Assembly (NCBI GenBank): GCA_043820925.1
Contig: JBDRDL010000038.1
Coordinates: 1 to 56,016 of the forward strand
Reading direction: 5' to 3'
From: Methanobacteriota archaeon
GTDB lineage: Archaea > Hydrothermarchaeota > Hydrothermarchaeia > Hydrothermarchaeales > JACRDW01
DNA length: 56,016 nt
Shown: positions 1 to 56,016 of the stretch, in pieces
How positions within the stretch are numbered: position 1 is the stretch's first letter
How the letters are laid out: every line of letters begins with the position of its first letter
Position numbers and translations under genes: made by a program
The notes under the pieces: generated by a model
The model's input: only the letters and a program-made list of their open reading frames with translations
Told to the model about the DNA's origin: nothing
Database searches by the model: none

Positions 1-340
1 TCTCATCCAGTACTGCTGAGATTACCTTCCCCTCCCTGACAACAATTCTTGCTGTGTGCGGGGTGATAACCTGGGTAACGATTTTGCCAGTCCTGTCTCC
101 ATAGCCGCCGTGCCTGCTCTGAAATTCGATGACAACACTCCAGCAGTAAGGGCAGCGCAATGTAAGCACGTCAGCGACGACCATGTTCTCGCCGTCCCAC
201 TTATATGTCGGAGCATTTGCGAGGAATTCTTTTGCAGTTTCGACAGCCTTTTCTTTTGTGTAGAGTCGAGAAATCTCTGGCAGCTGGATGCATCCGACTG
301 CCAATACTCCAACTATTAAAATATAAATTATTTTTTCCAT
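1..340 (-). CDS. Partial small secreted/lipoprotein-like protein (3' end beyond window edge)
   Basis: ATG (rc) at 338-340, frame open to the window edge. Translation MEKIIYILIVGVLAVGCIQLPEISRLYTKEKAVETAKEFLANAPTYKWDGENMVV... has a hydrophobic N-terminus followed by Cys (lipobox-like). Absent from the ORF track because it runs off the edge; listed ORFs 22..312 and 56..319 are other frames. Confidence 0.5.
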   Translation of the reverse strand, partial: MEKIIYILIVGVLAVGCIQLPEISRLYTKEKAVETAKEFLANAPTYKWDGENMVVADVLTLRCPYCWSVVIEFQSRHGGYGDRTGKIVTQVITPHTARIVVREGKVISAVLDE

Positions 341-396
341 GCCGTCTTTTTTTCGCTGCATAGGATAAATTTTATTACTTTGCAGCTAATATATAA

Positions 397-2343
397 ATGA
401 TGAAAGTTTTGGGAGTAGATATCCTCGCAGGTTCAGTTGAATCAAAAACCCAGCCGAAGTATTCTCTTGTTCTGCTCGAGGGCGGAGAAATCCGCAGGAG
501 TGAGGAAGTTACCAGGTACGAAATGCTCAGAATGATAAGGGACATTAAACCTGATAGAATAGCCTGCGATAATGTTTTCGAGCTCTTTTCCAAGGATAGA
601 GCAAGAAAGTTCTTCTTTACCCTGCCCCAGAACACGCAGTTGGTGCAGGTTACGGGCAGCCCAACAGCTCCCGAGCCTCTGCACATAGTTGCGAAGAGGA
701 ACGGAATTCACCTGACTTCGAGAGCTGGTTCTATGGAGGAAGCGCTTGCATGTGCCAGGCTTGCTTACTTGAATGTAGGATTTATAGTCAGTGCTTTCGA
801 GGACGAATGCAGGATACTCGTCACCAGGGCGAGGAGCATGGGAAGAGGAGGTCAGAGCCAAGACCGCTACAGAAGAAAGGTGCACAGCGAAGTTGCGCTG
901 AACATAAAAGAGATAAAGCATCTCTTGGATGAGAAAGGGATTAAGTACGAGCTGAGATGCGCAAAAGCAGACTACGGCTGCTCGAGGGGAGAATTTCGAG
1001 TCTGCTGCCCCAAGTCAGAGCTGCGGGGCATAAGGCAGAGGAAGGGTCCAGACGTTCAGATAAAAATTCTGCCAGTGGAGAAGAAAAAATTAGAATTCAC
1101 ATCTCTTGCACCGAGAGATAAGAGCGTTATTCTGGGCATAGACCCGGGAACAACTACGGCACTTGCAGTCGTGGATTTGGATGGCAAATTACTCGAAGTA
1201 TTCAGCTCTCGGAATTTTTCTTTCAGCAAGGTTCTTTCTTTCACGACCAACTATGATATAGCTATAGTTGCGAGCGATGTTGCACCGGCTCCGAAGTTTG
1301 TGGAAAAGGTTTCCTCTTCGTTGAACTCTGTTTTATTCGCTCCTGCCCAGCCGCTGAGCGTGGCAGATAAGGTTGCAATAGTTAATGAGAAATTCTCCAG
1401 GTCTTCGTATGCAAATCCGCACGAGAGGGATGCGCTTGCGGCTGCAGTAAAGGCATACAGCAACTACAGAAATACGCTGGAGCAAGTTGACAAAAAGCTC
1501 GAGGAGCTGCGGCTAACCAAGCTAAAGAGCGAAGTCAGAAAACTTGTTCTGAAAGGCGAAAGCGTGGAGGGGGCAATAGCCAGGCTTACCAGGCGCAGGG
1601 AAGAGGTCAAGAAGGAGGAAAAGCCGGAGGCTATTCCAGACGAGCACCGCAGAATAATAAAAACTCTGAGAGACGAGATTCAAATTTTGAAAGAGGATAG
1701 GGAAGAGCTTCAGAAAGCGTTGAGAGAGAGCAGGCAAAAGATAGCAGAACTCGAGAGGAAGCTGGCATACGTAACTACCCAAGAGTCCAGAATAATGAGG
1801 AGGGAAAGAGAGATTGCCTACCGGGAGAAAGAAATTCAGGCACTTAAATTTAGACTTTATGAAGAGAAAATGCTCAGGGAAAATCTCCAGAAAAAATTGA
1901 ACGAGCTCCAGAGGATAAACTTGCTTGAGTCGTCTGGCAATTTGAGCCTGCTTAAGGTAATCCCTCAGTTTACGAAAGAAAAAATTTTTGGAGTTAGGGA
2001 TGTGATTAAAAGCGGCGACATGCTTTATATCTTAGACGCAAGCGGAGGAGGCGGCTCAACTGCAGAGAAGCTTTTGGAGCTGAATCCAAGAGCAATAGTT
2101 GCAGACAAAGAAAAAATGTCTCATCCGGCCAGAGAAGTTTTTAAAGATGCGATAATAATCTCGCCAGATAGATTAAAAATAAATCTAATCGAAAATTTCG
2201 GCATAGTCGAGAGCAACGCTCTGGAAGAAGAAATAAAAAAAGAGAGAGAAAGAATGAAAATTGAAAGTGCAGTAAGAAGAGAGAAATTGTTGGAAAGCAT
2301 TATCGAGGAGTATAGGCAAAGGAGAAAAGGGGTGGCTAAATGA
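397..2343 (+). CDS. Conserved archaeal DUF460/COG2433-type protein (RNase H-fold-like N-terminal regions plus long coiled coil)
   Basis: 648-aa ORF. N-terminus MKVLGVDILAGS and internal ILGIDPGTTTALAVVDLDGK resemble RuvC/RNase H-fold motifs. Central region is heptad-rich and charged (EELQKALRESRQKIAELERKL). Confidence 0.7.
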   Translation: MMKVLGVDILAGSVESKTQPKYSLVLLEGGEIRRSEEVTRYEMLRMIRDIKPDRIACDNVFELFSKDRARKFFFTLPQNTQLVQVTGSPTAPEPLHIVAKRNGIHLTSRAGSMEEALACARLAYLNVGFIVSAFEDECRILVTRARSMGRGGQSQDRYRRKVHSEVALNIKEIKHLLDEKGIKYELRCAKADYGCSRGEFRVCCPKSELRGIRQRKGPDVQIKILPVEKKKLEFTSLAPRDKSVILGIDPGTTTALAVVDLDGKLLEVFSSRNFSFSKVLSFTTNYDIAIVASDVAPAPKFVEKVSSSLNSVLFAPAQPLSVADKVAIVNEKFSRSSYANPHERDALAAAVKAYSNYRNTLEQVDKKLEELRLTKLKSEVRKLVLKGESVEGAIARLTRRREEVKKEEKPEAIPDEHRRIIKTLRDEIQILKEDREELQKALRESRQKIAELERKLAYVTTQESRIMRREREIAYREKEIQALKFRLYEEKMLRENLQKKLNELQRINLLESSGNLSLLKVIPQFTKEKIFGVRDVIKSGDMLYILDASGGGGSTAEKLLELNPRAIVADKEKMSHPAREVFKDAIIISPDRLKINLIENFGIVESNALEEEIKKERERMKIESAVRREKLLESIIEEYRQRRKGVAK

Positions 2344-2395
2344 GGCGAAGAGCTTATAAACAACAACTACACAGGAAATACAAGGAGGTAGAGAG

Positions 2396-2611
2396 ATGGT
2401 CTATGTCGTGAATGGTTTGGAATACCTGGGTACAAAGCTGAAAACCGGAGCTGAAAAGAAGAGATTTGTAACTTTGAAGAAAAGCGGCACAATGCCGAGC
2501 AAGGACGAGGTTGTTGCACTAGCCAAGAAAAACCCGAAGGTAAAGAAAGTTTGGGTAATGCAAATCGAGGGCAACAAGTGGAAGAAAGCAATGAATGTGA
2601 TAAATCTCTAA
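2396..2611 (+). CDS. Small basic hypothetical protein (71 aa)
   Basis: ATG preceded by AAGGAGG (2382-2388) at 7-nt spacing; lysine-rich, no recognisable domain. Confidence 0.4.
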   Translation: MVYVVNGLEYLGTKLKTGAEKKRFVTLKKSGTMPSKDEVVALAKKNPKVKKVWVMQIEGNKWKKAMNVINL

Positions 2612-2700
2612 GCCGGCATAGCATACGGCTATCTCAAGCTTTAATAGGCGTTGCATTTGGCGCTGTGCTTTCGCTGGCGAACTTGCAGTGGTTTATCTGA

Positions 2701-2735
2701 CCACATAGCATTAAGTCTGCGTAAATGCTATGTGG
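2701..2735. other. Perfect 12-bp stem / 11-nt loop hairpin in a long non-coding gap
   Basis: ccacatagcatt (2701-2712) is the exact reverse complement of aatgctatgtgg (2724-2735). Confidence 0.6.
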
Positions 2736-2839
2736 TGCTAGTTCCGTTACACTTCACTAGTGGCAATGTTTATAATCGGCGTCTGGATAGGGGACTGGTT
2801 GGAAGCCAAGATAAAAAGAGGAAGTTCGGGATAGAGCGG

Positions 2840-2881
2840 AATACCGTCAGGTAGGCGTCAAGCGATTCGGTCTTCCGCAAT
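2840..2881. repeat. Interspersed repeat, module X (aataccgNNaggtaggcgcaa...cttgctNacgcaat family)
   Basis: aataccgtcaggtaggcgtcaagcgattcggtcttccgcaat; homologous copies at 16897, 24092 and 45172. Confidence 0.8.
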
Positions 2882-2923
2882 AGCGAAGCTAGTGCGCAAG
2901 ACCTGCGCTCTTGCTCACGCAAG
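2879..2923. repeat. Interspersed repeat, module Y (aatagcgaagctagtgcgcaagac...ctcttgctNacgcaag)
   Basis: Near-identical copies at 10489 and 16772. Related copies at 4898/4939 and, in reverse orientation, at 32914. Internal hairpin gcaaga/tcttgc. Confidence 0.85.
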
Positions 2924-2974
2924 GAAGATGGCATTTCTCGCCAGCTTCCTATCGGAAATCTTGCTTACGCAATG
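2922..2974. repeat. Interspersed repeat, modules Z+W (aggaagatggca...gccagcttcc + cggaaatcttgcttNcgcaa)
   Basis: Same two-module arrangement at 4974-5027. Z also occurs reversed at 50753-50790 and as a variant at 51711-51737. Confidence 0.8.
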
Positions 2975-3538
2975 CTACTCTATCATTCTTATTATATCTG
3001 CCTTTGTTATTATCCCCACAACCTTGCCTCTTTCCACGACCAGAACCGCAGGATTTACCTCCACCATCTTTGAAACTGTCTTAATGTCTGTGTTCTTGCT
3101 TATAGTTGGGAATCCGTCGTTCATTATCTCTTCGATTCTTTTGACAGGAATTTTTGATATATCTTTTCCTGAAGAAATCTCCTTCACAACTCTGGCTTCT
3201 GAAATGCTCCCAACCTGCGCATTATTTTCTAGTACCGGCAGCTGGGAAATTTCGTACTTCTCCATTAACTTGTTTGCAGTTCCTATCGTGTCGTTGGGCT
3301 TTACGTGAATAACTGGAGACTTCATTATATCAACTGCACAGAGCTCTTTCTTTACCTCCCCGGCTTTAAGCGCATCCAATATTTTCTTGAGAGTCGAAGT
3401 TCTCGGGTCTATGTCTCCGGCTTCAATTCTTGCTATAAGAGACTGGCTGACCTTAGCTTTTGCAGCAAGCTCTGTCTGCGTTAATCCTGCTCTCAACCTG
3501 TAGTTGCGTAAATCTTCAGGACTCGGTATCTCGTACAT
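2975..3538 (-). CDS. XRE-type HTH plus tandem CBS-domain transcriptional regulator
   Basis: N-terminus LRNYRLRAGLTQTELAAKAKVSQSLIARIEAG (HTH_3-like), followed by a CBS-pair-like region (VDIMKSPVIHVKPNDTI..., IITKADIIRMIE). Confidence 0.8.
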   Translation of the reverse strand: MYEIPSPEDLRNYRLRAGLTQTELAAKAKVSQSLIARIEAGDIDPRTSTLKKILDALKAGEVKKELCAVDIMKSPVIHVKPNDTIGTANKLMEKYEISQLPVLENNAQVGSISEARVVKEISSGKDISKIPVKRIEEIMNDGFPTISKNTDIKTVSKMVEVNPAVLVVERGKVVGIITKADIIRMIE

Positions 3539-3539
3539 C

Positions 3540-4223
3540 TCACTTTGCTTCTTTCTCTTTCAGCTTCTTTTCTGCAGCTTTGGCAACCGCATCTTTCAAA
3601 CCCCAGCCTATCGCAATTCCGAGACCAACACCAACACCTATAGCTATTCCATACGCAATTGGAGTTATCAGAGCGTATATTATCGTCGTCTTTATCTTGA
3701 ACTGGTCGAGCGCCATGACGAGTATCATGAGATACAGCGAGATTCTTATCACGAAGGTTACGGCATTTATATACTCAATTTTCAGCTCTTTTGTCGTAGT
3801 TTTGATGAACCCTACGATAAAATCAACTGCAATCAAGCCGCCGAGCAGTATTATAATCCCTGCGACCAGGTTCGGAATATACAGCAGGGCATCCCTCAGA
3901 AATGCGGTTAGAAACTCTATGTTGAGAATATTTACCGCTGCCATCAGAGCAACTGCATAAATGAACCATCTTATCATCAGATCAGAAATACCGACTAACT
4001 GCACTCCGCTTTTTTCAATATACTCCCCAACAACCGTTTTCCTTATTAATTCGTTTAATCCGGCCTTGTCCAGTGCATCGGATATTGCCCTTCCGAAAAC
4101 TCTGCCGACGTACAATCCAACTAACAGCACTGCCAAAGCAGCAATTATTTTTAGAATATACATTGCAGCGTCGGCTACCGCTCTTCCAGCAGTAGCGTCC
4201 AGGAATGAAATCATATCTACCAT
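3540..4223 (-). CDS. Integral membrane protein with conserved-TM-helix repeats (MscS-associated type)
   Basis: Multiple hydrophobic spans and a lysine-rich C-tail. Start moved to ATG at 4223 because GGAGG lies 7 nt upstream (rc of 4231-4237). Confidence 0.6.
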   Translation of the reverse strand: MVDMISFLDATAGRAVADAAMYILKIIAALAVLLVGLYVGRVFGRAISDALDKAGLNELIRKTVVGEYIEKSGVQLVGISDLMIRWFIYAVALMAAVNILNIEFLTAFLRDALLYIPNLVAGIIILLGGLIAVDFIVGFIKTTTKELKIEYINAVTFVIRISLYLMILVMALDQFKIKTTIIYALITPIAYGIAIGVGVGLGIAIGWGLKDAVAKAAEKKLKEKEAK

Positions 4224-4272
4224 ATAGCAACCTCCTTGTTTGAAATAATGCAAAACCAGAATATAAAGCTTA

Positions 4273-4746
4273 TTATGCTGGAATCAGAGCTATCCTGTCC
4301 TTTACAATATTCTTGAGAACATTCTTTTTCTTTTCTCCGCTTCTTGCTACGGTTCGAATTTCTTTCTCGTCTATGCCAAACAGTTCTTTTATTCGCTCGC
4401 ATTTTTCTTCGTTGATTTCCAGCAAAGCTTCCTCGCATTCATATTCTTTCAGGATTTCCTTCGGAAATTCCTCACAAATTAAAATCACTTCCCTCGAATT
4501 TCGCAGACCAAAAATCTCTATGGCTTTTTTTATCTGCCTCTGGGCGCTTGCCCTTGCCAGAACTTCTATAAAAAAATCATTGCTGAAATTCTCCCCCCGC
4601 TTGAACGCTTTTTCAGCCTGCGAAATTGCAAATTCGATGTGCTCCCTGCCAGCCACGAAGCGAGAGTCGATTATCTGCACGTCTTTGTATTTCTTCAGAA
4701 CTTCCTTGTTTAGTGGTTTTTTGCATTTGAGAGGAAGGATTTTCAT
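4273..4746 (-). CDS. cgi121: KEOPS complex subunit Cgi121
   Basis: EVLARASAQRQIKKAIEIFG and LEINEEKCERIKELFGI match the conserved Cgi121 core as remembered from the M. jannaschii orthologue. Confidence 0.8.
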   Translation of the reverse strand: MKILPLKCKKPLNKEVLKKYKDVQIIDSRFVAGREHIEFAISQAEKAFKRGENFSNDFFIEVLARASAQRQIKKAIEIFGLRNSREVILICEEFPKEILKEYECEEALLEINEEKCERIKELFGIDEKEIRTVARSGEKKKNVLKNIVKDRIALIPA

Positions 4747-4897
4747 TTCGAATCCACTCGTCGAACTTGCTATCGCATTCGCTTCGTAGAAGCGAGAGCA
4801 CGAGTATCGCTCATGCTTTCGTTCTTTCGGAACGAGTGCTTCGTTCTCCTCCTGTCTTCACCCTTGGTTGCAGTTCGCTTCGCTCACTGTTTTCCCC

Positions 4898-4970
4898 AGC
4901 GTAAGCTGGGCGCAAGACTCACGGACTTGCTCACGCAAGCGTAAGCTGGGCGCAATACCTTTGCGCTTCC
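4898..4970. repeat. Two tandem Y-like repeat copies
   Basis: agcgtaagctgggcgcaagactcacggacttgctcacgcaag followed directly by agcgtaagctgggcgcaatacctttgcgcttcc. Confidence 0.8.
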
Positions 4971-4973
4971 GAC

Positions 4974-5027
4974 AGGAAGATTGGCAAACCCGCCAGCTTC
5001 CTTGCGGAAATCTTGCTTGCGCAAGGG
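4974..5027. repeat. Repeat modules Z+W
   Basis: aggaagattggcaaacccgccagcttcc + ttgcggaaatcttgcttgcgcaaggg; parallels 2922-2974. Confidence 0.8.
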
Positions 5028-5047
5028 CTTTTTTTAAAAGGGCTCAT

Positions 5048-5824
5048 TTACATTCTCGCCCCTTTCAGTGCGTCTTTGCACCCGCACTCCCGCTCTTCCG
5101 GAATATTATTTATTACCTCGACCAAAATCTTCTTCAGATTTTCTTGATTTTTCTTTACGACGTCTTTCACTTCTGTAGCTGTGAGCTTCTTCTTGGCTAT
5201 GCCTGCAGCGAAGTTGGTTACTGTGCATATTGCAGCATAACAAATCTCAGCCTCTCTTGCCAGAGTTACTTCTGGCACGCCAGTCATTCCAACGATGTCG
5301 CACCCGAGTTTGTGGAGTACTCTAATCTCTGCAGGCGTTTCGAATCTGGGACCTTGAGTGCAGGCATAGACTGCACTGCTGAAGACTTTTCCTGCGATTT
5401 TCCCACTAGCTGTCGCTAGGGCTTTCCTTAACTCTGGGCAGTATGGTTCAGAAACATCTATGTGAACTACTTCCTTGTCGTAAAAAGTAGAATCTCTGCC
5501 TTTAGCGAAGTCTATGAAGTCGTGAGGTATAACAATGTTTCCGGGAGCAAGTCTTTTGTTGATTGCACCAACAGAATTGGTCGAGATTATCCTTTCAGCC
5601 TTGAGCATTTTGAGAGCAAATATATTAGCCCTGTAGTTGACTTTGTGGGGCGGTAAAGCATGATTTTTTCCATGCCTCGGCAGAAATAGTATCTCATTTC
5701 CCAGCAGCTCTCCGACAGCGATTTCTGGAGAGCTTCCGTACGGAGTTTTTATTATCCTCCTCCCGAGCTCTTTAAAAATTTTCGGGTCATAAATTCCAGT
5801 TCCGCCTATGACTGCGATGCCCAT
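5048..5824 (-). CDS. mtnP: S-methyl-5'-thioadenosine phosphorylase
   Basis: MGIAVIGGTGIYD..., FLPRHGKNHALPPHKVNYRANI, GCDIVGMTGVPE: PNP/MTAP family signatures. Confidence 0.9.
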   Translation of the reverse strand: MGIAVIGGTGIYDPKIFKELGRRIIKTPYGSSPEIAVGELLGNEILFLPRHGKNHALPPHKVNYRANIFALKMLKAERIISTNSVGAINKRLAPGNIVIPHDFIDFAKGRDSTFYDKEVVHIDVSEPYCPELRKALATASGKIAGKVFSSAVYACTQGPRFETPAEIRVLHKLGCDIVGMTGVPEVTLAREAEICYAAICTVTNFAAGIAKKKLTATEVKDVVKKNQENLKKILVEVINNIPEERECGCKDALKGARM

Positions 5825-5825
5825 C

Positions 5826-6896
5826 TCAAGCAGCCCTCGTCACCTTGCTTGCCTTCCATTTAGAGCGTATGTACAGGAAGCCGAGCATCGAGAGCACCAA
5901 GCCAGAGGTTATCCACGTTGCTAGCTCAACGTTGTTTATTTCCCCGATCAGAAACTGGCTAGCTGCACTTATGGTTACCCCGAAGGCTACTACAAACACC
6001 ATCATTACCATATACTTCCATGCCCCCTGCTTCTCGAGTACAGCGTCTATGCTCTTGCCAATTAGAGCAACGATAGCTGCGAAACTCAGAAAATTAATTG
6101 CGCCCGAAGAGAATACCGGCACTGCCTCTCTAATGCTGCGGAATGCGATACCTCTGCCCACAACTTCGTCGTATCCTACAGCTATTCCGACAACAGCTAT
6201 AAGTATCGAGACTACATAGGTGAAGAAGCTTATTTTCCCAGTAGCCACGGAGGACCTGAATTCTTCAAATATTCTCTGCACCGTACCTTCCAAACCAAAT
6301 CCCTTTATCACCAAGAATACGCCGACTGTGCCGGCAATTAGCCTCCAGCTCGCCGCCCCGAGCAGCATGTACAGTATTGCAGCAATTCCGGGCACACCTA
6401 TCAGGAGCTTGGCAAGTTTCGGGTCGCTAACGATATCTCTAAGAAAATCTTGAATGACGTAGTAGGTGCTCTCAAGTTTCTCAGCCTGCCTTACTATAAC
6501 CCTCTTCACAGCTATCACATTCGTTTTCGACTGGACTATCGGCAGGAGATACTCATCTTCTGCGCCGTCAGTTACGACAATAACTCCATCCGGCTTATTT
6601 TTTTCAAGAGCGTCATCAAGCTGTCTGGAAATTTTGGTATCGGATTCAACGCCGAGATTTTCGCTTCCAACGAGGGCAACGACCTCTACCTCTCTTCCCT
6701 CTTTCTTAAAGTAGTCTCCCACTTTTATGGCTTCGAAAAGAGCATTGGTGTCTGATTCGCTCGGGTCTGCCAAGCCGAGCCTTAAAGCTACATCCAGCAA
6801 TTTCTCTCTTCCGTAGATAGGACCGTCTTCGCCAATTTTCCTGAAAATGTCAGCATCCCTGTCGATGCAGATTACCAGTATTTTGTTATACTCCAT
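5826..6896 (-). CDS. DUF373-family archaeal membrane protein
   Basis: Soluble N-terminal domain (ILVICIDRDADI..., VIVVTDGAEDEY) followed by several TM helices, as in DUF373 proteins. Confidence 0.7.
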   Translation of the reverse strand: MEYNKILVICIDRDADIFRKIGEDGPIYGREKLLDVALRLGLADPSESDTNALFEAIKVGDYFKKEGREVEVVALVGSENLGVESDTKISRQLDDALEKNKPDGVIVVTDGAEDEYLLPIVQSKTNVIAVKRVIVRQAEKLESTYYVIQDFLRDIVSDPKLAKLLIGVPGIAAILYMLLGAASWRLIAGTVGVFLVIKGFGLEGTVQRIFEEFRSSVATGKISFFTYVVSILIAVVGIAVGYDEVVGRGIAFRSIREAVPVFSSGAINFLSFAAIVALIGKSIDAVLEKQGAWKYMVMMVFVVAFGVTISAASQFLIGEINNVELATWITSGLVLSMLGFLYIRSKWKASKVTRAA

Positions 6897-6898
6897 AA

Positions 6899-8134
6899 TT
6901 ACACCAGGTTGAATCTTCTCAGCAGATATATATCTTCCAGTGTTAGCTTCTCTCCTTTTTTGAATCTCCCATAAACGCTTTTGGCTTCTTCCTTTAATTC
7001 TCTATCGCTTTTTGGCTTTAGCTCAGTTTCAGCTTCCACCCTCTTAATACTTTTCTCAAGTTCTTTAATCTTCAGCACGCAAGAGTTCAGTTCCTCATTC
7101 AGCTTGTCCAGCGCAGGGTCTATTTCCTTTCTCTTGCTGTTCAGTTCGTCTATTTTGGCTTCTGCTTCCTTAATTTCTGCAACCGCCTGCAAGAATTTTT
7201 CATGCTGCTGCTGGGATTCCTTGGATAATTTTAAAATTTCCTCGTGCACTTTTCTTGAGCTGCTTTTATGCCTGTCGATTTCTTTTGAAAGTTCTATCAG
7301 CTCCTTGTACCCTTTCAGCTCCTGATTTAGCTTTTTAATTCTGTCTACGAGAGCATCTTCCTTTTTGATTTCCATTACGCTTGTCTGAAGCTTCCATTCC
7401 AGAGCGTCTATTTCTTTCTGGATTTTCTCGTAGTCCCCCTTTGGAGCACTTTCCTTGAGCTTTTTGTATTTTGCAACCAGAGCTTTTACGTGCTCATTCA
7501 TTTTTTCCCTTTCTTCTTTTAACTTTTTAACCTCCCAGTTGAGCTCGTCCCTGAGCTTTTTGGATTCGTTCGCTTTCTTGTTTTTTGTCTTTATTTTCTG
7601 TATCAATTCTCTCTTTTTATTTCCGAGCTCTCCGAGGGCTGCCTTCTTCTCAACAATGTCCCTCTTCATGTCCTGCATTCTCAGCTCGAGCATGTCTCCC
7701 TCCCTTATCATCGCCTCCATGTCGAGCTCTCCAAAAATATAGGGGAGGATTCTGGTAAGGTCTTTCTCGTATATTATAACGTCTGCTGCCTTGCCGGGCG
7801 CCGGCTTCGAATTAAATGCCATGCACAGTCCTGCTTTTTCGAAAGCTGATAGGTCATTTGCACTGGAGACTACTGCGCTGTCTCGCAGCGAAACGCCAGC
7901 TTTCTTTACTATCTTCTCAAATGCCTTGGTTCTGGAGTCTTCACCGGTTAGCGGTCCGGAAATCTCGTTGGTAATCGAGTAGTCCAAGCCCAGCTCTTTC
8001 TTTATCGTGTCCGCAACCGCACTATTTCCGCTGATTATGCCTGTTTTTATTCCCCTCTCCTTTAGCTTTGCAATCGTCTCCTTTGCTCCTTCCATTATCA
8101 ACGTGCCGTCAAGGTCGAACAGAACTAACTTCAT
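6899..8134 (-). CDS. HAD-superfamily phosphatase (PSP-like) fused to a long archaeal coiled-coil region
   Basis: HAD motif I MKLVLFDLDGTL and later SGNS / K / SSANDL motifs. The C-terminal ~270 aa are charged heptad repeats (COG1340-like). Confidence 0.75.
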   Translation of the reverse strand: MKLVLFDLDGTLIMEGAKETIAKLKERGIKTGIISGNSAVADTIKKELGLDYSITNEISGPLTGEDSRTKAFEKIVKKAGVSLRDSAVVSSANDLSAFEKAGLCMAFNSKPAPGKAADVIIYEKDLTRILPYIFGELDMEAMIREGDMLELRMQDMKRDIVEKKAALGELGNKKRELIQKIKTKNKKANESKKLRDELNWEVKKLKEEREKMNEHVKALVAKYKKLKESAPKGDYEKIQKEIDALEWKLQTSVMEIKKEDALVDRIKKLNQELKGYKELIELSKEIDRHKSSSRKVHEEILKLSKESQQQHEKFLQAVAEIKEAEAKIDELNSKRKEIDPALDKLNEELNSCVLKIKELEKSIKRVEAETELKPKSDRELKEEAKSVYGRFKKGEKLTLEDIYLLRRFNLV

Positions 8135-8143
8135 GCGCTACAC

Positions 8144-9418
8144 CTAAAAGAATTCATAGTATTTATATGCTTCCTCCTTATCAAAGCAGAATTTTACTTT
8201 TTTAAAGTTATTCTTCATCTCAATAACATCTCTCCTAACCTTTGCGATATCTTTATCGATTATCACTCTCTTAAAGAGCCCGGCTATCTCTTCCATCTCC
8301 TTTTCTTTCATCCCGACCCTCGTCAGTTCCTGGGTTCCGAGCCTGATTCCAGAGGGATTTTTGACATTGGTTATATCATCCCACGGCAGCAGATTCTTAT
8401 TTATAAGTATATTTGCCTTTTCGAGAGTTTCCGCAACCTTGCTGCCACCACCATTCTTTGAAACGTCCACAACTACGTGGTGCGATTGCGTGAATTCTTT
8501 TTTCTCGCACAGCACATTAAAGCCGAAGTTGTGCAGAGAGTGTGCAAGTGCCTTTGAATTTTTAATCATCTGCTTTGCATACGCCTCGCCGAAGTCCAGC
8601 ATTTCTGCAAGAGTGACAGCGAGTCCTGCCAGGTGATGCAGGTGGTGATTCGAAACCAAGCCTGGAAAAACTGCCCTGCTTATCTTTTTGCTGTATTCTT
8701 CCTTTGAAAGTATCAATCCTCCCTGAGGACCAGGAAGTGTTTTGTGCCGTGAGCTGGTAACTATGTCTGCGCCCTCTCTCAGCGGGTCCTGAAACTGCTT
8801 TCCTGCGATTAAACCCAGAACATGCGCAGCATCGTAAACAATCGCAGCACCTGCTTCGTTTGCGGCTTCTCTCAGCTCCTTCACAGGATGCGGGAATAGA
8901 AACACGCTTGCCCCGAAAAGCAGTATTTTTGGCTTCACTTCCCTGATTTTTTCAATGCTTTTTTCAACGTCTATGTTCATAGCTTCGCTGTCGAAAGGGA
9001 AGGATTTTACCTTAAGGCCTCTTACCCCTGCTGCGCTTAACTCGGCATGGCTTATGTGACCGCCGTGCGGCACCTGCAGAGCCATCATCGTATCCCCCGG
9101 CTGCGCAAGCGCAGAGTAAGCTGCGAGGTTTGCGACCGTGCCTGAAGTAGGGAGCACATTCACATATTCTGCTCTGAAAAGTTTTTTTGCCAGTTTTACT
9201 GCAATAATTTCAACTTCGTCTATGTACTTGCATCCCTGGTAAAGCCTTTTCCCCGGAGCACCCTCGGCATAGCGATGCCCGAAGTCACAGGCAGTAACTT
9301 CTCTAACAAGCCCACTCGAAACATTTTCACTCGCTATCATAGTTAGGCACTCCCCCATCCATTTGTGGTGCTTCTTTGCCGCTTCTCTCACCTTCAGGGC
9401 ATGCTTTTTAAAGCTCAT
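8144..9418 (-). CDS. glyA: Serine hydroxymethyltransferase
   Basis: LTMIASENVSS, HRYAEG, TSSRHKTLPGPQGG (PLP-lysine region). Confidence 0.9.
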   Translation of the reverse strand: MSFKKHALKVREAAKKHHKWMGECLTMIASENVSSGLVREVTACDFGHRYAEGAPGKRLYQGCKYIDEVEIIAVKLAKKLFRAEYVNVLPTSGTVANLAAYSALAQPGDTMMALQVPHGGHISHAELSAAGVRGLKVKSFPFDSEAMNIDVEKSIEKIREVKPKILLFGASVFLFPHPVKELREAANEAGAAIVYDAAHVLGLIAGKQFQDPLREGADIVTSSRHKTLPGPQGGLILSKEEYSKKISRAVFPGLVSNHHLHHLAGLAVTLAEMLDFGEAYAKQMIKNSKALAHSLHNFGFNVLCEKKEFTQSHHVVVDVSKNGGGSKVAETLEKANILINKNLLPWDDITNVKNPSGIRLGTQELTRVGMKEKEMEEIAGLFKRVIIDKDIAKVRRDVIEMKNNFKKVKFCFDKEEAYKYYEFF

Positions 9419-9440
9419 TCCATTTCCTCTCCAAAAAAAA

Positions 9441-10451
9441 TCAGCATAAGAGTATATTAATTTTGCTTGCCGCTTTTTTAAGCCTGTTCATTATCGCAAG
9501 TCCGATTCCTTTTTCCTCAAAGTTTTCTGAAATTATTACGTCCACGCCTTCTTCATCGAGTTTTCTTAAAGCATTGAATAAATTTCTCGCAACCTCTCGC
9601 AGGTTTTTTCTGCTTCCAACGACTTCGACTATTCCGCTGTACATCCGGGCATTTTCCCTCGTCGCCAAAATACCTATTTTTTTTCCTGACAGTTTCCTAA
9701 CAATCTCTGGAATCTTCTCTGCATCTAATAAGATTAACTCCGCTTTTGGAGCATAGTGGCGGTATTTCATCCCGGGAGAGCGGGGTTTTCCAAGCGGAAT
9801 GGACTGCTTTTCAACTTTTCCAAGCGCTCTTTTGAGTTCTTCAAAAGTGACACCGCCAGGTCTCAGAATAGCCGGCACAGAAGCAGTTAAATCTAACACC
9901 GTTGATTCCAGTCCTATATTCGCTGCACCGCCGTCGATTACTGCATCGATTTTTCCCTTTAAATCCTGCATCACGTGCTTCGCACTTGTCGGACTCGGCC
10001 TGCCTGAGATGTTTGCGCTCGGCGCTGCGATAGGAACGCCAGATGCAGAGATTAGACCAAGCGCAGTTTTATTGTCCGGCATTCTTATCGCAACTGTATC
10101 CAGACCTGCGGTTGTCACGCCCGGCAGTACTTCTGACTTTTTTAAAATCAGAGTTAAAGGACCTGGCCAGAATCTCTCAGCCAGAATTTTTGCTTTCTCT
10201 GGAACTTCTTTTGCAAGTTTTTTCAGCTCTTCTTTTTTTGCGATGTGCACTATTACCGGATTATCCAGGGGTCTCCCTTTAACTTCAAAAATTTTCTCAA
10301 CCGCTTCAACATCTAAGGCGTTTGCTCCAAGCCCGTACACTGTCTCAGTCGGGAATGCGACGAGACCGCCTCTTCTTATAATCCCTGCAGCAGTTTGAAT
10401 TTTTCTCTTGCTCGGTCTCCGGGGGTTTACTTTTAAGAGAATTGTCTCCAT
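9441..10451 (-). CDS. sua5: Threonylcarbamoyl-AMP synthase Sua5/TsaC with Sua5 C-terminal domain
   Basis: GGLVAFPTETVYGLGANAL, WPGPLTLIL, SANISGRPSPTSA, plus a ~120-aa C-terminal domain. Confidence 0.9.
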   Translation of the reverse strand: METILLKVNPRRPSKRKIQTAAGIIRRGGLVAFPTETVYGLGANALDVEAVEKIFEVKGRPLDNPVIVHIAKKEELKKLAKEVPEKAKILAERFWPGPLTLILKKSEVLPGVTTAGLDTVAIRMPDNKTALGLISASGVPIAAPSANISGRPSPTSAKHVMQDLKGKIDAVIDGGAANIGLESTVLDLTASVPAILRPGGVTFEELKRALGKVEKQSIPLGKPRSPGMKYRHYAPKAELILLDAEKIPEIVRKLSGKKIGILATRENARMYSGIVEVVGSRKNLREVARNLFNALRKLDEEGVDVIISENFEEKGIGLAIMNRLKKAASKINILLC

Positions 10452-10488
10452 GTTCTTTTCTTGATAAGATTAATATTTAAAGATGCTC

Positions 10489-10533
10489 AATAGCGAAGCT
10501 AGTGCGTTAGACCCGCGCTCTTGCTTACGCAAA
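10489..10533. repeat. Interspersed repeat, module Y
   Basis: aatagcgaagctagtgcgttagacccgcgctcttgcttacgcaaa. Confidence 0.85.
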
Positions 10534-10542
10534 GCATGAAGC

Positions 10543-10773
10543 ATGAAAAAAGAGAAGAAAGAAAGGTTGGAGAAGGAGAGAAAATATAGAGAAGTAGTGA
10601 AAAGATACAGGACATTAAACTTCCTTGGATTCATTTTTATAACAGCAGGCTTAATCTTGACTTTCTTTGAGCAGCCCGCAGGCCACCTATTTATTTCTGT
10701 AGGCATTGCAATGGCCGTGGCTTTCCTCTTCTTCTCTATTTACTCTCTGATAAAAAAGCGTGGAATGCGGTGA
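10543..10773 (+). CDS. Small two-TM membrane protein (hypothetical)
   Basis: Charged N-terminus followed by two hydrophobic helices; no family recognised. Confidence 0.35.
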   Translation: MKKEKKERLEKERKYREVVKRYRTLNFLGFIFITAGLILTFFEQPAGHLFISVGIAMAVAFLFFSIYSLIKKRGMR

Positions 10774-10775
10774 AA

Positions 10776-10817
10776 GCGTCTGCCCGAACCAGATACACGC
10801 TGTTAGGCGGCATTGCA
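10776..10817. repeat. Left inverted repeat flanking the hicAB cassette
   Basis: Its rc, gcaatgccgcctaacagcgtgtatctgg, matches gcaatggcgcctaacggctgagcgtatctga at 11329. Confidence 0.65.
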
Positions 10818-10820
10818 GCT

Positions 10821-11060
10821 TTATACTCTTTCATAGACCTTTAGAAATTCCTCTCTTGGTATTCCGGCTTGTCTGCAAATCGTTCTTAAAGTAGAGCCTT
10901 TTATCTTCTTGTGATTTGGCATGGTTAAAGGCGTTTTGCTGCCATCTGGATTTTCTCTAACCATTGAAATATGGTTTCCCACTCTTACGACTTTAAATCC
11001 CAGAATTTCAAAAGTCTTTATAACTTTCCGTTTTGGCGCATCCTTCGGAAACTTCATCAC
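10821..11060 (-). CDS. hicA: HicA-family mRNA interferase toxin
   Basis: KVIKTFEILGFKVVRVGNHISM...PNHKKIKGSTLRTICRQAGIPREEF matches the YcfA/HicA pattern. Confidence 0.85.
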   Translation of the reverse strand: MMKFPKDAPKRKVIKTFEILGFKVVRVGNHISMVRENPDGSKTPLTMPNHKKIKGSTLRTICRQAGIPREEFLKVYERV

Positions 11061-11272
11061 ATCGCCACTTCTGCAATGAAGGTTTCTATGATCTCTCCCG
11101 TTTCAAAAGCCTCTTTTCCAAAAGTTTCTATGTGAAACTTGATAGCAGATTTCACATCCGCGAGCGCTTCCTCGTAAGTATCACCTTCTCCAACCACCAC
11201 ACCCTTTAATCCCAGAGGATATGCCACATAGCCTTCAGGATGTTTTTCAACGATTATTTTTATTTGTCTCAT
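11057..11272 (-). CDS. hicB: HicB-family antitoxin (UPF0150-type)
   Basis: EKHPEGYVAYPLGLKGVVVGEGDTYEEALADVKSAIKFHIE; 4-nt ATGA overlap with hicA. Confidence 0.8.
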   Translation of the reverse strand: MRQIKIIVEKHPEGYVAYPLGLKGVVVGEGDTYEEALADVKSAIKFHIETFGKEAFETGEIIETFIAEVAM

Positions 11273-11326
11273 TTTCTCACCGATCTTTTATTTGATTTCA
11301 GCTTTATAAAGGATATAATTAACCTC

Positions 11327-11424
11327 GGCAATGGCGCCTAACGGCTGAGCGTATCTGAAGTTCCGACCGCAGGGAGGAATTTGGGCGGAGTGCCGAAGGC
11401 ACGAAGCCAGATATGCTCTGTTAT
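11327..11424. mobile_element. MITE-like hairpin element (right hicAB flank)
   Basis: cctaacggctgagcgtatctg ... cagatatgctctgtta are imperfect inverted termini about 45 nt apart; both arms are homologous to the element at 10776-10817. Confidence 0.5.
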
Positions 11425-11465
11425 ATGAAGTTGCCCCCATTTCCTTTTCACTGCTTCTTATCTGA

Positions 11466-11984
11466 TTATTGTTGTCTGTTTAATATTATATTACTCCAAC
11501 CTTCCAAGCTACGATCGCCTATTTCGTACTTTTTGAGTGATTGAATTTGTACTCTCAATTCTTCAGTTGAGAATTTTATTAATGAAGTAATAAGCGGACT
11601 AATAGCTTTTTGCCTTGATTTAGCACGAACTTCTTGCAACCCCAAGCGTCTTGCAAATTCGTTAATGTCTCTTAGGGATGGTAAAACTGTCTTTGCAACT
11701 AAGTCGGTATAAAAGTTCATTAATAGTTGGTACTTTCCAAGATCTACGCCTTCAAGAGTAATTAGCGCCCTCGGAATCGATTGCCCTTGTTTTGGTCTTG
11801 TCTCTCGTGTCGTTTTTGGAATAGTTCGGGCTATCTTCGCAACCTCTGTTAGAATAAGTGGCAGGCGTTGTCTCATTTCTGGTGATGAAATAGATTCTGC
11901 AAGCAACTCAAAAGGTTCAGGACCGTATTTTTTTAGCAATTTTACTATATCGACCAACAAATCTAGTTCTTGCTTTTTTCTCAT
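11466..11984 (-). CDS. Uncharacterised 172-aa protein coupled to the ParA-like ATPase
   Basis: 4-nt ATGA overlap with the upstream ATPase gene. Helical N- and C-terminal parts flank a basic, low-complexity centre (TIPKTTRETRPKQGQSIPR). No domain recognised. Confidence 0.7.
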   Translation of the reverse strand: MRKKQELDLLVDIVKLLKKYGPEPFELLAESISSPEMRQRLPLILTEVAKIARTIPKTTRETRPKQGQSIPRALITLEGVDLGKYQLLMNFYTDLVAKTVLPSLRDINEFARRLGLQEVRAKSRQKAISPLITSLIKFSTEELRVQIQSLKKYEIGDRSLEGWSNIILNRQQ

Positions 11985-12829
11985 AGACCTATCCTTCCCG
12001 CAAATTCCTCAGCAAATGCATGAAATTTACTAGCTTGAGACGACCTTGCATAAGATGTGCTAAAAATTGGGCGTCCTTCTCGAGCTCCTTTTGGATATGA
12101 ACGCGAGTAGCTGACTTCAGCGTTAAAAACGTACCATCCATGCTTTGAGGCTATACTTTTTACCTCGTTCTTGGACTTAACCTCCTCCGGAACGTATCCT
12201 GATGTATGATTGAAAACTATCCCAGCAAGATCTAAATTGTGATCTCCATAAGGGCCGACCTTGAATTCTTCCATAGAACGTACTAGTAGTGGAAGGCCTA
12301 TCGAAGATAGATACTCTGGCTTGACGGGAACAAGTAAGTAATCACTTGCCAGATAGGCTGCTGTAGTTAAAACGGACTCAGTCGGTGCACAATCCTGCAG
12401 AATAAGATCATACTCATTTTCAATCTTTGAAATGAGTTTTGCAAGGAGACTCTCCTTCTGCCCAGGATTTCGCAATGAATATGCCAGCTCTAAACGAGAG
12501 GGAATCAGATCGATACAACTGCCATCAGAATATGAAACAACATTGTAGAGCACCGATTTTGGAAGTAGCGGTATTGGTTTACTTTTGCCTGGCGTGTGTG
12601 TAAGCTGTTCGAATACATCCCAAACTGTAGGAATGTTTTTCTTAAGAATATCTTCATATTTGCGGACTCCAATAAGGTACTGACTCGCATTGAATTGTGG
12701 ATCTAGGTCAACAACCAATACTTTCTTGTTCCATTTGGACAGCCCAGCAAACTGCCAAGCTAGATTGACAGCCAATGTAGATTTTCCTACACCGCCTTTC
12801 ATGTTGATTAACGAAACTTTCTTAGCCAT
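11981..12829 (-). CDS. ParA/Soj/MinD-family deviant Walker A ATPase
   Basis: INMKGGVGKSTLAVNLA (deviant Walker A), VVDLDPQFN (A'), LILQDCAPT (Walker B). GGAGGTGA lies 5 nt upstream of the ATG. Confidence 0.85.
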   Translation of the reverse strand: MAKKVSLINMKGGVGKSTLAVNLAWQFAGLSKWNKKVLVVDLDPQFNASQYLIGVRKYEDILKKNIPTVWDVFEQLTHTPGKSKPIPLLPKSVLYNVVSYSDGSCIDLIPSRLELAYSLRNPGQKESLLAKLISKIENEYDLILQDCAPTESVLTTAAYLASDYLLVPVKPEYLSSIGLPLLVRSMEEFKVGPYGDHNLDLAGIVFNHTSGYVPEEVKSKNEVKSIASKHGWYVFNAEVSYSRSYPKGAREGRPIFSTSYARSSQASKFHAFAEEFAGRIGL

Positions 12830-12907
12830 GTTTAATCACCTCCTATATTGTAATACCTTGCGATTATATTTGCTTTTTGTTTAACGCGGGCAATTTCATA
12901 TAACTCC

Positions 12908-12988
12908 TTATATACGAACATGGTTCGCCTATCCTGCCGGTTTATATACGAACTTCGCACTGTCTCCTTAAGGAGCGAAGTTTATATT
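12908..12988. promoter_or_regulatory. Iterated TATA-like / palindromic repeats in the parA-bud32 divergent intergenic region
   Basis: ttatatacgaac at 12908 and 12942. Palindrome cgaacatggttcg at 12915-12927. Near-palindrome aacttcgc..ctccttaaggag..gcgaagtt at 12951-12982. tttatatt about 25 nt upstream of the bud32 ATG. Confidence 0.5.
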
Positions 12989-13011
12989 CAATTAAAAATA
13001 AAGAAAGCTCT

Positions 13012-13629
13012 ATGGAAATGATAGGCAAGGGCGCAGAGGCGAACATTTACTTGCAGGAGGGCAGGGTAATCAAGGAGAGGATTTCCAAGGCTTACAGGGT
13101 AAAAGAATTAGACGAAGCGCTCAGAAAGACGAGAACCAAAAGGGAGGCTAAATTAATCTCTCTTGCGAGAAGAGCAGGTGTCCCAACGCCTTTTATCCTG
13201 GACGTAAATAATCCAGATACCACCGTCGAAATGAGCTTTGTTAGGGGCATACAGGTGAAAAAACTGCTGAACAAAGCATCAAAAAAAGATAGAGAGCGAA
13301 TTTGCAGGGAAATTGGCAGAAGCGCTGGAAAACTGCACGGTAATAATATAATTCACGGCGATTTGACAACTTCTAATATGATTCTCGCAGACAACAGGAT
13401 TTACTTCATAGATTTCGGTCTCGGAGAAGTAAGCGAGGCAGTCGAGGATAAGGGAGTAGATTTGCTGGTATTTAAAAAATCGTTGCGTTCTACACACTAT
13501 AAATTCGAGAATGAGTGTTTCAAAGCTTTTGTTAACGGTTACTCCAAAGAATATAGAGCGTGCAAAAACGTTCTGGAGAGATTAAAAATAATAGAGCTGA
13601 GGGGGAGATATTTCGCCGAGCGGTTTTAG
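13012..13629 (+). CDS. bud32: KEOPS subunit Bud32 (atypical RIO-like kinase), stand-alone
   Basis: IGKGAEANIY (P-loop-like), TRKEAKLISLARRAGVPTP, IIHGDLTTSNMIL, FIDFGLG, LRGRY tail. Confidence 0.9.
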   Translation: MEMIGKGAEANIYLQEGRVIKERISKAYRVKELDEALRKTRTKREAKLISLARRAGVPTPFILDVNNPDTTVEMSFVRGIQVKKLLNKASKKDRERICREIGRSAGKLHGNNIIHGDLTTSNMILADNRIYFIDFGLGEVSEAVEDKGVDLLVFKKSLRSTHYKFENECFKAFVNGYSKEYRACKNVLERLKIIELRGRYFAERF

Positions 13630-14159
13630 TAAGTGCATACGATGGCACTGCCTGCATGCAGCTCAAAGTATGGGCAGGGTTTCATGCATTCTTTTATCTC
13701 AACTTCACTCCTCTTCCAGGGACACTCGACAGAGCTGTTTTTGATTGAAATACTCCTTCTGGGGTGACCTTCTTTGAACCACTTAAGAGAAGGTGCTGTA
13801 GACTCGTAGGTGTTCTTGTTCACCTGCTTTATGTACTTCAGTGCTTGCAATATCAATAGCGCCCTTGCGACAACGGTCTTTTTCAACGGAACCTGCTTGT
13901 AGAGATCCTTCTCCCTGAAGATTGGGGGTAGGGTATAGAGATATTTCTTTACGCTTTCTACCTCTTCCTTGGATATGGAGGGGTTGTTTTTCCGTAAAAG
14001 CACATATTTGGTGTTAGTTCTCAAAATTACTCCTTTTTCAAATTCTAGTAAATCCCCATTCAATTTTGAGAGCTTTTCATCTATTTTAGACAGCTTTCTT
14101 TCTAATTCTTCTTTTGCTTTCACTAAACCTTTTATCCTCTGTATGCTGATTTTCATCAA
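13626..14159 (-). CDS. Hypothetical protein (coiled-coil N-terminus, Cys-rich C-terminus)
   Basis: 177-aa ORF; its end converges on and overlaps the end of bud32 by 4 nt; no family recognised. Confidence 0.5.
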   Translation of the reverse strand: MMKISIQRIKGLVKAKEELERKLSKIDEKLSKLNGDLLEFEKGVILRTNTKYVLLRKNNPSISKEEVESVKKYLYTLPPIFREKDLYKQVPLKKTVVARALLILQALKYIKQVNKNTYESTAPSLKWFKEGHPRRSISIKNSSVECPWKRSEVEIKECMKPCPYFELHAGSAIVCTY

Positions 14160-14224
14160 TTAATCTTTCAAAATTACCGTCAAAAAACCAAAAAATTTAT
14201 GTTTTAGGAAAAAAAAGCAGAGCC

Positions 14225-14776
14225 ATGGTCTACTTCATAACCTCGAGTATGCACAAATATCTGGAAACAAGGGAAATATTTAGAAGCCACGGGCTTGAAT
14301 TAGGGAGAATATCCAAAAATTACACAGAAATACAGGCAGATACCCTTGAAGAAGTAGTAAAAGAGGCTCTCAAGCGCATAAACAGGAAAAAAGTATTTAT
14401 TGAGGATGCCGGTATTTTTATAAAAGCCCTAAAGGGCTTCCCTGGCGTTTACTCACGCTACATCGAGGACACAATCGGAAATCAGGGAATTTTAAGATTG
14501 ATGCGTGATGTTAAAAAGCGCAGTGCTATCTTCAAGTCAGTCGTGGGCTACAGAGACGCTGAAATAAAGCTCTTCAAGGGCGAAGTTTTCGGCAGCATAG
14601 CCTTCGAAGAGAGAGGCAGCAGGGGCTTCGGCTACGACCCCATATTCATACCAAAAGGTTATAATAAGACCTTTGCAGAGGATTATGAGCTGAAGCAGAG
14701 AATTTCGCACAGGAGAAAAGCAGTAGAAAAACTTGCAAAATTTCTCAGCACTTCGGCATCAAGCTTTTCACAATAG
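14225..14776 (+). CDS. Non-canonical purine NTP pyrophosphatase (Ham1/RdgB/ITPase)
   Basis: FITSSMHKYLE, EDAGIFIKALKGFPGVYS, GFGYDPIF, SHRRKA. Confidence 0.85.
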   Translation: MVYFITSSMHKYLETREIFRSHGLELGRISKNYTEIQADTLEEVVKEALKRINRKKVFIEDAGIFIKALKGFPGVYSRYIEDTIGNQGILRLMRDVKKRSAIFKSVVGYRDAEIKLFKGEVFGSIAFEERGSRGFGYDPIFIPKGYNKTFAEDYELKQRISHRRKAVEKLAKFLSTSASSFSQ

Positions 14777-14792
14777 CAGGTACGGATGATGC

Positions 14793-14896
14793 CTCGTGCC
14801 GAGACCTACCGCTACACTTGCCGAAGGCAAGTGGTAGAAAAGCGGTCAAGAGCGAGTGAGCAACGAGTGAAACGAGTTGTGAACGAGGGATTGAAA
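14793..14896. repeat. Composite repeat block forming the rps15 upstream region
   Basis: ctcgtgccgagacc also occurs at 51569. Hairpin ctacacttgcc gaa ggcaagtggtag. Quasi-tandem acgagtga-like units: gcgagtga, acgagtga, acgagttgtga, acgaggga. Confidence 0.7.
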
Positions 14897-15349
14897 ATGG
14901 CAAGGATGCATTCAGGTAAGAGAGGCAAATCAGGTTCGACAAGACCTTACAGAACCTCGCCCCCGGAGTGGGTAGAGTATCAACCGCAGGAGCTGGAAAG
15001 TCTCATAGTCAAACTTGCGAAGAAGGGCGAGAATCCGAGCGTAATTGGTGCAATATTAAGAGACCAGTACGGCATACCAAATGTGAAGTTGCTCACAAAA
15101 AAGAGGATAACCGAAATTTTGGATAAAAAGGCAAAAAGAGAGATACCAGAGGATTTGATGAATTTAATTAAAAAAGCAGTAAATTTGGAGAAGCACCACA
15201 TAGCAAAGCCTCAGGATATGACTGCCAAGCGGGGCACGCAGTTAGCTGAATCAAAAATAAAGAGGCTTGCGAAGTACTACGTAAGGGAAGGCAAATTACC
15301 TGCTGGCTGGCGGTACGACCTTGCAAAAGCCAAGCTGCTGGTGAAATAG
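14897..15349 (+). CDS. rps15: 30S ribosomal protein S15 (uS15)
   Basis: [17 protein letters not shown]... is a typical archaeal S15 N-terminus. The track ORF start at 14786 lies in repeat sequence and was rejected. Confidence 0.9.
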
Positions 15350-15351
15350 CG

Positions 15352-16776
15352 ATGCCGGCTCCAAAACAAATGCTCAGGGAGTTTGAGGAAGCTTCAAAAG
15401 TTTTGAAAGAATTAATTGAGAAAGGCAAGGTTGTTAGACTAATAACCCACAACGATGCAGACGGGCTTAGTGCTGGAGCAATACTCCACAAGAGCCTGAT
15501 TAGGGAAAACTGTGCAGTGCATACGAGAAGCGTTAAGCAGCTTGACGAGGGAGCAATAAAAGATGCTTCGGCAAATAGCCAGGAAGTCATCATAATCGCA
15601 GACTCTGGCAGCGGGCAGCTGGAGGAGATAAAGGAGCACCTGCTTGAGAAGTACCACGTAATAGTTTTAGACCACCACCAGCCTAAGGAAATAAAGCATG
15701 AAAATTTATTCCACATAAATCCCCACAACCACGGCATTGATGGAGCCAGAGAAATCAGCGGTGCAGGAATGGCGTATTTATTTTCTAAGGCGGTAAATCC
15801 AAGCAATGTGGATTTATCGCCGTTGGCAGTCGTAGGTGCGCTGGGAGATATTCAGGATGCTGGCGGCGAGCTTGTCGGGCTGAACAGAGATATACTTGAA
15901 GACGGGGTAAAGGCAGGGGTTTTAAAGGCTGAGAAGGATTTACGCTTGTTTGGAAGGCAGACGAGACCGCTGTACAAGGCGATAGAATATACAACAGAAC
16001 CGTTCGTCCCGGGCTTGAGCGGAAGCGAGTCAGCATGCGTGCAGTTTCTCAACGACCTCGACATACCTGTTAAAAAAAATGATAAATTTACGATGCTTGC
16101 GGACTTGGACAAAGATGAAAGGCAGAGGCTGGCAACTGCGCTAATACTCAAGATGATCGAATACAAAGTTCCTCCAAAATTTGCAGAGAGCATAGTAGGC
16201 GAGGTTTACACTCTGCTGAATGAAGAGAAGAGGACCCCTCTCAGAGATGCAAGAGAATTTGCAACTCTCCTCAACGGCTGCGGCAAGCACGATAAAAACG
16301 GCATCGGTATTGCGGTCTGCTTGGGAGAGAGAGGCGAGCTTTATCAGAAATCACTCGAAATGCTCAAAGAGCACAAGGGCTATCTGTTCTTCTGCTACAA
16401 CTGGATTTCCAAGAACATAGGCAGAATCAAGGATGCAGAAGTTTTATACTACCTCTATGCAAATAATGAAATCAACGAAAGCGTTTTAGGCACAGTAGCT
16501 TCGATGATTCTAAATTCAAGAATACTAACGCCCATAAAGCCGATTATTGCATTCTCTGAAACAGAAGACGGTGCAATCAAGGTATCTGCGAGGGGCACGA
16601 GAGAGCTGATAGAGAGGGGTTTAAATCTGGGCAAGGTAATGCTGTATGCTTCTGAAAAGACTGGCGGCGAGGGCGGAGGTCACGATATCGCTGCCGGAGC
16701 AAAAATCGAGAAGGGGAAAGAGGAGGAGTTCCTGAGGCATGCAAAAGAGGAAATAAAAAGGCAGTTGCATGAATAG
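15352..16776 (+). CDS. DHH-family RecJ-like nuclease (archaeal GAN/Cdc45-like)
   Basis: ITHNDADGLSAGAIL, IIIADSGSG, VLDHHQP, GGGHDIAAGA. The rps15-recJ-like adjacency is typical of euryarchaea. Confidence 0.85.
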   Translation: MPAPKQMLREFEEASKVLKELIEKGKVVRLITHNDADGLSAGAILHKSLIRENCAVHTRSVKQLDEGAIKDASANSQEVIIIADSGSGQLEEIKEHLLEKYHVIVLDHHQPKEIKHENLFHINPHNHGIDGAREISGAGMAYLFSKAVNPSNVDLSPLAVVGALGDIQDAGGELVGLNRDILEDGVKAGVLKAEKDLRLFGRQTRPLYKAIEYTTEPFVPGLSGSESACVQFLNDLDIPVKKNDKFTMLADLDKDERQRLATALILKMIEYKVPPKFAESIVGEVYTLLNEEKRTPLRDAREFATLLNGCGKHDKNGIGIAVCLGERGELYQKSLEMLKEHKGYLFFCYNWISKNIGRIKDAEVLYYLYANNEINESVLGTVASMILNSRILTPIKPIIAFSETEDGAIKVSARGTRELIERGLNLGKVMLYASEKTGGEGGGHDIAAGAKIEKGKEEEFLRHAKEEIKRQLHE

Positions 16777-17086
16777 CGAAGCTAGTGCGCAAGACTTACG
16801 CTCTTGCTTACGCAAGGCGAAAGCTAAAATTGAGTTTAGATATAAGGACGCAAAAACAGCGCAGAAAATTTCTTATTTGTTAGAAGTCGACAATAAAATA
16901 CCGAAGGTAGGCGCAACACCATTGCGGCTTGCTATCGCAATTGCTCCTAAAAAAATAAAAACAGAAAGCAGGGGCAACAGAGTAATAACGCACATAGAGC
17001 ACGAGAAATTGGGTACCTTGCTCGCAACAATAGACGACCTGCTGTTCTGCGAGAGATTGATTGAGGATTTGGTATGCTGGACATAA
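16769..17086 (+). CDS. pcc1: KEOPS subunit Pcc1 carrying repeat-derived segments
   Basis: AKAKIEFRYKDAKTAQKISYLL...RGNRVITHIEHEKLGTLLATIDDLLFCERLIEDL follows the Pcc1 beta-alpha-beta-beta-alpha pattern. The only canonical in-frame start is the ATG at 16769. Confidence 0.7.
   Translation: MNSEASAQDLRSCLRKAKAKIEFRYKDAKTAQKISYLLEVDNKIPKVGATPLRLAIAIAPKKIKTESRGNRVITHIEHEKLGTLLATIDDLLFCERLIEDLVCWT
16772..16816. repeat. Interspersed repeat, module Y, spanning the recJ-like stop and pcc1 codons 2-16
   Basis: aatagcgaagctagtgcgcaagacttacgctcttgcttacgcaag. Confidence 0.85.
16897..16942. repeat. Module X repeat copy inside the pcc1 reading frame
   Basis: aataccgaaggtaggcgcaacaccattgcggcttgctatcgcaatt aligns with the copies at 2840, 24092 and 45172; translated in frame as IPKVGATPLRLAIAI. 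Confidence 0.8.
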
Positions 17087-18360
17087 ATTTGATTCGGGAG
17101 AATCCGGAAATCGTCAAGAATGACTTGAGAAAGCGGGGTAGCTTAGAAAAAATTGCTATAGTTGAAGAGCTGCTCAACTGGGACAGAAAGCGCAGGGGGC
17201 TAATAACAAGAACGAATGAGCTGAAGCATCTGCGGAATTTAATTTCGCAGGAGATTTCTAAACTCAAGGCAGAGGGAGAGGATTTTTCTAAAAAACTGAA
17301 GGAAATCAAAGAAATTCCGGAAAAAATTAAAGAGTCCGAAGCAGAGATTCAGGAATGCGAAGAAAAGCTCAGGCAGCTGCTGTTCAAGCTTCCAAATATT
17401 CTTCACGAATCTGTTCCAGAAGGTAGGGGCGAAGAAGATAACAAAGAAATCAGAAGATGGGGAAAAGCGAGGCGCTTTGAATTTGCAAAGGACCACATAG
17501 ATTTAAGTCTTGCCCTGGATTTGGTTGACATAGATAGAGCCGGAAAGGCTGCTGGAGCAAGATTTTATTATTTAAAGAACGAGTTGGTGCTGCTCAACTA
17601 TGCTCTAATAAAATTTGCATTGGATGAAATGCGGGAGAAGAATTTCATTCTCTGGCAGCCCCCCTACATGCTGCGCAGGAGGGGCGTAGAGAGCGCAACC
17701 GACTTGTCAGACTTCGAGGACGTTATCTATAAAATCGAGGGCGAAGATTTATACTTACTTGCGACTTCTGAGCACGCCTTGCTTGCGCTGCACATAGACG
17801 AGATACTCGACGGAAAAATCCTGCCCCTGAGATACTGCGGAATCTCGCCATGCTTCAGAAAGGAAGCAGGTGCGCACGGCAGGGATACGAAAGGTATTTT
17901 TAGAGTACACCAGTTCGAGAAAGTGGAGCAGTTCGTTTTCTGCAAGCCGAGCGAATCCTGGAAGGAGCATGAGAGGTTAATCAGCAATGCAGAGGAGCTT
18001 TTCCAGAGTCTGGAGATACCTTACAGGGTTATGAATGTCTGCACGGGCGACATAGGAAGCGTTGCTGCGAAGAAGTACGACATCGAGGCTTGGCTGCCGG
18101 GGCAGGGAAAGTACAGGGAAGCCGTCTCCTGCAGCAACTGCACGGATTACCAGGCGAGAAGAGCCAATATAAGGTACCGGGAAGACCCCGGCAAGCCCAC
18201 GTCGTTCGTGCACACCCTGAACAGCACTTTCGTTGCCACCGAGAGAGCTCTGGTTGCTATCCTTGAAAATTATCAGCGGAAGGACGGAAGCATAAAAATA
18301 CCTGAAGTCTTAATTCCTTACATGAACGGCATAACCGAAATAAAAGCAAAAAATATATAA
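17074..18360 (+). CDS. serS: Seryl-tRNA synthetase
   Basis: N-terminal coiled-coil arm and class II motifs (FRKEAGAHGRDTKGIFRVHQFEKVE, LNSTFVATERALVAILEN). Confidence 0.9.
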   Translation: MLDINLIRENPEIVKNDLRKRGSLEKIAIVEELLNWDRKRRGLITRTNELKHLRNLISQEISKLKAEGEDFSKKLKEIKEIPEKIKESEAEIQECEEKLRQLLFKLPNILHESVPEGRGEEDNKEIRRWGKARRFEFAKDHIDLSLALDLVDIDRAGKAAGARFYYLKNELVLLNYALIKFALDEMREKNFILWQPPYMLRRRGVESATDLSDFEDVIYKIEGEDLYLLATSEHALLALHIDEILDGKILPLRYCGISPCFRKEAGAHGRDTKGIFRVHQFEKVEQFVFCKPSESWKEHERLISNAEELFQSLEIPYRVMNVCTGDIGSVAAKKYDIEAWLPGQGKYREAVSCSNCTDYQARRANIRYREDPGKPTSFVHTLNSTFVATERALVAILENYQRKDGSIKIPEVLIPYMNGITEIKAKNI

Positions 18361-18406
18361 AGAGCAGTCCTATAGAGATTTTTATCGTTTACTACGGAGC
18401 GAGCGA

Positions 18407-19039
18407 ATGGCTAGGGTAATAAGAAAGAGGAAGAAGATAGACGCCTGGAAGACGAAAACGCTGTACGAGGTTTTCGCTCCAAGGATGTTTGGAGAGGCAA
18501 AGATAGGAGAGACTTTAGCAAGCGATGCATCTAGTTTAATTGGCAGAGTGTTAGAGACCACTGTCAGAGATTTGACTAACGATTTTTCAAAGCAGCACAT
18601 AAAGCTGCGCTTTCAGATAGCTGATGTCAAAGGAGATAAAGCATACACCAAATTTAAAGGTCATTCCCTCTCCAGAGATTACATGAGGAGCCAGATTAGG
18701 AGGAAGACAACCAGAGTGGAGAGAGTTACGGACGTGGAGACCAAGGACAACCAAAAGCTCAGAGTCAAGACAATCGCTCTCGCTGTAGGCAGGGCTCAAA
18801 CAGCGCAGGAGAAGCTGATAAGAAAAATCATGGCGGACAGAGTAGCGAAGGCAGCGAAAAAGCTGAACTTAGACCAGTTTGTGCAAGAAGTCGTTCTCGG
18901 AAAGATTTCCTCTGATATGTACAAGGCAGCTAATAAGATTTACCCGCTTAAGAGAGTGGAGGTGAGAAAGGTAAAGATTTTGGAGAAGAAATCCGGGATA
19001 GAGATGAAAGAAGTACCTCAAGGTCAGGTGGAAAAATGA
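18407..19039 (+). CDS. rps3ae: 30S ribosomal protein S3Ae (eS1)
   Basis: KKIDAWKTKTLYEVFAPRMFG..., RVLETTVRDLT, LRFQI. Confidence 0.9.
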   Translation: MARVIRKRKKIDAWKTKTLYEVFAPRMFGEAKIGETLASDASSLIGRVLETTVRDLTNDFSKQHIKLRFQIADVKGDKAYTKFKGHSLSRDYMRSQIRRKTTRVERVTDVETKDNQKLRVKTIALAVGRAQTAQEKLIRKIMADRVAKAAKKLNLDQFVQEVVLGKISSDMYKAANKIYPLKRVEVRKVKILEKKSGIEMKEVPQGQVEK

Positions 19040-19758
19040 TGCAATTTGCTTTGCAGCTGCTTCTTTGCATTGCACTGGGGATAATAATCTATAAAAAAGG
19101 AATTTTGGATTTCCGAGCAACAGTAGCTGCCGTGATAATGGGTTCAGCTATATTTTACTTTGCAGGCTTTGCATGGTTTCTTTTGCTTGTTGTATTCTTG
19201 CTTTTGGGACACTTCTCCACGAAGTATAAATATTCTCAAAAAGTTGCGCTGAGCGTTGCGGAGGGGGGCGAGGGAAGGAGGGGCATTGCTAACGTTCTTG
19301 CCAACGGTGCAGTTCCGACTTTCTTAGCGCTACTCTGGCACTTTAATAGCAGCGTTATTTTAGTCCCATCCCTCAAGGCGGGGTATATAGCTGCGGTAGC
19401 TACTGTTGCTGGCGATACTCTATCTTCTGAGATAGGAGTTCTGAGCAAAAAAAAGCCGGTTTTAATTACAACCTTCAAAAGAGTGCAGACTGGAACTCAC
19501 GGAGGCATATCTCTCTTGGGCGAGATAAGCGGAATTTTAGGAGTGCTACTAATAGGTTTGGTGGCATGGACTCTCGGTCTTGCGCCCTTTAAATTTTGCA
19601 TATTAGCTGCGCTCGTCGGAGGAGTTGTGGGCTTCCATTTCGACAGCCTTCTCGGCGCAGTTCTCGAAAGAAGAAAGCTGATAAGCAATGCAAGCGTAAA
19701 CTTCTTATCAAGCATTGCTGGAAGTTTAGTCGGGTTAACTATTGCTTTGGGTTTTTGA
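19036..19758 (+). CDS. DUF92/TMEM19-family integral membrane protein
   Basis: Multi-TM protein with GGEGRRGIANVLANG and AGDTLSSEIG motifs. Confidence 0.7.
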   Translation: MMQFALQLLLCIALGIIIYKKGILDFRATVAAVIMGSAIFYFAGFAWFLLLVVFLLLGHFSTKYKYSQKVALSVAEGGEGRRGIANVLANGAVPTFLALLWHFNSSVILVPSLKAGYIAAVATVAGDTLSSEIGVLSKKKPVLITTFKRVQTGTHGGISLLGEISGILGVLLIGLVAWTLGLAPFKFCILAALVGGVVGFHFDSLLGAVLERRKLISNASVNFLSSIAGSLVGLTIALGF

Positions 19759-19798
19759 AGGCAAAAGTTTTAATTACATGTTAGATTAACTTTCTCTT

Positions 19799-20971
19799 AT
19801 GAAAGCCCTAATGCTCGTGTGCGATGGGATTGCTGATAGACCTCTCAGGGAATTGAAAGGAAAAACGCCTCTAGAAGTTGCAAAAAAGCAGAACATGGAT
19901 GCGCTTGCTCGCAGGGGAATAACAGGAATTTTAGACCCGATTGCTCCTGGCATTAGGGTGGGCTCAGATACTACGCATTTAGCTCTTTTAGGTTACAACC
20001 CTTATGAAGTCTATACTGGTCGAGGTCCCTTCGAGGCAGCAGGAGTTGGTCTCAAGCTCAGGCAGGGCGATATAGCCTTTAGGTGCAACTTTGCGACAGT
20101 CGATAAAAATTTGGTTGTGCTTGACAGAAGGGCGGGGAGGATAAGCAAAGGCACAGACAAACTTGCTAGGGCTATTAATAAGATAAAGATACCGGGAGCA
20201 GAGATAATCTTCAAAGAATCAGTAGCCCACCGTGGAGTTCTAATTCTCAGAGGTAAAAAACTGAGCCATAAAGTCTCTGATTCAGACCCGCACATTGCTG
20301 GAGAAAAAGTCAGAAAGGCGAGGGCACTGGATGCGTCGCCAGAGGCAAGAAGGACTGCGAGCATAATCAATGCTTTTTCTGAAGAGGTTCACAAAGTTTT
20401 GAAAGAACAAAAGGAAAGTGCAAATATGCTTTTGCTTCGTGGCTGCGGCGCAGCTCCTAAATTGAAATCTTTCAGAGAGAAGTATGGCATTTCAGGAGCA
20501 TGTATGGCTACGACCGGCATTATAAAGGGAATTGCGAGGCTGGCGGGCATGGAGGTAGTAGAGGCGAAGACGGGCTATGATTTAAGAATCAAACAAGGTT
20601 TAAAAATTTTAAAAAATTATGATTTCCTTCTCATAAATATAAAAGAGCCTGATGAAGCATCTCACGACCACGACGCAAGGAGAAAAATCCAGCTGATTGG
20701 GGAGATTGACATGGCATTAAAGCCTCTTCTTCAATTTTCCAAAGAAAACTACGTCCTGCTATTAAGCGACCACACCACTTCGCTGAGCTACGGAGACCAT
20801 ACTGGCGACTCTGTTCCAGTTGTGCTCTGCGGACCTGAAGTCAGAACAGACGATGTTAAAAAATTCGACGAGCGCAGCGCAGCGAAAGGAGGCTTAGGCA
20901 GAATTAGAGGGCAGGATTTAATGCCGCTCTTGCTGGACTTGATGAATAAGTCAGAGAAGTTTGGAGCATGA
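19799..20971 (+). CDS. apgM: 2,3-bisphosphoglycerate-independent phosphoglycerate mutase, archaeal type
   Basis: LVCDGIADRP, GSDTTHLALLGY, FRCNFATV, SDHTT. Confidence 0.85.
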   Translation: MKALMLVCDGIADRPLRELKGKTPLEVAKKQNMDALARRGITGILDPIAPGIRVGSDTTHLALLGYNPYEVYTGRGPFEAAGVGLKLRQGDIAFRCNFATVDKNLVVLDRRAGRISKGTDKLARAINKIKIPGAEIIFKESVAHRGVLILRGKKLSHKVSDSDPHIAGEKVRKARALDASPEARRTASIINAFSEEVHKVLKEQKESANMLLLRGCGAAPKLKSFREKYGISGACMATTGIIKGIARLAGMEVVEAKTGYDLRIKQGLKILKNYDFLLINIKEPDEASHDHDARRKIQLIGEIDMALKPLLQFSKENYVLLLSDHTTSLSYGDHTGDSVPVVLCGPEVRTDDVKKFDERSAAKGGLGRIRGQDLMPLLLDLMNKSEKFGA

Positions 20972-22356
20972 GCATGGAGCACATTTTCAGAGCCTACGAT
21001 GTGAGAGGAATCTTCAACAAAGAGCTGACCCCAGATATTGCTGCTAAAATCGGCGCTGCATTTGGCACTTATCTGGACGGCAGAGGAAATGTGCTTATTG
21101 CCAGAGACGGTCGAATGAGCAGCGAGATAGTTGAGAGCGCATTTATTGCTGGACTGGCTTCAGCTGGCTGCAACTGCTTTACGACTGGCTTGGTTCCGAT
21201 ACCAACTGCAAACTTTAAGATATGGAAGGGTGGTTATGACACTGGAGCATATATCACAGCCTCGCACAATCCTCCAGAGTACAATGGCGTTAGATTCCGC
21301 CACGGCGACGGCTCTGGTTATACGAAGCAGAACGAAGAGATTAAAAAAATTTTTTTAAGCGGCAAGTTCAAACTTGCTGCATGGAATAAGCTTGGCTCAA
21401 TAAATAAGTTAAATTCAAACGCCACGATACGGGAGTACCTTGATTTTCTGCTTCCAAAATTTAAATTTGAAAAAAAATTAAAAGTTGTTCTGGATTCCGG
21501 AAATGGCGTTTCCTCTCTGACGGTTCCGAAAGCTTTTGAAGAGCTCGGCGCAGAAGTTTCGACTCTCAATGCGCAAATAGACGGGACTTTCCCTGGAAGG
21601 GATTCTGAACCTTCCGAAGCAAGCCTGGGAGAGCTAAAAAAAGTGGTTACAGCAGAAAAAGCAGATTTCGGTGCAGGCTACGACGGCGATGGAGACAGAG
21701 TAATCTTCGTGAACGATAAAGGAAGAGCAGTCCAGACCGAGAAGATTGGGATAATCATTTCCAGAGATATTCTTAAAAATAAAAAGGGAAACATCATCGC
21801 AAACATAGAATGCTCCATGATTTTGGAGCGGGAAATAGAAAAGGCCGGGGGCATGCTTAAAAGGGTCAGAGTAGGAGACGTGTTTGTAACTGAGGCTATA
21901 AAGAAGCACCAAGCACTTTTTGCCATGGAAACCAGTGCCCACTACTTCATGCCAGAATTTTATTTCTTTGACGACCCGACGCTGATAAGCTTGAAGTTAG
22001 CAGAAATACTGTCAAAGTCTGAGAAAAGTCTGTCAGAGATGGCAGACGAGATACCGAGCTATCCAAAAATTATGAAGAATTTTTCCTGTCCGGACGAGAT
22101 TAAATTCAAAGCAATGAGGCAGATAATCAAAAGTTTCAAGGAGAAGGGCTATAAACTCGACCTAACAGACGGCGCAAAGATAATTTTCGAAGACGGCTGG
22201 GCACTGCTCAGAGCCTCGAATACCACGCCCCTGATTAGAGCTACCGTCGAGGCAGAAAATAAAAAGAGGGTAAAGGAGCTTTTAAATTTAGTTGAGAAAG
22301 AGTTTATGGAAGCTACAAAGATGGTGAAGCGTGAAAAATCGGTCGAGAACGACTGA
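20968..22356 (+). CDS. Phosphohexomutase (phosphoglucosamine/phosphomannomutase family)
   Basis: FRAYDVRG, ITASHNPPEYNGVRF (active-site Ser), GYDGDGDR. Confidence 0.85.
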   Translation: MSMEHIFRAYDVRGIFNKELTPDIAAKIGAAFGTYLDGRGNVLIARDGRMSSEIVESAFIAGLASAGCNCFTTGLVPIPTANFKIWKGGYDTGAYITASHNPPEYNGVRFRHGDGSGYTKQNEEIKKIFLSGKFKLAAWNKLGSINKLNSNATIREYLDFLLPKFKFEKKLKVVLDSGNGVSSLTVPKAFEELGAEVSTLNAQIDGTFPGRDSEPSEASLGELKKVVTAEKADFGAGYDGDGDRVIFVNDKGRAVQTEKIGIIISRDILKNKKGNIIANIECSMILEREIEKAGGMLKRVRVGDVFVTEAIKKHQALFAMETSAHYFMPEFYFFDDPTLISLKLAEILSKSEKSLSEMADEIPSYPKIMKNFSCPDEIKFKAMRQIIKSFKEKGYKLDLTDGAKIIFEDGWALLRASNTTPLIRATVEAENKKRVKELLNLVEKEFMEATKMVKREKSVEND

Positions 22357-22394
22357 AGGAACGAATGGAATGAGTGACTGAAGGAGTGTTCGAA

Positions 22395-23651
22395 ATGAAG
22401 GCGATAATTCTTGCAGCAGGTAAAGGAACTCGGCTGGAACCCCTGACAGAAGATACCCCGAAGTGCATGCTTCCTCTGGCAGGCAAGCCTATCATGGAGC
22501 ACGTTATCAAAGCTGTCAGAAAGGCAGGAATTAGAGAGGCTGTATTAATTGTCGGATGCAAGGAAGAAAAAATAAGAGAATACTTCGGCGACGGCTCTAA
22601 CTTCGGTATCAAGATTGAATACGCCTCCCAAAAACAGCAGCTCGGCACTGCGCACGCAATCGGTACGATTGAGCTGAACGAGGATTTTCTGGTCCTGAAT
22701 GGAGACACGCTGATATCAAGCGACTGCATAGACAGCGTGCTTTCTGCGCACAGCGCAGGCACGCAAGACTCGGCAGCCACTCTCGGACTGAAGGAAGTTG
22801 AGGAGCCCAGCAATTACGGCGTGGTCAGGCTTGAGAATAGCAGAGTAGTCGAAATAATCGAAAAGCCAAAAGGATATGTTTCAAATTTAGCGAATGCTGG
22901 TATCTATGCATTTTCTCCAAAAATTTTCGGGGCAATAAAAAAGACCAAAAAGTCAAAGCGGGGCGAGTACGAGATTACTTCTTCGATTGGCATTTTGATT
23001 AAGGAAGGCGAAGTCGTAAGGGGGGTTAAAATTAGAGGCATGTGGAGCGATATAGGAAATCCCTGGAATTATTTAGACTCCAACCGGGAGATGCTGAATG
23101 GGATGGAAGAAAGAATCTGGGGCGAAATTGAAGAATTCGTGAAGCGAAAGGGAAAGCTGTACCTGGGGAAGAAGTCGATAATAAAATCAGGCAGCTATAT
23201 AGAGGGACCGGTTTACATAGGCGACAACTCAATAATAGGTCCGAATGCGTATCTGCGTAGCTTCACTTCTGTATGTGATAACTGCAAAATTGGAAGCGGT
23301 GTGGAGGTGAAAAATTCGATAATAATGGACCGGACCAGCGTCTCGCACCTATCGTACATAGGAGATTCAATAATTGGCAAAAATTGCAACTTTGGTGCTG
23401 GCACTCTTGTAGGAAATCTGCGCTTGGACGAGGAGAACGTGAAGATGCGAATCCGCAATGAGCTGAAGGATACCGGCAGAAGAAAGTTGGGCTGCGTAGT
23501 CGGCGATAACGTTAAAATCGGATTGAACGTTATGATAAATGCAGGGCGCAAAATCGGCAGCAACAGCTTAATCGGCCCAGGAGTCATAGTTTATGATGAC
23601 ATTCCTCCGAATTCTTTCATTCTGCAGAAGCAGGAGCTGAGGAGGAAGTAA
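22395..23651 (+). CDS. Bifunctional sugar-1-phosphate nucleotidyltransferase / left-handed beta-helix acetyltransferase (GlmU-like)
   Basis: MKAIILAAGKGTRL plus C-terminal hexapeptide repeats. Start set at ATG 22395 (AAGGAG upstream) rather than the track start at 22374. Confidence 0.85.
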   Translation: MKAIILAAGKGTRLEPLTEDTPKCMLPLAGKPIMEHVIKAVRKAGIREAVLIVGCKEEKIREYFGDGSNFGIKIEYASQKQQLGTAHAIGTIELNEDFLVLNGDTLISSDCIDSVLSAHSAGTQDSAATLGLKEVEEPSNYGVVRLENSRVVEIIEKPKGYVSNLANAGIYAFSPKIFGAIKKTKKSKRGEYEITSSIGILIKEGEVVRGVKIRGMWSDIGNPWNYLDSNREMLNGMEERIWGEIEEFVKRKGKLYLGKKSIIKSGSYIEGPVYIGDNSIIGPNAYLRSFTSVCDNCKIGSGVEVKNSIIMDRTSVSHLSYIGDSIIGKNCNFGAGTLVGNLRLDEENVKMRIRNELKDTGRRKLGCVVGDNVKIGLNVMINAGRKIGSNSLIGPGVIVYDDIPPNSFILQKQELRRK

Positions 23652-23709
23652 TAAGCCATTTGCCGGCGTTATGCGAACAAATTTTGCCTGGCGGATAAGA
23701 GGATGAAAA

Positions 23710-24012
23710 ATGACTATCAATGACCTTAGGTTCATGCGTATAGCAATTGAGGAAGCAAAAAAATCTAAAAATGCACATGGAAAAGTTCCTATTTACGTTG
23801 GGGCTGTTGTTGCCAAAAACGGGAAAATTATAGCCAAGGCTCACAGAGGACAATATGGTTTTGGAGAACATGCAGAGTATACCGCGCTTGAAAGAGTTTT
23901 AGAGCATAAAGACAGAGATTACTTAAAGGGAGCAACACTTTATACCACACTTGAACCTTGCGTTATAGGTTCGCATGGTAAAGATGAAAAATATAGGTGG
24001 ACATTGCATTGA
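23710..24012 (+). pseudogene. Truncated CMP/dCMP (RibD-type) deaminase remnant
   Basis: Has HAEYTALE and TLEPC but lacks the second Cys of the PCxxC zinc motif. It ends after an unrelated tail (VIGSHGKDEKYRWTLH), and no continuation exists in other frames. Confidence 0.55.
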
Positions 24013-24091
24013 TACTCGCTGTTAAAGACGGCAAAAAAGTCTCGCTTTTAACAGTGGACAGGGAAATAAAAAAATGGAGCAAAGATAAAGT

Positions 24092-24136
24092 AATACCGCG
24101 AGGTAGGCGCAATACTATCGTACTTGCTAACGCAAT
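24092..24136. repeat. Interspersed repeat, module X
   Basis: aataccgcgaggtaggcgcaatactatcgtacttgctaacgcaat. Confidence 0.85.
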
Positions 24137-25482
24137 GTGCCCAAAAATTTAAGTATTGCAGAAGCGTATATTCCATTGTGCAGGAAGCTATAGTTGCGGA
24201 AGCAAAACCAAAAAAATTTTTGTTTGTTTCTACTCAGGGACTTATCGGCGATTTAGCCTGGCAGGTGAGAAAGGAGGGTAATGAAGTAAAATATGCCATT
24301 CACAGTAAAGTTGATAAAGACGTCTGCGACGGTTTTGTCGATAAAGTAGATGACTGGCAGGCAGAGAAGGACTGGGCAGACGTTATCGTATTTGATGACA
24401 TAGGTTTTGGCGAAGCTGCGGATAAATTGAGGCGCGAAGGAAAACTCGTAGTTGGCGGAAGCGCATACACCGACAAACTCGAAGACGACAGAGATTTCGG
24501 CCAGGAGGAGATGAAAAGCGCTGGTTTAAACATCCTTCCAAAGTGGAACTTTACAGATTTTGACGAGGCGATAAAGTTTGTCCGTGAAAATTCCGGGAGA
24601 TATGTAATCAAGCCAAGCGGCAGGGCACAGGACGAAAAAGAGCTGCTTTTCATAGGACAGGAAGAAGACGGAATAGACATAATCCAGGTTCTCGAGCATT
24701 ACAGGAAAAACTGGGCAAAGAAGATAAAAATTTTTCAACTGCAGAAGTTCGCCGCTGGAGTTGAAGTGGCAGTCGGCGTTTTCTTCAATGGAAAGGAATT
24801 CATAACGCCTGTGAATATAAACTTTGAGCACAAGCGGATGTTTCCTGGAGATATCGGACCTGCCACAGGCGAGATGGGAACATCGATGTTCTGGACCCAG
24901 CCGAATGTCCTGTTTAACGAGACAATCGCTAAAATGAAGTCGAAGCTAGCTGAGTGCGGATACGTTGGTTACATAGACATAAACTGCATCGCAAATGCAA
25001 GAGGTATCTATCCTCTTGAATTCACGTCGCGTTTTGGTTACCCGACGATAAACATACAGATGGAAGGCGTAACAAGCAACTGGGGCGAGTTTCTCTATGC
25101 CCTTGCAAAGGGAGAGCAATACCAGCTAAAAACAAAAAAAGGTTTGCAGGTGGGAGTTGTGATAGCGGTGCCTCCATTCCCTTTTAAAGACAACGACGCT
25201 TTTAGGAAGTACTCGGAAGATGCGACGATACTCTTCAAGAAGCCTGTTACAGACGGAATGCACATATGCGATGTAAAGCTAGTCGAGGGTGACTGGAGGC
25301 TCGCCGGGGTTTCGGGATATGTGCTTGTGGTTACAGGTTCAGGCGCAACAATGGAAGAGGCGCGCAAGCAGGCTTACCAGCGAATTAAAAATATAATGAT
25401 TCCAAACATGTTTTATCGAACAGACATAGGTGCTAAGTGGTCAGAAGACGGGGACAAGATGCGTACTTGGGGATATATATAA
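24124..25482 (+). CDS. Non-canonical PurD-like ATP-grasp ligase
   Basis: GARS-like layout with ATP-grasp core (YVIKPSG, FEHKRMFPGDIGPATGEMG, LEFTSRFGYP) but no GGREHA motif. The track TTG start lies in the repeat; in-frame GTG at 24178 is a more likely start. Confidence 0.7.
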   Translation: MLTQCAQKFKYCRSVYSIVQEAIVAEAKPKKFLFVSTQGLIGDLAWQVRKEGNEVKYAIHSKVDKDVCDGFVDKVDDWQAEKDWADVIVFDDIGFGEAADKLRREGKLVVGGSAYTDKLEDDRDFGQEEMKSAGLNILPKWNFTDFDEAIKFVRENSGRYVIKPSGRAQDEKELLFIGQEEDGIDIIQVLEHYRKNWAKKIKIFQLQKFAAGVEVAVGVFFNGKEFITPVNINFEHKRMFPGDIGPATGEMGTSMFWTQPNVLFNETIAKMKSKLAECGYVGYIDINCIANARGIYPLEFTSRFGYPTINIQMEGVTSNWGEFLYALAKGEQYQLKTKKGLQVGVVIAVPPFPFKDNDAFRKYSEDATILFKKPVTDGMHICDVKLVEGDWRLAGVSGYVLVVTGSGATMEEARKQAYQRIKNIMIPNMFYRTDIGAKWSEDGDKMRTWGYI

Positions 25483-25615
25483 TGTGTTTTTAGGTCTTTA
25501 TGCCCCAGCAATTGCCGGATATACCTTATATCTCCTCCTGACTCAAATGAGTAGCAAAACTATGCCTTAATGTGTGTGGCGCTACGTTCTTCTTTATATT
25601 TATTGAGGCAAAAAT

Positions 25616-25933
25616 ATGAGAAGTCCAAAGAGAAAAATGCCAGCAGTAGGCAAATGTTTTGATCACTTAGGTGGGCAGTTAGCACCTATGCTATTCACCC
25701 GTCTGCTTGAAATGGAATGGATAAAACCAGAAGAAGGCAAAAAGACCGTATTTGAAGTTACAGAGAAAGGTAAGAAAAGATTTAAAGAGGTATTTAATAT
25801 TGATGTGTCGAAGCTTGAGGAATACACTAAAAAAAGTTTAGATGAATTATTTGGAAGCTTACCAGAACTGGACTTAAAGCGAATTAGGAAAGAGCACTCT
25901 GAGGAAGTCGAGAATGAACATTTTGGTCGATAG
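25616..25933 (+). CDS. VapB-like antitoxin with atypical DNA-binding N-domain
   Basis: DHLGGQLAPMLFTRLLEMEWI resembles the wing domain seen in some ArsR-type regulators. The acidic C-tail (GSLPELDLKRIRKEHSEEVE) is antitoxin-like. It overlaps the PIN gene by 20 nt. Confidence 0.55.
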   Translation: MRSPKRKMPAVGKCFDHLGGQLAPMLFTRLLEMEWIKPEEGKKTVFEVTEKGKKRFKEVFNIDVSKLEEYTKKSLDELFGSLPELDLKRIRKEHSEEVENEHFGR

Positions 25934-26288
25934 TTTTGCTTGGTTAGAGCTCCTTCAGGGTTCAGAAAAAGGCAAAAGATTTTTACAAATTCTCAAAGAG
26001 AATAGAGGAGGAATTTATACTTCTGTGTTAAATCTTTACGAGATTCGATACAGAGTAGAAGAACTCAGGAATGCAAAGACAGCAGATGAATTTGTTAAAA
26101 TCGTTGAGAGCTATGCAAAGATTCTTGATGTCGCTAGAGGCGTTGCTATTCAAGCCTCAAAAATAAAGTTAAAGATGAAAAAGATAGGGGCAATAGATTG
26201 TCTTATCCTCGCCTCCGCAAAGATTAACAATTTAAAGGTTTTAACTGGTGACCCACATTTTGATGGGGTAGAAGGAGTAATTAGATAG
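25914..26288 (+). CDS. vapC: PIN-domain toxin VapC
   Basis: ILVDSFAW (Asp1), YEIRY (Glu), IGAIDCLILA (Asp), LTGDPHF (Asp). Confidence 0.8.
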   Translation: MNILVDSFAWLELLQGSEKGKRFLQILKENRGGIYTSVLNLYEIRYRVEELRNAKTADEFVKIVESYAKILDVARGVAIQASKIKLKMKKIGAIDCLILASAKINNLKVLTGDPHFDGVEGVIR

Positions 26289-26302
26289 CAGCAAAATTAA
26301 AT

Positions 26303-26587
26303 TCATCCAAGGAATCCGCACTTCATGCATTTAAAAATCGGAACTCTCATATCTTTTTGCGTTTTCCAGTGGTGAATCTGCATTCCGCTGCCGCAGCACG
26401 GGCAGCAAACAATATCGGGGTTAAGCTTTACGAATCTTTCCAGCTCTCTCATGTCCTCAAACTCTACCTGCATCTCTTTCTTCTTTTCAAAAAAAGCATC
26501 GATTTCGTGGCAGTGCTTCTCGCAAGTGGGGAAATCGTACTTCGAGCTTTCGTTTGCAGCATTTCCGCAGAATTTGCAGGTAGCCAT
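26303..26587 (-). CDS. Small double zinc-ribbon protein
   Basis: CKFC...C..HC and CCPCC...CMKC. Start set at ATG 26587 with AGGAG 6 nt upstream. Confidence 0.55.
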   Translation of the reverse strand: MATCKFCGNAANESSKYDFPTCEKHCHEIDAFFEKKKEMQVEFEDMRELERFVKLNPDIVCCPCCGSGMQIHHWKTQKDMRVPIFKCMKCGFLG

Positions 26588-26647
26588 ATTCTTCTCCTGC
26601 AAATTTTAACATGCACAATTTTATACTTATCCTTACAAATTCTAAGC

Positions 26648-28171
26648 ATGCTCGAGCGCAACGTCGTTTTTAAAGATTTCAGAAATAAAATTAGAGTAGC
26701 CTTAGTTTATCCAAATTTCTACATTGCCGGAATGGCAAATCTGGGCTTTCAAATAATTTATGATATTTTAAATTCTCTAGAAAACGTTTACTGCGAGAGA
26801 TTTTTTCTGGATTTTGACAGAAGCTTGGAGACAAACTCGAAGCTGGGAGATTTTGATATAATCGCTTTTTCCTGGCAGTTTGAATTGGATGCGCTGAATA
26901 TTTTAAAAATCCTGCACAGAAATGGAGTTCCATTGAGAAGAGAAGAACGAAAGCAGCTCGTCATCGTGGGCGGACCGTGTGCAGTAAATCCTTACCCTCT
27001 AAAAAATTTTGTTGATGCGTTTCTAATCGGCGAGGCCGAAGCAAATTTGATTCCTTTCATCGAGAGATTTGAAATCAAGAAAAACGTTGAGAGTTTTTCG
27101 GATATAGAAGGCGTATATATTTCTGCGCTTGATAATCCTGCGAAGCGGGCGTATCTGAAAAATCTGAACAGCTATCATCCAGTCGTGCAAATAATGTCTT
27201 CCGAAACTGCATTCGGCGAAACTTTTCTGCTCGAGGTTTCTCGGGGATGCGGCAGGGGATGCAGATTCTGCATGGGCGGCTTTATTTCTCGACCGCCGAG
27301 GGAGAGAAGCATAAAAAATTTAAAAGAAATCGTGAACCGAGGCATGGCAGCAAATAATCCAAATAAGATCACTGTTTTAGGAGCTTCTGTTTCAGACTAC
27401 TCGCAGATAGACGAGCTCTGCAATTTCTTGCTTGAGAAAAATTTGCAAATTTCGATACCCTCGCTTCGTGCAGATAATTTAACCGCAGCAATAGTTAATG
27501 CGATGGTGAAGAGCGGACAGAAGAGTTTGACCCTTGCCCCGGAGTCTAGCGAGAGACTGAGAATGATGATGAACAAAAAGCTGAGCGACGAAGAAGTGAG
27601 CAGCGCAGTAAAGCTTGCGTTCGAGCACGGAATCGAAAAAATAAAGCTCTACTTCATGATAGGAATTCCGGGAGAAAAGTCCGATGATATTTATGACGTC
27701 GTGAGCCTTGTAAAGAAAATGAAAGGAAAGCTGAGGCTGAGCATAAATCCTTTCGTGCCGAAGCCGCACACCCCTTTTCAGTGGTTCGGCTTTGAAGAAA
27801 TCGCAGTGCTGAACAAAAAGAAGAAGGTGCTTCAAAAACTGCGCAGCTGCAGCTTTGAAAATTTTAAAGAAGCATTTCTTCAGGCGACGATAGCGAGGGG
27901 CGACGAGCAGCTTTCGAGAATAATTGAAAAGGCATTCTACTATGGCGGCGGCATGGGTGCCTTCAGAAGAGCTTTCAGAGAAGAAGGGATAGAATTCAAT
28001 CACTACGTGAAAGAAAGAACTCCAGACGAAGCTTTACCCTGGGATAAAATTGATGTAGGGGTGAAAAAAAAGTATTTAATAGAGGAGTACGAAAAATCTT
28101 TAAGAGGAGAAGTTTCAGGGATTTGTCAGGACAGCTGCAAAAAATGCGGAGTCTGCAATGGAGGAATTTAG
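26648..28171 (+). CDS. Radical SAM protein with N-terminal B12-binding-like domain (TIGR03960-like)
   Basis: IRVALVYPNFYIAGMANLGFQIIY and SRGCGRGCRFC (CxxxCxxC). The track start at 26357 is an antisense extension over the neighbouring gene. Confidence 0.8.
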   Translation: MLERNVVFKDFRNKIRVALVYPNFYIAGMANLGFQIIYDILNSLENVYCERFFLDFDRSLETNSKLGDFDIIAFSWQFELDALNILKILHRNGVPLRREERKQLVIVGGPCAVNPYPLKNFVDAFLIGEAEANLIPFIERFEIKKNVESFSDIEGVYISALDNPAKRAYLKNLNSYHPVVQIMSSETAFGETFLLEVSRGCGRGCRFCMGGFISRPPRERSIKNLKEIVNRGMAANNPNKITVLGASVSDYSQIDELCNFLLEKNLQISIPSLRADNLTAAIVNAMVKSGQKSLTLAPESSERLRMMMNKKLSDEEVSSAVKLAFEHGIEKIKLYFMIGIPGEKSDDIYDVVSLVKKMKGKLRLSINPFVPKPHTPFQWFGFEEIAVLNKKKKVLQKLRSCSFENFKEAFLQATIARGDEQLSRIIEKAFYYGGGMGAFRRAFREEGIEFNHYVKERTPDEALPWDKIDVGVKKKYLIEEYEKSLRGEVSGICQDSCKKCGVCNGGI

Positions 28172-28466
28172 AAAAAAATATCCAAACCTGACGAAGGAGC
28201 TTGAGAATGAGGGGATTCAAGTAGACTCTGTCAGGTCGTTGCCAGAGGAGGCAGAGAAGGCATTCCATCCCTACGAGCCGACTGTCATAGATTTTCTGCG
28301 TCGCTGCGACACAGAAGAGCAGGGACTGGAGATAATCAACTACCTGAAGAAGCGGAACGAAATCTCAGAAGAATATGCGAATGAGCTGAAGATTCAACTT
28401 CTAAAGAAGGGTATACGCAGCTTTGGACCAAAGAAAGAGAAAGGCTACTACGGGAGTTTTAGATAG
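28158..28466 (+). CDS. Small conserved archaeal protein (possibly DUF2095-like)
   Basis: 14-nt overlap with the radical SAM gene; IDFLRRCDTEEQGLEIINYLKKRNEIS...GIRSFGPKK. The family name is from memory only. Confidence 0.55.
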   Translation: MEEFRKKYPNLTKELENEGIQVDSVRSLPEEAEKAFHPYEPTVIDFLRRCDTEEQGLEIINYLKKRNEISEEYANELKIQLLKKGIRSFGPKKEKGYYGSFR

Positions 28467-29002
28467 TCAATCAGCCCCGGCGTAATTATCACTTTATCTT
28501 CGATAACCACGTATCCGTATGGTAGCACAGTTCTCTCATTTTCATTATGTACCACCTCAATCCGCCGGGTTATCTCGACGTCCTCTAACTTCGCTCCAAG
28601 ATAAATGAGCTTCGCAACCAAAGCTGCGGTGTCTATCGTCAATTGCTTCTCACCGAGGTTTCTTATTTTTGCTCCCTTTGCTTTTGCTGTGATTAATTCG
28701 CTCGTTCTCCCTTCAGGTATCTCGCAGCCCAGAATACCTCCAATAACGACTGCCTTGCTGTCAGCGAAATCAGGGGTTTTCAATTCCTCTTCTGCAAGTG
28801 GGTCAAGAATTATCAGCTTTTCGGCTTCAAATAATTTTTCAAAAGATTTCTCTGCGACTTTGCCAATCGTTGCGAGCTTTTCTTTCATTCCGCCTCTGAC
28901 GTTTGTGAAGGTAATACTCTCCCAAATCTCTGCGCAGTGCCTGTATTCCAGCCAGAGCCATTCAGATAGCTGCTCCTCACAGTTTTCGATAACAAGTTGC
29001 AT
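28448..29002 (-). CDS. Predicted SAM-dependent RNA methyltransferase (PF04252/SPOUT-like)
   Basis: N-terminus VIENCEEQLSEWLWLEYRHC and LIILDPLAEE resemble the PF04252 family. Confidence 0.6.
   Translation of the reverse strand: MQLVIENCEEQLSEWLWLEYRHCAEIWESITFTNVRGGMKEKLATIGKVAEKSFEKLFEAEKLIILDPLAEEELKTPDFADSKAVVIGGILGCEIPEGRTSELITAKAKGAKIRNLGEKQLTIDTAALVAKLIYLGAKLEDVEITRRIEVVHNENERTVLPYGYVVIEDKVIITPGLIDYLKLP
28928..28965. repeat. Direct repeat copy 1 (38 nt, inside the methyltransferase 5' coding region)
   Basis: ctctgcgcagtgcctgtattccagccagagccattcag is identical to 29635-29672. Confidence 0.95.
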
Positions 29003-29064
29003 GGTATTGCTATGGGGTAGCTATTTAAAAAGCGTTGCGAAAATGGAGACATGTAAGATATACT

Positions 29065-29274
29065 TCATACTTCACTTACAGAAACAGTTATTGGAATTTC
29101 TATCTCCTGTGGGCGCTTTTTGAAGCCGATGACAGTTATCCCTATTGGATTTTCTTTCTCATCTACCATTATCCAGACATCATCTCCGACATCTTTGGCA
29201 TATCCTTTTTTATTCTCAAAGGTAATCTCCAAAATGTCAGATCCTTTATCGTACCAGAGTTTCATCTTTCCCAT
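29065..29274 (-). CDS. DUF2283-family protein (putative antitoxin)
   Basis: MKLWYDKGSDILEITFENKKGYAKDVGDDVWIMVDEKENPIGITVIGF fits the DUF2283 pattern. Confidence 0.75.
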   Translation of the reverse strand: MGKMKLWYDKGSDILEITFENKKGYAKDVGDDVWIMVDEKENPIGITVIGFKKRPQEIEIPITVSVSEV

Positions 29275-29578
29275 ACGGTCTCGCCTTTTTTGATTCTATC
29301 TGTATAAAATGAAGTCTTAACGTATCCAATACTATTTGTTATTTGAACTACAACCAATAAATATTTTTGTGTCACTGGGATTTAGCATAAAAACGATAGT
29401 ACAGAAAGACTGTTGGAATATAGTTGCTTCTTTTGATAATTTCAGGGTTGATTAAAGTCTCCTTTATTCTACTCTCCTGATTCAACATTGCAGGTTTCTC
29501 TAAAATGTGCTTGACCGATTCTTCAGTAAGAAGGATTTTTCTTTTCAGCACGTCTTTGACTTCAAAGATTATTTTCAT
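29262..29578 (-). pseudogene. Frameshifted putative toxin partner of DUF2283 (barnase/EndoU/RelE-like family, assignment tentative)
   Basis: Frame A reads MKIIFEVKDVLKRKILLTEESVKHILEK...LYYRFYAKSQ and stops at 29372. Frame B (offset -1) opens right after a TAA and reads IPVTQKYLLVVVQITNSIGYVKTSFYTDRIKKGETVWER. Frame B ends at TGA 29262-29264, overlapping the DUF2283 ATG. Confidence 0.6.
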
Positions 29579-29634
29579 TGGCTTTACGTTTAGTTGAAGT
29601 TCTATAAAAATAGAGATGTTCAAAGCGCAGAAGA

Positions 29635-29672
29635 CTCTGCGCAGTGCCTGTATTCCAGCCAGAGCCATTCAG
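29635..29672. repeat. Direct repeat copy 2 (38 nt)
   Basis: Identical to 28928-28965. It is followed at 29675-29705 by a degenerate copy (about 24 of 30 nt) of the methyltransferase promoter region 29021-29050. Confidence 0.95.
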
Positions 29673-29721
29673 GCAACTATTACAAAAGCGTTGCTAATAT
29701 GAACACGACCTCGCTCAGATT

Positions 29722-29973
29722 TCACCCCTTCCGCACCTGCCTGAATATTTTAAGACCTTTTTCGGTTATAACATAGCCTTTCTGATTTTTCTGCGCAGCA
29801 GCTTTTGCAAACTCTCTATCTTCCAATTCTTTTAATGCCTTGCTGACCAGCGGTTCTGGAATTCGCAGCCTGTGCGAAATCTCCGCTTGCGTTGCAAAGC
29901 CAGAGCTGAGCGTCTCCAAAATTCTCAGCCTATTCTTGCCAGCTTTTATAAAACCCATGCTTGCGTAGTCCAT
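29722..29973 (-). CDS. Small winged-helix transcriptional regulator (ArsR/MarR-like)
   Basis: KNRLRILETLSSGFATQAEISHRLRIPEPLVSKALKELE. Confidence 0.7.
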   Translation of the reverse strand: MDYASMGFIKAGKNRLRILETLSSGFATQAEISHRLRIPEPLVSKALKELEDREFAKAAAQKNQKGYVITEKGLKIFRQVRKG

Positions 29974-31121
29974 TATATCTCCGCCTTTTCTATTTGCGTC
30001 AGAACATAATTTCTTATTTCTTCAACGATGGGCAGCTTTTTGTTTAGCTCTCCGTTTTTAATCAGCAGCTCGAGCATGCTTTTCATTTTAGCTCCGCACT
30101 CGCAGGTTATTCTGTTCGCATGCTTGTAATATACAACTTTTCCTTTGAGGCATTTCGGGCAGCGGTAAACTTCTTTTTTGCCGCCGAGCTTGCCTCTCTT
30201 TGCAACAGGCTTTCCTTCCATTTCTATAATATCCATTGCAAAGTCTATAGTTTTTGCATTGCTTATGCTTGTTCCAACTCCGAAGCCATCTGCATTGCTC
30301 AGCTCCCTGATTGCTTCCTCATCAATGCTGCCGGAGACGATTATCTTGACATTTTTAAAGCCCCGAACATCCAGCTCCCACCTCACTTCGTCGACTATTT
30401 TTTTCATGTTTCCTTTTCTGGAGCCGGGAGTATCCAGTCTGACTCCGTGCAATTTTTTCAACGCTTTAGCTGCCATAATTGCTTCAGTCTTTTCGTCATA
30501 GTAGGTGTCGACGAGGGCAATTCTCGGTATGTTTTTTTCCATGACTTCATCGAAGTATTGCCATGCTTTCACCTGGTCTCCGACAGTGATAATCAGGGCA
30601 TGCGGCATGGTTCCGGTAGATTTTTTGCCGACGAACTTTTCTGCAGCGATGCCTGAGAAACCGTCCACTCCTCCAATATACGCCACTCGGTCTATCATCG
30701 GAGCAATAGCAGGATGCATCCTTCGAATTCCAAAGCTGATGATAAGTTTATCATCTGCAAGCTTGCGCATTCTCGCTGCCTTTGTTGCTATTCCTGAAGC
30801 CTGGCAGAGGAAGCCCAGAAGAGGCGTTTCAAGCTCGCAGAACTCCTCATACTTTCCTTCAACTCTAAAAACCGGTTCCCCGGAATAGAACAGGCTGCCT
30901 TCAGGCATTGAATAAACATCGCATTTGTAACCTTCAAACAGCTGCGCAGCCTCCTCAACGCCTGCCAGAATGCCCCAGTTATAGGGCAGAGAGCTTGCAA
31001 TTACCTCCATAACAACGTTTTTGCTGATTCTTTTCGTTTGCAGGATTTCTTTTGTTCTTGCGAAGTATATATCTGTGGTTTTACCTTTTTTTATCTCCTC
31101 TGGGGTTGCTACATGAAACAT
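29973..31121 (-). CDS. Nicotinate phosphoribosyltransferase, archaeal type with C-terminal zinc ribbon
   Basis: TDIYFARTKEIL, GTMPHALI, VRLDTPGSRKG, CPKC...CEC. Start set at MFHVATPEE. Confidence 0.85.
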   Translation of the reverse strand: MFHVATPEEIKKGKTTDIYFARTKEILQTKRISKNVVMEVIASSLPYNWGILAGVEEAAQLFEGYKCDVYSMPEGSLFYSGEPVFRVEGKYEEFCELETPLLGFLCQASGIATKAARMRKLADDKLIISFGIRRMHPAIAPMIDRVAYIGGVDGFSGIAAEKFVGKKSTGTMPHALIITVGDQVKAWQYFDEVMEKNIPRIALVDTYYDEKTEAIMAAKALKKLHGVRLDTPGSRKGNMKKIVDEVRWELDVRGFKNVKIIVSGSIDEEAIRELSNADGFGVGTSISNAKTIDFAMDIIEMEGKPVAKRGKLGGKKEVYRCPKCLKGKVVYYKHANRITCECGAKMKSMLELLIKNGELNKKLPIVEEIRNYVLTQIEKAEI

Positions 31122-31159
31122 GACTAGATTTAAGTAGGCATAACAATATAACACTTTTC

Positions 31160-31945
31160 ATGAGGGTTGCTCTCATCGGCTGTGGGGCGATTGGAAGCAT
31201 AATCGCAAAGGCGATAGCAGATGGAGCAGTTTCTGCCGAGCTGCAATTGCTCTACGACGCTGACAGAAAAGCTGCAGAAAGAGTTTTAGGGATTTTTAAA
31301 AAAAAGCCGAGAATAGCCGAGGGCATCGAAAAAATTTTAAATTCTAATGCAGATGTCGTGGTAGAGGCTGCCTCGCAGGAAGCGGTTAAATCTTTTGCTG
31401 CAAGAATTCTGGGCTCAAAAAAAAGCATAATGATAATGAGCGCAGGTGCCCTTGCGGATGAAAAATTTTTTGATAAAATTAAAAAAATTGCAGGAAAAAA
31501 TAAAGTGAAAATTTATTTGCCGTCAGGAGCGATAGGCGGCTTGGATGCTCTTAAGTCTGCCTCTGCAGCCAGGATTTATGAAGTTACCCTGACAACCACG
31601 AAGCCTCCGAATGCGCTGAAGGGAGCAGAGAAAATAAGAGAGAAAGCAGTTTTGTACGAGGGCAGCGCTAGAGAGGCGATTAAAAAATTCCCTGCAAACG
31701 TTAACGTTGCCGTTGCGCTCAGCCTTGCAGGAATAGGAGTGAAAAAAACTAAAGTAAGAGTTGTAGCAGACCCGGGCAGCGACAAAAACATACACGAGGT
31801 TTTTGCGAGAGGAGATTTTGGAGAGTTTAAATTCAGAGTTGAGAATGTACCCTCGCCGCAGAATCCCAGGACGAGCTATCTTGCGGCGCTGTCTGCAATT
31901 GCAACGTTAAAAAAAATAACATCGCATGTAGAGATAGGCACATAA
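31160..31945 (+). CDS. nadX: L-aspartate dehydrogenase
   Basis: MRVALIGCGAIGS Rossmann N-terminus, SGAIGGLDAL, and a family-typical C-terminus. Confidence 0.85.
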   Translation: MRVALIGCGAIGSIIAKAIADGAVSAELQLLYDADRKAAERVLGIFKKKPRIAEGIEKILNSNADVVVEAASQEAVKSFAARILGSKKSIMIMSAGALADEKFFDKIKKIAGKNKVKIYLPSGAIGGLDALKSASAARIYEVTLTTTKPPNALKGAEKIREKAVLYEGSAREAIKKFPANVNVAVALSLAGIGVKKTKVRVVADPGSDKNIHEVFARGDFGEFKFRVENVPSPQNPRTSYLAALSAIATLKKITSHVEIGT

Positions 31946-31952
31946 GGACACA

Positions 31953-31996
31953 GACGTAGGGGGTCAACTATGCTGGCATTAATGACCCCCTACGTC
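31953..31996. promoter_or_regulatory. Perfect 14-bp stem hairpin between nadX and nadA
   Basis: gacgtagggggtca (31953-31966) is the rc of tgaccccctacgtc (31983-31996); 16-nt loop. Confidence 0.7.
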
Positions 31997-32016
31997 AACT
32001 ATTAAAAGTGGTTTGA

Positions 32017-32922
32017 ATGATAGACGAGAAGACTCTTTCAGAAATAGAGAGATTAAAAAAAGACTGCATTATTCTTGCGCACAACTATCAAATCCCAGAA
32101 ATTCAGGACGTAGCTGATTTTGTTGGAGATTCGTTAGGTCTCTGTCAGGAAGCGAGGAAAGTAAACAAGCCCTACATTTTATTCTGCGGGGTAGATTTTA
32201 TGGCTGAGAGCGCAGCGATTTTAAACCCTGACAAGATTGTGTTAATGCCTGAGTTAAAAGCTCGCTGCCCGATGGCTGCAATGCTGCCTGCGGCGGAGGT
32301 AAGGGAAGCAAGGGAGAAGCATCCAAAGGCTGCTGTTGTTTTGTACATAAACACGCTAGCCAGTGCTAGGGCAGAGGCAGACGTTACATGCACATCTGCA
32401 AATGCTGTGGAGATTATAAAAGCCCTGGACGAGGAAGAAATTATTTTCGGCCCTGACAAAAATCTAGCCTGGTTTGTGCAGCGGCGGTGCAGGGATAAAA
32501 AAATAATACCTATACCTGCTGAGGGTCACTGCATGACCCACGTGCTGATTAAGAGAGAAGATATTCTTGAGCTCAGGAAAAAATATCCAAATGCAGAGGT
32601 GCTGATTCACCCGGAATGCCTGCCGGAAGTACAATTGCTAGCAAATTATATATGCAGTACAGAGCAGATGATAAAGAGAGCTGAGGAATCGCAGAGCAAG
32701 GAATTCATCATAGGGACAGAAACAGGCTTACTGCACAGGCTTAAAAAAGAGAACCCTGGCAAAATTTTCATCCCTGCACTGAAAAAAATGATTTGCCCCA
32801 CGATGAAAATAAACACTTGGGAGAAATTTCTGAAGGAGCTCAGGGAAAGAAAGAACGTGGTTAAAGTTGCTCCTGAAATTGCGGAGAAAGCGAGGAGGGC
32901 TACCGAGAGAATGCTTGCGTGA
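32017..32922 (+). CDS. nadA: Quinolinate synthase
   Basis: ILAHNYQIPEIQDVADFVGDSL, FCGVDFMAE, HPEC, IGTETG. Confidence 0.9.
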   Translation: MIDEKTLSEIERLKKDCIILAHNYQIPEIQDVADFVGDSLGLCQEARKVNKPYILFCGVDFMAESAAILNPDKIVLMPELKARCPMAAMLPAAEVREAREKHPKAAVVLYINTLASARAEADVTCTSANAVEIIKALDEEEIIFGPDKNLAWFVQRRCRDKKIIPIPAEGHCMTHVLIKREDILELRKKYPNAEVLIHPECLPEVQLLANYICSTEQMIKRAEESQSKEFIIGTETGLLHRLKKENPGKIFIPALKKMICPTMKINTWEKFLKELRERKNVVKVAPEIAEKARRATERMLA

Positions 32923-32955
32923 GCAAGCGCAATGGTATTGCGCCCAGCTATCGCT
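32914..32955. repeat. Module Y-like repeat, reverse orientation, covering the nadA stop
   Basis: cttgcgtgagcaagcgcaatggtattgcgcccagctatcgct; its rc aligns with agcgNagctgggcgcaa...cttgctcacgcaag. Confidence 0.75.
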
Positions 32956-32973
32956 GGAGCTGAGCAAATGAAG

Positions 32974-33966
32974 CTAAAAGAATTTTCTAATATATTCTGC
33001 AAGTTTTTCAGGCAGGTGTTCTGCCACTCTTTCATGGTGCAAGGTTTCCATGAATCCAGAGTCTGAAGTGTAGTACCTCTGGGGCGAAGGGCGGGAAACA
33101 AGCTTTGTATTCAGGCAAAAATTACTAGCTTTTTCTGGTGCAGAATAGGTGGTCAGAGTGAAGCTTCTTACGCCCAGATTGGAATATGCGGCCAAGATTT
33201 TTTTCAAACCTTTTGCGAAATGAGATATATGGTGCTCCAAATCCATGATAGAGGAAGCGTCCTCGAATATAGCAATAACTTCGTTGTTTCCGAGCGGCGC
33301 ATAGGCAGCGAGCCATGCTATGCTTCCTGTCCTTGCAATGAAGCGCTTCCCAAGTTCTTCTTCATTTTTTATTAGCTTAAGCCAGTAGTTTTCTCCGTGT
33401 TTTTTATAGTATGCAGCGCTGGCTTTGAGATACAATTCCAGCAGATAGGTCGGCTTGTTATCTGCAAGCAGCTGCAGGTGCGGATGAACTATGCTCGCAC
33501 CAGAAGGAGGAAGGTGATTCCAGTTTATGTAGAAGTACTTTGCTTTTTTAATCCGCTTAAAGTAGTCCAAGCTCGCCGCAAGGGCATCCTCTATTTGTTT
33601 TTGAGTAAATTCATTCAAATCCAGGAAGTGCTTTTTGCAAATCGCTGCAACCGCATGGTGCTCTGCGAATGGAAACAAATTGGGAAAAACTGTCGTTTCT
33701 CCCAGTACGATTCTCCCCTCCGGAGTTATTTCTGGCAGAAATTTTGGAGTAGCTTTTTCTATATTTTCCGGGCAAAAAAAGCAGCCCTGCGAGGATTTTT
33801 GAATAAGCTCTGAGAAATCCACTTCCTGCCGAGCCTGCTTTACTCTTTGCGCCCTTTTTATATTTATCCTGCACCCTATTTTGGTCAGCCCGTCTTTTCT
33901 ATACTCTATAACCTGCTCCTCTAAATCCTTTGAAGGACTTAAAAATTTTGATATTATTTCGAGCAA
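32974..33966 (-). CDS. GalT-like HIT-superfamily nucleotidyltransferase
   Basis: CFFCPEN, FPNLFPF, SGASIVHPHLQLL (HxHxQ-type motif). Confidence 0.7.
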   Translation of the reverse strand: MLEIISKFLSPSKDLEEQVIEYRKDGLTKIGCRINIKRAQRVKQARQEVDFSELIQKSSQGCFFCPENIEKATPKFLPEITPEGRIVLGETTVFPNLFPFAEHHAVAAICKKHFLDLNEFTQKQIEDALAASLDYFKRIKKAKYFYINWNHLPPSGASIVHPHLQLLADNKPTYLLELYLKASAAYYKKHGENYWLKLIKNEEELGKRFIARTGSIAWLAAYAPLGNNEVIAIFEDASSIMDLEHHISHFAKGLKKILAAYSNLGVRSFTLTTYSAPEKASNFCLNTKLVSRPSPQRYYTSDSGFMETLHHERVAEHLPEKLAEYIRKFF

Positions 33967-35696
33967 AGCAACTCCTCTATTTTTCCTTTGTATAGGCGCA
34001 GCATTTCTTTTATTTCTTCTTCTCTTAACATTCCTTGAGAGCTTTCTGTCTCGTAGAACCTTTTTGGTATTTTTACTTTATCTAGGTCGAAGCCCTCTCT
34101 GAGCTTGAACTCGTACTTCAGCTTAAAAATTTCTTTGCCAAGCGCAGCAAAATCTTTTTTGCAAGTTACTCCAAGGGCGTCGAAGGCTTTTTTAATTTTA
34201 TCTTCATCGTAAACATTGCGGGCAAAGAGGCATATAACTAACGTATTAACAAAGCATCTCCAGTAGTCTTCATTTATCAGAGAATCCACGAACTCTTCCT
34301 TACTCATAGGTTTTTTCAGGGCTTTTTGGTCTATACTGTAGCCTGCATTGTCCAGGTGACCATGCCTCGGCGCAGCGATGTGTCCTACGATGTTCGCTGC
34401 GCCAGTATGATAGCCTGCGATTTCAAGATTTCCCAGAGCTAGTGCGAAATCTTCTCCGCCGTATTTACCTGCTGCATAGGCTACTCCTCTGGCGAGAGCT
34501 TTGTAAAATTCGTTCGGCTGCTCGACGATATTTCTTACAGCTTTGTCATAACTCTCAACCTCTCCCCAAGAGAATGCAACATCCAAGGTGTCTCGCTTCG
34601 ATATCAGTCTTTGCTCATAGGCTTCCGTAGCCCAGGCTAAAACCACGCCGGTGGTTATTGCGTCCAAGCCTGAGTGGTCTACCTCTTCGATGAGATGCAG
34701 AACGCCTTCTCCCATTGGCACGCCGAGAAGGCTCCCGAGAGCATATATGGGCTCGTAGTCATAGGGTATCATTTTGGTTTCGAATTCAAAACCATTGGAG
34801 AAGGGTATTTGCAGGGTTGCGATGTGAATGCAGCCAACAGGGCAGCCTGTGCAAGCTGTGCGTCTGGAGAGAAAATTCTCTGCGAAGTGCTCTCCGGAGA
34901 TGTATTCAGCATATTCAAACTGGGAAGCCTTCAAATTTCTGGTTGGCAGAGCCCTTAACTGGTTCAGGGGATTAACATTTACTGCGGTGCCGAAGTCGTG
35001 ATATTTTTTCAGGATGTCCGTATTAACTACTATGTCGTAAAGCTCCTTATAAGCCTCACTGTATTTTTTCCTGTTTGCTATCGCAAGCTCTTTAGAGCCG
35101 GAGATAGCAATTGCCTTCAAATTCTTGCTTCCAAACACGTAGCCCAGGCCTAGTCTGCCGAAGTGGCGGTAGGTGTCGACATTTACATTTGCATATCTGA
35201 CGAGCTTCTCCCCTGCAGGACCTATGCTTATAATGCTTCTCCTTCCGGGAGCCGGTTCTACTCCCCTCAATATTTTCCCAACCGTATAGGCAGAGGAAAT
35301 TCCCCATATCGAGCGTGCATCTCTGAAGAATACGCTGTCGTTTTGAATGGAGATATAGACAGGATGCTCAGCTCTTCCCTTTATCACGATTGCTCCGTAA
35401 CCTGCGAACTTAATCGCAGCACCTAGTCTACCCCCTGCGTGGCTTTCTCCAAGCTCTCCAGTCAGAGGAGATTTAAACATTGCTACTACTTTTGAGCAGG
35501 TAGGAAATGCTGCTGTTAGAGGACCTATGGCAAGGATTACAGGATTTTCTGGAGAAAGCGCATCGCAGCCTTTAGGGCAGTTTTCCAAAAGCAGCTTTGC
35601 TGCAACACCATCGCCGCCGATGTATTTTTCAAAAAGCTCTTTCTGCTCCTCTGCTTCTGCTTTTTGCTCTGATAGATTTATAGTCAGAACTCTCAT
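33954..35696 (-). CDS. aor: Aldehyde:ferredoxin oxidoreductase family tungstoenzyme
   Basis: MRVLTINLSEQK..., GGDGVAAKLL, RRTACTGCPVGC, and the length of about 580 aa. Confidence 0.85.
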   Translation of the reverse strand: MRVLTINLSEQKAEAEEQKELFEKYIGGDGVAAKLLLENCPKGCDALSPENPVILAIGPLTAAFPTCSKVVAMFKSPLTGELGESHAGGRLGAAIKFAGYGAIVIKGRAEHPVYISIQNDSVFFRDARSIWGISSAYTVGKILRGVEPAPGRRSIISIGPAGEKLVRYANVNVDTYRHFGRLGLGYVFGSKNLKAIAISGSKELAIANRKKYSEAYKELYDIVVNTDILKKYHDFGTAVNVNPLNQLRALPTRNLKASQFEYAEYISGEHFAENFLSRRTACTGCPVGCIHIATLQIPFSNGFEFETKMIPYDYEPIYALGSLLGVPMGEGVLHLIEEVDHSGLDAITTGVVLAWATEAYEQRLISKRDTLDVAFSWGEVESYDKAVRNIVEQPNEFYKALARGVAYAAGKYGGEDFALALGNLEIAGYHTGAANIVGHIAAPRHGHLDNAGYSIDQKALKKPMSKEEFVDSLINEDYWRCFVNTLVICLFARNVYDEDKIKKAFDALGVTCKKDFAALGKEIFKLKYEFKLREGFDLDKVKIPKRFYETESSQGMLREEEIKEMLRLYKGKIEELLCSK

Positions 35697-36091
35697 ATTT
35701 CAACCTCTAAAACGTCGTGAGGGCAGAATTCTGCGCAGCTCCCGCAGTGCGTGCAAACTATTGGCTTGTTCAGTTCTTCATCGAAGGTTATAGCTCCGAT
35801 TAAGCAGGCTTCAACGCAAGCTTTGCAGGCGGTGCACTTTTCTGGTTCGAAATTCAGCCTGCCTTTCTCCATCAGCAGAGCTTCGTATTCGCAGGCATGC
35901 ACGCAGGCAGGCTCTTCACAGAGCCTGCAAGTAATAATTGCAAATTCGCTTCCTATTACCCCGCCGGTAGTTCTAACTTTGATTGCACTTCTATCTGTAG
36001 ATATAACTCCGTGCACAATTCTTGCGCACGCAAAAACGCAGCTCATGCAGCCTATGCAGCGCTCTGGATTTTTTACCTTCAATCTTGGCAT
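35693..36091 (-). CDS. Poly-[4Fe-4S] ferredoxin
   Basis: Four CxxCxxCxxxC-type motifs (CIGCMSCVFAC, CRLCEEPACVHAC, CTACKACVEAC, CTHCGSCAEFC). Confidence 0.85.
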   Translation of the reverse strand: MPRLKVKNPERCIGCMSCVFACARIVHGVISTDRSAIKVRTTGGVIGSEFAIITCRLCEEPACVHACEYEALLMEKGRLNFEPEKCTACKACVEACLIGAITFDEELNKPIVCTHCGSCAEFCPHDVLEVEI

Positions 36092-36098
36092 ATTCTCT

Positions 36099-37364
36099 CT
36101 ACGCAGATAAGATTTCGTAGTATTTCTTCACAGGCTCTTTCCAGCTCATATCTTCTGCAAGATGAAAAGCGTCGAAGCACATCATATCGTACTTGCTTCT
36201 GTCGCGAATGTAAGCTTTGGTCACTGATTCAAGACCCATTGCATAGTCTGCTATAATCTCCAGATAAGGCAGCTTGATGTTGTCGACTACTGTAACGCCA
36301 CCCGCAACGCCCTCTCTAACCTCGTATTCATACACAGCATCGCTGAAGCCGCATACCCTGCTCACAATAACTGGAGTTCCTTCTTTTCCAGCTTCTAACC
36401 CGGTTAAAAGGAATGGGTCATATCTCGACGGAAATACCGCAGCATCGCAGGCGGCATAGTGCAGAATTCTCTCTTCTTCGTCCGCATATTTGAATTCGAG
36501 AATTACATTTTTCTCAATTCCTAAGTTTGTAACAATGTGCCTTATCAGCTCTTCCTGCTCGCCTTTTCCAAGTATAAGCAGCTTTGCATTCGGAACTTCT
36601 TTTAAAATCAAGGGCATGGCTTGAATTAGCGTATCAACGCCCTTAACCCAGGTGAGCCTTCCCACGAAGAGTATAAGCTGCTCTTTTTCGTTTATTCCAA
36701 GCTTGTTTCTGAAACTCTCAATTTCTCCTCTTGAAAATCTCCTGCTGCTGTATTTCTCTGTATCCACGCCGTTATGCACGACTCTAATCTTCTTTTCATC
36801 CTGCCCGAGGCTTATGAGCACATCTCTCATTGCATAGCTCACCGTTACAATCAAATCAGCCATCTTTCCAGCTTTGTTCTCTATAGCCTTGACTGTGAGC
36901 GACCCATTTCCAGTCCTTCCCTGCTCGTGAGAATGGAAGTGAAATACGAATGGTTTTTTGAGGGAGCATTCTGAAACGCAGCCAGCCCACGCAGAGAGCC
37001 AGTCATGAGAAACTATCACGTCAACCTTTCTGCCCTCTGCTTTAACGAGCTGATTGACGAGCTTTAGAGAAGAGAGTATGTTATAAACAAGCGTCTCTCC
37101 AAAGAAAATCTGGGCTTGAGGATGCCAGCGCTTCACGTCTTCTGGAATAAATATGGGCAGCATTTCTGATATGTCTGCGAGCAGGGGGCGGTGCACCTCC
37201 ACACCCTCCCATACTTCTCTTGTTGGGTTATTCCCAAGATTTCTGGAGAATACTGTAATGCTGTGCCCTAACTCCACAAATTTCTTGGACATCTCCATAG
37301 CATAGGTTCCTAAACCTCCCCTGAAGAAGGGAGGAAATTCGTCCACAAAGTAAATTATGTTCAT
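36099..37364 (-). CDS. GT-B fold glycosyltransferase (group 1 / glycogen-synthase-like)
   Basis: FPPFFRGGLGTY N-terminus and a C-terminal EX7E-like region. Confidence 0.75.
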   Translation of the reverse strand: MNIIYFVDEFPPFFRGGLGTYAMEMSKKFVELGHSITVFSRNLGNNPTREVWEGVEVHRPLLADISEMLPIFIPEDVKRWHPQAQIFFGETLVYNILSSLKLVNQLVKAEGRKVDVIVSHDWLSAWAGCVSECSLKKPFVFHFHSHEQGRTGNGSLTVKAIENKAGKMADLIVTVSYAMRDVLISLGQDEKKIRVVHNGVDTEKYSSRRFSRGEIESFRNKLGINEKEQLILFVGRLTWVKGVDTLIQAMPLILKEVPNAKLLILGKGEQEELIRHIVTNLGIEKNVILEFKYADEEERILHYAACDAAVFPSRYDPFLLTGLEAGKEGTPVIVSRVCGFSDAVYEYEVREGVAGGVTVVDNIKLPYLEIIADYAMGLESVTKAYIRDRSKYDMMCFDAFHLAEDMSWKEPVKKYYEILSA

Positions 37365-37403
37365 TCCGCTTCACTCATCTGCTGCGCAACCTCATATATC
37401 TTT

Positions 37404-38552
37404 TCACGCCCTCGCTAATATCCTGTACACAGCGTCAGACATGCTCATGAGTAGTATTCCAAGCACAGAAGTTACAAGCACTATTATTGCCGTAAGCGGG
37501 TAGAGCAGAGGCGTCACACCAGCCGCAACCCCGAGGCTTGCGAGCACAACTGAAAATTCACCCCTTGCTACTGTGCTGAAGCCTACAAAGAGCGAGGTCT
37601 TTGCAGAGAAATCCTGCACCCTTGCTGCGAAGTAGCCTGAGATTACTTTTGAAAGTACAAGCAGAGGTATCGCAATCGCAATTGTAAACACCTGCGGAAA
37701 GGTTGAGACATCTATAAGCATTCCGAAGGAGAAGAAGAACATCGAAGCGAAGAGGTCTCGCAGAGGTATAATTTTCCTCTCTATTCTCTGCACGTGCTGG
37801 GTCTCTGAAAACGCCAGGCCAAGGAAAAATGCACCTATTGCTCCAGAAATTCCTATCCTCTGCGCAGCTGCGGATACGAGAATCGCCATAGAGAACAGAA
37901 ACAGGAGAAATATCTCATCTGATTTTATGCTTATTGCCCTGTCCACGATATTGTTATACTTTTTTGCGATTATCAAAAATGCTGCACAGAATGCCACAGC
38001 CTTAAAAACAGATGCGAGAACTATAGAGGGCTCGGTGGTTCCTGCAAGCGCTGCACCAGAAATTACTGCCAGAAATAAGGCTATAAAAAGGTCCTCAAAC
38101 ACCATGATTCCGAGTATTACTTCTGTCTCAGGATTTACAATTTTCCTCAAGTCTATCAGCGCTTTGGTTATTATGCCAGAGCTGCTCATGTACACTATCC
38201 CTGCGAGGAGTGCTGCCTCAAGCACGGACCATCCAAGGGCTAGACCCAGGATTAAACCTGTGCTGAAATTTATCACAAGGTCTATGCTTCCGGCAATGAG
38301 CAGGTTTTTTCTGGATTCCACAAGCCTCTTCAGGGAGAACTCTAAACCAAGAAATAGGAGGAGCAGAATTACTCCGACCTCTGCCATGAAGCTTATTAGC
38401 TCAGAACTTTTGACGATTCCTAAGCCGTACGGACCCACCAGCATGCCGACTACTATATATGCGGGTATAACCGACAGCCTGGCGTTATGTGCAACATAGC
38501 CGCCTGCTGCAACTACAAGAAAAGCTATGCCTACCTCCAAGATTTCTACCAA
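37404..38552 (-). CDS. CPA2-family cation:proton antiporter (KhtU/Kef-like)
   Basis: About 12 TM helices; GLEFSL and ARGEFS motifs. Confidence 0.8.
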   Translation of the reverse strand: MVEILEVGIAFLVVAAGGYVAHNARLSVIPAYIVVGMLVGPYGLGIVKSSELISFMAEVGVILLLLFLGLEFSLKRLVESRKNLLIAGSIDLVINFSTGLILGLALGWSVLEAALLAGIVYMSSSGIITKALIDLRKIVNPETEVILGIMVFEDLFIALFLAVISGAALAGTTEPSIVLASVFKAVAFCAAFLIIAKKYNNIVDRAISIKSDEIFLLFLFSMAILVSAAAQRIGISGAIGAFFLGLAFSETQHVQRIERKIIPLRDLFASMFFFSFGMLIDVSTFPQVFTIAIAIPLLVLSKVISGYFAARVQDFSAKTSLFVGFSTVARGEFSVVLASLGVAAGVTPLLYPLTAIIVLVTSVLGILLMSMSDAVYRILARA

Positions 38553-38555
38553 TCT

Positions 38556-39044
38556 CTACCCCTCGCCGAGAATCGCTTTTCTGAATTTTGAGTGCTGCTC
38601 TCTTGTGCCAATCGCTACCAGAGTATCTCCAGCTTTTAAAACAGTATCAGGTTCTGGGCTTGGGAGTGCAACGTCACCCCGCAGTATAGCAATTATTGAC
38701 ACACCTGTCTTTTTCCTTATTTCGAGTTCTCTGATGCTCTTTTTTATGCAGAGCATCGCCTTCGTTAGTTCATACCACTCTATCAGCAGTCCTTTTAACT
38801 GCGCCTCCAGGTCTTTTGTAGGTGCTGGTCTGAAGAACACTCCCCCGACTATCGCCCCTATTTTCCTCGCTTCTTCCTCGTTCAGCCTGATTACTGAGGT
38901 CGGGTCTTCGCAGCATTTTTCATAAAAGTAAATCTCCAGCATGCCGTCTATGTGCAGCAGTATAGCGATTCTATCTCCGCTCTCTGTCTTTAGGATGTAT
39001 TTCTTCCCGACCCCGGGCAAATGCGACTCCTTTATGACAACCAT
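38556..39044 (-). CDS. KhtT-like antiporter regulatory subunit with TrkA-C domain
   Basis: N-terminus KESHLPGVGKKY and C-terminal RCK_C (VSIIAILRGDVALPSPEPDTVLKAGDTLVAIG) parallel Bacillus KhtT. Confidence 0.7.
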   Translation of the reverse strand: MVVIKESHLPGVGKKYILKTESGDRIAILLHIDGMLEIYFYEKCCEDPTSVIRLNEEEARKIGAIVGGVFFRPAPTKDLEAQLKGLLIEWYELTKAMLCIKKSIRELEIRKKTGVSIIAILRGDVALPSPEPDTVLKAGDTLVAIGTREQHSKFRKAILGEG

Positions 39045-39045
39045 G

Positions 39046-40149
39046 TTACACCAGCTTGGCAGGATTTATCAATCCTGCCCTGAGCGCATGGTCTGCCAGA
39101 ACAAGGGCGAGCATCGCCTCGCAGACCGGCAGAACTCTGGGCACAATACATGGATCATGTAGTCCTTTTATTGAGATCGTGGTATTCTTCATTTTCTCCA
39201 GGTCTACTGTTCTCTGTTCTTTTGCTATCGAGGAAGTCGGTTTAACAGCAGCTCTCACGACGATTGGCATTCCGTTGGAAATGCCCCCAAGAATGCCGCC
39301 CGAGTTGTTTGTCAGGGTTTTTATTTTGCTTTTATCAACGTAGAATGCGTCGTTATTCTCAGAGCCCTTTCTCTTCGCAGCCTCAAACCCTGCGCCTATT
39401 TCTATGCCTTTTACTGCTCCTATACTCATGAGCGCTTTAGCTATATCTGCATCGAGCTTATCGAATACCGGCTCGCCCAGACCGACCGGCACATTGAGAG
39501 CAATGAGCTCGACTATCCCGCCCACTGAGTCTCCTTCTTTCTTTGCCTTCAAAATTTCCCTTTCCATTTCCTTCGCAATTTTTAAATCTGCGCATCTTAC
39601 AGCGTTTTTCTCAGCATTTTTCCTTATATCCTCAATTGTTACCTCCCCAACCTTTATTCCATGTATCTCTTTGGCATGCCCCAGAATTTCAATGCCCAGC
39701 TTTGCAAGCAATTTTTTTGCTATCGCACCTGCCGCTACCCTGCCTATAGTTTCTCTTCCTGAAGCCCTTCCGCCGCCTCTCCAGTCCCAGTGCCCGTACT
39801 TCATCGCATAGGCAAAGTCTGCATGGTTCGGTCTCGGCTTGTTTTTTAGCTCTAAGTAAGGAGAGGAGTCGAAATTTTTATTATAAACGAGCATCGCTAT
39901 AGGTGCTCCAGCAGTCTTGCCCTCGAAAACTCCTGAGAGAATTTTGACTTCGTCCTTTTCTGCTCTCTGAGTCGTAACCTCGCTCTGCGCAGGTCTGCGC
40001 CTGTCCAGCTCTCTTTGAATGTCTCTTTCGCTCAGCTCTAAACCAGCAGGGCAGCCGTCCACAACTACGCCGACTGCAGCGCCGTGCGACTCCCCGAAAG
40101 TAGTTATTCTGAAAGCGCTACCAAAGGTATTTCCTGGACTCATAAGCAT
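39046..40149 (-). CDS. aroC: Chorismate synthase
   Basis: [27 protein letters not shown]. Start set at ATG 40149, with GGTGGA upstream. Confidence 0.9.
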
Positions 40150-40196
40150 GCTGTTTATCCACCAACTTATATATATTTTAATGTAAAATAACAATT

Positions 40197-41192
40197 ATGG
40201 ACGAACTGTGGAGAAGCATTCAGAGCGTAAAGAAAGATTTCAAGAGAGACATGGAGCTCATCGAGAGGGAGCTAAATCTAAGCATTCCTAGTTCCACTCC
40301 TGCAATACTATACAGTGCCTCCAAACATCTAACAACTGGCGGGAAGAGAATCAGACCAATTCTTCTCACCCTCTCCTTTAACGCCGTAAACAGCAAAAAA
40401 AGCATCGAGTATGCGCTACCAATCGCAGCAGCGGTTGAGCTGATTCACACCGCAACCATAATTCACGACGATATACTCGACAAAAGCTCAAGGCGCAGAG
40501 GAGTCGAAACTGTGAATGCGAGGTGGGGAAACGACGTCGCCCTTATTGCAGGAGATTTAATTTTCTCAAGAGCTTTTGGGCTGGTGGCTACGCACGAAGA
40601 TAAGAGAGTCGGAGAGGTTATATCCTATGCGTGCAGGAGGCTTGCCGAGGGTCAGGTGCTCGAAAATATGCATACAAGAGATATTAAAATGACAGAAGAA
40701 GTCTATCTCGAAGTTATAGAAAGAAAAACCGCCGCTCTATTCGAGGCGTGCACGAAATGCGGGGCGATACTCGGGGGCGGCAGCGAAGAGGAAATCAAAG
40801 CGCTGTCCAGATATGGGTATCTCACAGGCATCGGCTTCCAGATGACTGACGATGTCCTGGACGTAAATGCGGGTGAGGTAAAACTCGGCAAGCCAGTCGG
40901 CGTGGATGTCAGCCTGGGAAAGCCAACCTTCGTAATCTTGCACGCCCTCAAAGCTGCCAAAGACAAAGATAAGAAGACTCTGGAGAATATACTCTACAGA
41001 AGGAGGAACTCTCTGGAGGATGTAAAAAAAGCACTCAACATAATCAGAAGCACGAATTCTATAGAATACGCTTCAAAAAGAGCCAGGTCGTTTATAGCAA
41101 ATGCAAAAAAGGAACTCAGCGTGCTAAGGGATACCAATTCGAAAAAAGCTCTGGAGCTTATAGCTGACTATGCGATAAGCAGAGAGTTCTGA
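40197..41192 (+). CDS. Polyprenyl (geranylgeranyl) diphosphate synthase
   Basis: GGKRIRP, IHTATIIHDDILD (FARM), GFQMTDDVLD (SARM). Confidence 0.85.
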   Translation: MDELWRSIQSVKKDFKRDMELIERELNLSIPSSTPAILYSASKHLTTGGKRIRPILLTLSFNAVNSKKSIEYALPIAAAVELIHTATIIHDDILDKSSRRRGVETVNARWGNDVALIAGDLIFSRAFGLVATHEDKRVGEVISYACRRLAEGQVLENMHTRDIKMTEEVYLEVIERKTAALFEACTKCGAILGGGSEEEIKALSRYGYLTGIGFQMTDDVLDVNAGEVKLGKPVGVDVSLGKPTFVILHALKAAKDKDKKTLENILYRRRNSLEDVKKALNIIRSTNSIEYASKRARSFIANAKKELSVLRDTNSKKALELIADYAISREF

Positions 41193-41713
41193 TGAAGAAA
41201 GTTACCATGAAAGTAGTAGCAGTAATAGGGACTGGAAAAAAATCAGGAAAAACTGTAACTGTAGAGGCGCTGATTAAAGAACTCAACGCACGCAAGTACA
41301 AAGTTGGGGCTATAAAGCAGATTCACGAGGAAGATTTCTCAATAGATACTCCTCACAAAGATACCTGGAGGATTGCGGAAGCAGGAGCGAAAATCGTTGT
41401 TTCTGCGGCGCCGAGAGAAGTCGCTGTGATTAAGAGGCTGAAAAATGAGGAGAAGTTTTTGGCGTCTATGCAGCTCCTCGAAAACGAAGACCTGGACATT
41501 ATAATTGTCGAAGGCAATCCCCCCGGAAACATTCCCAAGATTTTCGCTGCGAGAAACCCGGAAGGAGCAAGGAAAATTCTTCCGAGGGTCAAAGGCGTAC
41601 TCTGCATCGCATCGCTATCGCCAGAAAAATTCAAATTTAACCTGCCGGTATTCCATCCTCTGCGAGATATAAAAAAAATGGTGGATGTTCTTGAGGCTCG
41701 CCTGTTAAAGTAA
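41192..41713 (+). CDS. mobB: MobB-like molybdopterin-guanine dinucleotide biosynthesis adapter
   Basis: VVAVIGTGKKSGKT P-loop, KDTWRIAEAGA. TGATG stop-start coupling with the preceding gene; an alternative ATG lies at 41207. Confidence 0.7.
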   Translation: MKKVTMKVVAVIGTGKKSGKTVTVEALIKELNARKYKVGAIKQIHEEDFSIDTPHKDTWRIAEAGAKIVVSAAPREVAVIKRLKNEEKFLASMQLLENEDLDIIIVEGNPPGNIPKIFAARNPEGARKILPRVKGVLCIASLSPEKFKFNLPVFHPLRDIKKMVDVLEARLLK

Positions 41714-41721
41714 TTCTCTCT

Positions 41722-42000
41722 TCACTTGCCTCCACTTACGACTTCTACGATTTTTTTTCGCAAATCCTCTGCAGTATAGTAGCCTTTGAGCACAGGTTTT
41801 TCGTTTATCGCAACAGTATTTGCTTCGTATATTCCCAACTCTCTTGCGCGCTTTGTGTGTACTGGAAGGTAAACTACTTCCAATTCAGCGCTGTATTTCT
41901 CCTTTATTGCTGCGGCGATTCGCTCAATCTGCTCCTTGAAGACCTTGGTTGTGCAGTGGCATGCACCGGAGGGAAAGAAAATTTCAACCAAGACGTTCAT
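41722..42000 (-). CDS. Small Cys-containing hypothetical protein (possible thioredoxin-fold)
   Basis: FFPSGACHC motif; 4-nt overlap with the upstream permease gene. Confidence 0.5.
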   Translation of the reverse strand: MNVLVEIFFPSGACHCTTKVFKEQIERIAAAIKEKYSAELEVVYLPVHTKRARELGIYEANTVAINEKPVLKGYYTAEDLRKKIVEVVSGGK

Positions 42001-43034
42001 TGCATCACGCTCCCAAATCCAAATCCAGCGATTGTTGCAGTAAATACAACCAGCACTATATACGTGGCAGTTTTTCTTAGTCCCATGGCTCTAGCGAGGA
42101 CAAGCATACTCGGCAAACTTAGCGTAGGACCTGCGAGCAATAGGGCAAGGGCAGGACCTTCCCCCATGCCCAAATCCATAAGCGCTTTAACTATCGGAAC
42201 CTCTGTTAAAGTAGCGAAGTACATTAGAGCCCCAAAAAATGAGGCAATGAAGTTTGCGCTAAGCGAATTTCCCCCAAGGTAATGAGATATAAGCGACTCT
42301 GGAACTACAGCTTTCAGCACGCCTGCTACGAAAATGCCGAGCAGAAGCAGCGGCAAAATCATTTTTGCCAGTTCATATGTCTGTCCTGCCCACGAGCTTA
42401 TCTCCTTTAATACAAACCAGTTTTTGAGAACGATTGCTAAGGCAAAAAGCAGGGTAACTAAGGTTATTATCTTCATTTCTCTTGAAATGTATTCAGCCGT
42501 CCCAAAAATTAGTATAGCTACTAAAATCGCAAAGAAAATCACTAATTGCATGGGATTCTTGCCCTGCGAATTTGGCAGCGCAATTTTTGCTTTTTTATCT
42601 TCATTTCCATAGATAAAAGCCATTGTTAAGCCAACAATTATCGAAAAAGCTACTGCCGCCAAGGCTCTTGCAGCACCTAGCTCAAAGCCAATTAGACGTG
42701 CGGTGTAGACAATCGCAAGCAGGTTTATTGCAGGACCTGAAAATAGAAAAGTTGTTGCAGGACCTATTCCTGCACCGAGTTTGTAAATTCCTGCGAAGAG
42801 AGGCAGGACGGTGCAGGAGCAGACTGCAAGTAGGGTGCCCGAGACCGAAGCAACGCTGTATGATATGTGCTTCTTTGTCTGAGAACCAAAATATTTCAGG
42901 ACTGCGCCACCGGAAACAAAGGCAGCAATAGCACCTGCGATAAAAAATGCAGGTATCAAGCAGCTCAAAACATGCGCTGAAAGGTAGTCTCTCAAGGCGC
43001 AAACACCGCTAGAAAAAATGCCTGTAAAATCCAT
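41997..43034 (-). CDS. COG0701/ArsP-type permease
   Basis: LLAVCSCTVLPLFAGIYKLGAGIGPATTFLFSGPAINL is the family-typical Cys-containing helix. Confidence 0.75.
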   Translation of the reverse strand: MDFTGIFSSGVCALRDYLSAHVLSCLIPAFFIAGAIAAFVSGGAVLKYFGSQTKKHISYSVASVSGTLLAVCSCTVLPLFAGIYKLGAGIGPATTFLFSGPAINLLAIVYTARLIGFELGAARALAAVAFSIIVGLTMAFIYGNEDKKAKIALPNSQGKNPMQLVIFFAILVAILIFGTAEYISREMKIITLVTLLFALAIVLKNWFVLKEISSWAGQTYELAKMILPLLLLGIFVAGVLKAVVPESLISHYLGGNSLSANFIASFFGALMYFATLTEVPIVKALMDLGMGEGPALALLLAGPTLSLPSMLVLARAMGLRKTATYIVLVVFTATIAGFGFGSVMQ

Positions 43035-43274
43035 CTACATCTCCTCCTTTATCAGCCTTAGAACGTCATCCTTTCCGGGAATAACACCTGAGCATTTTAC
43101 CTTTTCATTTATCACTATCGCAGGAGTGAGCATTATCCCATAGTTGATTATGTCGTTCACGTTTTCGACCTTCGTTATTTTTGCGTCGATTTTATTCTCT
43201 TCCAGAACCTCGGTAACAATTTCTAATGTTTTTTTGCACCTCGGGCAGCCTGTTCCGAGAATTTTGATTTCCAT
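43035..43274 (-). CDS. Thioredoxin-fold redox-active disulfide protein 2 type
   Basis: MEIKILGTGCPRCKK...TPAIVINEK. Confidence 0.8.
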   Translation of the reverse strand: MEIKILGTGCPRCKKTLEIVTEVLEENKIDAKITKVENVNDIINYGIMLTPAIVINEKVKCSGVIPGKDDVLRLIKEEM

Positions 43275-43277
43275 GCT

Positions 43278-43598
43278 TTACTCCATTAAATCCAACAGCG
43301 CTTTTATTTTTTCATCTTTTATGGAGTATCGCCTCCATCTTCCGTGCCTGCGCTCTTGGAGCATCCCTGCTTTTTTGAAATCTCGCAAGTAATGCGAAAT
43401 TAGGGTTTGCTCCTTCTTGAGAAGTTTCTTAATCTCGCAGTTGCATATCTCTCTAGTGCACAGCAGGTAAGCCATTTTGAGCCTTGTAGGGTTAGATAGG
43501 ACGTCAAATATTTTTGAGGTTTTTTCGAACTCTTTATCTTTTGCTTTTTCTTTTTTATTTAGCCATAAATACCTAGTCATAATTGAAACATTATTCAT
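43278..43598 (-). CDS. ArsR/SmtB-family transcriptional regulator
   Basis: FDVLSNPTRLKMAYLL..CNCEI...LISHYLRDFKKAGML. Confidence 0.8.
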   Translation of the reverse strand: MNNVSIMTRYLWLNKKEKAKDKEFEKTSKIFDVLSNPTRLKMAYLLCTREICNCEIKKLLKKEQTLISHYLRDFKKAGMLQERRHGRWRRYSIKDEKIKALLDLME

Positions 43599-43616
43599 AT
43601 GAGGATTTCCTCATAT
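43597..43616. promoter_or_regulatory. Candidate operator palindrome at the arsR start
   Basis: atatgagga tt tcctcatat: perfect 9-bp arms overlapping the arsR ATG and adjoining atataaatatt (TATA-like). Confidence 0.5.
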
Positions 43617-43697
43617 ATAAATATTGTGATGGCATGAGAGAATTTTAAAGAAAGGAGGAGAGATAAATTTTTAAATCAGGACGATGTAAGTGGCGTT

Positions 43698-44402
43698 ATG
43701 CTCAAAGACGAATACGAGCTTTTTAAGGCTCTATCGCACCCTATAAGGGCTGAAATAATCAAGCTACTCTGCGAGTGCGGTGAGCTTTCTTATACTGAAA
43801 TTCTGACCGCCCTGAAGATCGATACAGGGCAGCTGAACTTCCATCTGAGGAACATAGGCGAGCTTTATACAAGGACCGAGGAGGGCAACTACACCCTGAA
43901 CGAAGCAGGAAAGCTCTGCTATTATGTGATAAAAGGGGTTAAGAAGCACGTAGGCAGAGAAGAAGTCTCTGTAGAGCCCAGTGCACGTATCGAAAAAAGA
44001 GTAATAGCAGCACTGATAGACTACGCAATTTTCATCGGCAGCCCGCTCCTCTTCATTCTATTTCTCAGCGTGTGGATTCCCTTCGGAGAGCGAGGGCTTG
44101 ACCCAGTTATACTTGCTCAATTCCTGCATGCGATATTCTTCCTCGCACTCATTGCCCTGATGTTCATGGAAACTTATAACGGACAGACCGTCGGCAAGTA
44201 TATAATGAAAATAAGGGCTGTCAAGGAAACTGGAAGGAAGATAAATCTTGTGGAGAGCATTATAAGGAATGTCGCAAAAATATTCTTTTTGCCTTTCGAT
44301 TTGCTTGTAGGTTTGCTGTTTTTCAGGAAGAAAGGATATATAAGATTCGCAGACTACTACACTAAAATAAAAATAGTAGACGTATCCGGGGACGTGCTGT
44401 AG
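43698..44402 (+). CDS. ArsR-type wHTH fused to a membrane RDD domain
   Basis: LSHPIRAEIIKLL..LSYTEIL N-terminal region, then RVIAALIDYAIF... and YNGQTVGKYIMKIR (RDD-like) with TM helices. Confidence 0.7.
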   Translation: MLKDEYELFKALSHPIRAEIIKLLCECGELSYTEILTALKIDTGQLNFHLRNIGELYTRTEEGNYTLNEAGKLCYYVIKGVKKHVGREEVSVEPSARIEKRVIAALIDYAIFIGSPLLFILFLSVWIPFGERGLDPVILAQFLHAIFFLALIALMFMETYNGQTVGKYIMKIRAVKETGRKINLVESIIRNVAKIFFLPFDLLVGLLFFRKKGYIRFADYYTKIKIVDVSGDVL

Positions 44403-44430
44403 TAATACGTGGGTCAAGACCGAGGTCTTA

Positions 44431-44469
44431 AAACGTAGAAAATTTGCGAATGCAAATTTTCAGACGTTT
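44431..44469. promoter_or_regulatory. Long near-perfect palindrome upstream of tatC1
   Basis: aaacgtagaaaatttgc gaat gcaaattttcagacgttt; the core 10-bp arms (44438-44447 and 44452-44461) are perfect. Confidence 0.6.
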
Positions 44470-44488
44470 AAAAACGAAGGGATTGAAA

Positions 44489-45181
44489 ATGAACTGGGCA
44501 GAGATTTTATATCAGGTTAAAAAGAAGCTCATATATCTCGCAATTTTCCTGGCAGTCGGCTTTATTGCTCTCTGGTTTCTCGCAGACAAAATAATCCTGA
44601 GGATAAAGGAAGATCTGCTGCCGAAGGAAGCCACGCTGATTGTAACAAGCCCGATGGAATACGTTATGGTCAAGATTCAAATTTCCCTAATACTCGGAGT
44701 TTTAATTGCACTGCCTATCTTTGCAGCAATTCTGTTAAGAAGAGCGAATATAAAAATTGGCATAATCTGGCTAATTTTTGCCCTCGCACTGTTCGGAGTA
44801 GGCTTTTCCTTTACTTACTTCCTGCTGCTGCCTATTGCGATAAAAATATTGACTAGCTTCGCTCTAGAAGCAGGCATCGAGACTTTCTTTTCGCTGAGCC
44901 AGTTCATCCTCTTCGCTGCTCTTACGACTGTTATATTCAGCATAGTTTTTGAGCTGCCTTTAGTCGTCTCGTGGCTTGCGATAAAAGGCATAGTATCGGT
45001 TGCCGTACTTCAAGAGAAAAGAAAGCACGTTTATGTGGGCATATTCGTCGTAGCCGCAATTATAACAGCAGACCCAACACCCTTCAGTCAGATTCTCCTT
45101 GCTATACCATTAATATTTCTCTATGAAGTCAGCATACTCTCAGCTAAAATATTCGGAAAAAAAGCTCACGCAATACCGTGA
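44489..45181 (+). CDS. tatC: Twin-arginine translocase subunit TatC (copy 1)
   Basis: Six-TM layout; ELPLVVSWL and DPTPFSQ motifs. Start set at ATG 44489. Confidence 0.8.
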   Translation: MNWAEILYQVKKKLIYLAIFLAVGFIALWFLADKIILRIKEDLLPKEATLIVTSPMEYVMVKIQISLILGVLIALPIFAAILLRRANIKIGIIWLIFALALFGVGFSFTYFLLLPIAIKILTSFALEAGIETFFSLSQFILFAALTTVIFSIVFELPLVVSWLAIKGIVSVAVLQEKRKHVYVGIFVVAAIITADPTPFSQILLAIPLIFLYEVSILSAKIFGKKAHAIP

Positions 45182-45216
45182 GGTAGGCGCAAGACTTACG
45201 GTCTTGCTTACGCAAA
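45172..45216. repeat. Interspersed repeat, module X, supplying the tatC1 stop codon
   Basis: aataccgtgaggtaggcgcaagacttacggtcttgcttacgcaaa; hairpin gcaagac ttacg gtcttgc. Confidence 0.85.
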
Positions 45217-45354
45217 TCTCCAGTTGCCTTCTTGCAAGGATTTTTGAATCTTAACAACCTTCTCTCTATCAAGCCTGTACTTCTTTAAAATAGGTGCTTC
45301 CTGCTTTTGAATCAGTATGTTTATTAATTCATCGACCTTTATTTTTAGTTTCAT
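45208..45354 (-). CDS. Possible 48-aa small protein
   Basis: MKLKIKVDELINILIQKQEAPILKKYRLDREKVVKIQKSLQEGNWRFA. Below the ORF-track cutoff; its stop codon lies in the repeat at 45208-45210. Confidence 0.25.
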   Translation of the reverse strand: MKLKIKVDELINILIQKQEAPILKKYRLDREKVVKIQKSLQEGNWRFA

Positions 45355-45496
45355 ATCTATTACCTTTTTCGCCAGAGGTTCGGGAGTATCCTACACAGGA
45401 AATCTGCGGACCCCTCCTGCTAAAATAAATTAAATTGTTAACTTATGCAAAAGTATTTAAGATAAGAATTGCAAAAATCAAATGGAGGCGAGAAAA

Positions 45497-45685
45497 ATGC
45501 TGGGCCTGGGTCCACAAGAAGTACTTCTAATATTCCTCATTATAGTTCTGCTCTTCGGAGCTTCCAAGCTGCCCGAACTTGCACGCTCACTGGGCAAGGC
45601 GAAGGGGGAGTTCAAGAAAGGAATGGAGGAGGAAGAGGAAAAACCGAAGGCTGAGCTGAAGGCAGAAGAGAAGAAAGAGAAGTAA
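45497..45685 (+). CDS. tatA: TatA/E (copy 1)
   Basis: MLGLGPQEVLLIFLIIVLLFGASKLPELARSLGKA; GGAGG lies 7 nt upstream of ATG 45497. Confidence 0.85.
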   Translation: MLGLGPQEVLLIFLIIVLLFGASKLPELARSLGKAKGEFKKGMEEEEEKPKAELKAEEKKEK

Positions 45686-45687
45686 AT

Positions 45688-45924
45688 ATGATAGGTTCTT
45701 CAGAATTGATAATAATCTTGGTTCTTGCATTGCTTCTATTCGGACCGAAAAAATTGCCCGAGTTAGCCAGAGCCCTGGGAGAAGCGGCAAGGGAGTACCA
45801 CAAGGCTGCGAGAGAGTTTAATAAGGAGACCGAAGAAATTAGAAAGACTGTAACCGAGGAATTTGGGAAAGGGGCAAAAGAAATTAAAGAGATAAAAAAC
45901 ATTGTAGAAAAAACCAAGCGCTAA
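45688..45924 (+). CDS. tatA: TatA/E (copy 2)
   Basis: ELIIILVLALLLFGPKKLPELARALGEA. Confidence 0.85.
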   Translation: MIGSSELIIILVLALLLFGPKKLPELARALGEAAREYHKAAREFNKETEEIRKTVTEEFGKGAKEIKEIKNIVEKTKR

Positions 45925-45932
45925 GGTATACC

Positions 45933-46655
45933 ATGGCAGAAGTTACTCTTCCCGAGGACAAAGAATTAGCTCTGGAAGAGCATCTTACGGAGCTTAGAAA
46001 TCGCCTGGTTGTTGTTCTTGCCGCAGTTGCTGTATTTTCGTGCATTATATTTATTTTCACTGGAGATATAATACAGTTTATAAAAAAAGACATGCTCCCA
46101 GCAGGTGCCAAGCTAATTGCCCTAAATCCTTTAGAATATTTGTATACGAGATTTATGCTCAGCATCGTCGGAGCAGTAATAATCTGCGTGCCTCTAATCG
46201 TCTATGAGATTTTCAAATTCATGAAGCCCGGGCTGTATCCGAGCGAGAGGACATTTTTTATTAAAGTCGTGCCTGCTTCGATGCTTCTTTTTATTCTGGG
46301 CGCAGCTTTTTCCTACATAGTATTGATTCCTTTCTCAATAAAATATTTGATAAGCTATGCAGAAGGCGTTGCTGTGCCGATGCTCGTGCTGAGCAGGTTT
46401 ATCTCCTTTTTATCTTTCATGCTACTAAGTCTTGGATTAATCTTCCAGCTCCCGCTGGTCACTTCTTTTCTGGTTAGGGCAGAGCTGATTAAGAAGAGCG
46501 ACTTGAAGGAGAAGAGGAAATACGTCTATGCGATACTATTCCTCATCGCATTTGCCCTTGCGCCTGACCCCACGCCCGTAACGCCGTTGGTTATCCTCGT
46601 TACTCTGGGCATAGTTTACGAGATAAGCATAATTTTCGCAGGCTATTTGCTATGA
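45933..46655 (+). CDS. tatC: TatC (copy 2)
   Basis: EHLTELRNRL N-terminal motif, six TMs, QLPLVTSFL, DPTPVT. Confidence 0.85.
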   Translation: MAEVTLPEDKELALEEHLTELRNRLVVVLAAVAVFSCIIFIFTGDIIQFIKKDMLPAGAKLIALNPLEYLYTRFMLSIVGAVIICVPLIVYEIFKFMKPGLYPSERTFFIKVVPASMLLFILGAAFSYIVLIPFSIKYLISYAEGVAVPMLVLSRFISFLSFMLLSLGLIFQLPLVTSFLVRAELIKKSDLKEKRKYVYAILFLIAFALAPDPTPVTPLVILVTLGIVYEISIIFAGYLL

Positions 46656-47392
46656 TGCAAAAAATAAAAATCTCCAGGAACAGAGAAGAAATAGAAGAGT
46701 ATGTTGCTGTGGAGAGAGAGTTAAAGCTAATTGTAAACGACAAAACCATTGCCGGCGTTAAGCTCTCTCCAGGCTACGAGGAAGAATTCGCAATAGGCTA
46801 CTGCCTCGGCGAGGGTCTGGTTAAGAGCTTGGACTCGATTTCAGAAGTAAAAATCGTCGGCAACGCAGCCTATGTAAAGGCTGATGCAAATTTCGAGGCA
46901 TCTTACGAGAAGTATATACTGAGCGACTGCATAAGCGGCTGGCGGGCGAGAATCGAAGCCGAAGAAGTGCAGGTTGCTTCTGATTTTAAAGTAAGCGATA
47001 AAGAAATTTTGAAAAGAATGCGGGAGCTGAGAGATAAATCAGCGATTTGGAAAAAAACTGGTGGAGTACATTCCGTTGGTCTGGTTAATGGAGACAATTT
47101 CCTGCTTGTCGAAGACATAAGCAGGCACATCGCACTTGACAAGATAATCGGGCTTGCTGTCAAAAAAGGTGTCGACTTATCCAGCTCCTATGTACTAGCC
47201 AGCGGAAGGCTGCCGGGAGACATGGTAATCAAGGCAGCAAGAGTTAACGTGCCGATAATCGTTTCTCGAACAGCTCCTCTTTCCTCTGGCATAGAATGCG
47301 CAGAAAGATGCAACCTGACTTTAATAGGCTTTGCCAGAGGAAAAAGAATGAACGTTTACACACATCCTGGGAGGATAGAGTTTAGCCATTGA
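46652..47392 (+). CDS. fdhD: FdhD sulfurtransferase (formate dehydrogenase accessory)
   Basis: GYCLGEG, TGGVHS, ASGRLPGDMVIKAARVNVPIIVSRTAP. Confidence 0.85.
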   Translation: MMQKIKISRNREEIEEYVAVERELKLIVNDKTIAGVKLSPGYEEEFAIGYCLGEGLVKSLDSISEVKIVGNAAYVKADANFEASYEKYILSDCISGWRARIEAEEVQVASDFKVSDKEILKRMRELRDKSAIWKKTGGVHSVGLVNGDNFLLVEDISRHIALDKIIGLAVKKGVDLSSSYVLASGRLPGDMVIKAARVNVPIIVSRTAPLSSGIECAERCNLTLIGFARGKRMNVYTHPGRIEFSH

Positions 47393-49676
47393 GCCTGCCA
47401 GCCGCTATTACAGCCTGCCCCAGTGAAATCCCTCCGTCTCCGCAGGGCACTTTGGTTTGCGTTAAAAATTTCAGCCCTTTTTTTTCAATTTTTTTTCTAA
47501 TATATCGCACAATAGCACCGTTGTATGCTACCCCGCCAGAGAATCCAACAGTATCGATTTTTTCTTCTTTTGCAACTTTTACTGCAATCTCTGCCAATCC
47601 GCAGGCGATTGCTTTTTGGGCAGATGCCGCAATGTGTTCGGATTTAAATTTTTCTTTCATCTGCAAAACTGCATCGAGTATTTCAGTCGTGTCAAGAACA
47701 TATCTTCCCTCGTATTTGCGGATAATTACTGGCATCTCAATTTTCGGTATTGCTCTTCCTTTAAAGGCGAATGTCTCAAGCTTCATCGCAGGCTCGCCTT
47801 CGTAGGTTCTTTCATAGCAAATGCCCAGCAGAGCAGAAATTGCATCCAGAACTCTTCCTGTACTCGTTGTCTCCGGAGTATTGTACTGCTGTTGGATTTG
47901 TTTCAAAACTATGTCAATCTCTTTCTCGCTTCTAAAGCCGTGTGAAATTTCGATCAGAATTTTTTTTAGTTCCTGCGGTGAATATTTTTTGGAGAGCATT
48001 CCTGCAACCATTCTTGCAGGATAAGTTGCTGCCAAATCGCCGCCCGGCATTATTTGCGGCATTAGGCTACCTGCTCTCTCAAACCCATTGAAACCGCTAA
48101 CTAAAATTTCTCCGCCCCATACTTTGCCATCGCTTCCGTAACCTACACCGTCGCAAGCTATGCCCACCATTTTTCCAACGCCGCTTTCTGCCATGAGCGA
48201 GGTGATGTGCGCATGGTGGTGCTGGCATTTTATTAGTTTTGCCTTGAATTTTTTGCTCAGCTCTGCTCCAAGCTGCGCAGTATTGAAGCCGGGATGCATG
48301 TCAACAGCGACTGCATCGACTTTTTCAATCTTCGTTAGTTCGATAAGATTGTAGATTGCCGCCTCCAGATATTCGAGCGTTTTCAGTTTAGTTGTATTGC
48401 CGACGTACTGCGATAAAAAGGCATTGCTGCCATTTAGAATGCATGCAGTAACATCTAATTCTGCTCCCAGTGCAAGTATTTGAACATTTGAAAATTTTGA
48501 GTTTCGCTCAAAATTTTCTATGTTCAGAAAAACAGGCATCGGTACAAAACCCCTAGAACGCCGCAGAAACGCTGCCTTTCCGTCCACGAACTTTATTACC
48601 GAGTCGTCGCACCTGTTTTTTATTCTCCTGTTGTGCAAAAGCGAGTACTCTGCATTCAGCGCCAGAATTTCTTTGTTTTCAATCGTCATCGGCTCCCCAG
48701 GCACATTTGCGCTCGTCATTACAAAAGCAGGCTCTCTTGAGTAGTGAAAGAGCAAATGATGAATGCCGGCATAGGGCAGCATTACTCCGACATTGTGTAA
48801 TTGCGGCGCAATATGCGCTGAAAGTTTGTTCTCTTTTTTTTTCAGCAGAACGATTGGTCTTCTGAACGATGTAAGAAGCTCTTTCTCCTTTTCGTTAATA
48901 TATGCGATTTTTTCAGCGCTGCGAACATCTCTCGCCATTATTGCAAAAGGTTTCTGGTGCCTGCGCAGAATTTTCCTGATTTTCAAAATTGCCTCGTCTT
49001 CTGTAGTTTTGGTTGCGAGGTGCGTTCCGCCTACTCCTTTTATCGCAACTATTCTTCCACTATCCAGAGCTTCAGCAGCTTTTTGAATCTGACTTATTTT
49101 TTTATTGTCTTTGAAAAGCTCGTACTGCGGTCCGCATTTAGAGCAGCAAATAGGCTCTGCACGAAATCTCCGATTCAGGGCGTCGGTATATTCTCTCTCA
49201 CACTCCCCGCACATTGGAAATTCTAGCATAGTAGTTTTTTCCCTGTCGTAAGGCAGAGCCTCGATTATCGTGAATCTCGGACCACAGTCGGTGCATACAG
49301 TGAACGGATACAAATAGCGGCGGCTTCTCTTATCAAAAATCTCTCTGCGGCACTTTTCGCAGACGCAAACATCGGGCGGAATTACAGAATCAGTTTCACC
49401 TTTGCTTTCGCTCTTCAGCACATAAAAATCATCGTATCGCTCTTGACTTTCTGCCTGTTTTGCATCGATTGAAAAAATCTCTGCAAGCGGCGGGTGCTCG
49501 TTCTTCAGCATTTTTAGGAATCTTTTTATGTTCTGCTTTTTTCCGTCTATCAAAATTTCAACGCTGTTTGCGGCATTCCTTACATAACCTTGTAGGTTGC
49601 TTTTCTTCGCAGTCCTGTACACGAACGGTCTAAAACCAACACCTTGGACGATGCCCTTTACGATAATCTTATACAT
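47382..49676 (-). CDS. hypF: [NiFe]-hydrogenase maturation carbamoyltransferase HypF
   Basis: Acylphosphatase N-terminus (VQGVGFRPFVYR), two CxxC-x18-CxxC zinc fingers, YrdC-like and Kae1-like domains. Confidence 0.9.
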   Translation of the reverse strand: MYKIIVKGIVQGVGFRPFVYRTAKKSNLQGYVRNAANSVEILIDGKKQNIKRFLKMLKNEHPPLAEIFSIDAKQAESQERYDDFYVLKSESKGETDSVIPPDVCVCEKCRREIFDKRSRRYLYPFTVCTDCGPRFTIIEALPYDREKTTMLEFPMCGECEREYTDALNRRFRAEPICCSKCGPQYELFKDNKKISQIQKAAEALDSGRIVAIKGVGGTHLATKTTEDEAILKIRKILRRHQKPFAIMARDVRSAEKIAYINEKEKELLTSFRRPIVLLKKKENKLSAHIAPQLHNVGVMLPYAGIHHLLFHYSREPAFVMTSANVPGEPMTIENKEILALNAEYSLLHNRRIKNRCDDSVIKFVDGKAAFLRRSRGFVPMPVFLNIENFERNSKFSNVQILALGAELDVTACILNGSNAFLSQYVGNTTKLKTLEYLEAAIYNLIELTKIEKVDAVAVDMHPGFNTAQLGAELSKKFKAKLIKCQHHHAHITSLMAESGVGKMVGIACDGVGYGSDGKVWGGEILVSGFNGFERAGSLMPQIMPGGDLAATYPARMVAGMLSKKYSPQELKKILIEISHGFRSEKEIDIVLKQIQQQYNTPETTSTGRVLDAISALLGICYERTYEGEPAMKLETFAFKGRAIPKIEMPVIIRKYEGRYVLDTTEILDAVLQMKEKFKSEHIAASAQKAIACGLAEIAVKVAKEEKIDTVGFSGGVAYNGAIVRYIRKKIEKKGLKFLTQTKVPCGDGGISLGQAVIAAGRLNG

Positions 49677-49722
49677 TGGAAAAATCTATAAAGCTTCATG
49701 CTGATATAATTTTGGTGGTTGA

Positions 49723-50736
49723 ATGGAGATAACACTCGCTCACGGCGCTGGCGGAGAATTAATGAACCAGCTCATTTCACAGGTTATAATCGCGCATATA
49801 AAGAACAGGAGCGCTGGCGGCGTAGGCTTGGACGAGCTTGACGACGGCGCAAGCATTCCAATAGGCGATAAAGAAATCGTTATTTCTACAGACGCTCATA
49901 CAATCAAGCCAATTTTTTTCCCAGGTGGAGACATAGGCAAACTCGCAGTCTGCGGAACTATTAACGACGTAGCTATGATGGGGGCAATGCCGCTTGCTAT
50001 CGCAAGTGCCATCGTCGTCGAAGAAGGCTTTCTCTCCGAGGAGCTGGAAAAAATAATTCGCTCAATGGACGAGGTTGCGAGTGCAGAGAATATAGCGATT
50101 ATAACGGGTGATACCAAGGTCATGGAGAAAGGCGCACTCGATAAAATTGTTATAACAACTACGGGTATAGGAATTGCTGAAAGGGGCAGAATCATAAAAG
50201 ATTCCGGCTTAAGCGATGGAGACAAAATAATTCTAACTGGCAGCATCGGCGACCACGGCATTGCTTTAATGTCCTTCAGAGAAGGTTTTGGTTTTGAAAC
50301 TACTTTACAGTCTGACATCGCTCCTCTCTGGAGCATGGTTGAAAAAATCTTAGCAGTTGGAGGAATAACTGCGATGAAGGACCCGACGAGGGGAGGCCTA
50401 GCCGCTGCTCTAAACGAGTGGGCTAGAAAAAGTAATTTCGGAATAATTGTTCGTGAGGATAAAATTCCGCTGAAGAGAGAAGTTCTCGCAGCGAGTGAGA
50501 TGCTCGGCATTGACCCTTTCACCGTTGCAAATGAGGGAAAGGCAATCATAGGCGTAAAACCTGAAAAGGCAGAAAAAATTTTACAACTAATAAAATCAAT
50601 GAAATTGGGCAAGGACGCCCAAATAATCGGCGAAGTTACAGACAGGTACAACGGCAAAGTCATTCTTGAGACGGTCATCGGCGGCAGAAGAATAATGCAG
50701 CCGCCGATTGGCGACCCAGTGCCGAGAGTCTGCTAA
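49723..50736 (+). CDS. hypE: Hydrogenase maturation protein HypE
   Basis: AHGAGG, PurM-like fold motifs, C-terminal PRVC. Confidence 0.9.
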   Translation: MEITLAHGAGGELMNQLISQVIIAHIKNRSAGGVGLDELDDGASIPIGDKEIVISTDAHTIKPIFFPGGDIGKLAVCGTINDVAMMGAMPLAIASAIVVEEGFLSEELEKIIRSMDEVASAENIAIITGDTKVMEKGALDKIVITTTGIGIAERGRIIKDSGLSDGDKIILTGSIGDHGIALMSFREGFGFETTLQSDIAPLWSMVEKILAVGGITAMKDPTRGGLAAALNEWARKSNFGIIVREDKIPLKREVLAASEMLGIDPFTVANEGKAIIGVKPEKAEKILQLIKSMKLGKDAQIIGEVTDRYNGKVILETVIGGRRIMQPPIGDPVPRVC

Positions 50737-50752
50737 TATTTTCGATTCCGTT

Positions 50753-50790
50753 AGGAAGCTGGCGAGAAATGCCATCTTCCTTGCGGAAGA
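50753..50790. repeat. Repeat module Z, reverse orientation
   Basis: aggaagctggcgagaaatgccatcttcc is the rc counterpart of 2922-2950. Confidence 0.8.
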
Positions 50791-50835
50791 ACGAGAAAAT
50801 AGTTACATAGCCTGAGCTAATGCCGATTAAATTAT

Positions 50836-50850
50836 AAAAAAATAAAAAAA
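50836..50850 (-). terminator. Oligo-T terminator candidate for the small zinc-ribbon gene
   Basis: The minus strand reads TTTTTTTATTTTTTT about 10 nt after the stop at 50861. Confidence 0.55.
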
Positions 50851-50860
50851 CCAGAAGCGA

Positions 50861-51019
50861 TTAATATCTTCTCGGCTTGCGTTTCTGGTAGCACTCTCTA
50901 CAATACACAGGTCTTCCTTCGGAAGGCTTGAAAGGAACTTCTGTTTCCTGACCGCAGTCTGCGCAGGTAGCCTTATACATCTTTCTTTCTCCACCGAATC
51001 TTCTTTCTCCATATTCCAT
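50861..51019 (-). CDS. 52-aa CxxC-x17-CxxC zinc-binding protein
   Basis: MEYGERRFGGERKMYKATCADCGQETEVPFKPSEGRPVYCRECYQKRKPRRY. AAGGTGA 5 nt upstream, TATA-like aagtttatataat at 51094-51105 (rc), T-tract after the stop. The track ORF 50827..51027 is a different frame. Confidence 0.75.
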   Translation of the reverse strand: MEYGERRFGGERKMYKATCADCGQETEVPFKPSEGRPVYCRECYQKRKPRRY

Positions 51020-51118
51020 TTATTCACCTTGTTTCTTTAGTTATACACTAGAAGTAGAATCTACTGTATACTGCTTTAAGTTGAATCAACACCATTATAT
51101 AAACTTATGCCTCTTACG

Positions 51119-51493
51119 CTAGCGCTTCACTAAAGCCTCTATATTCTTGACAACGATTTCCTTGCCCTCTAAAATTTCTACTGCAGTACCTCTGCATTTA
51201 GGGCACTTGACCAATACCATGTGCGAGTGCCCGTGTGCATCAACTTTGACTTTTCCTTCATAGCCGCACTGAGTGCAGCGAATTTTTCCATGCTTAACTT
51301 TTATTTTCAATTTAGCATTTCCTGCAACCGTGTCCTGCGAGACCATTTCAAAAGCATGTTTGAGCTGCTCAGGAGTTACGAAGGAAAATTCACCCAGCTC
51401 TAACTCTATGTGCGTTACTCTCTCTACATTGCGACCTTCCACCGATTTCTTCACGGTCTCTACGATGTCCATTGCAAGAGATAACTCATGCAT
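51119..51493 (-). CDS. hypA: Hydrogenase nickel incorporation protein HypA
   Basis: MHELSLAMDIVE..., CTQCG...CPKC. The track ORF's N-terminal extension (to 51751) is repeat sequence. Confidence 0.9.
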   Translation of the reverse strand: MHELSLAMDIVETVKKSVEGRNVERVTHIELELGEFSFVTPEQLKHAFEMVSQDTVAGNAKLKIKVKHGKIRCTQCGYEGKVKVDAHGHSHMVLVKCPKCRGTAVEILEGKEIVVKNIEALVKR

Positions 51494-51523
51494 TTCAATC
51501 CACCTCTCAGCACTTCGCTTTTT

Positions 51524-51563
51524 CCACGTCTGAAGATTTTGCTTCGCAAAATCTTCTACGTGG
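51524..51563. repeat. Palindromic module homologous to the tatC1-upstream palindrome
   Basis: ccacgtctgaagattttgc ttc gcaaaatcttctacgtgg shares both asymmetric arms (acgtagaa.. and ..ttcagacgt) with 44431-44469. Confidence 0.7.
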
Positions 51564-51568
51564 AAAGA

Positions 51569-51665
51569 CTCGTGCCGAGACCCGTAACTCGTCGTGTCTT
51601 GACCCTTGCGTAAGCAAGTTTGTCGGTATTGCGCTCTTGCTCTCGCAAGCGGGTCTCGGCACGAG
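51569..51665. repeat. Composite hairpin: perfect 15-bp inverted repeat enclosing gcgcaag-type modules
   Basis: ctcgtgccgagaccc (51569-51583) and gggtctcggcacgag (51651-51665). The 67-nt interior contains cttgcgtaagcaag and gcgctcttgctctcgcaag. Confidence 0.9.
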
Positions 51666-51710
51666 CGAGCATTCGTATCTGCACTCGCTTCGAGGAAGCG
51701 AGATTTCGCA

Positions 51711-51737
51711 AGAAAGATGGCATACACACCATCTTCC
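51711..51737. repeat. Repeat module Z variant
   Basis: agaaagatggcatacacaccatcttcc (hairpin agatgg/ccatct). Confidence 0.7.
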
Positions 51738-51789
51738 TGACGGAATGGCATGAGAGTCGCTCATACCCTCGTTCATACCGAACGAATGC

Positions 51790-52875
51790 TCATGCGAAAA
51801 GCTTGCTAGCGAAGTGCTGAGAACCGTACCTATATGCAATTTGGCAGGTTCCTTCCATGGAAACCATGCAGGGTCCCCGAGGCTTTTGCGGAGTGCAGGC
51901 TTTGCCGAAGAGCTTGCAGTGTTGCGGCGCCAGCTTTCCAACAATCACAAGATGGCAACTGCAGCTCGGGTCCAACTCTCTTACATCGGCGAGCTTTATA
52001 TTATACTTTAAGCGAGCGTCGTATTCGCTGAATTCTTTTCTTAATTTCAGCGCTGAGTCAGATATTCTTCCTATGCCTCTCCAGTGTCCGCTCGTTGCCT
52101 CAAAGACTCGGTTAATAATTTCCTGAGCTTTTATGTTTCCTTCTTTGGTTACAGAGCGCGTGTACTCGTTTTCAACGTGAGGATTTCCCTCTTTCACCTG
52201 CTTCAGAAGCATGGCAATTGCCATCAAAACATCGAGGGGCTCGAATCCGGCAACAACTACTGGAACCCTGTAAGCCTCTGGGAATAACTGGTAAGGTCTT
52301 AGACCAATTATAGTCGAAACGTGACCGGGAGCAATAAACCCGTCGAAGCGGTGCTCTCCGACACCAACCATCAGTTCCATTGCAGGCGGTATTAAGCGGT
52401 GCGAAATTAACATGCTGAAATTTTCAGGCGGCGAATTTAGTACAATGCTTGCAGTTGCGGGCGCAGTAGTTTCAAATCCAGTTGCAAAAAAAACGACATC
52501 TTTGCTGCTCTTCTCTGCAATCTCAACCGCATCAGCGGGACTGTAAACGATTCTAACATCTGCGCCCTTTGCCCTAGCGTGGTCTAGTGAAGACCTGCTT
52601 CCTGGCACTCTAACGACGTCTCCGAAAGTCGTGATTATGATTCCGTGCTCGGCAAGCCAAATACTCTCGTCGATTTCCTTAGCAGGAGTTATGCAGACAG
52701 GGCAGCCCGGACCTGCGATGACTTCAATATTCTCGGGGAGCAGGGAGCGCAAGCCGAAGCGGGTTATCGCGTATTCATGCGTTCCGCAGACGTGACAGAA
52801 CTTCAATTTTTCAGAATACTCCTCAATTTTTTGCACAATTTTTTGGGCTAATTTTTCGTCTCTAAAATTGAGCAT
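51790..52875 (-). CDS. hypD: Hydrogenase maturation protein HypD
   Basis: FCHVCGTHE, GPGCPVC, FETTAP, PCMVSMEGTC. Start set at ATG 52875, a 14-nt overlap with hypC. Confidence 0.9.
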   Translation of the reverse strand: MLNFRDEKLAQKIVQKIEEYSEKLKFCHVCGTHEYAITRFGLRSLLPENIEVIAGPGCPVCITPAKEIDESIWLAEHGIIITTFGDVVRVPGSRSSLDHARAKGADVRIVYSPADAVEIAEKSSKDVVFFATGFETTAPATASIVLNSPPENFSMLISHRLIPPAMELMVGVGEHRFDGFIAPGHVSTIIGLRPYQLFPEAYRVPVVVAGFEPLDVLMAIAMLLKQVKEGNPHVENEYTRSVTKEGNIKAQEIINRVFEATSGHWRGIGRISDSALKLRKEFSEYDARLKYNIKLADVRELDPSCSCHLVIVGKLAPQHCKLFGKACTPQKPRGPCMVSMEGTCQIAYRYGSQHFASKLFA

Positions 52876-53095
52876 AGCTCTCAGCTTCCAAAATTTCCTT
52901 CCAGTATCTAAGCGATTCTTTCGCTTCTTTCTCGTCAAGCTTTTGAATCGCAAATCCAACGTGAACTATTACATAATCGCCGATTTTTACATCTTCCAGC
53001 AAGCTAATATTTGCTTTTCTTTTTACCCCTCCAAAATCGAGAGTTGCCTCGCTGCCCCGAATTTCTAAAACTTGCGCAGGTACTGCCAGACACAT
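52862..53095 (-). CDS. hypC: Hydrogenase maturation chaperone HypC
   Basis: MCLAVPAQV N-terminus, 77 aa. Confidence 0.9.
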   Translation of the reverse strand: MCLAVPAQVLEIRGSEATLDFGGVKRKANISLLEDVKIGDYVIVHVGFAIQKLDEKEAKESLRYWKEILEAESYAQF

Positions 53096-53227
53096 ATTCT
53101 TGACCTCCTACTACCGATGAAAGGTATTGAATGCTCTTCCACTTAAATTTTCCCCCTGTAAATATAAATAAGTACCGCACGGGGTTGTCTAAAAATTCAG
53201 GAAAAGCCTAATCTGGCAGGAAAAAGA

Positions 53228-53240
53228 TTTATATATAAAT
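53228..53240 (+). promoter_or_regulatory. TATA-box candidate for the spt5-rpl11 operon
   Basis: aaagatttatatataaat lies about 50 nt upstream of ATG 53287; GGAGGAG at 53271-53277. Confidence 0.5.
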
Positions 53241-53286
53241 AAAAAAGGAAAATTACATATCTCTTTCTTGGAGGAGTAATTGCAAA

Positions 53287-53754
53287 ATGGAAAATAAGAT
53301 ATTTGCTGTTAGAACCACGATAGGTCGGGAGAGAAGTGTAGCAGACATGATGACTACCCGGACTTCAAAAGAAGGCTTCATGATATACTCTATACTGGTA
53401 CCTTGCGAGATCAGAGGATATGTATTGGTTGAGGCTGTAAACAAGACCGAAATAGAAAAATCCCTAAGGGGAGTTTCTCATGCGAGAGGAGTTGTGGAGG
53501 GAGAGGTTGCCTTCCCTGACATCGAAAAATTCTTTGTGCCGAAGCCGATGGTCACGAAGGTCGATACTGGGGACATAGTGGAGCTGATAAGCGGACCTTT
53601 CAGAGGAGAGAAAGCAAGAGTGGTTAGGGTGGATTTAAAGAAGGAAGAAATAACCGTTGAGCTTTTTGAGGCTACTGTTCCGATACCTGTTACTACTCGG
53701 GGAGACAGCATTAAAGTCTTGAGAAAGGAGGCAGAGAGTGAAGCAAACGATTAA
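53287..53754 (+). CDS. spt5: Transcription elongation factor Spt5 (NusG)
   Basis: [14 protein letters not shown] (NGN domain), [18 protein letters not shown] (KOW). Confidence 0.9.
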
Positions 53755-54217
53755 TGTCCTCGTGGACGGAGGCGCTGCGAGTGCAGGTCCACCTCTGGGT
53801 CCGGCACTTGGGCCGATGGGAGTAAACATAGGCGTAGTAGTAAGCGCCATAAACGAGAAAACAAAAGATTTCGCTGGAATGAAGGTACCTGTCAAGGTCA
53901 TAGTTGAGCCTGCAACAAAGGAGTTTGAAATCGAGGTAGGAACTCCGCCCATGAGCGCACTTATAAAGAAAGACCTTGGACTGGAGAAAGGCTCGGGAGA
54001 GCCAAAGACAAAAAAAGTAGGAAACCTCAGTATGGAGGCAGCAATAAAAATAGCGAAAACGAAGAGGGACAGCACCTTAGCTGCGAGCCTTAAGGCTGCG
54101 GTAAGAGAGGTCGTTGGAGTTTGCGACTCGATGGGAGTTACCGTCGAAGGAAAGCCTGCGAGAGAAGTGCAGAAGGAAATCGCAGCAGGCGCTTATGATA
54201 ATTTATTAAAGGAGTGA
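53738..54217 (+). CDS. rpl11: 50S ribosomal protein L11 (uL11)
   Basis: [23 protein letters not shown]. Confidence 0.9.
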
Positions 54218-54222
54218 TTTGA

Positions 54223-54864
54223 GTGCTTACTACAGATGCGATTGCAAAAGCTGTAGGAGAGGTCAAGGGAAAAAGCGAGAAACGCAAGTTTGTACAAAGT
54301 CTTGACCTCGCAATAAACTTAAACCTAGACATGAGCAAGCCCGAGAACAGGCTCAACGAAGAATTCTCGCTGCCGAACGGAAGAGGCAAGCCAGTTAAAG
54401 TAGGAGTAATTGCAGAGGGAGAATTAGCGCTGCAGGCAAAAAAAGTGGCTGACCTCGTTATCACGAGGGAAGATTTAGAGGAGCTTGCGAAGAACAAAAA
54501 GGCTGCAAAAAAAATTGTAGAAGAGCACGATTTCTTCATAGCTCAGACCGACTTAATGCCCTTAATCGGCAGGTATCTGGGAACTGTTATGGGACCCAGA
54601 GGCAAGATGCCGAAGCCGATACCGGTCAATGCTCCTATCGCACCTGCTGTAGAAAGATTAAAAAGGACCGTGAGGATAAGAACGAAGGAGAAGCCTGTGC
54701 TGCATGTTTGCGTTGGTACTGAAGACATGGAGGATAAAAAACTTATTGAAAATATTGAGGCAGTATTAAAATTCCTTGAGAGAAAATTAGAAAAAGGTTT
54801 CACAAGCATTAACTCAGTATATTTGAAGACTACAATGGGACCGAGTGTAAAAATAGGTGTTTAG
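54223..54864 (+). CDS. rpl1: 50S ribosomal protein L1 (uL1)
   Basis: GTG start; KRKFVQSLDLAINL, FDFFIAQTDLMPLIGRYLG-like region. Confidence 0.9.
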   Translation: MLTTDAIAKAVGEVKGKSEKRKFVQSLDLAINLNLDMSKPENRLNEEFSLPNGRGKPVKVGVIAEGELALQAKKVADLVITREDLEELAKNKKAAKKIVEEHDFFIAQTDLMPLIGRYLGTVMGPRGKMPKPIPVNAPIAPAVERLKRTVRIRTKEKPVLHVCVGTEDMEDKKLIENIEAVLKFLERKLEKGFTSINSVYLKTTMGPSVKIGV

Positions 54865-54924
54865 AATTGCGCAGCAAGCAGATACATATAATGCTTCTAG
54901 ACTTGGAAGTCCTAGAAACCGAAG

Positions 54925-55791
54925 GTGTCTAGAATGCCGCAGGCAGCGAAGTGGAAGTATGAAGAAGTGGACAGCCTGAAGGATTTGCTTCTAAAGTATC
55001 CTGTCATTGGAGTTGTGAATATGGGGGGAATTCCTGCGAGACAGCTCCAGAAGATGAGGAAGCTTCTGAAGGGCGAAGTCTTAATAAAGATGTCCAAGAA
55101 GTCGCTCATGCTGCATGCCCTCGAAAAAGCATCGAAGGAGGAGAGAAGCCTCCAGAGCTTGGCAGAGCATATAGGGGGACAGCCTGCATTCATATTCTCA
55201 AAAATGAATCCCTTCAAACTTTACAAAATTCTGGAGAAGAACAGGGCTAACGCACCTGCAAAGCCCGAGAGCATTGCTCCGAAGGATATTATGGTTCCCA
55301 AGGGAGAAACTCCATTTCCGCCCGGACCGCTTCTCGGCGAGCTGCAGCAGGTTGGAATACCGGCGACTGTAAAAGAAGGAAAAATTGCAATAAAGGAAGA
55401 CAAAATTGTTGTCAGGCAGGGGGAGAAAATCAGCCCAAAGCTTGCGCTTGCGTTAGCAAGGCTGGGCATTGAACCAATGGAAATCGGTATTGCTCTTCTT
55501 GCAGCGTATGAGAAAGGCATCGTATTCTTACCCGAGCTTCTGGCTGTGAACGAGGACAAAACGATAGCCGAGCTAAAGCAGGCTTACCAGCAGGCTATCA
55601 ATCTTTCGCTGAACGCAGGGTATGTAACAAAAGGCAATGTTGAGCTTGCCATCGGAAAAGCTTTCAGAGATGCCAGGGTACTTGCTGCAGAGGCAAATAT
55701 ATTTGAACCGGAAGTTGTGAAGGATATACTCTCAAAAGCTCATTTGCAGATGTTATCCCTCAAAACTTTAATCGAAAAAAGAGGTGAATGA
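54925..55791 (+). CDS. rpl10: 50S ribosomal protein L10 / P0 (uL10)
   Basis: [40 protein letters not shown] at 54925 or ATG at 54934. Confidence 0.9.
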
Positions 55792-55792
55792 A

Positions 55793-56016
55793 ATGGAATA
55801 TGTTTATGCTGCTATGCTCTTGCATGCTGCTGGAAAGGAGATAAACGAAGAGAACTTAGCCAAGGTTTTAAAAGCGCCCGGAATAGAAGTAAATGAAGCA
55901 AAAGTAAAAGCTTTAGTCGCAGCTCTGGACGGCGTGAATATAGACGAGGCAATCAAGCAGGCACTGGCGCAGCCAGTAGTAGCGGCAGCTGCACCAGCAC
56001 AGGCGAAGGCAGAAAA
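55793..56016 (+). CDS. rpl12: 50S ribosomal protein L12 / P1 (partial, runs off window)
   Basis: [54 protein letters not shown]...; Ala-rich hinge begins at the window end. Confidence 0.9.

Follow-up and report, generated by a model that had tools for sequence, protein, structure and literature searches.

The window, a 56 kb contig from an uncultured archaeon related to Hydrothermarchaeota, carries about 50 open reading frames (ORFs), all of which were assigned to housekeeping genes and none to a transposase in comparison with Pfam. Scattered among these genes are short repeats of four types: three elements of ~42 nt, termed X, Y and V (lengths 41-44 nt), and a hairpin of ~43 nt, termed Z, with eleven X/Y/V copies and four Z copies in the 56 kb. 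A search for CTTGCTNACGCAA allowing at most one mismatch gave 15 matches in the window against 0.46 expected, a number reached in none of 100 shuffles, and the 27-nt Z pattern gave three matches against 0.00 expected; a 10-nt fragment of Z by itself showed no significant excess. Matches to short solo TTGCTATCGCAA-like sequences within genes (35075, 39716 and 49994) were left uncounted; they may simply encode Leu-Ala-Ile-Ala. Every copy listed in the first-pass annotation of this DNA is present, at most 2 nt from where it had been placed (the listed Z sequences map to 2923, 4975, 51712 and, reversed, 50754), and the description of the copies as interspersed hairpin-forming repeats is borne out by their recurrence far beyond chance. 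A CRISPR or tandem array is ruled out by their irregular spacing, which ranges from 40 nt to 21 kb. The family had not been recognised from the letters alone, and it has no match in Rfam, plasmid or phage collections either. Rfam 15 gave no match at the gathering score over the entire window, relaxation to E <= 1 between positions 2700 and 5100 gave one chance snoRNA match outside the repeats, and no tRNA, tmRNA or known RNA family was found. A plasmid, phage or viral origin was rejected, with no matches bar one chance hit in a viral contig, and an assembly artefact is excluded by identical insertions in independent NCBI, JGI, ENA and Logan assemblies.

Two clusters display how the elements are combined. 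The first (2842-2972) has the architecture X[Z[Y]], all of its parts lying on the plus strand. The 5' part of the X (31 nt, 2842-2872) begins with the hairpin TACC-GTCA-GGTA and is interrupted by Z; with 2961-2972 appended, it makes up a 43-nt X that resembles the other X copies. Comparison with intact Z copies (50746-50788, and those of the related loci L012, L020 and L037) indicates that the Z is itself divided: its left foot (TTCCGCAA, 2873-2880) is cut off from the remaining Z by a 42-nt Y (2881-2922, 44.9 bits in nhmmer), which is inserted after the ...CGCAA of the foot, and the rest follows at 2923-2957 as GGAAGATGGC-loop-GCCAGCTTCC and then TATCGGAA. The cluster closes at 2958-2972 with ATC followed by TTGCTTACGCAA, the 3' arm that completes the X; this segment had been read as a module of its own, W, at 2951. 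What was called W is a compound, in which the terminal part of Z is followed by the 3' arm of whichever X or V it interrupts. Two nucleotides separate the nest from the stop codon of a CBS/HTH gene (2975-3538, minus strand), and the nest is wholly missing from the 93% relative L131.

The second cluster occupies an intergenic block that runs from the stop of an MTA phosphorylase gene to the start of a CGI-121 gene (4747-5047) and contains two V, a Z, a GCCCTTTTAAAAAAAGCCC box, and a purine-rich leader that has a Shine-Dalgarno-like site and ATG at its end. The first V (42 nt, 4897-4938, plus strand) has the left hairpin CCCAGC-GTAA-GCTGGG. The second (4939-5024, plus strand), in tandem to the first, is interrupted by Z (4967-5009) to give V[Z], and its right arm (5010-5024, plus strand) is the second of the supposed W modules, formerly placed at 5003. 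The point at which Z entered is identical in the 4939 V and the 2842 X, namely CTT^GC in the right-arm hairpin. At the equivalent of 4747-5047 in L131 and L132, the TAG stop is directly followed by ATG, with no spacer. The proposal that modules are concatenated like building blocks thus gives way to one of ~42-nt elements that are nested, or placed in tandem after ...GCAA. The larger blocks start after ...ATGA and finish in a Shine-Dalgarno-like site plus ATGA. In this they are like the MIRUs of Mycobacterium, tandem minisatellites (46-101 bp) located between cistrons and overlapping the neighbouring stop and start codons; the present blocks differ in consisting of nested hairpin elements. A related hairpin, ACTTGC-GNNA-GCAAGT, occurs in sense orientation in leaders upstream of many genes.

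The remaining copies are mostly simpler. A 42-nt Y at 10491-10532 (plus strand) is missing in 93-96% relatives, and a 42-nt X (24094-24135, plus strand) lies between a deaminase gene and a PurD-like gene. Some copies overlap the end of a gene and supply its stop codon: a 42-nt V (32915-32956, minus strand) provides the TGA of nadA (32017-32922), and a 42-nt X (45174-45215, plus strand) that of tatC (44444-45181). The stand-alone Z of 43 nt (50746-50788, minus strand) lies just past the gene at 49723-50736. Between hypD and hypA there is a composite nested palindrome (51505-51822), in which an inverted pair of TCTCAGCACTTCG (51505, 51810) surrounds an inverted pair of CTCGTGCCGAGACC (51569, 51652); a V-like element (51606-51648, minus strand) is enclosed by the latter, and a Z-like hairpin is found at 51704-51745. 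Both modules recur in the Ham1-S15 spacer (14743-14806, plus strand), the copies of CTCGTGCCGAGACC being at 14793, 51569 and 51652 (reversed). This spacer is highly polymorphic, with a V plus X and other modules there in L043. Copies are thus single, in head-to-tail tandem (4897/4939; 7663/7704 in L043; L074) or nested, and their orientation in the window (9:2; mixed elsewhere) shows a weak strand bias. The gene-boundary location ascribed to the repeats is right for most copies, though not for those at 16774 and 16899, which lie inside an ORF.

Across 36 copies, 99.3% of left-hairpin cells are paired and two columns carry compensatory changes (UA in 27 and CG in 8; CG in 21 and GC in 15), and the right hairpin, CTTGC-NNNN-GCAAG, is 93% paired. 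The 3' terminus CGCAA is invariant in every element, and the tetranucleotide 5' of the central stem is GTAG in X, CTAG in Y and CTGG in V. A length of 43-44 nt is seen in 10 of 28 X/Y copies. The elements are quasi-palindromic, their 5' end TAGCGAAGCTAGTGCGC approximating the reverse complement of their 3' end TTGCGTAAGCAAGAGCGC; Z is a near-perfect inverted repeat, with one conserved A.G mismatch in its stem. The loops of the left hairpin are of the GNRA type (GTGA, GCGA, GTAA, GATA). These loops, the compensatory stem changes, the gene-end location of most copies and the recurrence of the ACTTGC-GNNA-GCAAGT hairpin in sense in gene leaders would all suit a structured RNA, that is, cis-regulatory hairpins (terminators, mRNA stabilisers) or small RNA genes kept or spread for a useful fold. 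We consider such an origin quite unlikely, since the left-arm and right-arm GNRA-like loops are on opposite strands and the two strands fold about equally well (mean -13.7 vs -14.3 kcal/mol), copies are both sense and antisense to neighbouring genes and occupy convergent as well as divergent spacers, and Rfam has no match even at E <= 1. The in-frame copies within ORFs and the exact presence or absence of copies among 93-96% relatives, described below, also speak against it, and hairpin covariation would be expected equally of single-stranded DNA substrates of a transposase.

Two copies lie in a Pcc1-like ORF (16769-17086). At its 5' end is a Y of 42 nt, or 14 codons (16774-16815, plus strand), which begins with TAG, the triplet that terminates the upstream DHH/RecJ-like gene. 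Further in is a 42-nt X of subtype X3 (16899-16940, plus strand), which is in frame and encodes IPKVGATPLRLAIA. The Y is missing from L046, L047 and L048, where the ORF has 77 aa, and the empty version matches the Pfam Pcc1 family with E = 0.004. The X is missing from L046, and in L043 its place is taken by an in-frame derivative of 24 nt. A copy identical to the 16899 X at 40 of 42 nt, and in the same frame, is found in the linker of an MBF1-like gene of JACRDW01 (L040); the peptide IPKVGATPLRLA is common to the Pcc1-like and MBF1-like proteins. Because copies of 42 nt amount to 14 codons with open frames, they can survive inside genes as in-frame peptide insertions, and each of the three confirmed intragenic copies has this length. 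Being short, hairpin-rich and within ORFs, they might be taken for archaeal bulge-helix-bulge introns spliced from mRNA. The bulge-helix-bulge motif requires pairing with exon sequence on both sides, however, and the flanks are unrelated between sites; moreover, the reading frame is intact in all three copies and in the 24-nt derivative, which splicing would not need. On anatomy and frame conservation we reject this explanation, which we regard as almost certainly wrong.

In-frame insertion into unrelated housekeeping genes, with addition of a conserved peptide, is shared with the Rickettsia palindromic elements (RPEs; PMC10969869) and is seen here at 16774, 16899, L040 and in the L043 derivative. 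RPEs differ in being ~100-150 bp long, bacterial and CGTC-tagged (PMC10969869), whereas the present copies are mostly intergenic, with three confirmed in-frame cases only, and their consensus has neither a sequence relationship to RPEs nor a CGTC terminus.

The family extends over a lineage. The first-pass annotation held that confinement of the copies to this window would count against it; copies are present in the metagenome-assembled genome (MAG) JACRDW01, metagenome Ga0180009 and sample ERZ27247117. The total is 54 matches, 47 of them non-redundant (~45 copies), all in the window or in loci from these three sources, and about 100 chance loci gave no repeat match. The relatives came from a homologue search; an exact look-up of the window SerRS returned no contigs. 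Repeat identity is 85-100% vs ~69% for coding DNA, and the 42-nt V copies of L018 and L127 are identical. This very high conservation and the copy density in the window, about one per 5-6 kb, are what might be expected of architectural or regulatory DNA sites recruited by the host (as in BIMEs that bind IHF or gyrase) and spread by recombination. Such sites nevertheless seem very unlikely to account for an inserted unit that is exact, of constant length and joined at a sequence-specific junction, that is nested in other copies and in a transposase gene, that occurs within coding regions, and whose density differs strongly between close relatives.

Close relatives with 88-96% protein identity provide exact empty sites. 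The site of the 10491 Y is empty in L043, L044 and L131 (atatttaaagatgctCAA^agcatgaagcat), which match the window in both flanks and are shorter by exactly 42 nt. This polymorphism is a gain or a precise excision, there being no outgroup to polarise it. Both 42-nt insertions in the Pcc1-like gene are missing from 88% relatives, and extra polymorphic insertions are found at the 3' end of the CGI-121 gene in L134 and L131. Close relatives differ by the gain or loss of X, Y and V as exact units, and a scenario without mobility, in which all copies would be at orthologous sites with zero polymorphism, looks untenable.

The junctions show no target-site duplication, and the CGCAA end is constant whatever the 5' flank (GAA, TAA, CAC, CAG, CCA). 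At flank positions -4 to -1, G is found in 16, C in 20, A in 27 and A in 20 of 28 cases. Insertion is directly 3' of AA, the best target being GCAA, with which the element itself terminates at its 3' side. Unique DNA shows a target of NNAA only, the GC at -4/-3 coming largely from insertions after other elements. Since every element ends in CGCAA, each insertion recreates the target, which explains both the head-to-tail tandems and the nesting. Z enters X or V at one fixed point of the right-arm hairpin, and X occupies the loop of Z; the resulting Z[X] composite is multi-copy, with a net insertion of 84 nt in the one measured copy (L052). The quasi-palindromic ends, and the near-perfect inverted repeat of Z, could be those of classical MITEs, whose terminal inverted repeats are recognised by a DDE transposase for movement by cut-and-paste. 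Such transposition is an unlikely source of junctions that lack any target-site duplication of at least 2 or 3 nt and have an asymmetric target preference, confined to the 5' flank, and the 365 kb of lineage loci contained neither a DDE transposase nor a longer element sharing these ends.

A search for an IS200-type transposase elsewhere in the genome had been suggested at the outset, and a gene of this type is present in a close relative. L052, a Ga0180009 contig with repeats, encodes a Y1_Tnp gene that is split by the 84-nt Z[X] and disrupted by a TGA within the insert; with the insert removed, it matches the full profile of PF01797 with E = 1.2e-26. This is the sole Y1 gene physically linked to a repeat, and it is disrupted by that repeat; intact copies are found in L135 and L136. 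All three belong to multi-copy IS200-like units with hairpin ends of their own. The left end of the IS adjoins GCAA in five of six copies and GCGA in the sixth, and the sequence further upstream is unconserved. Its hairpins (left, GACC-TTTA-GGTC-GGGG; right, ...GGGGAGTAnGTCAT) resemble X only loosely: the left end matches X (TACC-GTGA-GGTA-GGCG) at 10 of 16 positions and shares the GCAA of the left flank; at the right end the two are unrelated. X, Y and V are consequently not simple end-fusions of that IS. The same IS family occurs with none of the repeats in L139, from a genome of 61% GC, so that the IS alone is no indicator of the repeats. In the 365 kb of lineage DNA, a search for left-half and right-half matches <=6 kb apart returned the X[Z[Y]] nest only, and no autonomous element with ends of the X type.

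We favour the view, which we hold with somewhat better than even confidence, that X, Y, V and Z are lineage-specific, non-autonomous mobile DNA of ~42 nt, REP/PATE-like, and transposed in single-stranded form by a Y1 (HUH) enzyme. The elements would be cut and rejoined in trans as single-stranded DNA by an IS200/IS605-type HUH/Y1 enzyme encoded elsewhere in the genome, which would recognise the hairpins and cleave after GCAA. That a Y1 (HUH) transposase is the mover is the step that we infer, and it is probably correct. The elements would be essentially selfish, any roles as RNA hairpins, terminators or protein-binding sites being secondary. Canonical IS200/IS605 ends have their cleavage sites outside the hairpins. 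In the present elements these sites would lie at or inside the hairpin foot, which counts against the HUH reading, as do the missing transposase in the window and autonomous element in the 365 kb, the loose likeness to the IS hairpins, the relaxed NNAA target in unique DNA, the disruption of the one linked Y1 gene and the weakness of the strand bias.

This family of ~42-nt hairpin mobile elements has not been described before, and its closest behavioural matches are the archaeal PATEs and SMRs and the in-frame Rickettsia palindromic elements. Among the PATEs and terminal-only IS605 derivatives of Haloquadratum walsbyi, a 52-bp terminal-only version appears mobile, and boundaries were set from strain-specific insertions, the same approach as ours (PMC3119063). 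PATEs are likewise archaeal and too short for a transposase; they do not duplicate their target, carry palindromes close to or at their termini and a conserved short oligonucleotide at the boundary, and coexist with IS200/IS605 transposase genes (PMC3119063). The present elements also lack target duplication and coding capacity, and have palindromes at or near both termini and a left-boundary oligonucleotide; they differ in their smaller unit (42 nt), in hairpins that reach the very ends and in copies that are in frame in genes, and no sequence similarity to PATEs or parent IS with related ends was found. Z is similar to SMR-A of Haloquadratum, an inverted-repeat hairpin without evident target duplication (PMC3119063). 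It also enters the terminal palindromes of small elements (the same point in two X/V copies) and, as Z[X], an IS200-type tnpA gene, but SMR-A is ~110 bp long and the sequences are unrelated, and the relatives offered no empty site for a stand-alone Z.

The likeness to bacterial REP/BIME mosaics noted at first pass holds for short interspersed hairpins but does not establish membership. Shared with REP, BIME and REPIN-RAYT systems are short, abundant imperfect palindromes, mostly extragenic and occasionally intragenic, in mosaic clusters (PMC3733652, PMC5581495, PMC3116915), as well as presumed mobilisation by Y1 enzymes and long persistence in a lineage with conserved sequence. REPs carry a conserved GTAG (or CGTC) tag at one end of the stem-loop (PMC3733652). 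X shares a GTAG just 5' of its central stem, but there is no uniform GTAG/CGTC tag in the family; clusters are nested or head-to-tail, inverted doublets being absent; and no single-copy RAYT flanked by repeats is found among the Y1 genes of L052, L135 and L136. The host is also archaeal; the REP surveys cited here name bacterial phyla only (PMC3733652, PMC5581495, PMC3116915).

A bolder extension is conceivable, although we think it rather doubtful. The 42-nt unit might be among the smallest self-contained transposable units, having no parent IS and being served by a dedicated RAYT-like Y1 or a new enzyme that cuts after GCAA at the hairpin foot. Its 14-codon length might have been selected, so that essential genes (KEOPS Pcc1, MBF1) are colonised harmlessly, and Z might specifically parasitise or disable these elements and IS200 transposase genes, making up a multi-layer mobile ecosystem.

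REP/REPIN, PATE and RPE elements are known mainly from bacteria and haloarchaea, and the present family adds to their range a lineage of the deep subsurface that is related to Hydrothermarchaeota. For a 42-nt unit it offers natural sites before and after insertion that are unusually clean, and it shows how mosaic repeat clusters originate, each insertion remaking its own target. It also provides an example of a repeat inserted in an IS200 transposase gene. The repeats break MAG assemblies and mislead gene callers through longer ORFs and repeat-supplied starts and stops. The elements are a defined substrate for tests of the specificity of archaeal Y1 transposases, and in this lineage they have colonised conserved archaeal genes in frame and donated stop codons to others.

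All repeat copies listed in the first-pass annotation are present in the window. With at most one mismatch allowed, the window has 15 occurrences of the shared 3' core CTTGCTNACGCAA, against 0.46 expected, and this count was reached in 0/100 shuffles. The repeat unit, a discrete element, is 41-44 nt long (most commonly 42 nt) and falls into three subfamilies: X (TACC-GNNA-GGTA GGCGCAAGAC ... GTCTTGC TNAC GCAA), Y (TAGC-GAA-GCTA GTGCGCAAGAC ... TCTTGC TNAC GCAA), and V ((CC)CAGC-GNNA-GCTG(GG) GCGCAA ... TTGCGC TTGC TCAC GCAA). A profile built from six window copies gave 54 matches in ~0.93 Mb of fetched DNA (47 without duplicates), all confined to loci of the window's lineage. Across 36 copies, 99.3% of the left-hairpin cells are paired, and this hairpin is kept by compensatory change, seen between subfamilies in two columns (UA 27 / CG 8 and CG 21 / GC 15); a variant, CCCGGC-GTGA-GCCGGG, is found in the related contig L134. 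The right hairpin, CTTGC-NNNN-GCAA(G), is invariant, and the central stem is subfamily-specific. The whole element is quasi-palindromic and folds almost equally well on both strands (mean -13.7 vs -14.3 kcal/mol). Z is a separate hairpin of ~43 nt (TTCCG CAA GGAAGATGGC loop GCCAGCTTCC TAA CGGAA), with a single conserved A.G mismatch in its stem; its 27-nt pattern occurs three times, with 0 expected.

The units are gained or lost precisely, as seen in contigs of relatives obtained through their SerRS and MTA phosphorylase homologues. The Y element at 10491-10532 corresponds to an empty site, atatttaaagatgctCAA^agcatgaagcat, in three relatives with 93-96% protein identity (L043, L044, and L131); with identical flanks on either side, the filled and empty sites differ in length by exactly 42 nt. 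L131 also lacks the cluster of 2842-2972 downstream of its CBS/HTH gene. In L131 and L132, the ATG of CGI-121 immediately follows the stop TAG of MTA phosphorylase, where the window has a 300-nt block (4747-5047) and L133 and L134 have other versions. At the 3' end of CGI-121, L134 has a V-like element of 40 nt and L131 a fragment of 10 nt, where the window has neither, and the module content of the Ham1-S15 spacer is different in each of four compared genomes.

Other differences between these genomes were also seen. The NTP-transferase gene has an extra 12-nt in-frame segment, CAGGCACGCAAG, at 22756-22767 that L043 and L044 lack; the final 8 nt of this segment match the X/V 3' end plus G, and it may be an element remnant or footprint. 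The HAD/DUF7121 gene (6899-8134) has in-frame indels at 7773-7805 and 7925-7961 relative to L043, L131, L133, and L134, of 33 nt in total (11 + 22 nt) and 33 nt, which share no sequence with the repeat family. Gene content differs from L043 in two stretches: L043 is without the deaminase and PurD-like genes of 23652-25944, and between sua5 and the RIO-type kinase (10776-12967) the window has a ParA-like gene vs an MscS channel in L043.

The first-pass annotation pictured the clusters as building-block mosaics, and this picture needs correction: the clusters are nested elements, the units lying inside one another. The nest at 2842-2972 consists of the left part of X (2842-2872), the left foot of Z, TTCCGCAA (2873-2880), a complete Y (2881-2922), the rest of Z (2923-2957), and ATC with the right part of X (2958-2972). 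At 4939-5024, a V is split by Z in its right-arm hairpin (CTT^GC), the same point as in the 2842-2972 nest, with a complete V (4897-4938) directly upstream in tandem. Because Z interrupts X in one nest and V in the other, the supposed fourth module W (CGGAAATCTTGCTTNCGCAA) is not a separate module, but the end of Z joined to the split arm of X or V. The opposite nest, with X within the loop of Z, is a multi-copy unit in the related genome JACRDW01 and the JGI metagenome Ga0180009 (L012, L020, L034, L037, L052, L068, and L120). A larger nested palindrome lies at 51505-51822, where a V-like element is inside an inverted pair of CTCGTGCCGAGACC, itself inside an inverted pair of TCTCAGCACTTCG, and is adjoined by a Z-like hairpin.

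The elements insert 3' of AA or GCAA. Their 3' terminus, CGCAA, is constant regardless of the 5' flank, and there is therefore no target-site duplication of at least 2 nt. The 5' flank is strongly biased at positions -4 to -1 (G 16, C 20, A 27, A 20; n = 28 X/Y sites), and the preferred flank, GCAA, is the element's own end. In unique DNA, the target relaxes to NNAA (TGAA, TCAA, CGAA, GTAA, ACAA, and others); much of the GC signal comes from insertions right after the ...CGCAA of another element or the TTCCGCAA of Z. Tandems and nests arise because each insertion recreates its own target.

The majority of copies are intergenic, in both orientations relative to transcription. Several lie exactly at gene ends and donate the stop codon: TAG to the DHH gene (16774), and TGA to tatC (45179) and nadA (32920). 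Between the DHH gene and serS lies a small ORF, of 77 aa and with a weak match to Pfam Pcc1 (E = 0.004) in relatives with 88% protein identity (L046-L048). In the window, the in-frame inserts Y (16774) and X (16899), of 42 nt each, bring it to 105 aa. The L043 version has Y and, at the second site, an in-frame 24-nt piece derived from another X subtype. A third in-frame intragenic copy is in locus L040, in a gene for an MBF1-like protein, where it separates the zinc ribbon from the HTH_3 domain. This copy shares 40/42 nt with the 16899 copy and has the same reading frame (IPKVGATPLRLA). A candidate fourth, of 43 nt near the N-terminus of an ORF in L108, is ambiguous. The three confirmed intragenic copies are all 42 nt and keep the frame, although 10/28 X/Y copies are 43 or 44 nt, which points to selection for frame.

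Further observations concern genes near the repeats. When 16899-16940 is compared with L043 9840-9867, the right half of the 24-nt derivative is of another subtype (TTACGGTCTTGCTCACGCAA), which suggests that simple decay is less likely than re-insertion or conversion between copies. Genes of the t6A/KEOPS pathway are grouped within 13 kb: Cgi121, Sua5, a Bud32-like RIO-type kinase, and the Pcc1-like ORF (4273-4746, 9441-10451, 13012-13629, and 16769-17086). Repeat elements lie inside or adjoining each except the Bud32-like kinase, beside which none was noted. The last ~10 codons of hypD (51790-52959, minus strand) are past the Pfam domain and overlap the inverted TCTCAGCACTTCG module (51790-51823), and its C-terminal tail and stop codon may be repeat-derived. 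The ORF caller lengthened hypA by ~86 codons through the repeat cluster.

A conserved leader also precedes many genes in all genomes of the lineage (window 44411-44497, 14860-14899, 4744-4863 (-), and 51493-51605 (-); L043 15436-15521). It runs from GGGTCAAGAC... through a purine-rich stretch, which accounts for the acgagtga-like units of the first-pass annotation, to GAGGAGTGGATTGAAAATG, a long Shine-Dalgarno-like match with a start codon. In front of tatC the leader is 87 nt long and matches, at 97.7% identity, a copy from a different locus of L043, so the leader, including ribosome-binding site and ATG, may be a portable module. Blocks inserted between tightly coupled genes (window 5025-5047 (-); L133 10940-11070; L134 10705-10870; L043 15375-15400) begin directly after ...ATGA with a box, GCCCTTTTAAAAAAAGCCC, that could be TATA-like or oligo-T. 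They terminate in ...GGATTGAAAATGA, so that the downstream gene receives a new ribosome-binding site and ATG; L133 and L134 have two in tandem.

The scanned ORFs of the window all encode housekeeping proteins (KEOPS parts, Sua5, SHMT, SerRS, ribosomal proteins, Hyp maturation proteins, TatC, and NadA/B/C), and no transposase, tRNA, or Rfam-recognised RNA was found in its 56,016 nt. A tblastn query with IS608 TnpA, serving as a lead only, matched L052 of Ga0180009 (Ga0180009_10066290). At 1003-1533 (-) of this contig, which belongs to the 93-96% relative, an IS200-type Y1 transposase gene is split by a Z[X] composite (X inside Z) containing TGA; with the intact genes of L135 (8283-8729) and L136 (117-590), from the same relative, as empty sites, the net insert is 84 nt. 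Without the insert, the protein is 149 aa and matches the full Pfam Y1_Tnp profile (PF01797, E = 1.2e-26). All three copies have the typical IS200 layout: left hairpin GACC-TTTA-GGTC-GGGG, tnpA, right hairpin, and AGTAnGTCAT. The IS left end is preceded by GCAA in five copies and by GCGA in the sixth (in L139, an unrelated genome of 61% GC), with no conservation further upstream. In IS200/IS605 elements, such a conserved flank is established as the tetranucleotide that is targeted and cleaved (PMC3119063). The lineage thus encodes a single-strand HUH transposase whose apparent target is equal to both the preferred target and the 3' end of the X, Y, and V elements. The link from transposase to repeats is inferential, because the IS left hairpin resembles X loosely (10/16 positions), their right ends are unrelated, L139 has the IS without the repeats, and no autonomous element with X-type ends was found in the lineage loci searched.

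The nearest named relatives of the window's SerRS are from Hydrothermarchaeales (~70% identity); window G+C is ~44%. When 185,579 species-representative genomes were scanned with a degenerate pattern, strict enough that diverged relatives elsewhere could escape, multiple copies were found in JACRDW01 only (NC_groundwater_1682_Pr3_B-0.1um_46_15, on 10 contigs); the remaining matches were single chance matches in bacteria. Among JGI metagenomes, ~22 contigs of one sample (Ga0180009, 3300015370) carry the family, which is absent from the viral, plasmid, and phage collections searched. Between the window and JACRDW01, repeats are 85-98% identical vs ~69% for coding DNA, and non-orthologous copies in L018 and L127 are identical.

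We infer that the elements would be excised and integrated as single-stranded DNA, with catalysis in trans by a Y1 enzyme (IS200/IS605 or RAYT-like) that would recognize the hairpins and cleave after GCAA. More speculatively, Z may have two kinds of target, IS200 tnpA and the terminal palindromes of X and V. The same targeting behaviour has been reported for SMR-A elements of Haloquadratum (PMC3119063), where a defensive role against IS605-type elements was discussed as a possibility.

The absence of target duplication argues against a classical MITE. X, Y, and V show four defining traits of PATEs: like them, they lack target duplication and coding capacity and have terminal palindromes and a boundary oligonucleotide. 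The REP/BIME label of the first-pass annotation needs correction, since the uniform GTAG/CGTC tag and inverted doublets of those elements (PMC3733652) are lacking, while its observation of the repeats stands. Rickettsia palindromic elements (PMC10969869) are a parallel for the in-frame behaviour, with no sequence relationship. No account of repeats in this lineage turned up in the literature searched. The repeats form a real family of nested, mobile, ultra-short hairpin elements, specific to this lineage and not described before; the family falls within the REP/PATE/RPE kind and is no new category.

Follow-up and report, generated by a model that had tools for sequence, protein, structure and literature searches.

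ATPases of the ParA type are known for positioning DNA and other cargo. In the type Ib partition pairs, such as ParF-ParG of TP228 and delta-omega of pSM19035, the gene for a small ParA, which has no DNA-binding domain at its N-terminus, precedes that for a small partner, and the N-termini of ParG and ParB stimulate the ATPase. McdAB, PomXYZ and ParC-ParP likewise combine a ParA with an adaptor in a two-gene arrangement; small, fast-evolving and partly disordered adaptors are the rule in ParA/MinD positioning systems. Among Archaea, SegAB and the ParA-ParB-AspA system of pNOB8 couple a ParA-type ATPase to a small partner of archaeal type. Integron cassettes, as found in the Vibrio superintegron and in archaeal CALINs, consist of co-oriented genes followed by an attC hairpin (R''-L''...L'-R') with the crossover at G|TT. 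The R'' box complements the 5' end of its own cassette, attC sites are homologous within a lineage, content differs between near-identical genomes, and toxin-antitoxin (TA) and defence cassettes are found as neighbours.

The window, a 56,016-nt stretch of archaeal DNA, contains a gene pair that resembles each of these systems in the features just given. The first gene, parA (11981-12829, minus strand), encodes a 282-residue ATPase of the deviant-Walker-A, ParA/Soj type, and its stop codon shares an ATGA overlap with the start codon of the partner gene (11466-11984, minus strand), in agreement with the initial annotation. That annotation also described the ATPase as complete, and all of its motifs are indeed in place: KGGVGKS, with the signature lysine K11 and the P-loop lysine K16; DLDPQ, with D41/D43; and the Walker B aspartate D146. 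The protein matches Pfam AAA_31 (E = 8.5e-35, 120.7 bits against a cut-off of 27) and CbiA (E = 5.4e-14, 52.7 bits against a cut-off of 25.4), and by both motifs and HMMs it is a member of the ParA/MinD deviant Walker A ATPases. It is small, lacks an N-terminal HTH and aligns with Soj/ParA structures, its nearest solved relatives being Soj, ParA and the delta proteins. Scores against the named NCBIfam equivalogs (ParA_partition, PrgP, RepA, SopA, MinD and BcsQ) are all far under the cut-offs, the highest being 79.7 bits for NF041546 against a cut-off of 180. SegA and pNOB8 ParA match it only weakly (E = 8e-8 and 4e-9), mostly over the P-loop region, and the sole ParA match in PADLOC-DB v2 is again at the level of the P-loop (residues 3-43 to PDC-M28B, E = 3.9e-7). 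The ParA belongs to a clade whose members are 65-87% identical across Archaea and Bacteria.

The partner is a 172-residue protein of an unnamed family that comprises at least 1,000 clusters at 50% identity. AF2 models it as all-helical, with no strand (full-length pLDDT 79; C-terminal domain pLDDT 83, pTM 0.74). An N-terminal domain of three helices (residues 1-54), with L9, L10, L16, K19, G21 and L28 invariant, is joined by a basic, disordered linker (residues 56-67) to a C-terminal domain of five helices that ends in a conserved GDRSLEGWSNIIL tail. The helical ends and basic low-complexity center noted earlier from the translation are thus reproduced in the model. The conserved N-terminal helix, with its invariant lysine, recalls the N-termini of ParG and ParB. 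No family assignment had been possible in the initial annotation, and the profile and structure searches leave this unchanged: Pfam, NCBIfam, PADLOC and PHROGs gave zero matches, a profile search of PDB sequences gave none (SegB, AspA and pNOB8 ParB included), Foldseek found nothing below E = 0.07 in PDB and BFVD with either the whole chain or the C-terminal domain, and a Pfam scan of 63 family members returned no consistent family. Together, the model and searches support the conclusion that the partner is not a ParB, a ribbon-helix-helix protein or a MinE. A SAP/HeH-like motif at residues ~100-135 was also considered (E ~8 to two SAP domains), but as the scan of the 63 members did not support it, it is at most a weak lead. 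Natural fusions of ParA to the partner were sought as well, and the longer ParA entries carry N- or C-terminal extensions only.

The two genes appear to form one self-contained integron-type cassette that spans 1,562 bp (12903-11342, minus strand) and is closed by a 91-nt attC-like hairpin (11336-11426, minus strand) consisting of R'' (ATATAAC), L'' (GAGCATATCTG), a variable loop, L' (CAGATACGCTC) and R' (GTTAGGC), with the crossover base G at 11342. The site was called with our own covariance model, R1, and rules, and scores 86.5 bits (E ~1e-18 to 1e-20). Across copies, the 14 base pairs of the stem are 89% paired, compared with 25-42% in slid controls, and seven show compensatory changes. 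Further copies detected with R1 fall precisely on cassette borders (L060, 4124-4203; L020, 5253-5368; L067, 5389-5494); the one in L060 is a full site that directly precedes parA and ends exactly at the 5' boundary of the cassette. A search of the window with filters off gave 11336-11426 as the single complete site.

At its other end, the cassette begins at 12888-12904 (minus strand; G|TTATATGAAATTGCCC), with the crossover at G|TTATAT. Reverse-complemented, the boundary heptamer GTTATAT gives exactly the R'' box ATATAAC, and the 17 nt of the boundary are identical at 16 of 17 positions to GGGCAACTTCATATAAC (11436-11420). Just inside this boundary lies a candidate internal promoter of the cassette (12862-12880, minus strand), composed of AAAAAG and the TATA/-10-like AAATATAAT and followed by the SD sequence GGAGGTGAT; in an alignment, the leader that holds it is conserved in six archaeal copies.

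The correspondence between R'' and the cassette's own start can be expressed as a chain rule, in which R'' is reverse-complementary to the heptamer made of G and the 6 nt that open the cassette (chance ~1/256 per junction). Of 11 junctions tested, 9 obey it exactly: both in the window (GTTATAT/ATATAAC and GTTAGGC/GCCTAAC), all five in L020, the one in L060, one of two in L001 and none of one in L067. The GCCTAAC box after hicA was predicted a priori from this rule and then found. At most bacterial metagenome loci, no simple R''/R' complementarity was detected around the pair, and we therefore do not claim every copy as an integron cassette. L017 has repeats of a tRNA fragment and L013 has direct repeats of 126 nt, which hint at other routes of integration.

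The initial annotation had noted a neighboring hicAB cassette, and its genes are recognizable, HicA firmly (10821-11060, minus strand; Pfam HicA_toxin, E = 1.8e-13) and the 71-residue HicB-like antitoxin by a weak Pfam match (11057-11272, minus strand; E = 0.022). That account did not involve an integron, whereas the pair appears to be a cassette with its own attC, and hicBA the next in a small array. The hicBA cassette starts with TTAGGC at 11341, has the hicB-like gene first and ends in a truncated attC (10789-10808, minus strand), where R'' (GCCTAAC, 10808-10802) and L'' (GCGTGTATCTGG) are followed by neither L' nor R'; R1 has no match there. A motif scan of the 56 kb revealed no tyrosine recombinase, as would be encoded by an integron integrase gene, so that the array is of the CALIN type. 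In L020, a truncated recombinase gene (Phage_int_SAM_4) immediately precedes the parA cassette. The islet gave nothing in Rfam and tRNA scans, and the RNA fold of the region downstream reached only z = -1.8.

The segment from 10776 to 12967 (2,192 bp) is absent from the sibling genome L067, whose flanks are 93-97% identical. The same slot there is occupied by a different 1,450-bp segment containing an attC of the same family and an MscS gene, and the comparison of synteny suggested by the initial annotation thus identifies the islet as an insertion relative to a close relative. We interpret the arrangement as a two-cassette array without an integrase (CALIN), placed in a variable slot between bud32 and sua5 in the chromosome of a Methanobacteriota archaeon. 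It differs from typical integron cassettes in that there is no integrase nearby, the last attC is truncated and the host junction on the left (12968) lies apart from the G|TT crossover (12904).

Between these two points lie 63 nt specific to the window (12905-12967, no strand assigned), which contain two TTATATACGAAC 12-mers and the palindromes ATAGGCGAAC-CAT-GTTCGTATAT. The 12-mer occurs exactly twice (12908-12919 and 12942-12953; chance expectation 0.10), and none of 100 shuffles gave two copies. A 13-nt inverted repeat pairs 12946-12958 with 12975-12987. The upstream repeats and palindromes described earlier are hence real, but the centromere role suggested for them has found no support: they sit at a recombination junction and are conserved only in a few close archaeal copies and not across the family. 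They resemble the remnants of recombination sites at least as much as a centromere; for the 63 nt, possible identities are an attI-like remnant, a mini-attC and an operator.

Such repeats, together with a small ParA that has no N-terminal HTH and whose nearest solved relatives include Soj, ParA and delta, are what could be expected of a classical type Ib partition locus, with ParA, a centromere-binding protein and upstream repeats, derived from an integrated plasmid or serving the chromosome. We regard this as very improbable. The all-helical partner has no ribbon-helix-helix strand, no ParB, HTH or SegB match and no detectable relative of known structure, and, unlike in the type Ib pairs, there is no conserved centromere. 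The clade is absent from plasmids and phages: the best ParA match has 37% identity among 72,556 plasmids and 30% among phages, the partner (archaeal and Vibrio queries) has no match in the same plasmids, and the pair has none in viral contigs. As the locus is missing from the sibling genome too, the pair is not conserved with any of these replicons that need segregation.

Loci in which parA lies immediately 5' of the partner gene number ~40 and are found in both Archaea and Bacteria; the ParA clade is shared by methanogen-related archaea, Hadesarchaea, Chloroflexota, Ignavibacteria and Vibrio. Where both genes are present, the usual spacing is a 4-nt overlap, although L020 has a gap; in L045 no parA was seen. 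Mean pairwise identity is 64% for ParA and about 32% (32.5%) for the partner. The two proteins co-vary (Mantel r = 0.53, with 0 of 2000 permutations as high), and co-occurrence and co-variation elsewhere, proposed earlier as a check on the pair, are thereby both observed.

Both Vibrio cholerae and V. parahaemolyticus carry the pair as one cassette flanked by the VCR/attC repeats of the superintegron (1,637 and 1,608 bp), and the Vibrio partner matches the family HMM with E of about 1e-15. Complete E. coli genomes, searched at the DNA level with this Vibrio cassette, gave no match. The identical gene pair between VCR sites in V. cholerae and behind archaeal attC sites indicates that the cassette has moved between Archaea and Bacteria, and provides a concrete case of integron-borne transfer between domains. 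Its genomic context differs in every genome. The neighboring cassettes in Vibrio encode ParE/Phd and ParDE; elsewhere, the neighbors are CBASS and QueC (L005), an REase and MazG (L008), SacI R-M, an IS and SIR2 (L015) and Thoeris (L018), and the multi-cassette arrays L020 and L060 contain Abi_C, a DNA methylase and ParB with PAPS-reductase. L017, on the other hand, has ordinary metabolic genes and no defence genes around the pair. Most archaeal integrons are reported to be CALINs with an abundance of TA and R-M cassettes (Ghaly et al. 2022, PMC9668308), and a wealth of defence systems is reported for sedentary chromosomal integrons (bioRxiv 10.1101/2024.07.02.601686).

On balance, we favor, with some reserve, the reading that the pair is a mobile integron cassette with a function in conflict, whether defence against phage or mobile DNA or addiction, and not in the segregation of a replicon. 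This reading is suggested by the company of TA, R-M, Abi, CBASS and Thoeris genes and by the absence from plasmids and phages; a two-gene conflict module, offered as an alternative in the initial annotation, fits the mobile contexts better than partition does. Guilt by association is nevertheless a weak guide here, because integron arrays also hold many genes that have no part in conflict, such as MscS in L067. As no cargo genes come with the cassette, which seems to function in Archaea and Bacteria alike, its substrate is presumably universal and, most simply, DNA, and the role is probably a DNA-directed one in conflict. We infer that ParA and the partner are in contact.

In the mechanism we propose, ParA would act as a catalytically intact ATP switch whose ATP-bound sandwich dimer binds DNA non-specifically. 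The partner would be a dedicated regulator or adaptor that controls ATP turnover, docking on ParA through the invariant N-terminal helix (LL..L..K.G), the invariant C-terminal tail (GDRSLEGW..IIL), or both, whereas its faster-evolving middle would recognize the target. The cassette would be functional in both domains of life.

A partner with a basic disordered linker and helical ends would also suit a ParA-plus-adaptor system of the McdAB or PomXYZ kind, which would distribute a host structure, or assemblies formed by the partner itself, at intervals along the nucleoid with a physiological benefit, and the metabolic surroundings of L017 are in line with this. McdAB-like positioning of cargo had been suggested earlier for the pair, but it finds no support: the pair is not accompanied by cargo genes, and its context changes in every genome. 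Unlike McdAB, PomXYZ and ParC-ParP, the pair is mobile across domains, resides in arrays of conflict genes and is often pseudogenized, parA being a pseudogene in several lineages. Moreover, any cargo that it positions must be universal, as the pair crosses between Archaea and Bacteria as a 1.6-kb cassette. Positioning is thus a distinctly unlikely role.

Four independent lineages have a broken parA next to an intact partner ORF, a count that is biased because the loci were retrieved by partner motifs, and four of four is not significant given that parA is 1.6 times as long as the partner gene. A programmed frameshift was considered for the split ParAs and rejected, because L001 contains an in-frame stop as well, a stop is present in L020 and L010 is truncated at its 5' end. 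Decay of parA first is the order expected for a toxin, and it raises the unlikely, although not far-fetched, idea of an addiction or TA-like module, in which one protein is harmful when free, the partner neutralizes it and the pair stabilizes the cassette array in the manner of TA cassettes in Vibrio superintegrons. The harmful protein would most likely be free ParA, over-coating the nucleoid or blocking replication and division. The two overlapping frames with their own leader agree with this idea, as does their location, which is beside hicBA in the window and in Vibrio among ParE/Phd and ParDE cassettes. In its favor, too, TA cassettes are the commonest annotated class in archaeal integrons (PMC9668308). 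However, we know of no ParA-type toxin, an ATPase-first order and a size of 1.4 kb are unusual for a type II TA, and ParA is more conserved than the partner and has kept all its catalytic residues.

Returning to a conflict function directed at DNA, a more specific version is that the pair represents the first known case of a new immune or anti-mobile-DNA system, in which a ParA/MinD-type nucleoid-binding ATP switch is combined with a sensor or adaptor of novel fold, and which has been disseminated as an integron cassette between Archaea and Bacteria. We advance this tentatively, as a possibility. No system model in PADLOC-DB v2 fits both proteins, the libraries and literature searched contain no ParA-based defence system, and the literature searched reports neither a ParA integron cassette nor a phenotype for such a cassette. 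A large unnamed partner family with a dedicated ParA clade behaves as a portable accessory cassette. The Vibrio copies can be cloned directly, and would show the role of a ParA switch that does not segregate a replicon.

The islet in the window is flanked by genes for Sua5 and a Bud32/RIO-type kinase, as described earlier. These t6A genes are incidental neighbors; more distant relatives do not keep sua5 adjacent to bud32. The AT-richness remarked upon in the initial annotation, along with different codon choice, is real but modest. The GC content of 10776-12967 is 0.409, compared with a mean of 0.443 (s.d. 0.018) for the window, where 5.4% of equal-sized windows are as low, and GC3 is 0.29-0.36 for the four islet genes and 0.40-0.56 for host genes.

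The two genes lie on the minus strand, where parA (11981-12829) encodes a 282-residue ParA ATPase and the partner ORF (11466-11984) a protein of 172 residues, with the end of parA overlapping the start of the partner in a shared ATGA. The ATPase motifs are complete (KGGVGKS with signature K11 and P-loop K16, DLDPQ, and D146 of Walker B), and the protein matches the Pfam families AAA_31 (E = 8.5e-35) and CbiA (E = 5.4e-14), scoring under the cut-off for all NCBIfam equivalogs. Its nearest relatives of solved structure are Soj, ParA and the pSM19035 delta protein. The ORFs, motifs and Pfam matches thus confirm the initial annotation of a complete ParA joined to this partner by an ATGA overlap, and the neighbours it named are present as well: HicA (Pfam E = 1.8e-13) with a weakly HicB-like ORF before it, together with Sua5 and a Bud32/RIO-type kinase. 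The islet formed by parA, the partner and hicBA (10776-12967) is modestly AT-rich, with a GC content of 0.409 compared with 0.443 for the window, a value equally low in 5.4% of same-size windows. GC3 is 0.29-0.36 in the islet and 0.40-0.56 in host genes, so the claimed AT-richness is real, if modest. Elsewhere in the window, a PIN-domain gene (VapC-like, E = 2.4e-18) overlapped by a 105-residue ORF forms a second toxin-antitoxin-like pair (25616-26288), where no R1-type attC (the cassette recombination site, as modelled below) was detected; the pair lies at the margin of a further low-GC region (25.5-27.5 kb, GC 0.38-0.41).

The partner sequence has no match in Pfam, NCBIfam, PADLOC or PHROGs, its profile none among PDB sequences, and Foldseek searches with the partner models against PDB and BFVD gave no match below E = 0.07, which agrees with its earlier placement outside known families. 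The AlphaFold2 model (31 homologues, pLDDT 78.9) is all-helical, consisting of a three-helix N-domain (residues 1-54), a disordered basic linker (56-67) and a helical C-domain that, when modelled separately, forms five helices (pLDDT 83, pTM 0.74); helical ends and a basic middle had been anticipated. Close homologues number 91 (~170-183 residues), and an exhaustive profile search at E<1e-3 recovered at least 1,000 clusters (50% identity), of which 453 reach E<1e-10. By these profile matches the partner belongs to a large, unnamed family. Its invariant positions group in two regions, the N-terminal helix (L9, L10, L16, K19, G21 and L28) and the C-terminal tail (D157, R158, L160, G162, W163, I167 and L168).

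In a sibling genome (L067), Sua5 is 96% identical and the flanks match window positions 8102-10775 at 93% and 12968-14809 at 95%, but 1,450 bp carrying an attC of the same family and an MscS gene stand in place of 10776-12967. By this comparison the islet was inserted at a site of variable content, a possibility raised at the outset. More distant relatives do not keep the sua5-bud32 adjacency, so the wedging of the pair between two t6A genes is incidental. A 76-residue ORF with two predicted transmembrane helices (10543-10773, plus strand) abuts the truncated hicBA attC; since the sibling genome also keeps this ORF (6721-6951), it is a host gene outside the islet.

Other archaeal copies share DNA homology with the window from about 12919/12905 down to about 11419/11348, a span that therefore includes ~75-90 nt 5' of parA and 45-120 nt 3' of the partner. 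The downstream element is also found in L020 and L001 behind unrelated groups of co-oriented ORFs. Six aligned copies are attC-like, with R'' (A/G)TATAAC, an 11-bp L'', a variable loop, L', a 4-5-nt spacer and R' GTTnnnn; the stem is 89% paired (25-42% in slid controls), with compensatory changes in 7 pairs. A covariance model trained on these copies (R1) located untrained ones exactly at cassette borders, at L060 4124-4203, whose terminal GTTATAT immediately precedes the parA leader, and at L060 728-807, L020 5253-5368 and L067 5389-5494.

Integron crossover occurs at G|TT, so the R'' of an attC should be complementary to G plus the first six bases of its own cassette. Accordingly, the parA cassette start G|TTATAT (12904-12898) is complementary to its own R'' ATATAAC (11426-11420), a match extending to 16 of 17 nt (12904-12888 against 11436-11420). 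The parA attC ends in G|TTAGGC, and the GCCTAAC thus predicted 3' of hicA was then found at 10808-10802, the hicBA attC lacking its 3' half. This chain rule holds at all five junctions in L020, including a covarying base (GTTATAC/GTATAAC compared with GTTATAT/ATATAAC in the window), and is exact at 9 of 11 junctions overall. In Vibrio the pair is a single cassette between superintegron attC repeats, of 1,637 bp in V. cholerae (L064) and 1,608 bp in V. parahaemolyticus (L062), its partner-family protein matching the family HMM at E about 1e-15. On sequence grounds, then, the parA-partner pair is an integron-type cassette. A motif scan of the 56-kb window found no tyrosine-recombinase motif, so the array is CALIN-like (a cassette array without integrase), the commonest form reported among archaeal integrons (PMC9668308). 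A truncated Phage_int_SAM_4 recombinase ORF lies just upstream of the parA cassette in L020.

The MscS mechanosensitive-channel gene occupying the slot in the sibling genome (5269-6722) also appears to be an integron-type cassette, with an R1-type attC before it (5389-5494, R' GTTATAC) and a weak attC-like site after it (6649-6722, E = 0.29). Repeats at some loci suggest other integration routes. In L017 a tRNA 3'-end fragment (T-arm GGGTTCGAATCCC on the other strand) is repeated four times in tandem at intervals of 1-1.8 kb (6420-6468, 7923-7971, 8899-8947 and 10709-10757), with the pair between the last two copies, a pattern suggestive of tandem tRNA-targeted integration and not of attC recombination in this genome. 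Direct repeats surround the pair in an Ignavibacteria MAG (L013; 3030-3155 and 8029-8154; 126 nt, 92% identity) and a metagenome contig (L042; 539-575 and 6599-6635; 37 nt containing GTTAAC), and might represent att sites belonging to different kinds of element.

The iterated repeats reported upstream of parA do exist, the 12-mer TTATATACGAAC occurring twice against 0.10 expected, and fall in a 63-nt segment bounded by the host junction at 12968 and the crossover at 12904. L020, L001 and L009 have a similar palindrome in front of the parA cassette, but L060 does not; the segment may represent a mini-attC, an operator or the remains of an attI. Six archaeal copies show hardly any variation in the 75-nt leader from crossover to parA start (window 12862-12904; alignment A3). 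The leader contains AAAAAG-N4-ATATAA(T/G), which could act both as an archaeal BRE/TATA and as a bacterial -10 box and may matter for expression in both domains.

Wherever fetched loci contain both genes, parA immediately precedes the partner and in nearly all cases overlaps it by 4 nt; L020 has a gap instead, and no parA was seen in L045. These loci come from Methanocellales, Hadesarchaea, Methanoperedens, Bathyarchaeota, Chloroflexota, Ignavibacteria and Vibrio. Among 30 distinct pairs, mean pairwise identity is 64% for ParA and 32.5% for the partner, and their distance matrices correlate (r = 0.53; 0 of 2000 permutations as high). Co-occurrence and co-variation, the checks initially proposed, thus point to a conserved, co-inherited unit. 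ParA identity within the clade is 65-87% across domains, the Vibrio proteins being 67-69% identical to that of the window. Pairs of ParA with an adaptor were known before, as were integron cassettes of archaea and Vibrio; new are the unnamed partner family and the movement of the cassette between domains. In four independent lineages a parA pseudogene accompanies a full-length partner ORF: L001-L004 (about 7137-8004; in-frame stop and frameshift), L005-L007/L025 (7157-8004; frameshift), L020 (1310-2146; in-frame stop) and L010 (84-620; 5' truncation). Such decay would fit a costly or toxic ATPase, but carries no statistical meaning because the loci had been fished with partner motifs.

With regard to function, neither the archaeal nor the Vibrio partner matched anything in 72,556 plasmids, and IMG/VR and complete E. 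coli genomes gave no match; the best ParA match is 37% identical among plasmids and 30% among phages. This absence from plasmids and phages, a partner that is neither ParB nor RHH, and the strain-variable location argue against a partition locus. McdAB-like cargo positioning, to which the layout had been likened, is argued against by the lack of accompanying cargo genes. The initial observation was confirmed and its interpretation was right in part. Conflict genes predominate in the neighbourhood of the pair: hicBA in the window, CBASS and QueC (L005), a REase and MazG (L008), SacI R-M, IS and SIR2 (L015), Thoeris (L018), ParE/Phd and ParDE cassettes (Vibrio), and Abi_C, DNA methylase and ParB plus PAPS-reductase cassettes (L020 and L060). 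Integron arrays are known reservoirs of toxin-antitoxin and defence cassettes (PMC9668308; bioRxiv 10.1101/2024.07.02.601686). Since a 1.6-kb cassette functional in Archaea and Bacteria must have a universal target, DNA is the obvious candidate for a ParA. Our best inference is that ParA would be an ATP-dependent DNA-binding switch under the control of its partner, the pair serving defence against invading DNA or possibly addiction. PADLOC has no system matching the pair, and a literature search found no published phenotype for the cassette. In L060, the cassette preceding parA (808-4203) lies between two R1-type attCs and encodes a ParB_N+HTH_ParB protein (272 residues), three unknown ORFs and a PAPS-reductase-like protein (324 residues); it is possibly a multi-gene defence cassette.

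Follow-up and report, generated by a model that had tools for sequence, protein, structure and literature searches.

Bacteria provide the classic cases of selfish palindromic repeats that invade genes in frame, the Rickettsia palindromic elements (RPEs) and the intragenic REPs; in-frame insertions of both kinds, repeats that supply stop codons and repeats in N-terminal positions have been documented there (PMC3733652, PMC10969869). As portrayed in these two papers, RPEs (Ogata et al., 2000, cited in both) form a dispersed palindromic family present in frame in housekeeping genes, absent from the orthologues and located at fold-compatible sites that can be N-termini; they measure about 100-150 bp and contribute tens of residues. 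REP/BIME repeats are stem-loops of 20-40 nt with compensatory stem variants, organized in clusters or arrays, mostly downstream of or between genes, which may supply stop codons and occasionally lie in ORFs or at N-termini; each has a GTAG or CGTC tag that stays unpaired, the GTAG type being linked to RAYT transposases, and the survey that describes them reports such repeats in bacterial phyla only, archaea not being listed (Di Nocera et al., 2013; PMC3733652). Prokaryotic MITEs, including those of the archaea Sulfolobus and Haloquadratum, are short, non-autonomous, multicopy and strain-variable, and in-frame fusions with them are possible (PMC10969869). A literature search for archaeal intragenic REP-like repeats returned nothing specific and no KEOPS case. 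Archaea also have introns bounded by bulge-helix-bulge motifs, in tRNA genes and, as mRNA introns, in cbf5 of Crenarchaeota.

We analysed a 56-kb stretch of archaeal DNA (56,016 nucleotides, hereafter the window) in which two copies of a dispersed repeat family with hairpin potential, named X and Y, lie in pcc2, a gene for a small KEOPS protein. As with RPEs, the insertions are absent from close orthologues, they preserve the reading frame of a housekeeping gene that is under purifying selection, they occupy fold-compatible sites and one of them is N-terminal; in contrast with what is reported for RPEs, the unit is only 42-45 nt long (14-15 aa), modular, archaeal, unrelated in sequence and mostly intergenic. 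The family shares with REPs the traits listed above except the unpaired GTAG or CGTC tag: GTAG occurs in X-type copies only, in the 3' arm of the hairpin-1 stem, where it covaries to CTAG or CTGG, and no RAYT (IS200/IS605-type Y1) or other transposase domain was found in about 60 ORFs of the window scanned with Pfam. Like MITEs, the family is short, non-autonomous, multicopy and variable between strains, and it can give rise to in-frame fusions; unlike them, it has neither terminal inverted repeats of 15-30 bp, the unit ends being two different hairpins and not mutual inverted copies, nor a target-site duplication of consistent length: the flanks of 36 copies contained no common target motif or duplication, and the three datable insertions showed only ambiguous microhomologies of 2-4 nt (AAT, AA and TCTT). 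The unit is also far shorter than a typical MITE.

The host gene and its neighbours

The ORF (Table 1) has the sequence and the 105-aa length given in the preliminary description. Its start codon lies in the 3' end of recJ and its stop codon in the 5' end of serS; the recJ-pcc-serS gene order is the same in the related loci L001-L008, L116 and L145. The last codon and the stop codon of recJ lie within insertion Y (TAG, 16774-16776), and the recJ product ends in QLHE* in the window versus QLHES* in orthologues.

The gene had been taken for pcc1, and for an essential gene. The first assignment was not retained and the second is not assured: the ORF encodes a Pcc2 paralogue and not the canonical Pcc1, and Pcc2, the fifth archaeal KEOPS subunit (structures 7A66 and 7A67), is essential in S. 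islandicus and not in M. maripaludis (Daugeron et al., 2023; PMC9889334). Pcc2 proteins have D/E-D/E at the positions equivalent to P. furiosus 72-73, where Pcc1 proteins have N-S/T (PMC9889334); the window protein has the D-D signature (ATIDDLLF, D89-D90) and is closer to Pcc2 sequences. A PDB profile search with the family profile matched the Pcc2 chains 7a66/7a67 only (E=6.6e-11); Pcc1 chains did not appear even at E<=1. The protein matches the Pcc1/Pcc2 fold family by profile and by the beta-alpha-beta-beta-alpha order that characterises this fold of about 80 aa; with the AlphaFold2 (AF2) model, the top Foldseek matches were 7a66, 7a67 and 3enc, the best being Pcc2 7a66 (target-normalised TM 0.79). 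Compared with P. abyssi Pcc2, its helix-1 to strand-2 connection is shorter, apart from the two repeat-derived segments that have been added to the protein.

The NCBIfam model that gives the name 'Pcc1', NF011470, in fact recognises the crystallised Pcc2: PaPcc2 scored 42.8 bits with it and did not match the Pcc1 model NF040853. The window protein matched NF011470 in two stretches (39.7 bits, cut-off 27), and in a single stretch when both inserts were removed (49.2 bits). The full protein did not match the Pfam Pcc1 model; the inserts bring it below Pfam detection, which is a lesson for annotation. A second Pcc-like ORF was not found in the window, where the next-best hmmsearch match had E=0.35.

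Two copies of one repeat family in pcc2

Protein and DNA alignments with orthologues revealed exactly two extra blocks in the window pcc2, with boundaries ambiguous by 2-3 nt due to a shared A/AAT. Insertion Y directly follows the ATG and reads M-NSEASAQDLRSCLR-KAKAKIEF, the full repeat copy extending over 16772-16816. Insertion X reads DNKI-PKVGATPLRLAIAI-APKK within a repeat copy at 16897-16941, in which hairpin 1 is TACC-GAA-GGTA (16899-16909) and hairpin 3 is TTGC-TATC-GCAA (16929-16940). When nhmmer was run with a profile of nine copies from the window, both were recovered. A 45-nt copy of X (16897-16942) and derivation of codons 2-16 from Y had been proposed initially; the repeat copies are real and Y does lie right after the ATG, but the net insertions amount to 42 nt for X (16900-16941) and 14 codons for Y (16772-16813), each still a multiple of three.

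Table 1. Genes of the pcc2 locus and repeat copies in the window
Feature	Position	Strand	Basis or description
Intergenic composite	2877..2975	+	Y-type copy 2877-2924, then GGAAGA..GCCAGCTTCC hairpin module 2913-2957, then second hairpin-3 unit
Intergenic array upstream of cgi121	4894..5026	+	Full copy 4894-4939, partial 4938-4968, GGAAGA module 4965-5009
Y-type copy	10487..10534	+	36 nt upstream of sua5 start (sua5 on minus strand, start 10451)
recJ/GAN-like DHH phosphoesterase gene	15352..16776	+	Pfam DHH, DHH_CID, DHHA1
pcc2 ORF, 105 aa	16769..17086	+	ORF list; NCBI label 'KEOPS complex subunit Pcc1'
Insertion Y, 42 nt, 14 codons (NSEASAQDLRSCLR)	16772..16813	+	DNA alignment with 6 orthologous loci; nhmmer E=2.3e-13
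Insertion X, 42 nt, 14 codons (PKVGATPLRLAIAI)	16900..16941	+	Orthologue alignments; nhmmer E=2.3e-8
Seryl-tRNA synthetase gene (serS), overlaps pcc2 3' end	17074..18360	+	Pfam
X-type copy, intergenic	24090..24137	+	Profile match
Copy between convergent nadA and next gene	32913..32960	-	Overlaps nadA last codons
X-type copy	45169..45217	+	GTGA loop provides tatC stop codon 45179-45181
Copy nested in 15-bp stem (CTCGTGCCGAGACCC / GGGTCTCGGCACGAG)	51603..51651	-	~300-nt hypD-hypA spacer

Five orthologues of 75-77 aa, with the same synteny and 84-87% flanking DNA identity, are devoid of both blocks. Between the conserved N42 and T65, a stretch that contains the helix-1 to strand-2 connection, 81 of 83 homologues have 8-10 residues, the only outliers being the window protein (22 residues) and P0002 (16 residues), and the N-terminus ahead of strand 1 has 5-9 residues in 81 of the 83. 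These comparisons mark X and Y as derived, not ancestral, and confirm the 14-residue insertion and the N-terminal extension for which an orthologue alignment had been proposed as a check. The AF2 model, computed on the 83-sequence alignment, had a mean pLDDT of 79.9, with core blocks at 91-97 and the secondary structure E17-24, H28-43, E62-68, E71-78, H81-104; the N-terminal tail was of low confidence and residues 47-59 had a pLDDT below 50. X is thus modelled as a disordered surface loop on an intact Pcc fold, at the helix-1 to strand-2 connection, in agreement with the loop position that had first been proposed from the Pcc1 fold and with the near-invariant length of this connection in homologues.

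At the RNA level, whole-region folds around the inserts were no more stable than shuffled sequences (z = -1.05 and -0.03), and isolated repeat elements gave z values of about -1.2 to -2.4. Stable hairpins just after the pcc2 start codon could hinder initiation, which would suggest a cost or a regulatory effect and not neutrality.

X and Y had been presented as separate modules; they are sub-types, equal in length, of one three-hairpin family of about 45 nt with 9-10 copies in the window, and their first hairpins differ by compensatory changes (TACC..GGTA versus TAGC..GCTA). The unit can form a hairpin with a GNRA-type or GAA loop, a GCGCAA...CTTGC hairpin and a CTTGC-UNNC-GCAAG hairpin. Y also matches the site at 2879 within 3 mismatches, where shuffles expect zero matches. 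Among 36 aligned copies, compensatory pairs in hairpin 1 were C-G in 19 versus G-C in 16, and U-A in 29 versus C-G in 6; overall, 81-89% of cells were paired, versus 19-48% when partner columns were slid. Searches elsewhere detected one copy in L009, which represents the nearest species, and about 27 further copies, all in contigs of one JGI metagenome (Ga0180009), and none at about 80 other archaeal pcc loci. Rfam matched nothing in the window, whether with gathering thresholds or with E<=1, and ARAGORN detected no tRNA there.

Most copies of the family are intergenic or at gene ends, and the hypD-hypA spacer is dense in hairpin modules (51540-51830). The TGA that had been noticed in the tatC copy (45172-45217) belongs to its GTGA loop and terminates the TatC ORF (44444-45181); the pcc2 copy X has a GAA loop, one base shorter. 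Other in-ORF copies were sought among the 36 family members, but almost every long open frame crossing a copy proved to be an antisense shadow or to precede the true start (S15, thiolase, fumarase-like, response regulator); L128 is the sole ambiguous case left.

One Y-type copy of 42 nt (locus L137) lies in a tRNA-Gly(UCC)-like gene at 37/38, the canonical site of introns, where it is part of a near-canonical bulge-helix-bulge motif, AGC-CUUC-[CAU]-AGC ... GCU-GACG-[CAA]-GCU (9/10, excised length 42). ARAGORN reads this gene as a tRNA-Ala(UGC) with a 34/35 intron, which was rejected for lack of a G3:U70 pair, and a single 42-nt intron at 37/38 is a more parsimonious reading than the Infernal parse, which needs two insertions (7 nt and 36 nt). 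Processing at the RNA level of members of the family is therefore possible in principle.

Allelic series and fate of the inserted segments

In close strains, Pcc2 proteins of 75-77, 83, 99, 105 and 120 aa were found. The window allele combines Y42 and X42 (105 aa); L145, at 97-99% identity, contains a nested 45-nt module in addition to Y42 and X42 (120 aa); L116, about 95% identical, has Y42 and X24 (99 aa); and L001, about 86% identical, has X24 only (83 aa). Y is thus present in L116 and L145, and at the X site relatives have 0, 24 or 42 nt. All the indels (24, 42, 42 and 45 nt) are multiples of three and stop-free; at least 4 independent events, all in frame, would have a probability of about (1/3)^4 = 0.012 by our own estimate of chance. 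The ORF is intact in the four insert-bearing alleles. The core (69 codons) has a dN/dS of 0.05-0.17 against all relatives of about 85% identity, and of 0.07 (dS 0.37) between the window and L001, which both bear inserts; the window protein keeps all residues that are invariant in the family. Substitutions within the inserts are few and non-synonymous (L to S, I to V).

At the X site, about 7 of 24 common positions differ between the window and L116, whereas divergence in the flanks is about 5%, a pattern that simple vertical inheritance does not explain. The phylogeny does not clearly place L001 as sister of the window clade, and X may have been inserted once or repeatedly.

In-frame, stop-free indels in a gene whose core is under purifying selection indicate that X and Y are most likely translated and tolerated; it is from frame conservation that we infer translation. 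We consider it likely that lineage-specific, small dispersed hairpin repeats account for the locus, two copies having been fixed in frame in pcc2 and being translated as a tail and a loop. A REP/MITE-like family would populate the intergenic DNA of this archaeon; in the recJ-pcc2-serS unit, the overlap of start and stop codons leaves no room between genes, and two copies would nonetheless have become fixed within pcc2. They would persist because their length is a multiple of three, because no stop is present in the frame used, and because additions are tolerated at both sites, ahead of strand 1 at the extreme N-terminus and at the surface where helix 1 connects to strand 2. Transcribed and translated with the gene, they would produce a Pcc2 of 105 aa in which 14 residues form an N-terminal tail and another 14 a floppy loop, and so a small KEOPS protein with two repeat-derived segments, as originally suggested. 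We infer that the inserts have little or no effect on fitness, and that selfish DNA, either mobile or recombining, was their source.

The inserts might instead have been co-opted, as RNA hairpins tuning recJ-pcc2 translational coupling or as peptides altering Pcc1-Pcc2 pairing or KEOPS oligomerisation. Y, which folds into hairpins, begins 3 nt after the ATG; the dimer interface of Pcc2 is made of strand 1 and the C-terminal helix (PMC9889334), and strand 1 is adjacent to the N-terminal tail; and sua5 and cgi121, two further genes of the t6A pathway, each have a copy just upstream. A fixed function is difficult to reconcile with inserts that vary in length and sequence among 95-99% identical strains (X of 0, 24 or 42 nt, an extra 45 nt in Y), whose few substitutions are non-synonymous, that show no ordered structure at X in the model and whose whole-region folds do not exceed shuffles; we regard co-option as unlikely.

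Removal of the inserts from the mRNA, for example by the tRNA-splicing endonuclease at bulge-helix-bulge motifs, would restore a normal Pcc2 of about 77 aa, an outcome that the preliminary description had left open. The Y-type copy at the tRNA 37/38 site, with its 9/10 motif, and the cbf5 precedent make this conceivable. The pcc2 copies differ from such introns in having no usable motif: a natural-geometry scan found no bulge-helix-bulge excising 42 nt at the X or Y boundaries, and the best candidates (9/10, removing 27, 36 or 20 nt) occurred at chance frequency, the one inside X (bulges 16910 and 16937, 27 nt removed in frame) having about 0.7 occurrences expected by chance in 806 position pairs. 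Cleavage of Y by analogy with the tRNA copy would take out 41 nt, with almost no outer helix, and shift the frame (MKGES-stop), and the equivalent cut in L145 would remove 86 nt. Splicing would, moreover, leave no reason for at least 4 in-frame, stop-free indels, and we judge it very unlikely.

It had also been envisaged that this copy is a decaying pseudogene, the functional gene being elsewhere in the genome. The failure of the Pfam Pcc1 model on the full protein, the restriction of the view to 56 kb of the genome and the dispensability of Pcc2 in some archaea (PMC9889334) would fit this proposal; the intact ORF in four insert-bearing alleles, the low dN/dS of the core, the conserved overlaps with recJ and serS, the retention of all invariant residues and the absence of another Pcc-like ORF in the window speak against it and make it most improbable. 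Short dispersed repeats can mislead assemblers, but chimeric joins created during assembly or binning are an exceedingly unlikely origin of the inserts, as pcc2 sequence is collinear on both sides of each of them and the same insertions are present in independent assemblies from other samples, X/Y insertions having been seen in three (the window, Ga0180009 for L116 and Ga0394678 for L145). Ribosomal bypass of the T4 gene 60 or mitochondrial 'byp' type, which likewise involves short GC-rich hairpin inserts in coding regions, has a negligible probability: there is no stop after the take-off codon, take-off and landing codons are mismatched at X (AUA/AUU) and lacking at Y, and frame conservation renders a bypass unnecessary.

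Possible intron gain and insertion tolerance

The tRNA copy is like an archaeal bulge-helix-bulge intron in its 37/38 position, its near-canonical motif and its 42-nt length. It raises the idea, which we put forward tentatively and consider rather improbable, that the repeat family is a mobile element able to create archaeal introns, the anticodon loop and stem of the tRNA-Gly(UCC)-like gene having been recruited into the motif; as a weaker corollary, some mRNA copies of the family may also be processed. If true, this would be a living example of tRNA intron gain from dispersed repeats, in which copies in essential genes survive only when spliced out (tRNA) or in frame (mRNA). The presence of the family at a tRNA intron site gives a handle on where archaeal tRNA introns originate.

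Translation of the repeats as tolerated segments of Pcc2, the reading that we favour, makes the locus a clean natural series, in which, among strains 85-99% identical, repeat-derived sequence adds 0, 8, 14, 22, 28 or 43 residues to a protein of about 77 aa. With structure and partners known, this series is a test of the tolerance of the Pcc fold and of the Pcc1-Pcc2 interface to insertions, and of the rate of repeat turnover.

Identity of the host gene

Pfam did not detect the whole 105-aa protein. The NCBIfam model NF011470 ('KEOPS complex subunit Pcc1') matched it in two separate stretches (39.7 bits), and in a single stretch (49.2 bits) when both inserts had been removed manually. The preliminary description had named the gene pcc1; it encodes Pcc2 rather than canonical Pcc1. 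When all PDB sequences were searched with a profile of the protein family, P. abyssi Pcc2 chains 7a66 and 7a67 were the sole matches (E=6.6e-11), with no Pcc1 chain matched at E<=1, and the C-terminal helix carries a D-D signature (ATIDDLLF), diagnostic of Pcc2 versus N-S/T in Pcc1 (Daugeron et al., PMC9889334). Crystallised PaPcc2 (PDB 7A66) itself matched NF011470 (42.8 bits, cut-off 27) and did not match the canonical Pcc1 model NF040853; the NCBI 'Pcc1' label is therefore a naming issue, and the proteins named by NF011470 are probably Pcc2 orthologues. As Pcc2 is essential in S. islandicus and non-essential in M. maripaludis (PMC9889334), the word 'essential', initially applied to the protein, needs softening.

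Four t6A-pathway genes (cgi121, sua5, bud32 and pcc2) lie in the window inside a 13-kb stretch (4273-17086). Inspection of the sequence by eye showed a HicA/HicB-like small pair and a PIN-domain gene, which are of toxin-antitoxin type, amid housekeeping genes. A perfect 38-nt direct repeat with a spacing of 707 nt, after which comes a 35-nt stretch of 77% identity, surrounds the 5' end of an SFM1-like methyltransferase gene; this pair (28928-29706) looks like a partial duplication.

Features of the pcc2 locus, of repeat copies and of neighbouring elements (window positions unless a contig is named)
Feature	Position	Strand	Remark
recJ/GAN-like DHH gene	15352-16776		end overlapped by pcc2 ATG
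pcc2	16769-17086	+	105 aa; from ORF list
Insertion Y	16772-16813		codon level; 42 nt immediately after ATG; M-[NSEASAQDLRSCLR]-KAKAKIEF
Insertion X	16900-16941		42 nt; DNKI-[PKVGATPLRLAIAI]-APKK
serS	17074-18360		start overlapped by pcc2 stop
cgi121	4273-4746	minus	repeat copy directly upstream
sua5	9441-10451	minus	repeat copy directly upstream
bud32	13012-13629		
HicA/HicB-like pair and PIN-domain gene	10821-11272, 25914-26288		
ham1-rpS15 spacer	14742-14896		L116: 1906-2237
rpS15 start	14897		
SFM1-like methyltransferase gene	28448-29002	minus	
38-nt direct repeat	28928-28965, 29635-29672		
35-nt stretch	29016-29050, 29672-29706		
tatC	44444-45181		
Repeat copy at tatC end	45172-45217		TGA of GTGA loop is tatC stop codon (45179-45181)
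Second tatC gene	45933-46655		
hypD-hypA spacer	51540-51830		~300-nt array of nested hairpin modules
Modules of the type nested in L145	2913-2957, 4965-5009, 50746-50795		
L145 Pcc2 ORF	Ga0394678_54590, 1125-1487		
tRNA gene with Y-type copy	L137 (Ga0180009_10034934), 1953-2071	minus	42-nt copy in anticodon loop
Putative secreted protein	L128 (Ga0180009_10016149), 3220-3330	minus	

The two insertions and their variation among relatives

Seven close relatives (75-83 aa) were found by protein search, all on contigs with the gene order recJ-pcc-serS. Protein and DNA alignments with them showed that the window gene has two additional blocks, Y and X, and no others, which bears out the N-terminal and internal additions that had been suspected; the internal one, first given as a 45-nt copy encoding ~15 aa, is present, with a net insertion of 42 nt at each site. 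Both boundaries carry a 2-3 nt ambiguity because A/AAT is shared. The recJ stop codon likewise comes from Y, RecJ ending in QLHE* in the window versus QLHES* in the orthologues. In 81 of 83 homologues the stretch between conserved residues N42 and T65 spans 8-10 residues and the N-terminus ahead of strand 1 has 5-9; the window protein is the extreme outlier in both. Judged from these alignments, X and Y are derived, not ancestral.

An AlphaFold2 model built on the 83-sequence alignment showed a confident Pcc core comprising a strand (17-24), a helix (28-43), two strands (62-68, 71-78) and a second helix (81-104), with block pLDDT of 91-97, and with a low-confidence helix as N-terminal tail and pLDDT <50 for insert X residues 47-59. 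The top Foldseek match was Pcc2 7a66 (TM 0.79 normalised to target), followed by Pcc1 structures. These core elements and the low values at 47-59 place X, as a predicted surface loop, in the connection between helix 1 and strand 2, in agreement with the position initially proposed. It is precisely in this connection that Pcc1 and Pcc2 differ from each other (PMC9889334).

The inserts form an allelic series. L145 (metagenome Ga0394678), with 97-99% DNA identity to the window in the flanking genes, encodes 120 aa: it has Y, an identical 42-nt X and, nested in frame inside Y, a 45-nt hairpin module of a second kind (TTCC-ACAA-GGAAGACGGC...GCCAGCTTCC-TGTC-GGAA). In L116 (metagenome Ga0180009; about 95% flanking identity; 99 aa) Y differs by 1 nt and the X site has just 24 nt, L001 (about 86%; 83 aa) lacks Y and its X site has another sequence of 24 nt, and five other relatives (about 84-87%; 75-77 aa) have no inserts. 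The 18 nt that distinguish the 42-nt from the 24-nt forms of X correspond to hairpin 1 of the repeat plus GCGCAA, and are flanked by ACC direct repeats. At the X site, the window and L116 alleles are different at ~7/24 shared positions, versus ~5% in the flanks, and each resembles a different repeat sub-family; this divergence could stem from a renewed insertion at a hot spot, from conversion by other family copies, or from a deletion after which the loop evolved fast.

The series requires at least four independent indel events, each a multiple of three and stop-free; by our estimate, the chance of all being in frame is roughly 1%. The 69-codon core has a dN/dS of 0.05-0.17 versus relatives at about 85% identity, and of 0.07 (dS 0.37) between the window and L001, both insert-bearing. 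Together with the lack of a second Pcc-like ORF in the window, these results lead us to reject both a decaying pseudogene with the real gene elsewhere, which the preliminary description had envisaged, and an assembly artefact. The in-frame series and the constrained core argue that the inserts would be read through by the ribosome.

The repeat family and the proposed removal at the RNA level

Repeat finding and a profile made from nine window copies showed that 'module X' and 'module Y', initially treated as separate, are sub-types of a single ~45-nt unit. The profile search detected 9-10 window copies (E-values 1e-13 to 1e-8) and one in the nearest GTDB species representative, a groundwater 'Methanobacteriota archaeon' (L009); about 80 further archaeal pcc loci contained none. 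The next relatives of the lineage, Hydrothermarchaeota, share about 43% identity in Pcc. When JGI metagenomes were scanned for the repeat pattern, about 27 more strong copies were recovered, all on contigs of Ga0180009. No Rfam family matched at any threshold. In a 36-copy alignment, the unit comprises hairpin 1 (4-5-bp stem, GNNA or GAA loop), a GCGCAA.AC...CTTGC segment that can pair in several registers, and an invariant CTTGC-UNNC-GCAAG hairpin. Hairpin 1 shows compensatory pairs (C-G 19 vs G-C 16 and, at another pair, U-A 29 vs C-G 6), with 81-89% of cells paired overall, compared with 19-48% when partner columns were slid.

Excision of the insert from the RNA had been proposed as an alternative to translation. 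It deserves attention because a family copy interrupts a tRNA gene on metagenome contig L137. If this gene is read as tRNA-Gly(UCC), the intron falls at the canonical 37/38 position, and a bulge-helix-bulge motif close to the canonical form, AGC-CUUC-[CAU]-AGC ... GCU-GACG-[CAA]-GCU (9/10), would excise exactly 42 nt; the ARAGORN and Infernal parses each differ from this reading. A bulge-helix-bulge scan at both insert boundaries of pcc2 yielded no candidate removing the 42 nt of X or Y: the best scores, 9/10, removed 27, 36 or 20 nt and occurred at chance frequency. Applied to Y, the L137 geometry leaves almost no outer helix and would remove 41 nt, giving MKGES-stop; the pcc2 copies are therefore not introns of the L137 type. 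Translational bypass signals were absent at the pcc2 inserts.

Other copies and related repeats

Nearly all remaining copies are intergenic or at gene ends, including those upstream of sua5 and cgi121 and between convergent window genes. The TGA first noticed in the tatC copy is correct, and since the tatC stop lies within the repeat, the last TatC residues derive from it. In the hypD-hypA spacer, a 15-bp stem (CTCGTGCCGAGACCC / GGGTCTCGGCACGAG) has a family copy between its arms. The ORF listed as 'HypA' (210 aa) extends across this spacer, and its HypA domain starts at residue 87. The hairpin modules of the ham1-rpS15 spacer cover ~120 nt in the window vs ~330 nt in the 95%-identical L116, Ham1 ending in ...STSASSFSQ* and ...STS*, respectively; the 187-aa call for the S15 ORF extends too far, into repeats, the real start being at 14897.

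Copies on metagenome contigs often adjoin tRNA genes: on Ga0180009 contigs L113, L136, L100 and L130 they lie 20-150 nt from genes for tRNA-Pro, tRNA-Arg, tRNA-Ser and tRNA-Cys. On L100, L136 and L090 the loop of a GGAAGA..GCCAGCTTCC module contains a nested family copy. Contig L128 may encode a putative secreted protein, MKNL-[16 aa from reverse-oriented copy]-FILLTICGS-NLAYAIA, in which NLAYAIA is read from a CTTGCTTACGCAATTGCT unit, in the frame that gives LAIAIA in pcc2; alternatively, a GTG or TTG downstream of the repeat copy may be the start.

Among bacterial intragenic REP/RPE insertions, some copies are in frame, some lie at N-termini and some repeats provide stop codons (PMC3733652, PMC10969869); the pcc2 inserts are likewise in frame, one of them N-terminal, in a family whose copies donate stop codons. 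X-type copies have their GTAG within a covarying stem, unlike the unpaired GTAG tag of REP. Because of this, and since no RAYT or other transposase was found among about 60 window ORFs and neither terminal inverted repeats nor a consistent target-site duplication for the family, membership in specific REP/RPE families is not supported. We assign the family to a known kind, the small palindromic selfish repeats that are tolerated in frame in protein genes, of which it is a new, archaeal member.

Follow-up and report, generated by a model that had tools for sequence, protein, structure and literature searches.

The locus that we have analyzed raises a question of molecular evolution: How did a small pair of genes resembling a toxin-antitoxin module come to be enclosed between two copies of the 5' region of a neighboring methyltransferase gene? 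It lies in a window of 56,016 nucleotides (the whole of the stretch analyzed, on contig JBDRDL010000038.1) from an uncultured groundwater archaeon, the genome of which was assembled from a metagenome and amounts to 1.36 Mb. How selfish toxin-antitoxin modules enter chromosomes is an open question, and the footprint preserved at this locus bears on it.

The target gene encodes an SFM1-like SPOUT methyltransferase of 184 amino acids (28448..29002, minus strand; PF04252, E 1.9e-42). It is an intact open reading frame (ORF) with orthologues of 80-97% identity, and its downstream neighbors, the DUF2095 and radical-SAM genes, are conserved. Codons 13-25 of this gene (EWLWLEYRHCAE) constitute copy A (28928..28965, minus strand) of a perfect direct repeat of 38 nt, R (CTCTGCGCAGTGCCTGTATTCCAGCCAGAGCCATTCAG), while copy B, R' (29635..29672, minus strand), is a non-coding relic of the same codons. 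The preliminary description had reported both the identity of the two copies, which holds at 38 of 38 positions, and their position around a DUF2283 gene and its toxin-like partner, which we find at 29065..29274 and 29262..29578, both on the minus strand. It had also considered that R could be part of a wider dispersed family; this possibility was rejected, because the whole 1.36-Mb genome contains two copies only. No third copy is present in the window even when up to three mismatches are allowed, and none of 100 shuffles of the window produced two matches (0/100).

The repetition extends beyond R, with a different degree of conservation. In the functional copy, R is preceded by a segment, X (28966..29015, minus strand), delimited by the difference in repeat offsets and comprising the ATG and codons 1-12 together with a leader of 13 nt, and then by P (29016..29050, minus strand), a promoter of the native type that is found also 5' of the cassette-free orthologue of L057. 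The TATA element of P, TTTTTAAATA at 29022-29031, lies about 23 nt ahead of the methyltransferase ATG, so that the predicted mRNA would be leaderless. In the relic, a second version of this promoter, P' (29672..29706, minus strand), is joined directly to R' and matches P at 27 of 35 positions (77%), a recurrence slightly longer than the 24 of 30 nt originally noted; the deletion that accompanies it measures 51 nt instead of about 53, as the offset is 707 for R and 656 for the promoter, and it takes out of copy B the leader, the start codon and codons 1-12 (28966-29015). The different histories of these two parts of the repeat had not been seen in that earlier reading. The TATA-like element of P', TTTGTAATA at 29678-29686, is weakened with respect to TTTAAATA, and the 3' half of P', AATAGTTGCCTGAA, is identical to the native promoter of the orthologue in L041; P' matches the L041 type, and P the L057 type. 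The left edge of P' falls where the region 3' of the winged-helix gene in G001 ceases to be homologous. R and R' have in common substitutions of the window lineage which four other lineages lack. Scanning the relic against Rfam for non-coding RNA gave only chance-level matches. We also set aside a long ORF that begins at an ATG within the relic (98 aa here and 135 aa in L056), because the relic TATA lies merely 9 nt 5' of this ATG and the chance of an open 30-codon extension is about 0.2 by our own estimate. The toxin gene of L056 has been called from an ATG within the relic; relic gene starts with promoters and ATGs 5' of such cassettes can misdirect gene callers, a point of relevance for annotation.

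What lies between the two copies is a portable unit, since its core (29052..29626, minus strand), comprising a promoter, the toxin-like gene and the DUF2283 antitoxin gene, is present with 78% nucleotide identity in the congener G001 (C42:1331-1902), at an unrelated site between a VIT1/rubrerythrin-type gene and tRNA-Ile that has no flanking repeats. The antitoxin gene encodes 69 aa (PF10049, E 1.9e-8) and has a 6-nt deletion at its 3' end in comparison with L056 and G001. The toxin-like gene is frameshifted relative to the intact versions of these two relatives, which encode 104 aa (G001) and, from an MKIIF start, 105 aa (L056); a run of C residues has lost 1 nt (GGG at 29377-29379 of the plus strand, hence CCC here vs. 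CCCC in L056), which leaves the gene as an ORF of 68 aa plus one of 37 aa. The two genes are small, co-directional and overlapping, they occur as a pair also in G001 and L056, and the toxin-like gene stands immediately 5' of DUF2283 in the loci of other relatives that we inspected (L059, L070-L073, and L083). By its gene layout the cassette would fit a type II toxin-antitoxin module, with a weak assignment of the toxin family: the Pfam match of the G001 homologue to PBECR2 nuclease (E 0.0023) is below cut-off, sequence searches of NCBIfam and PDB returned nothing relevant for the toxin, the PDB matches being spurious, and a single-sequence AlphaFold model was unusable (mean pLDDT 39). A putative BRE/TATA-like promoter of the cassette itself, TTGAACATCTCTATTTTTATAG (29602..29623, minus strand), has its TATA about 24 nt ahead of the toxin ATG and is kept in sequence and position 5' of the G001 cassette, where the relic is absent. 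Given this conserved promoter, the relic promoter, to which a possible role in driving the toxin gene had been attributed initially, would not be needed for its expression. The ORF listing and Pfam searches indicate just the two cassette genes between the repeats, without any ORF of recombinase size, and the list of inverted repeats contains no terminal inverted repeats at the cassette ends. For this reason, and because the duplication is of at least 38 nt, we discarded a DNA transposon or MITE as the vehicle.

Among relatives, duplication and cassette occur together. The closest strain, L056 (JGI sample 3300037880, an independent assembly with 98% nucleotide identity), shows the same architecture, with 37 of 38 positions conserved in the repeat, whereas L041, L057, L058, and G001 have neither element; these cassette-free relatives display a single P-X-R and a different upstream neighbor, so that the case of a duplication without the cassette, which would have spoken against an insertion scar, is found in none of them. 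The upstream neighbor in the window is a gene for a winged-helix regulator of 83 aa (29722..29973, minus strand; HTH_45, E 1.3e-7) that lies outside the cassette, and its G001 orthologue (93% identity) adjoins nadX and nadC, not the methyltransferase gene. In fact, the neighbor upstream of the methyltransferase gene varies across all sampled lineages, being the cassette, a ferredoxin, a GTPase, a 129-aa AT-rich gene, or RadC. For this reason an empty junction between regulator and methyltransferase, as envisaged in the preliminary description, was not found in G001, 40 relatives, one metagenome, one genome and the protein collection; the sole close strain, L056, is filled at this locus. The closest background is that of L041, with DUF2095 and radical-SAM genes 96-100% identical. 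The donor arrangement, with the cassette directly 5' of P and no relic, was not observed anywhere in the sample. The methyltransferase gene itself is a mosaic with respect to all relatives, in which no clean boundary between donor and recipient can be fixed; its history is consequently not readable in an unambiguous way, and the idea of an imported tract within it was dropped.

The same footprint recurs at other cassettes. At least eight toxin-antitoxin cassettes of this genome, including the present one, are bracketed by exact repeats of 30-53 bp that correspond to the end of the neighboring gene, and the eight repeat pairs differ in sequence and length, with no common core or motif. Bracketing repeats of at least 20 bp accompany 9 of 32 PIN genes vs. 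23 of 600 random positions. Across relatives of the same order, about 10 repeat pairs are present in 30 DUF2283 loci vs. 3 in 30 epimerase loci, and two of the latter three bracket toxin-antitoxin cassettes as well. Two of the sister loci have precise empty sites in close strains: at C2, L138 and L139 are without exactly 730 nt, equivalent to the cassette plus one repeat, and at C68, L143-L145 are empty while L142 is filled. A perfect core with diverged flanks, as seen at the present locus, is found also at C2, C13, C85, L140, and L072. Empty sites were sought as well for cassettes between repeats in other genera (L059, L071, and L083), where collinearity with the congeners breaks down on the far side. 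With its eight cassettes of one footprint, two precise empty sites and several mosaic relics, the genome offers a compact natural data set on how such modules enter chromosomes.

On this evidence, we consider it probable that the locus is the insertion scar of a toxin-antitoxin cassette that entered with duplication of the methyltransferase 5' region. The preliminary description had recognized such a scar of insertion or duplication, and its reading is strengthened by the co-occurrence of cassette and duplication, the portability of the unit in G001 and the precise empty sites at two sister loci. The two-gene cassette would have entered the 5' region of the methyltransferase gene without a recombinase, and its insertion would have duplicated the promoter together with codons 1-25, start codon included; in P-X-R, the copy downstream, the gene would have stayed intact. 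Later, a stretch of 51 nt with the start codon would have been deleted from the upstream relic, probably through microhomology between two CTGAA motifs, one of which stands at the 3' end of X and the other after the TATA box in promoters of the L041 type. Expression of the cassette would have depended on its own promoter, the toxin gene having been frameshifted afterwards in this genome.

How the duplication arose is a separate matter, for which a homology-dependent path has, in our judgment, about an even chance. The presence of a perfect R beside a diverged promoter argues against one simple duplication, and on sequence grounds would favor recombination between diverged alleles over a plain duplication by staggered cuts. 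The match of P' to the promoter type of L041, the closest background, and of P to that of L057 would agree with this path, as would the recurrence of perfect cores with diverged flanks at other loci. As the likeliest route, we infer that the incoming DNA may have carried the cassette beside a diverged copy of the methyltransferase 5' region; recombination with the resident gene would then have taken place within the most conserved block, in the manner of a circle that integrates by one crossover. The outcome would be the resident P' upstream, the incoming P-X ahead of the gene and the identical core R on both sides, and a reverse crossover between the repeats would remove the cassette precisely. 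The data suggest, in more general terms, that the homology arms are the start or end of the neighboring gene, with crossover in its most conserved block. The lineage-specific substitutions common to R and R' are not predicted by a simple crossover between diverged alleles, unless gene conversion is added.

Those common substitutions are instead what would be expected if both copies came from one genome, as in the alternative of a long target duplication without donor homology, by which the cassette was ligated into a break with staggered ends of about 123 nt, fill-in synthesis copied P-X-R, and the relic then decayed. The variation of repeat length by locus (30-53 bp exact) agrees with this alternative too, being similar to that of published restriction-modification cases, and so do the sharp edges of the repeats at C68, C23, and C20, beyond which there is no residual similarity. 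Yet we judge it rather unlikely here. Uniform decay does not yield 0 mismatches in 38 positions beside 8 in 35 (38/38 vs. 27/35, Fisher p ~0.002 by our own arithmetic), and the relic promoter shares with the native promoter of another lineage a block of 14 nt, 10 of which are inside P' proper. Moreover, the relic tail of L140 is of a different allele from the gene copy, and the repeat at C15 completes, in frame, the 3' end of another vapC gene that has diverged, a result not to be expected of blind copying.

Given that the upstream neighbor of the methyltransferase gene is different in each lineage, rearrangement could have contributed to the present arrangement. In its strong form, this explanation holds that the joining of the block of NAD genes and regulator to the methyltransferase block left behind an older 5' fragment, with the cassette being merely located at the junction; the different order of the NAD gene cluster in G000 and G001 and the relic of a nicotinamidase-like (isochorismatase-family) gene in G001 speak for such reshuffling. 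As a full account we regard it as improbable, because it leaves unexplained why relic and intact copy flank the cassette to within 10 nt, and why seven other cassettes are bracketed in the same way, two of them with precise empty sites in collinear strains. Integration at specific sites has even less to recommend it. Perfect repeats and precise empty sites at sister loci could represent the attL and attR of an integron-type cassette, or of a non-autonomous element that a tyrosine or serine recombinase mobilizes in trans, but the eight repeat pairs differ in length and have no common core, and the repeats just copy whatever gene end adjoins the cassette. A GTTRRRY core and attC-like inverted repeats are absent from both junctions, and the ORFs listed for 27000-31500 comprise the cassette genes and their known neighbors, without an obvious recombinase gene; this makes the explanation very unlikely. 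Finally, a chimeric assembly of two strain variants, conceivable for a metagenome in which contig ends overlap by 141 bp as expected of a k-mer graph assembler, is practically ruled out by the independent assembly L056, which derives from another sample and agrees in structure while differing at individual nucleotides, as well as by the repeat of 38 bp being shorter than that overlap, presumably the k-mer of the assembler.

In a wider perspective, we make a tentative proposal, possible though on balance doubtful: the toxin-antitoxin cassettes of this order may form a class of mobile units without enzymes, which travel as circles or fragments carrying 30-120 bp of a host gene start or end as homing arm and rely on the homologous recombination of the host to move in and out. 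Their addictive cargo would punish loss after excision, and repeated cycles would keep the core identical while the flanks diverge. If true, this would give a general and previously unformulated answer to how toxin-antitoxin systems get into chromosomes.

Several known systems offer a comparison for our findings. Campbell-type integration and excision of circular DNA by a single crossover, as well as homology-facilitated illegitimate recombination in transformable bacteria, need no enzyme of the element; they leave a direct duplication of the homology arm around the insert, and the reverse crossover restores the empty site. The arms considered here are only about 30-120 bp long, and circle and uptake route would be hypothetical in these archaea. 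Integron cassettes and archaeal attC clusters resemble our case in comprising small toxin-antitoxin cassettes, often bearing a promoter, that are gained and lost as units; in contrast with them, the present locus shows no attC, conserved core or integron integrase, and its repeats copy the neighboring gene. The ccdO157 module occupies the variable folA-apaH spacer of Escherichia coli (Mine et al. 2009, as cited in PMC3184786 and PMC7167474). From the passages of these articles that deal with it, the likeness to our cassette lies in the polymorphism of presence and absence at a fixed intergenic site, the decay by toxin inactivation and an insertion mechanism that is not known; the same passages invoke REP elements and describe no duplication of a gene 5' end with its promoter. 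The original work on ccdO157 is said to have recorded a duplicated target sequence.

The nearest parallel is provided by restriction-modification systems, for which insertion with long target duplication has been published (Furuta, Abe and Kobayashi 2010, PMC2853133; the same footprint is attributed there to Nobusato et al. 2000, Gene 259:99). These addictive units have no mobility gene and are flanked by direct repeats of more than 30 bp, which have no further copies in the genome and differ among loci in length and sequence; in a related strain the empty site holds a single repeat. A translation start or stop is often included in the repeat, whereby the target gene is preserved, and double-strand breakage by the restriction-modification system itself has been proposed as the cause (PMC2853133). 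The locus studied here shares the flanking repeat above 30 bp (a perfect one of 38 bp plus the adjoining 35 nt at 77%), the lack of transposase, integrase or mobile element in the unit, and the uniqueness of the repeat within the genome together with its variation among loci. A precise empty site with a single repeat is seen at the sister loci C2 and C68; at the present locus, the relatives without the cassette have one P-X-R next to a different upstream neighbor. The locus differs from the published cases in its archaeal host, in the promoter contained within the duplicated piece, and in the relic, which is a mosaic of perfect core, diverged promoter and 51-nt deletion; the recombination between diverged alleles that this mosaic suggests has not been proposed in the restriction-modification papers. 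Since the cargo is a type II toxin-antitoxin pair and not a restriction-modification system, we consider our locus a variant, rather than a strict member, of the published class, and the data carry a mechanism so far published only for restriction-modification systems over to toxin-antitoxin pairs and to the archaea.

The SFM1-like SPOUT methyltransferase gene (28448-29002, 184 aa; PF04252, E 1.9e-42) shares the minus strand with a gene for a DUF2283 protein, the antitoxin (29065-29274; PF10049, E 1.9e-8), an ORF (29372-29578) for the N-terminal portion of a toxin-like gene product, and an ORF for a winged-helix regulator (29722-29973), beyond which lies a phosphoribosyltransferase gene. The preliminary description held that the DUF2283 and toxin-like genes, here called the cassette, are enclosed by a perfect 38-bp direct repeat and a recurring methyltransferase promoter region, and both observations stand: 28928-28965 equals 29635-29672 at every position, and 29016-29050 matches 29672-29706 at 27 of 35. 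Even when three mismatches are allowed, the window contains no third copy of the 38-mer (0 in 100 shuffles), and only these two exist in the whole 1.36-Mb assembly, which rules out a wider dispersed repeat family. Read in gene orientation, the regulator gene is followed by a relic promoter (P', 35 nt), a non-coding relic of the repeat (R', 38 nt) and the cassette; then come the native-type promoter (P, 35 nt), a 50-nt segment missing from the relic (a 13-nt leader, the ATG and 12 codons), the repeat within the gene (R, 38 nt) and the rest of the methyltransferase gene. The TATA box in P, TTTTTAAATA, is of a good archaeal type and lies about 23 nt upstream of the ATG, a distance from which the methyltransferase mRNA is predicted to be leaderless.

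The duplication is not an artefact, since L056, a contig of 3.4 kb obtained from a different sample (JGI 3300037880), is 98% identical and repeats the whole arrangement with a single mismatch in R'. At greater distance, four orthologous loci, with methyltransferases 87% (L041), 85% (L057), 83% (the congener genome G001) and 80% (L058) identical, have the promoter and gene start only once and lack the cassette; the duplication is therefore found only beside the cassette, which supports the earlier reading of a scar left by insertion. That reading had called for an empty junction between regulator and methyltransferase, of which no clean example exists among the lineages reached, because each lineage has a different gene immediately upstream of the methyltransferase: L041 has a GTPase there, G001 a ferredoxin, L058 RadC and L057 an AT-rich gene of 129 aa (L057:859-1248) that has no family match. 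The position upstream of the promoter appears to be an accessory-gene hotspot. The methyltransferase gene itself deviates over its 3' half (28460-28760), in the window and L056, at positions where all four other lineages agree; its neighbours, the DUF2095 and radical SAM genes, match L041 at 96-100% identity. The tract looks imported or fast-evolving. The NAD-biosynthesis neighbourhood (29973-31945) is also rearranged between the two congeners: here the shared promoter and the winged-helix gene are separated by a phosphoribosyltransferase gene of 393 aa, whereas on the G001 contig (L022, C148) the winged-helix gene comes first and nadC next, with a spacer containing the relic (…NCVASVSE…) of what we read as a nicotinamidase-like gene of the isochorismatase family, a gene found on contig C35 in the present assembly.

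The cassette behaves as a portable unit. Its gene pair recurs in the congeneric groundwater MAG G001, where tRNA-Ile lies on one side and a VIT1/rubrerythrin-type gene on the other and no repeats flank it; the G001 antitoxin is 91% and the toxin 68% identical. DNA homology between the two cassettes (78% identity) spans 29052-29626, beginning 8 nt past the end of R' and ending 1 nt short of P. This span contains TTGAACATCTCTATTTTTATAG, which resembles a promoter, precedes the toxin ATG by about 24 nt and is kept in G001, suggesting that the cassette brings its own putative promoter; the relic promoter (TATA TTTGTAATA), earlier thought perhaps to drive the toxin gene, would not be required. Where L056 and G001 read CCCC, the toxin gene of the window is one C short (plus-strand GGG, 29377-29379), which splits its reading frame into ORFs of 68 and 37 aa; the antitoxin gene lacks 6 nt at its end. 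The toxin's only family match, below threshold, is PBECR2 (Barnase/EndoU/colicin/RelE-like nucleases); neither NCBIfam nor PDB sequences nor a structure modelled from the single sequence helped to identify it. In L056 the toxin (368-775) is called from an ATG within the relic repeat, giving 135 aa with an N-terminal extension of 30 residues, probably an annotation artefact owed to the relic.

The relic is a mosaic whose two halves differ in history. R' matches R at 38 of 38 positions and P' matches P at 27 of 35; by our own arithmetic, all eight mismatches would fall in P' under random placement with a probability of about 0.002. P matches the native promoter of L057, and the 3' half of P' (AATAGTTGCCTGAA) equals that of L041. 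By its DUF2095 and radical SAM genes L041 is otherwise the closest background, though the body of its methyltransferase gene is only 70-90% identical to the window. The motif CTGAA follows the TATA box in the L041-type promoter and also opens R; a deletion from CTGAA to CTGAA would remove exactly the segment missing from the relic. Judging from substitutions common to R and R' and found in no other lineage (CTGGAATACAGG), the R core was either duplicated within the lineage of the window or homogenised later.

The methyltransferase locus gains weight as one of eight instances within a single genome. Scanning the assembly for exact local direct repeats, with enclosed genes checked against Pfam, we found that a copied end of an adjacent gene brackets seven further cassettes. 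Exact repeats of 40 bp enclose a VapBC cassette at C2:6565-7334, copying the 5' end of an epimerase gene from its ATG, and a DUF433/DUF5615 cassette at C68:15077-15844, copying the 5' end of a paralogous epimerase gene (35% identical). At C13:2273-3136 (VapBC, 30 bp exact) the start of a GPN GTPase gene is copied together with its promoter, which has diverged. At C85:1458-2863 an MNT-type nucleotidyltransferase gene and a partner without Pfam match are bracketed by 53 bp exact, more than 130 bp imperfect, copied from the promoter and beginning of the next gene downstream; in our own reading, the product of that gene is predicted to begin with a Tat-like signal. Gene 3' ends are copied at C23:18225-19316 (UPF0175/DUF3368, 33 bp exact), at C20:27836-29347 (ParE and PIN_3, 32 bp exact, from the PIN_3 gene, the second copy lying just beyond a MazF-like gene) and at C15:2861-3562 (44 bp exact, a 3' end common to two tandem vapC genes that have diverged). 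No motif is common to the bracketing repeats. Such a repeat, of at least 20 bp, accompanies 9 of 32 PIN genes, as against 23 of 600 random positions. The assembly also contains a CRISPR array (C47:4290-5490, 30-nt repeat GTTTGAATAGGACTAGTGTAGTATTGAAAT, period 65-68), a dispersed hairpin repeat (GGAAGCTGGC…GCCATCTTCC) on several contigs, and many contig ends overlapping by exactly 141 bp, an assembler signature.

Two of these cassettes are presence/absence polymorphisms with precise borders. The C2 site is empty in L138 (JAGUVZ010000118.1, ~97% nucleotide identity) and L139 (JASEJI010000023.1, ~94%), where the oligosaccharyltransferase (STT3/AglB) gene leads directly into the epimerase gene, and the gap in the alignment, 730 nt, corresponds exactly to the cassette and one repeat. 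L140/L141, a strain further off (~92%), carries the cassette, 93% identical, and in L140 a perfect repeat of 39 bp is followed by 10 nt of relic representing an allele unlike the gene copy. The C68 site is filled in L142 and empty in L143 (JAIYSP010000056.1), L144 and L145 (~89%). The L139 epimerase gene is split by the gene caller into 63 and 244 aa. Among 30 DUF2283 loci drawn from 35 genomes within the order, about 10 pairs of repeats, 22-68 bp long, surround or adjoin toxin-antitoxin cassettes; 30 epimerase loci yielded three, two of them bracketing such cassettes. Several DUF2283-cassette repeats in two relatives (L070 in G003, L083 in G020) contain a common coding end, …KFKHSVKWW*, and conserved gene ends may be recurrent repeat cores in tandem cassette arrays.

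How did a unit flanked by a duplicated gene start arise? Incoming DNA might have carried the cassette adjoining a diverged copy of the target and recombined with the target in its most conserved block, by a Campbell-like single crossover or by homology-anchored illegitimate joining. Such homology-dependent import, we infer, predicts a perfect core with diverged flanks, and a perfect core next to diverged homologous flanks is seen at the methyltransferase locus, C2, C13, C85, L140 and L072. The end of R (GCACTGCGCAGAG) resembles GCAGTGTGCGAG, 7 nt upstream of the G001 cassette, only a hint of a possible trace of circle closure. Units of this kind, as at C2 and C68, are gained and lost precisely. 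A staggered break duplicating the target is a rather improbable alternative: were a blind duplication simply to decay evenly, an intact core and diverged flanks would not be expected side by side. Site-specific recombination is unlikely; neither a mobility gene nor a shared core was found at these cassettes.

The footprint matches an event type known from restriction-modification systems, described as "insertion with long target duplication" by Furuta et al. 2010 (PMC2853133), who cite Nobusato et al. 2000. There the repeats are unique, variable and longer than 30 bp, often spanning translation starts or stops; the inserted units carry no mobility genes, sister strains show empty sites, and the insertions proceed by a mechanism still unknown (PMC2853133). 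How toxin-antitoxin systems integrate is unelucidated according to a 2020 review (PMC7167474). The present event is a variant of this type: its cargo and host domain are new, and the relic is a mosaic.
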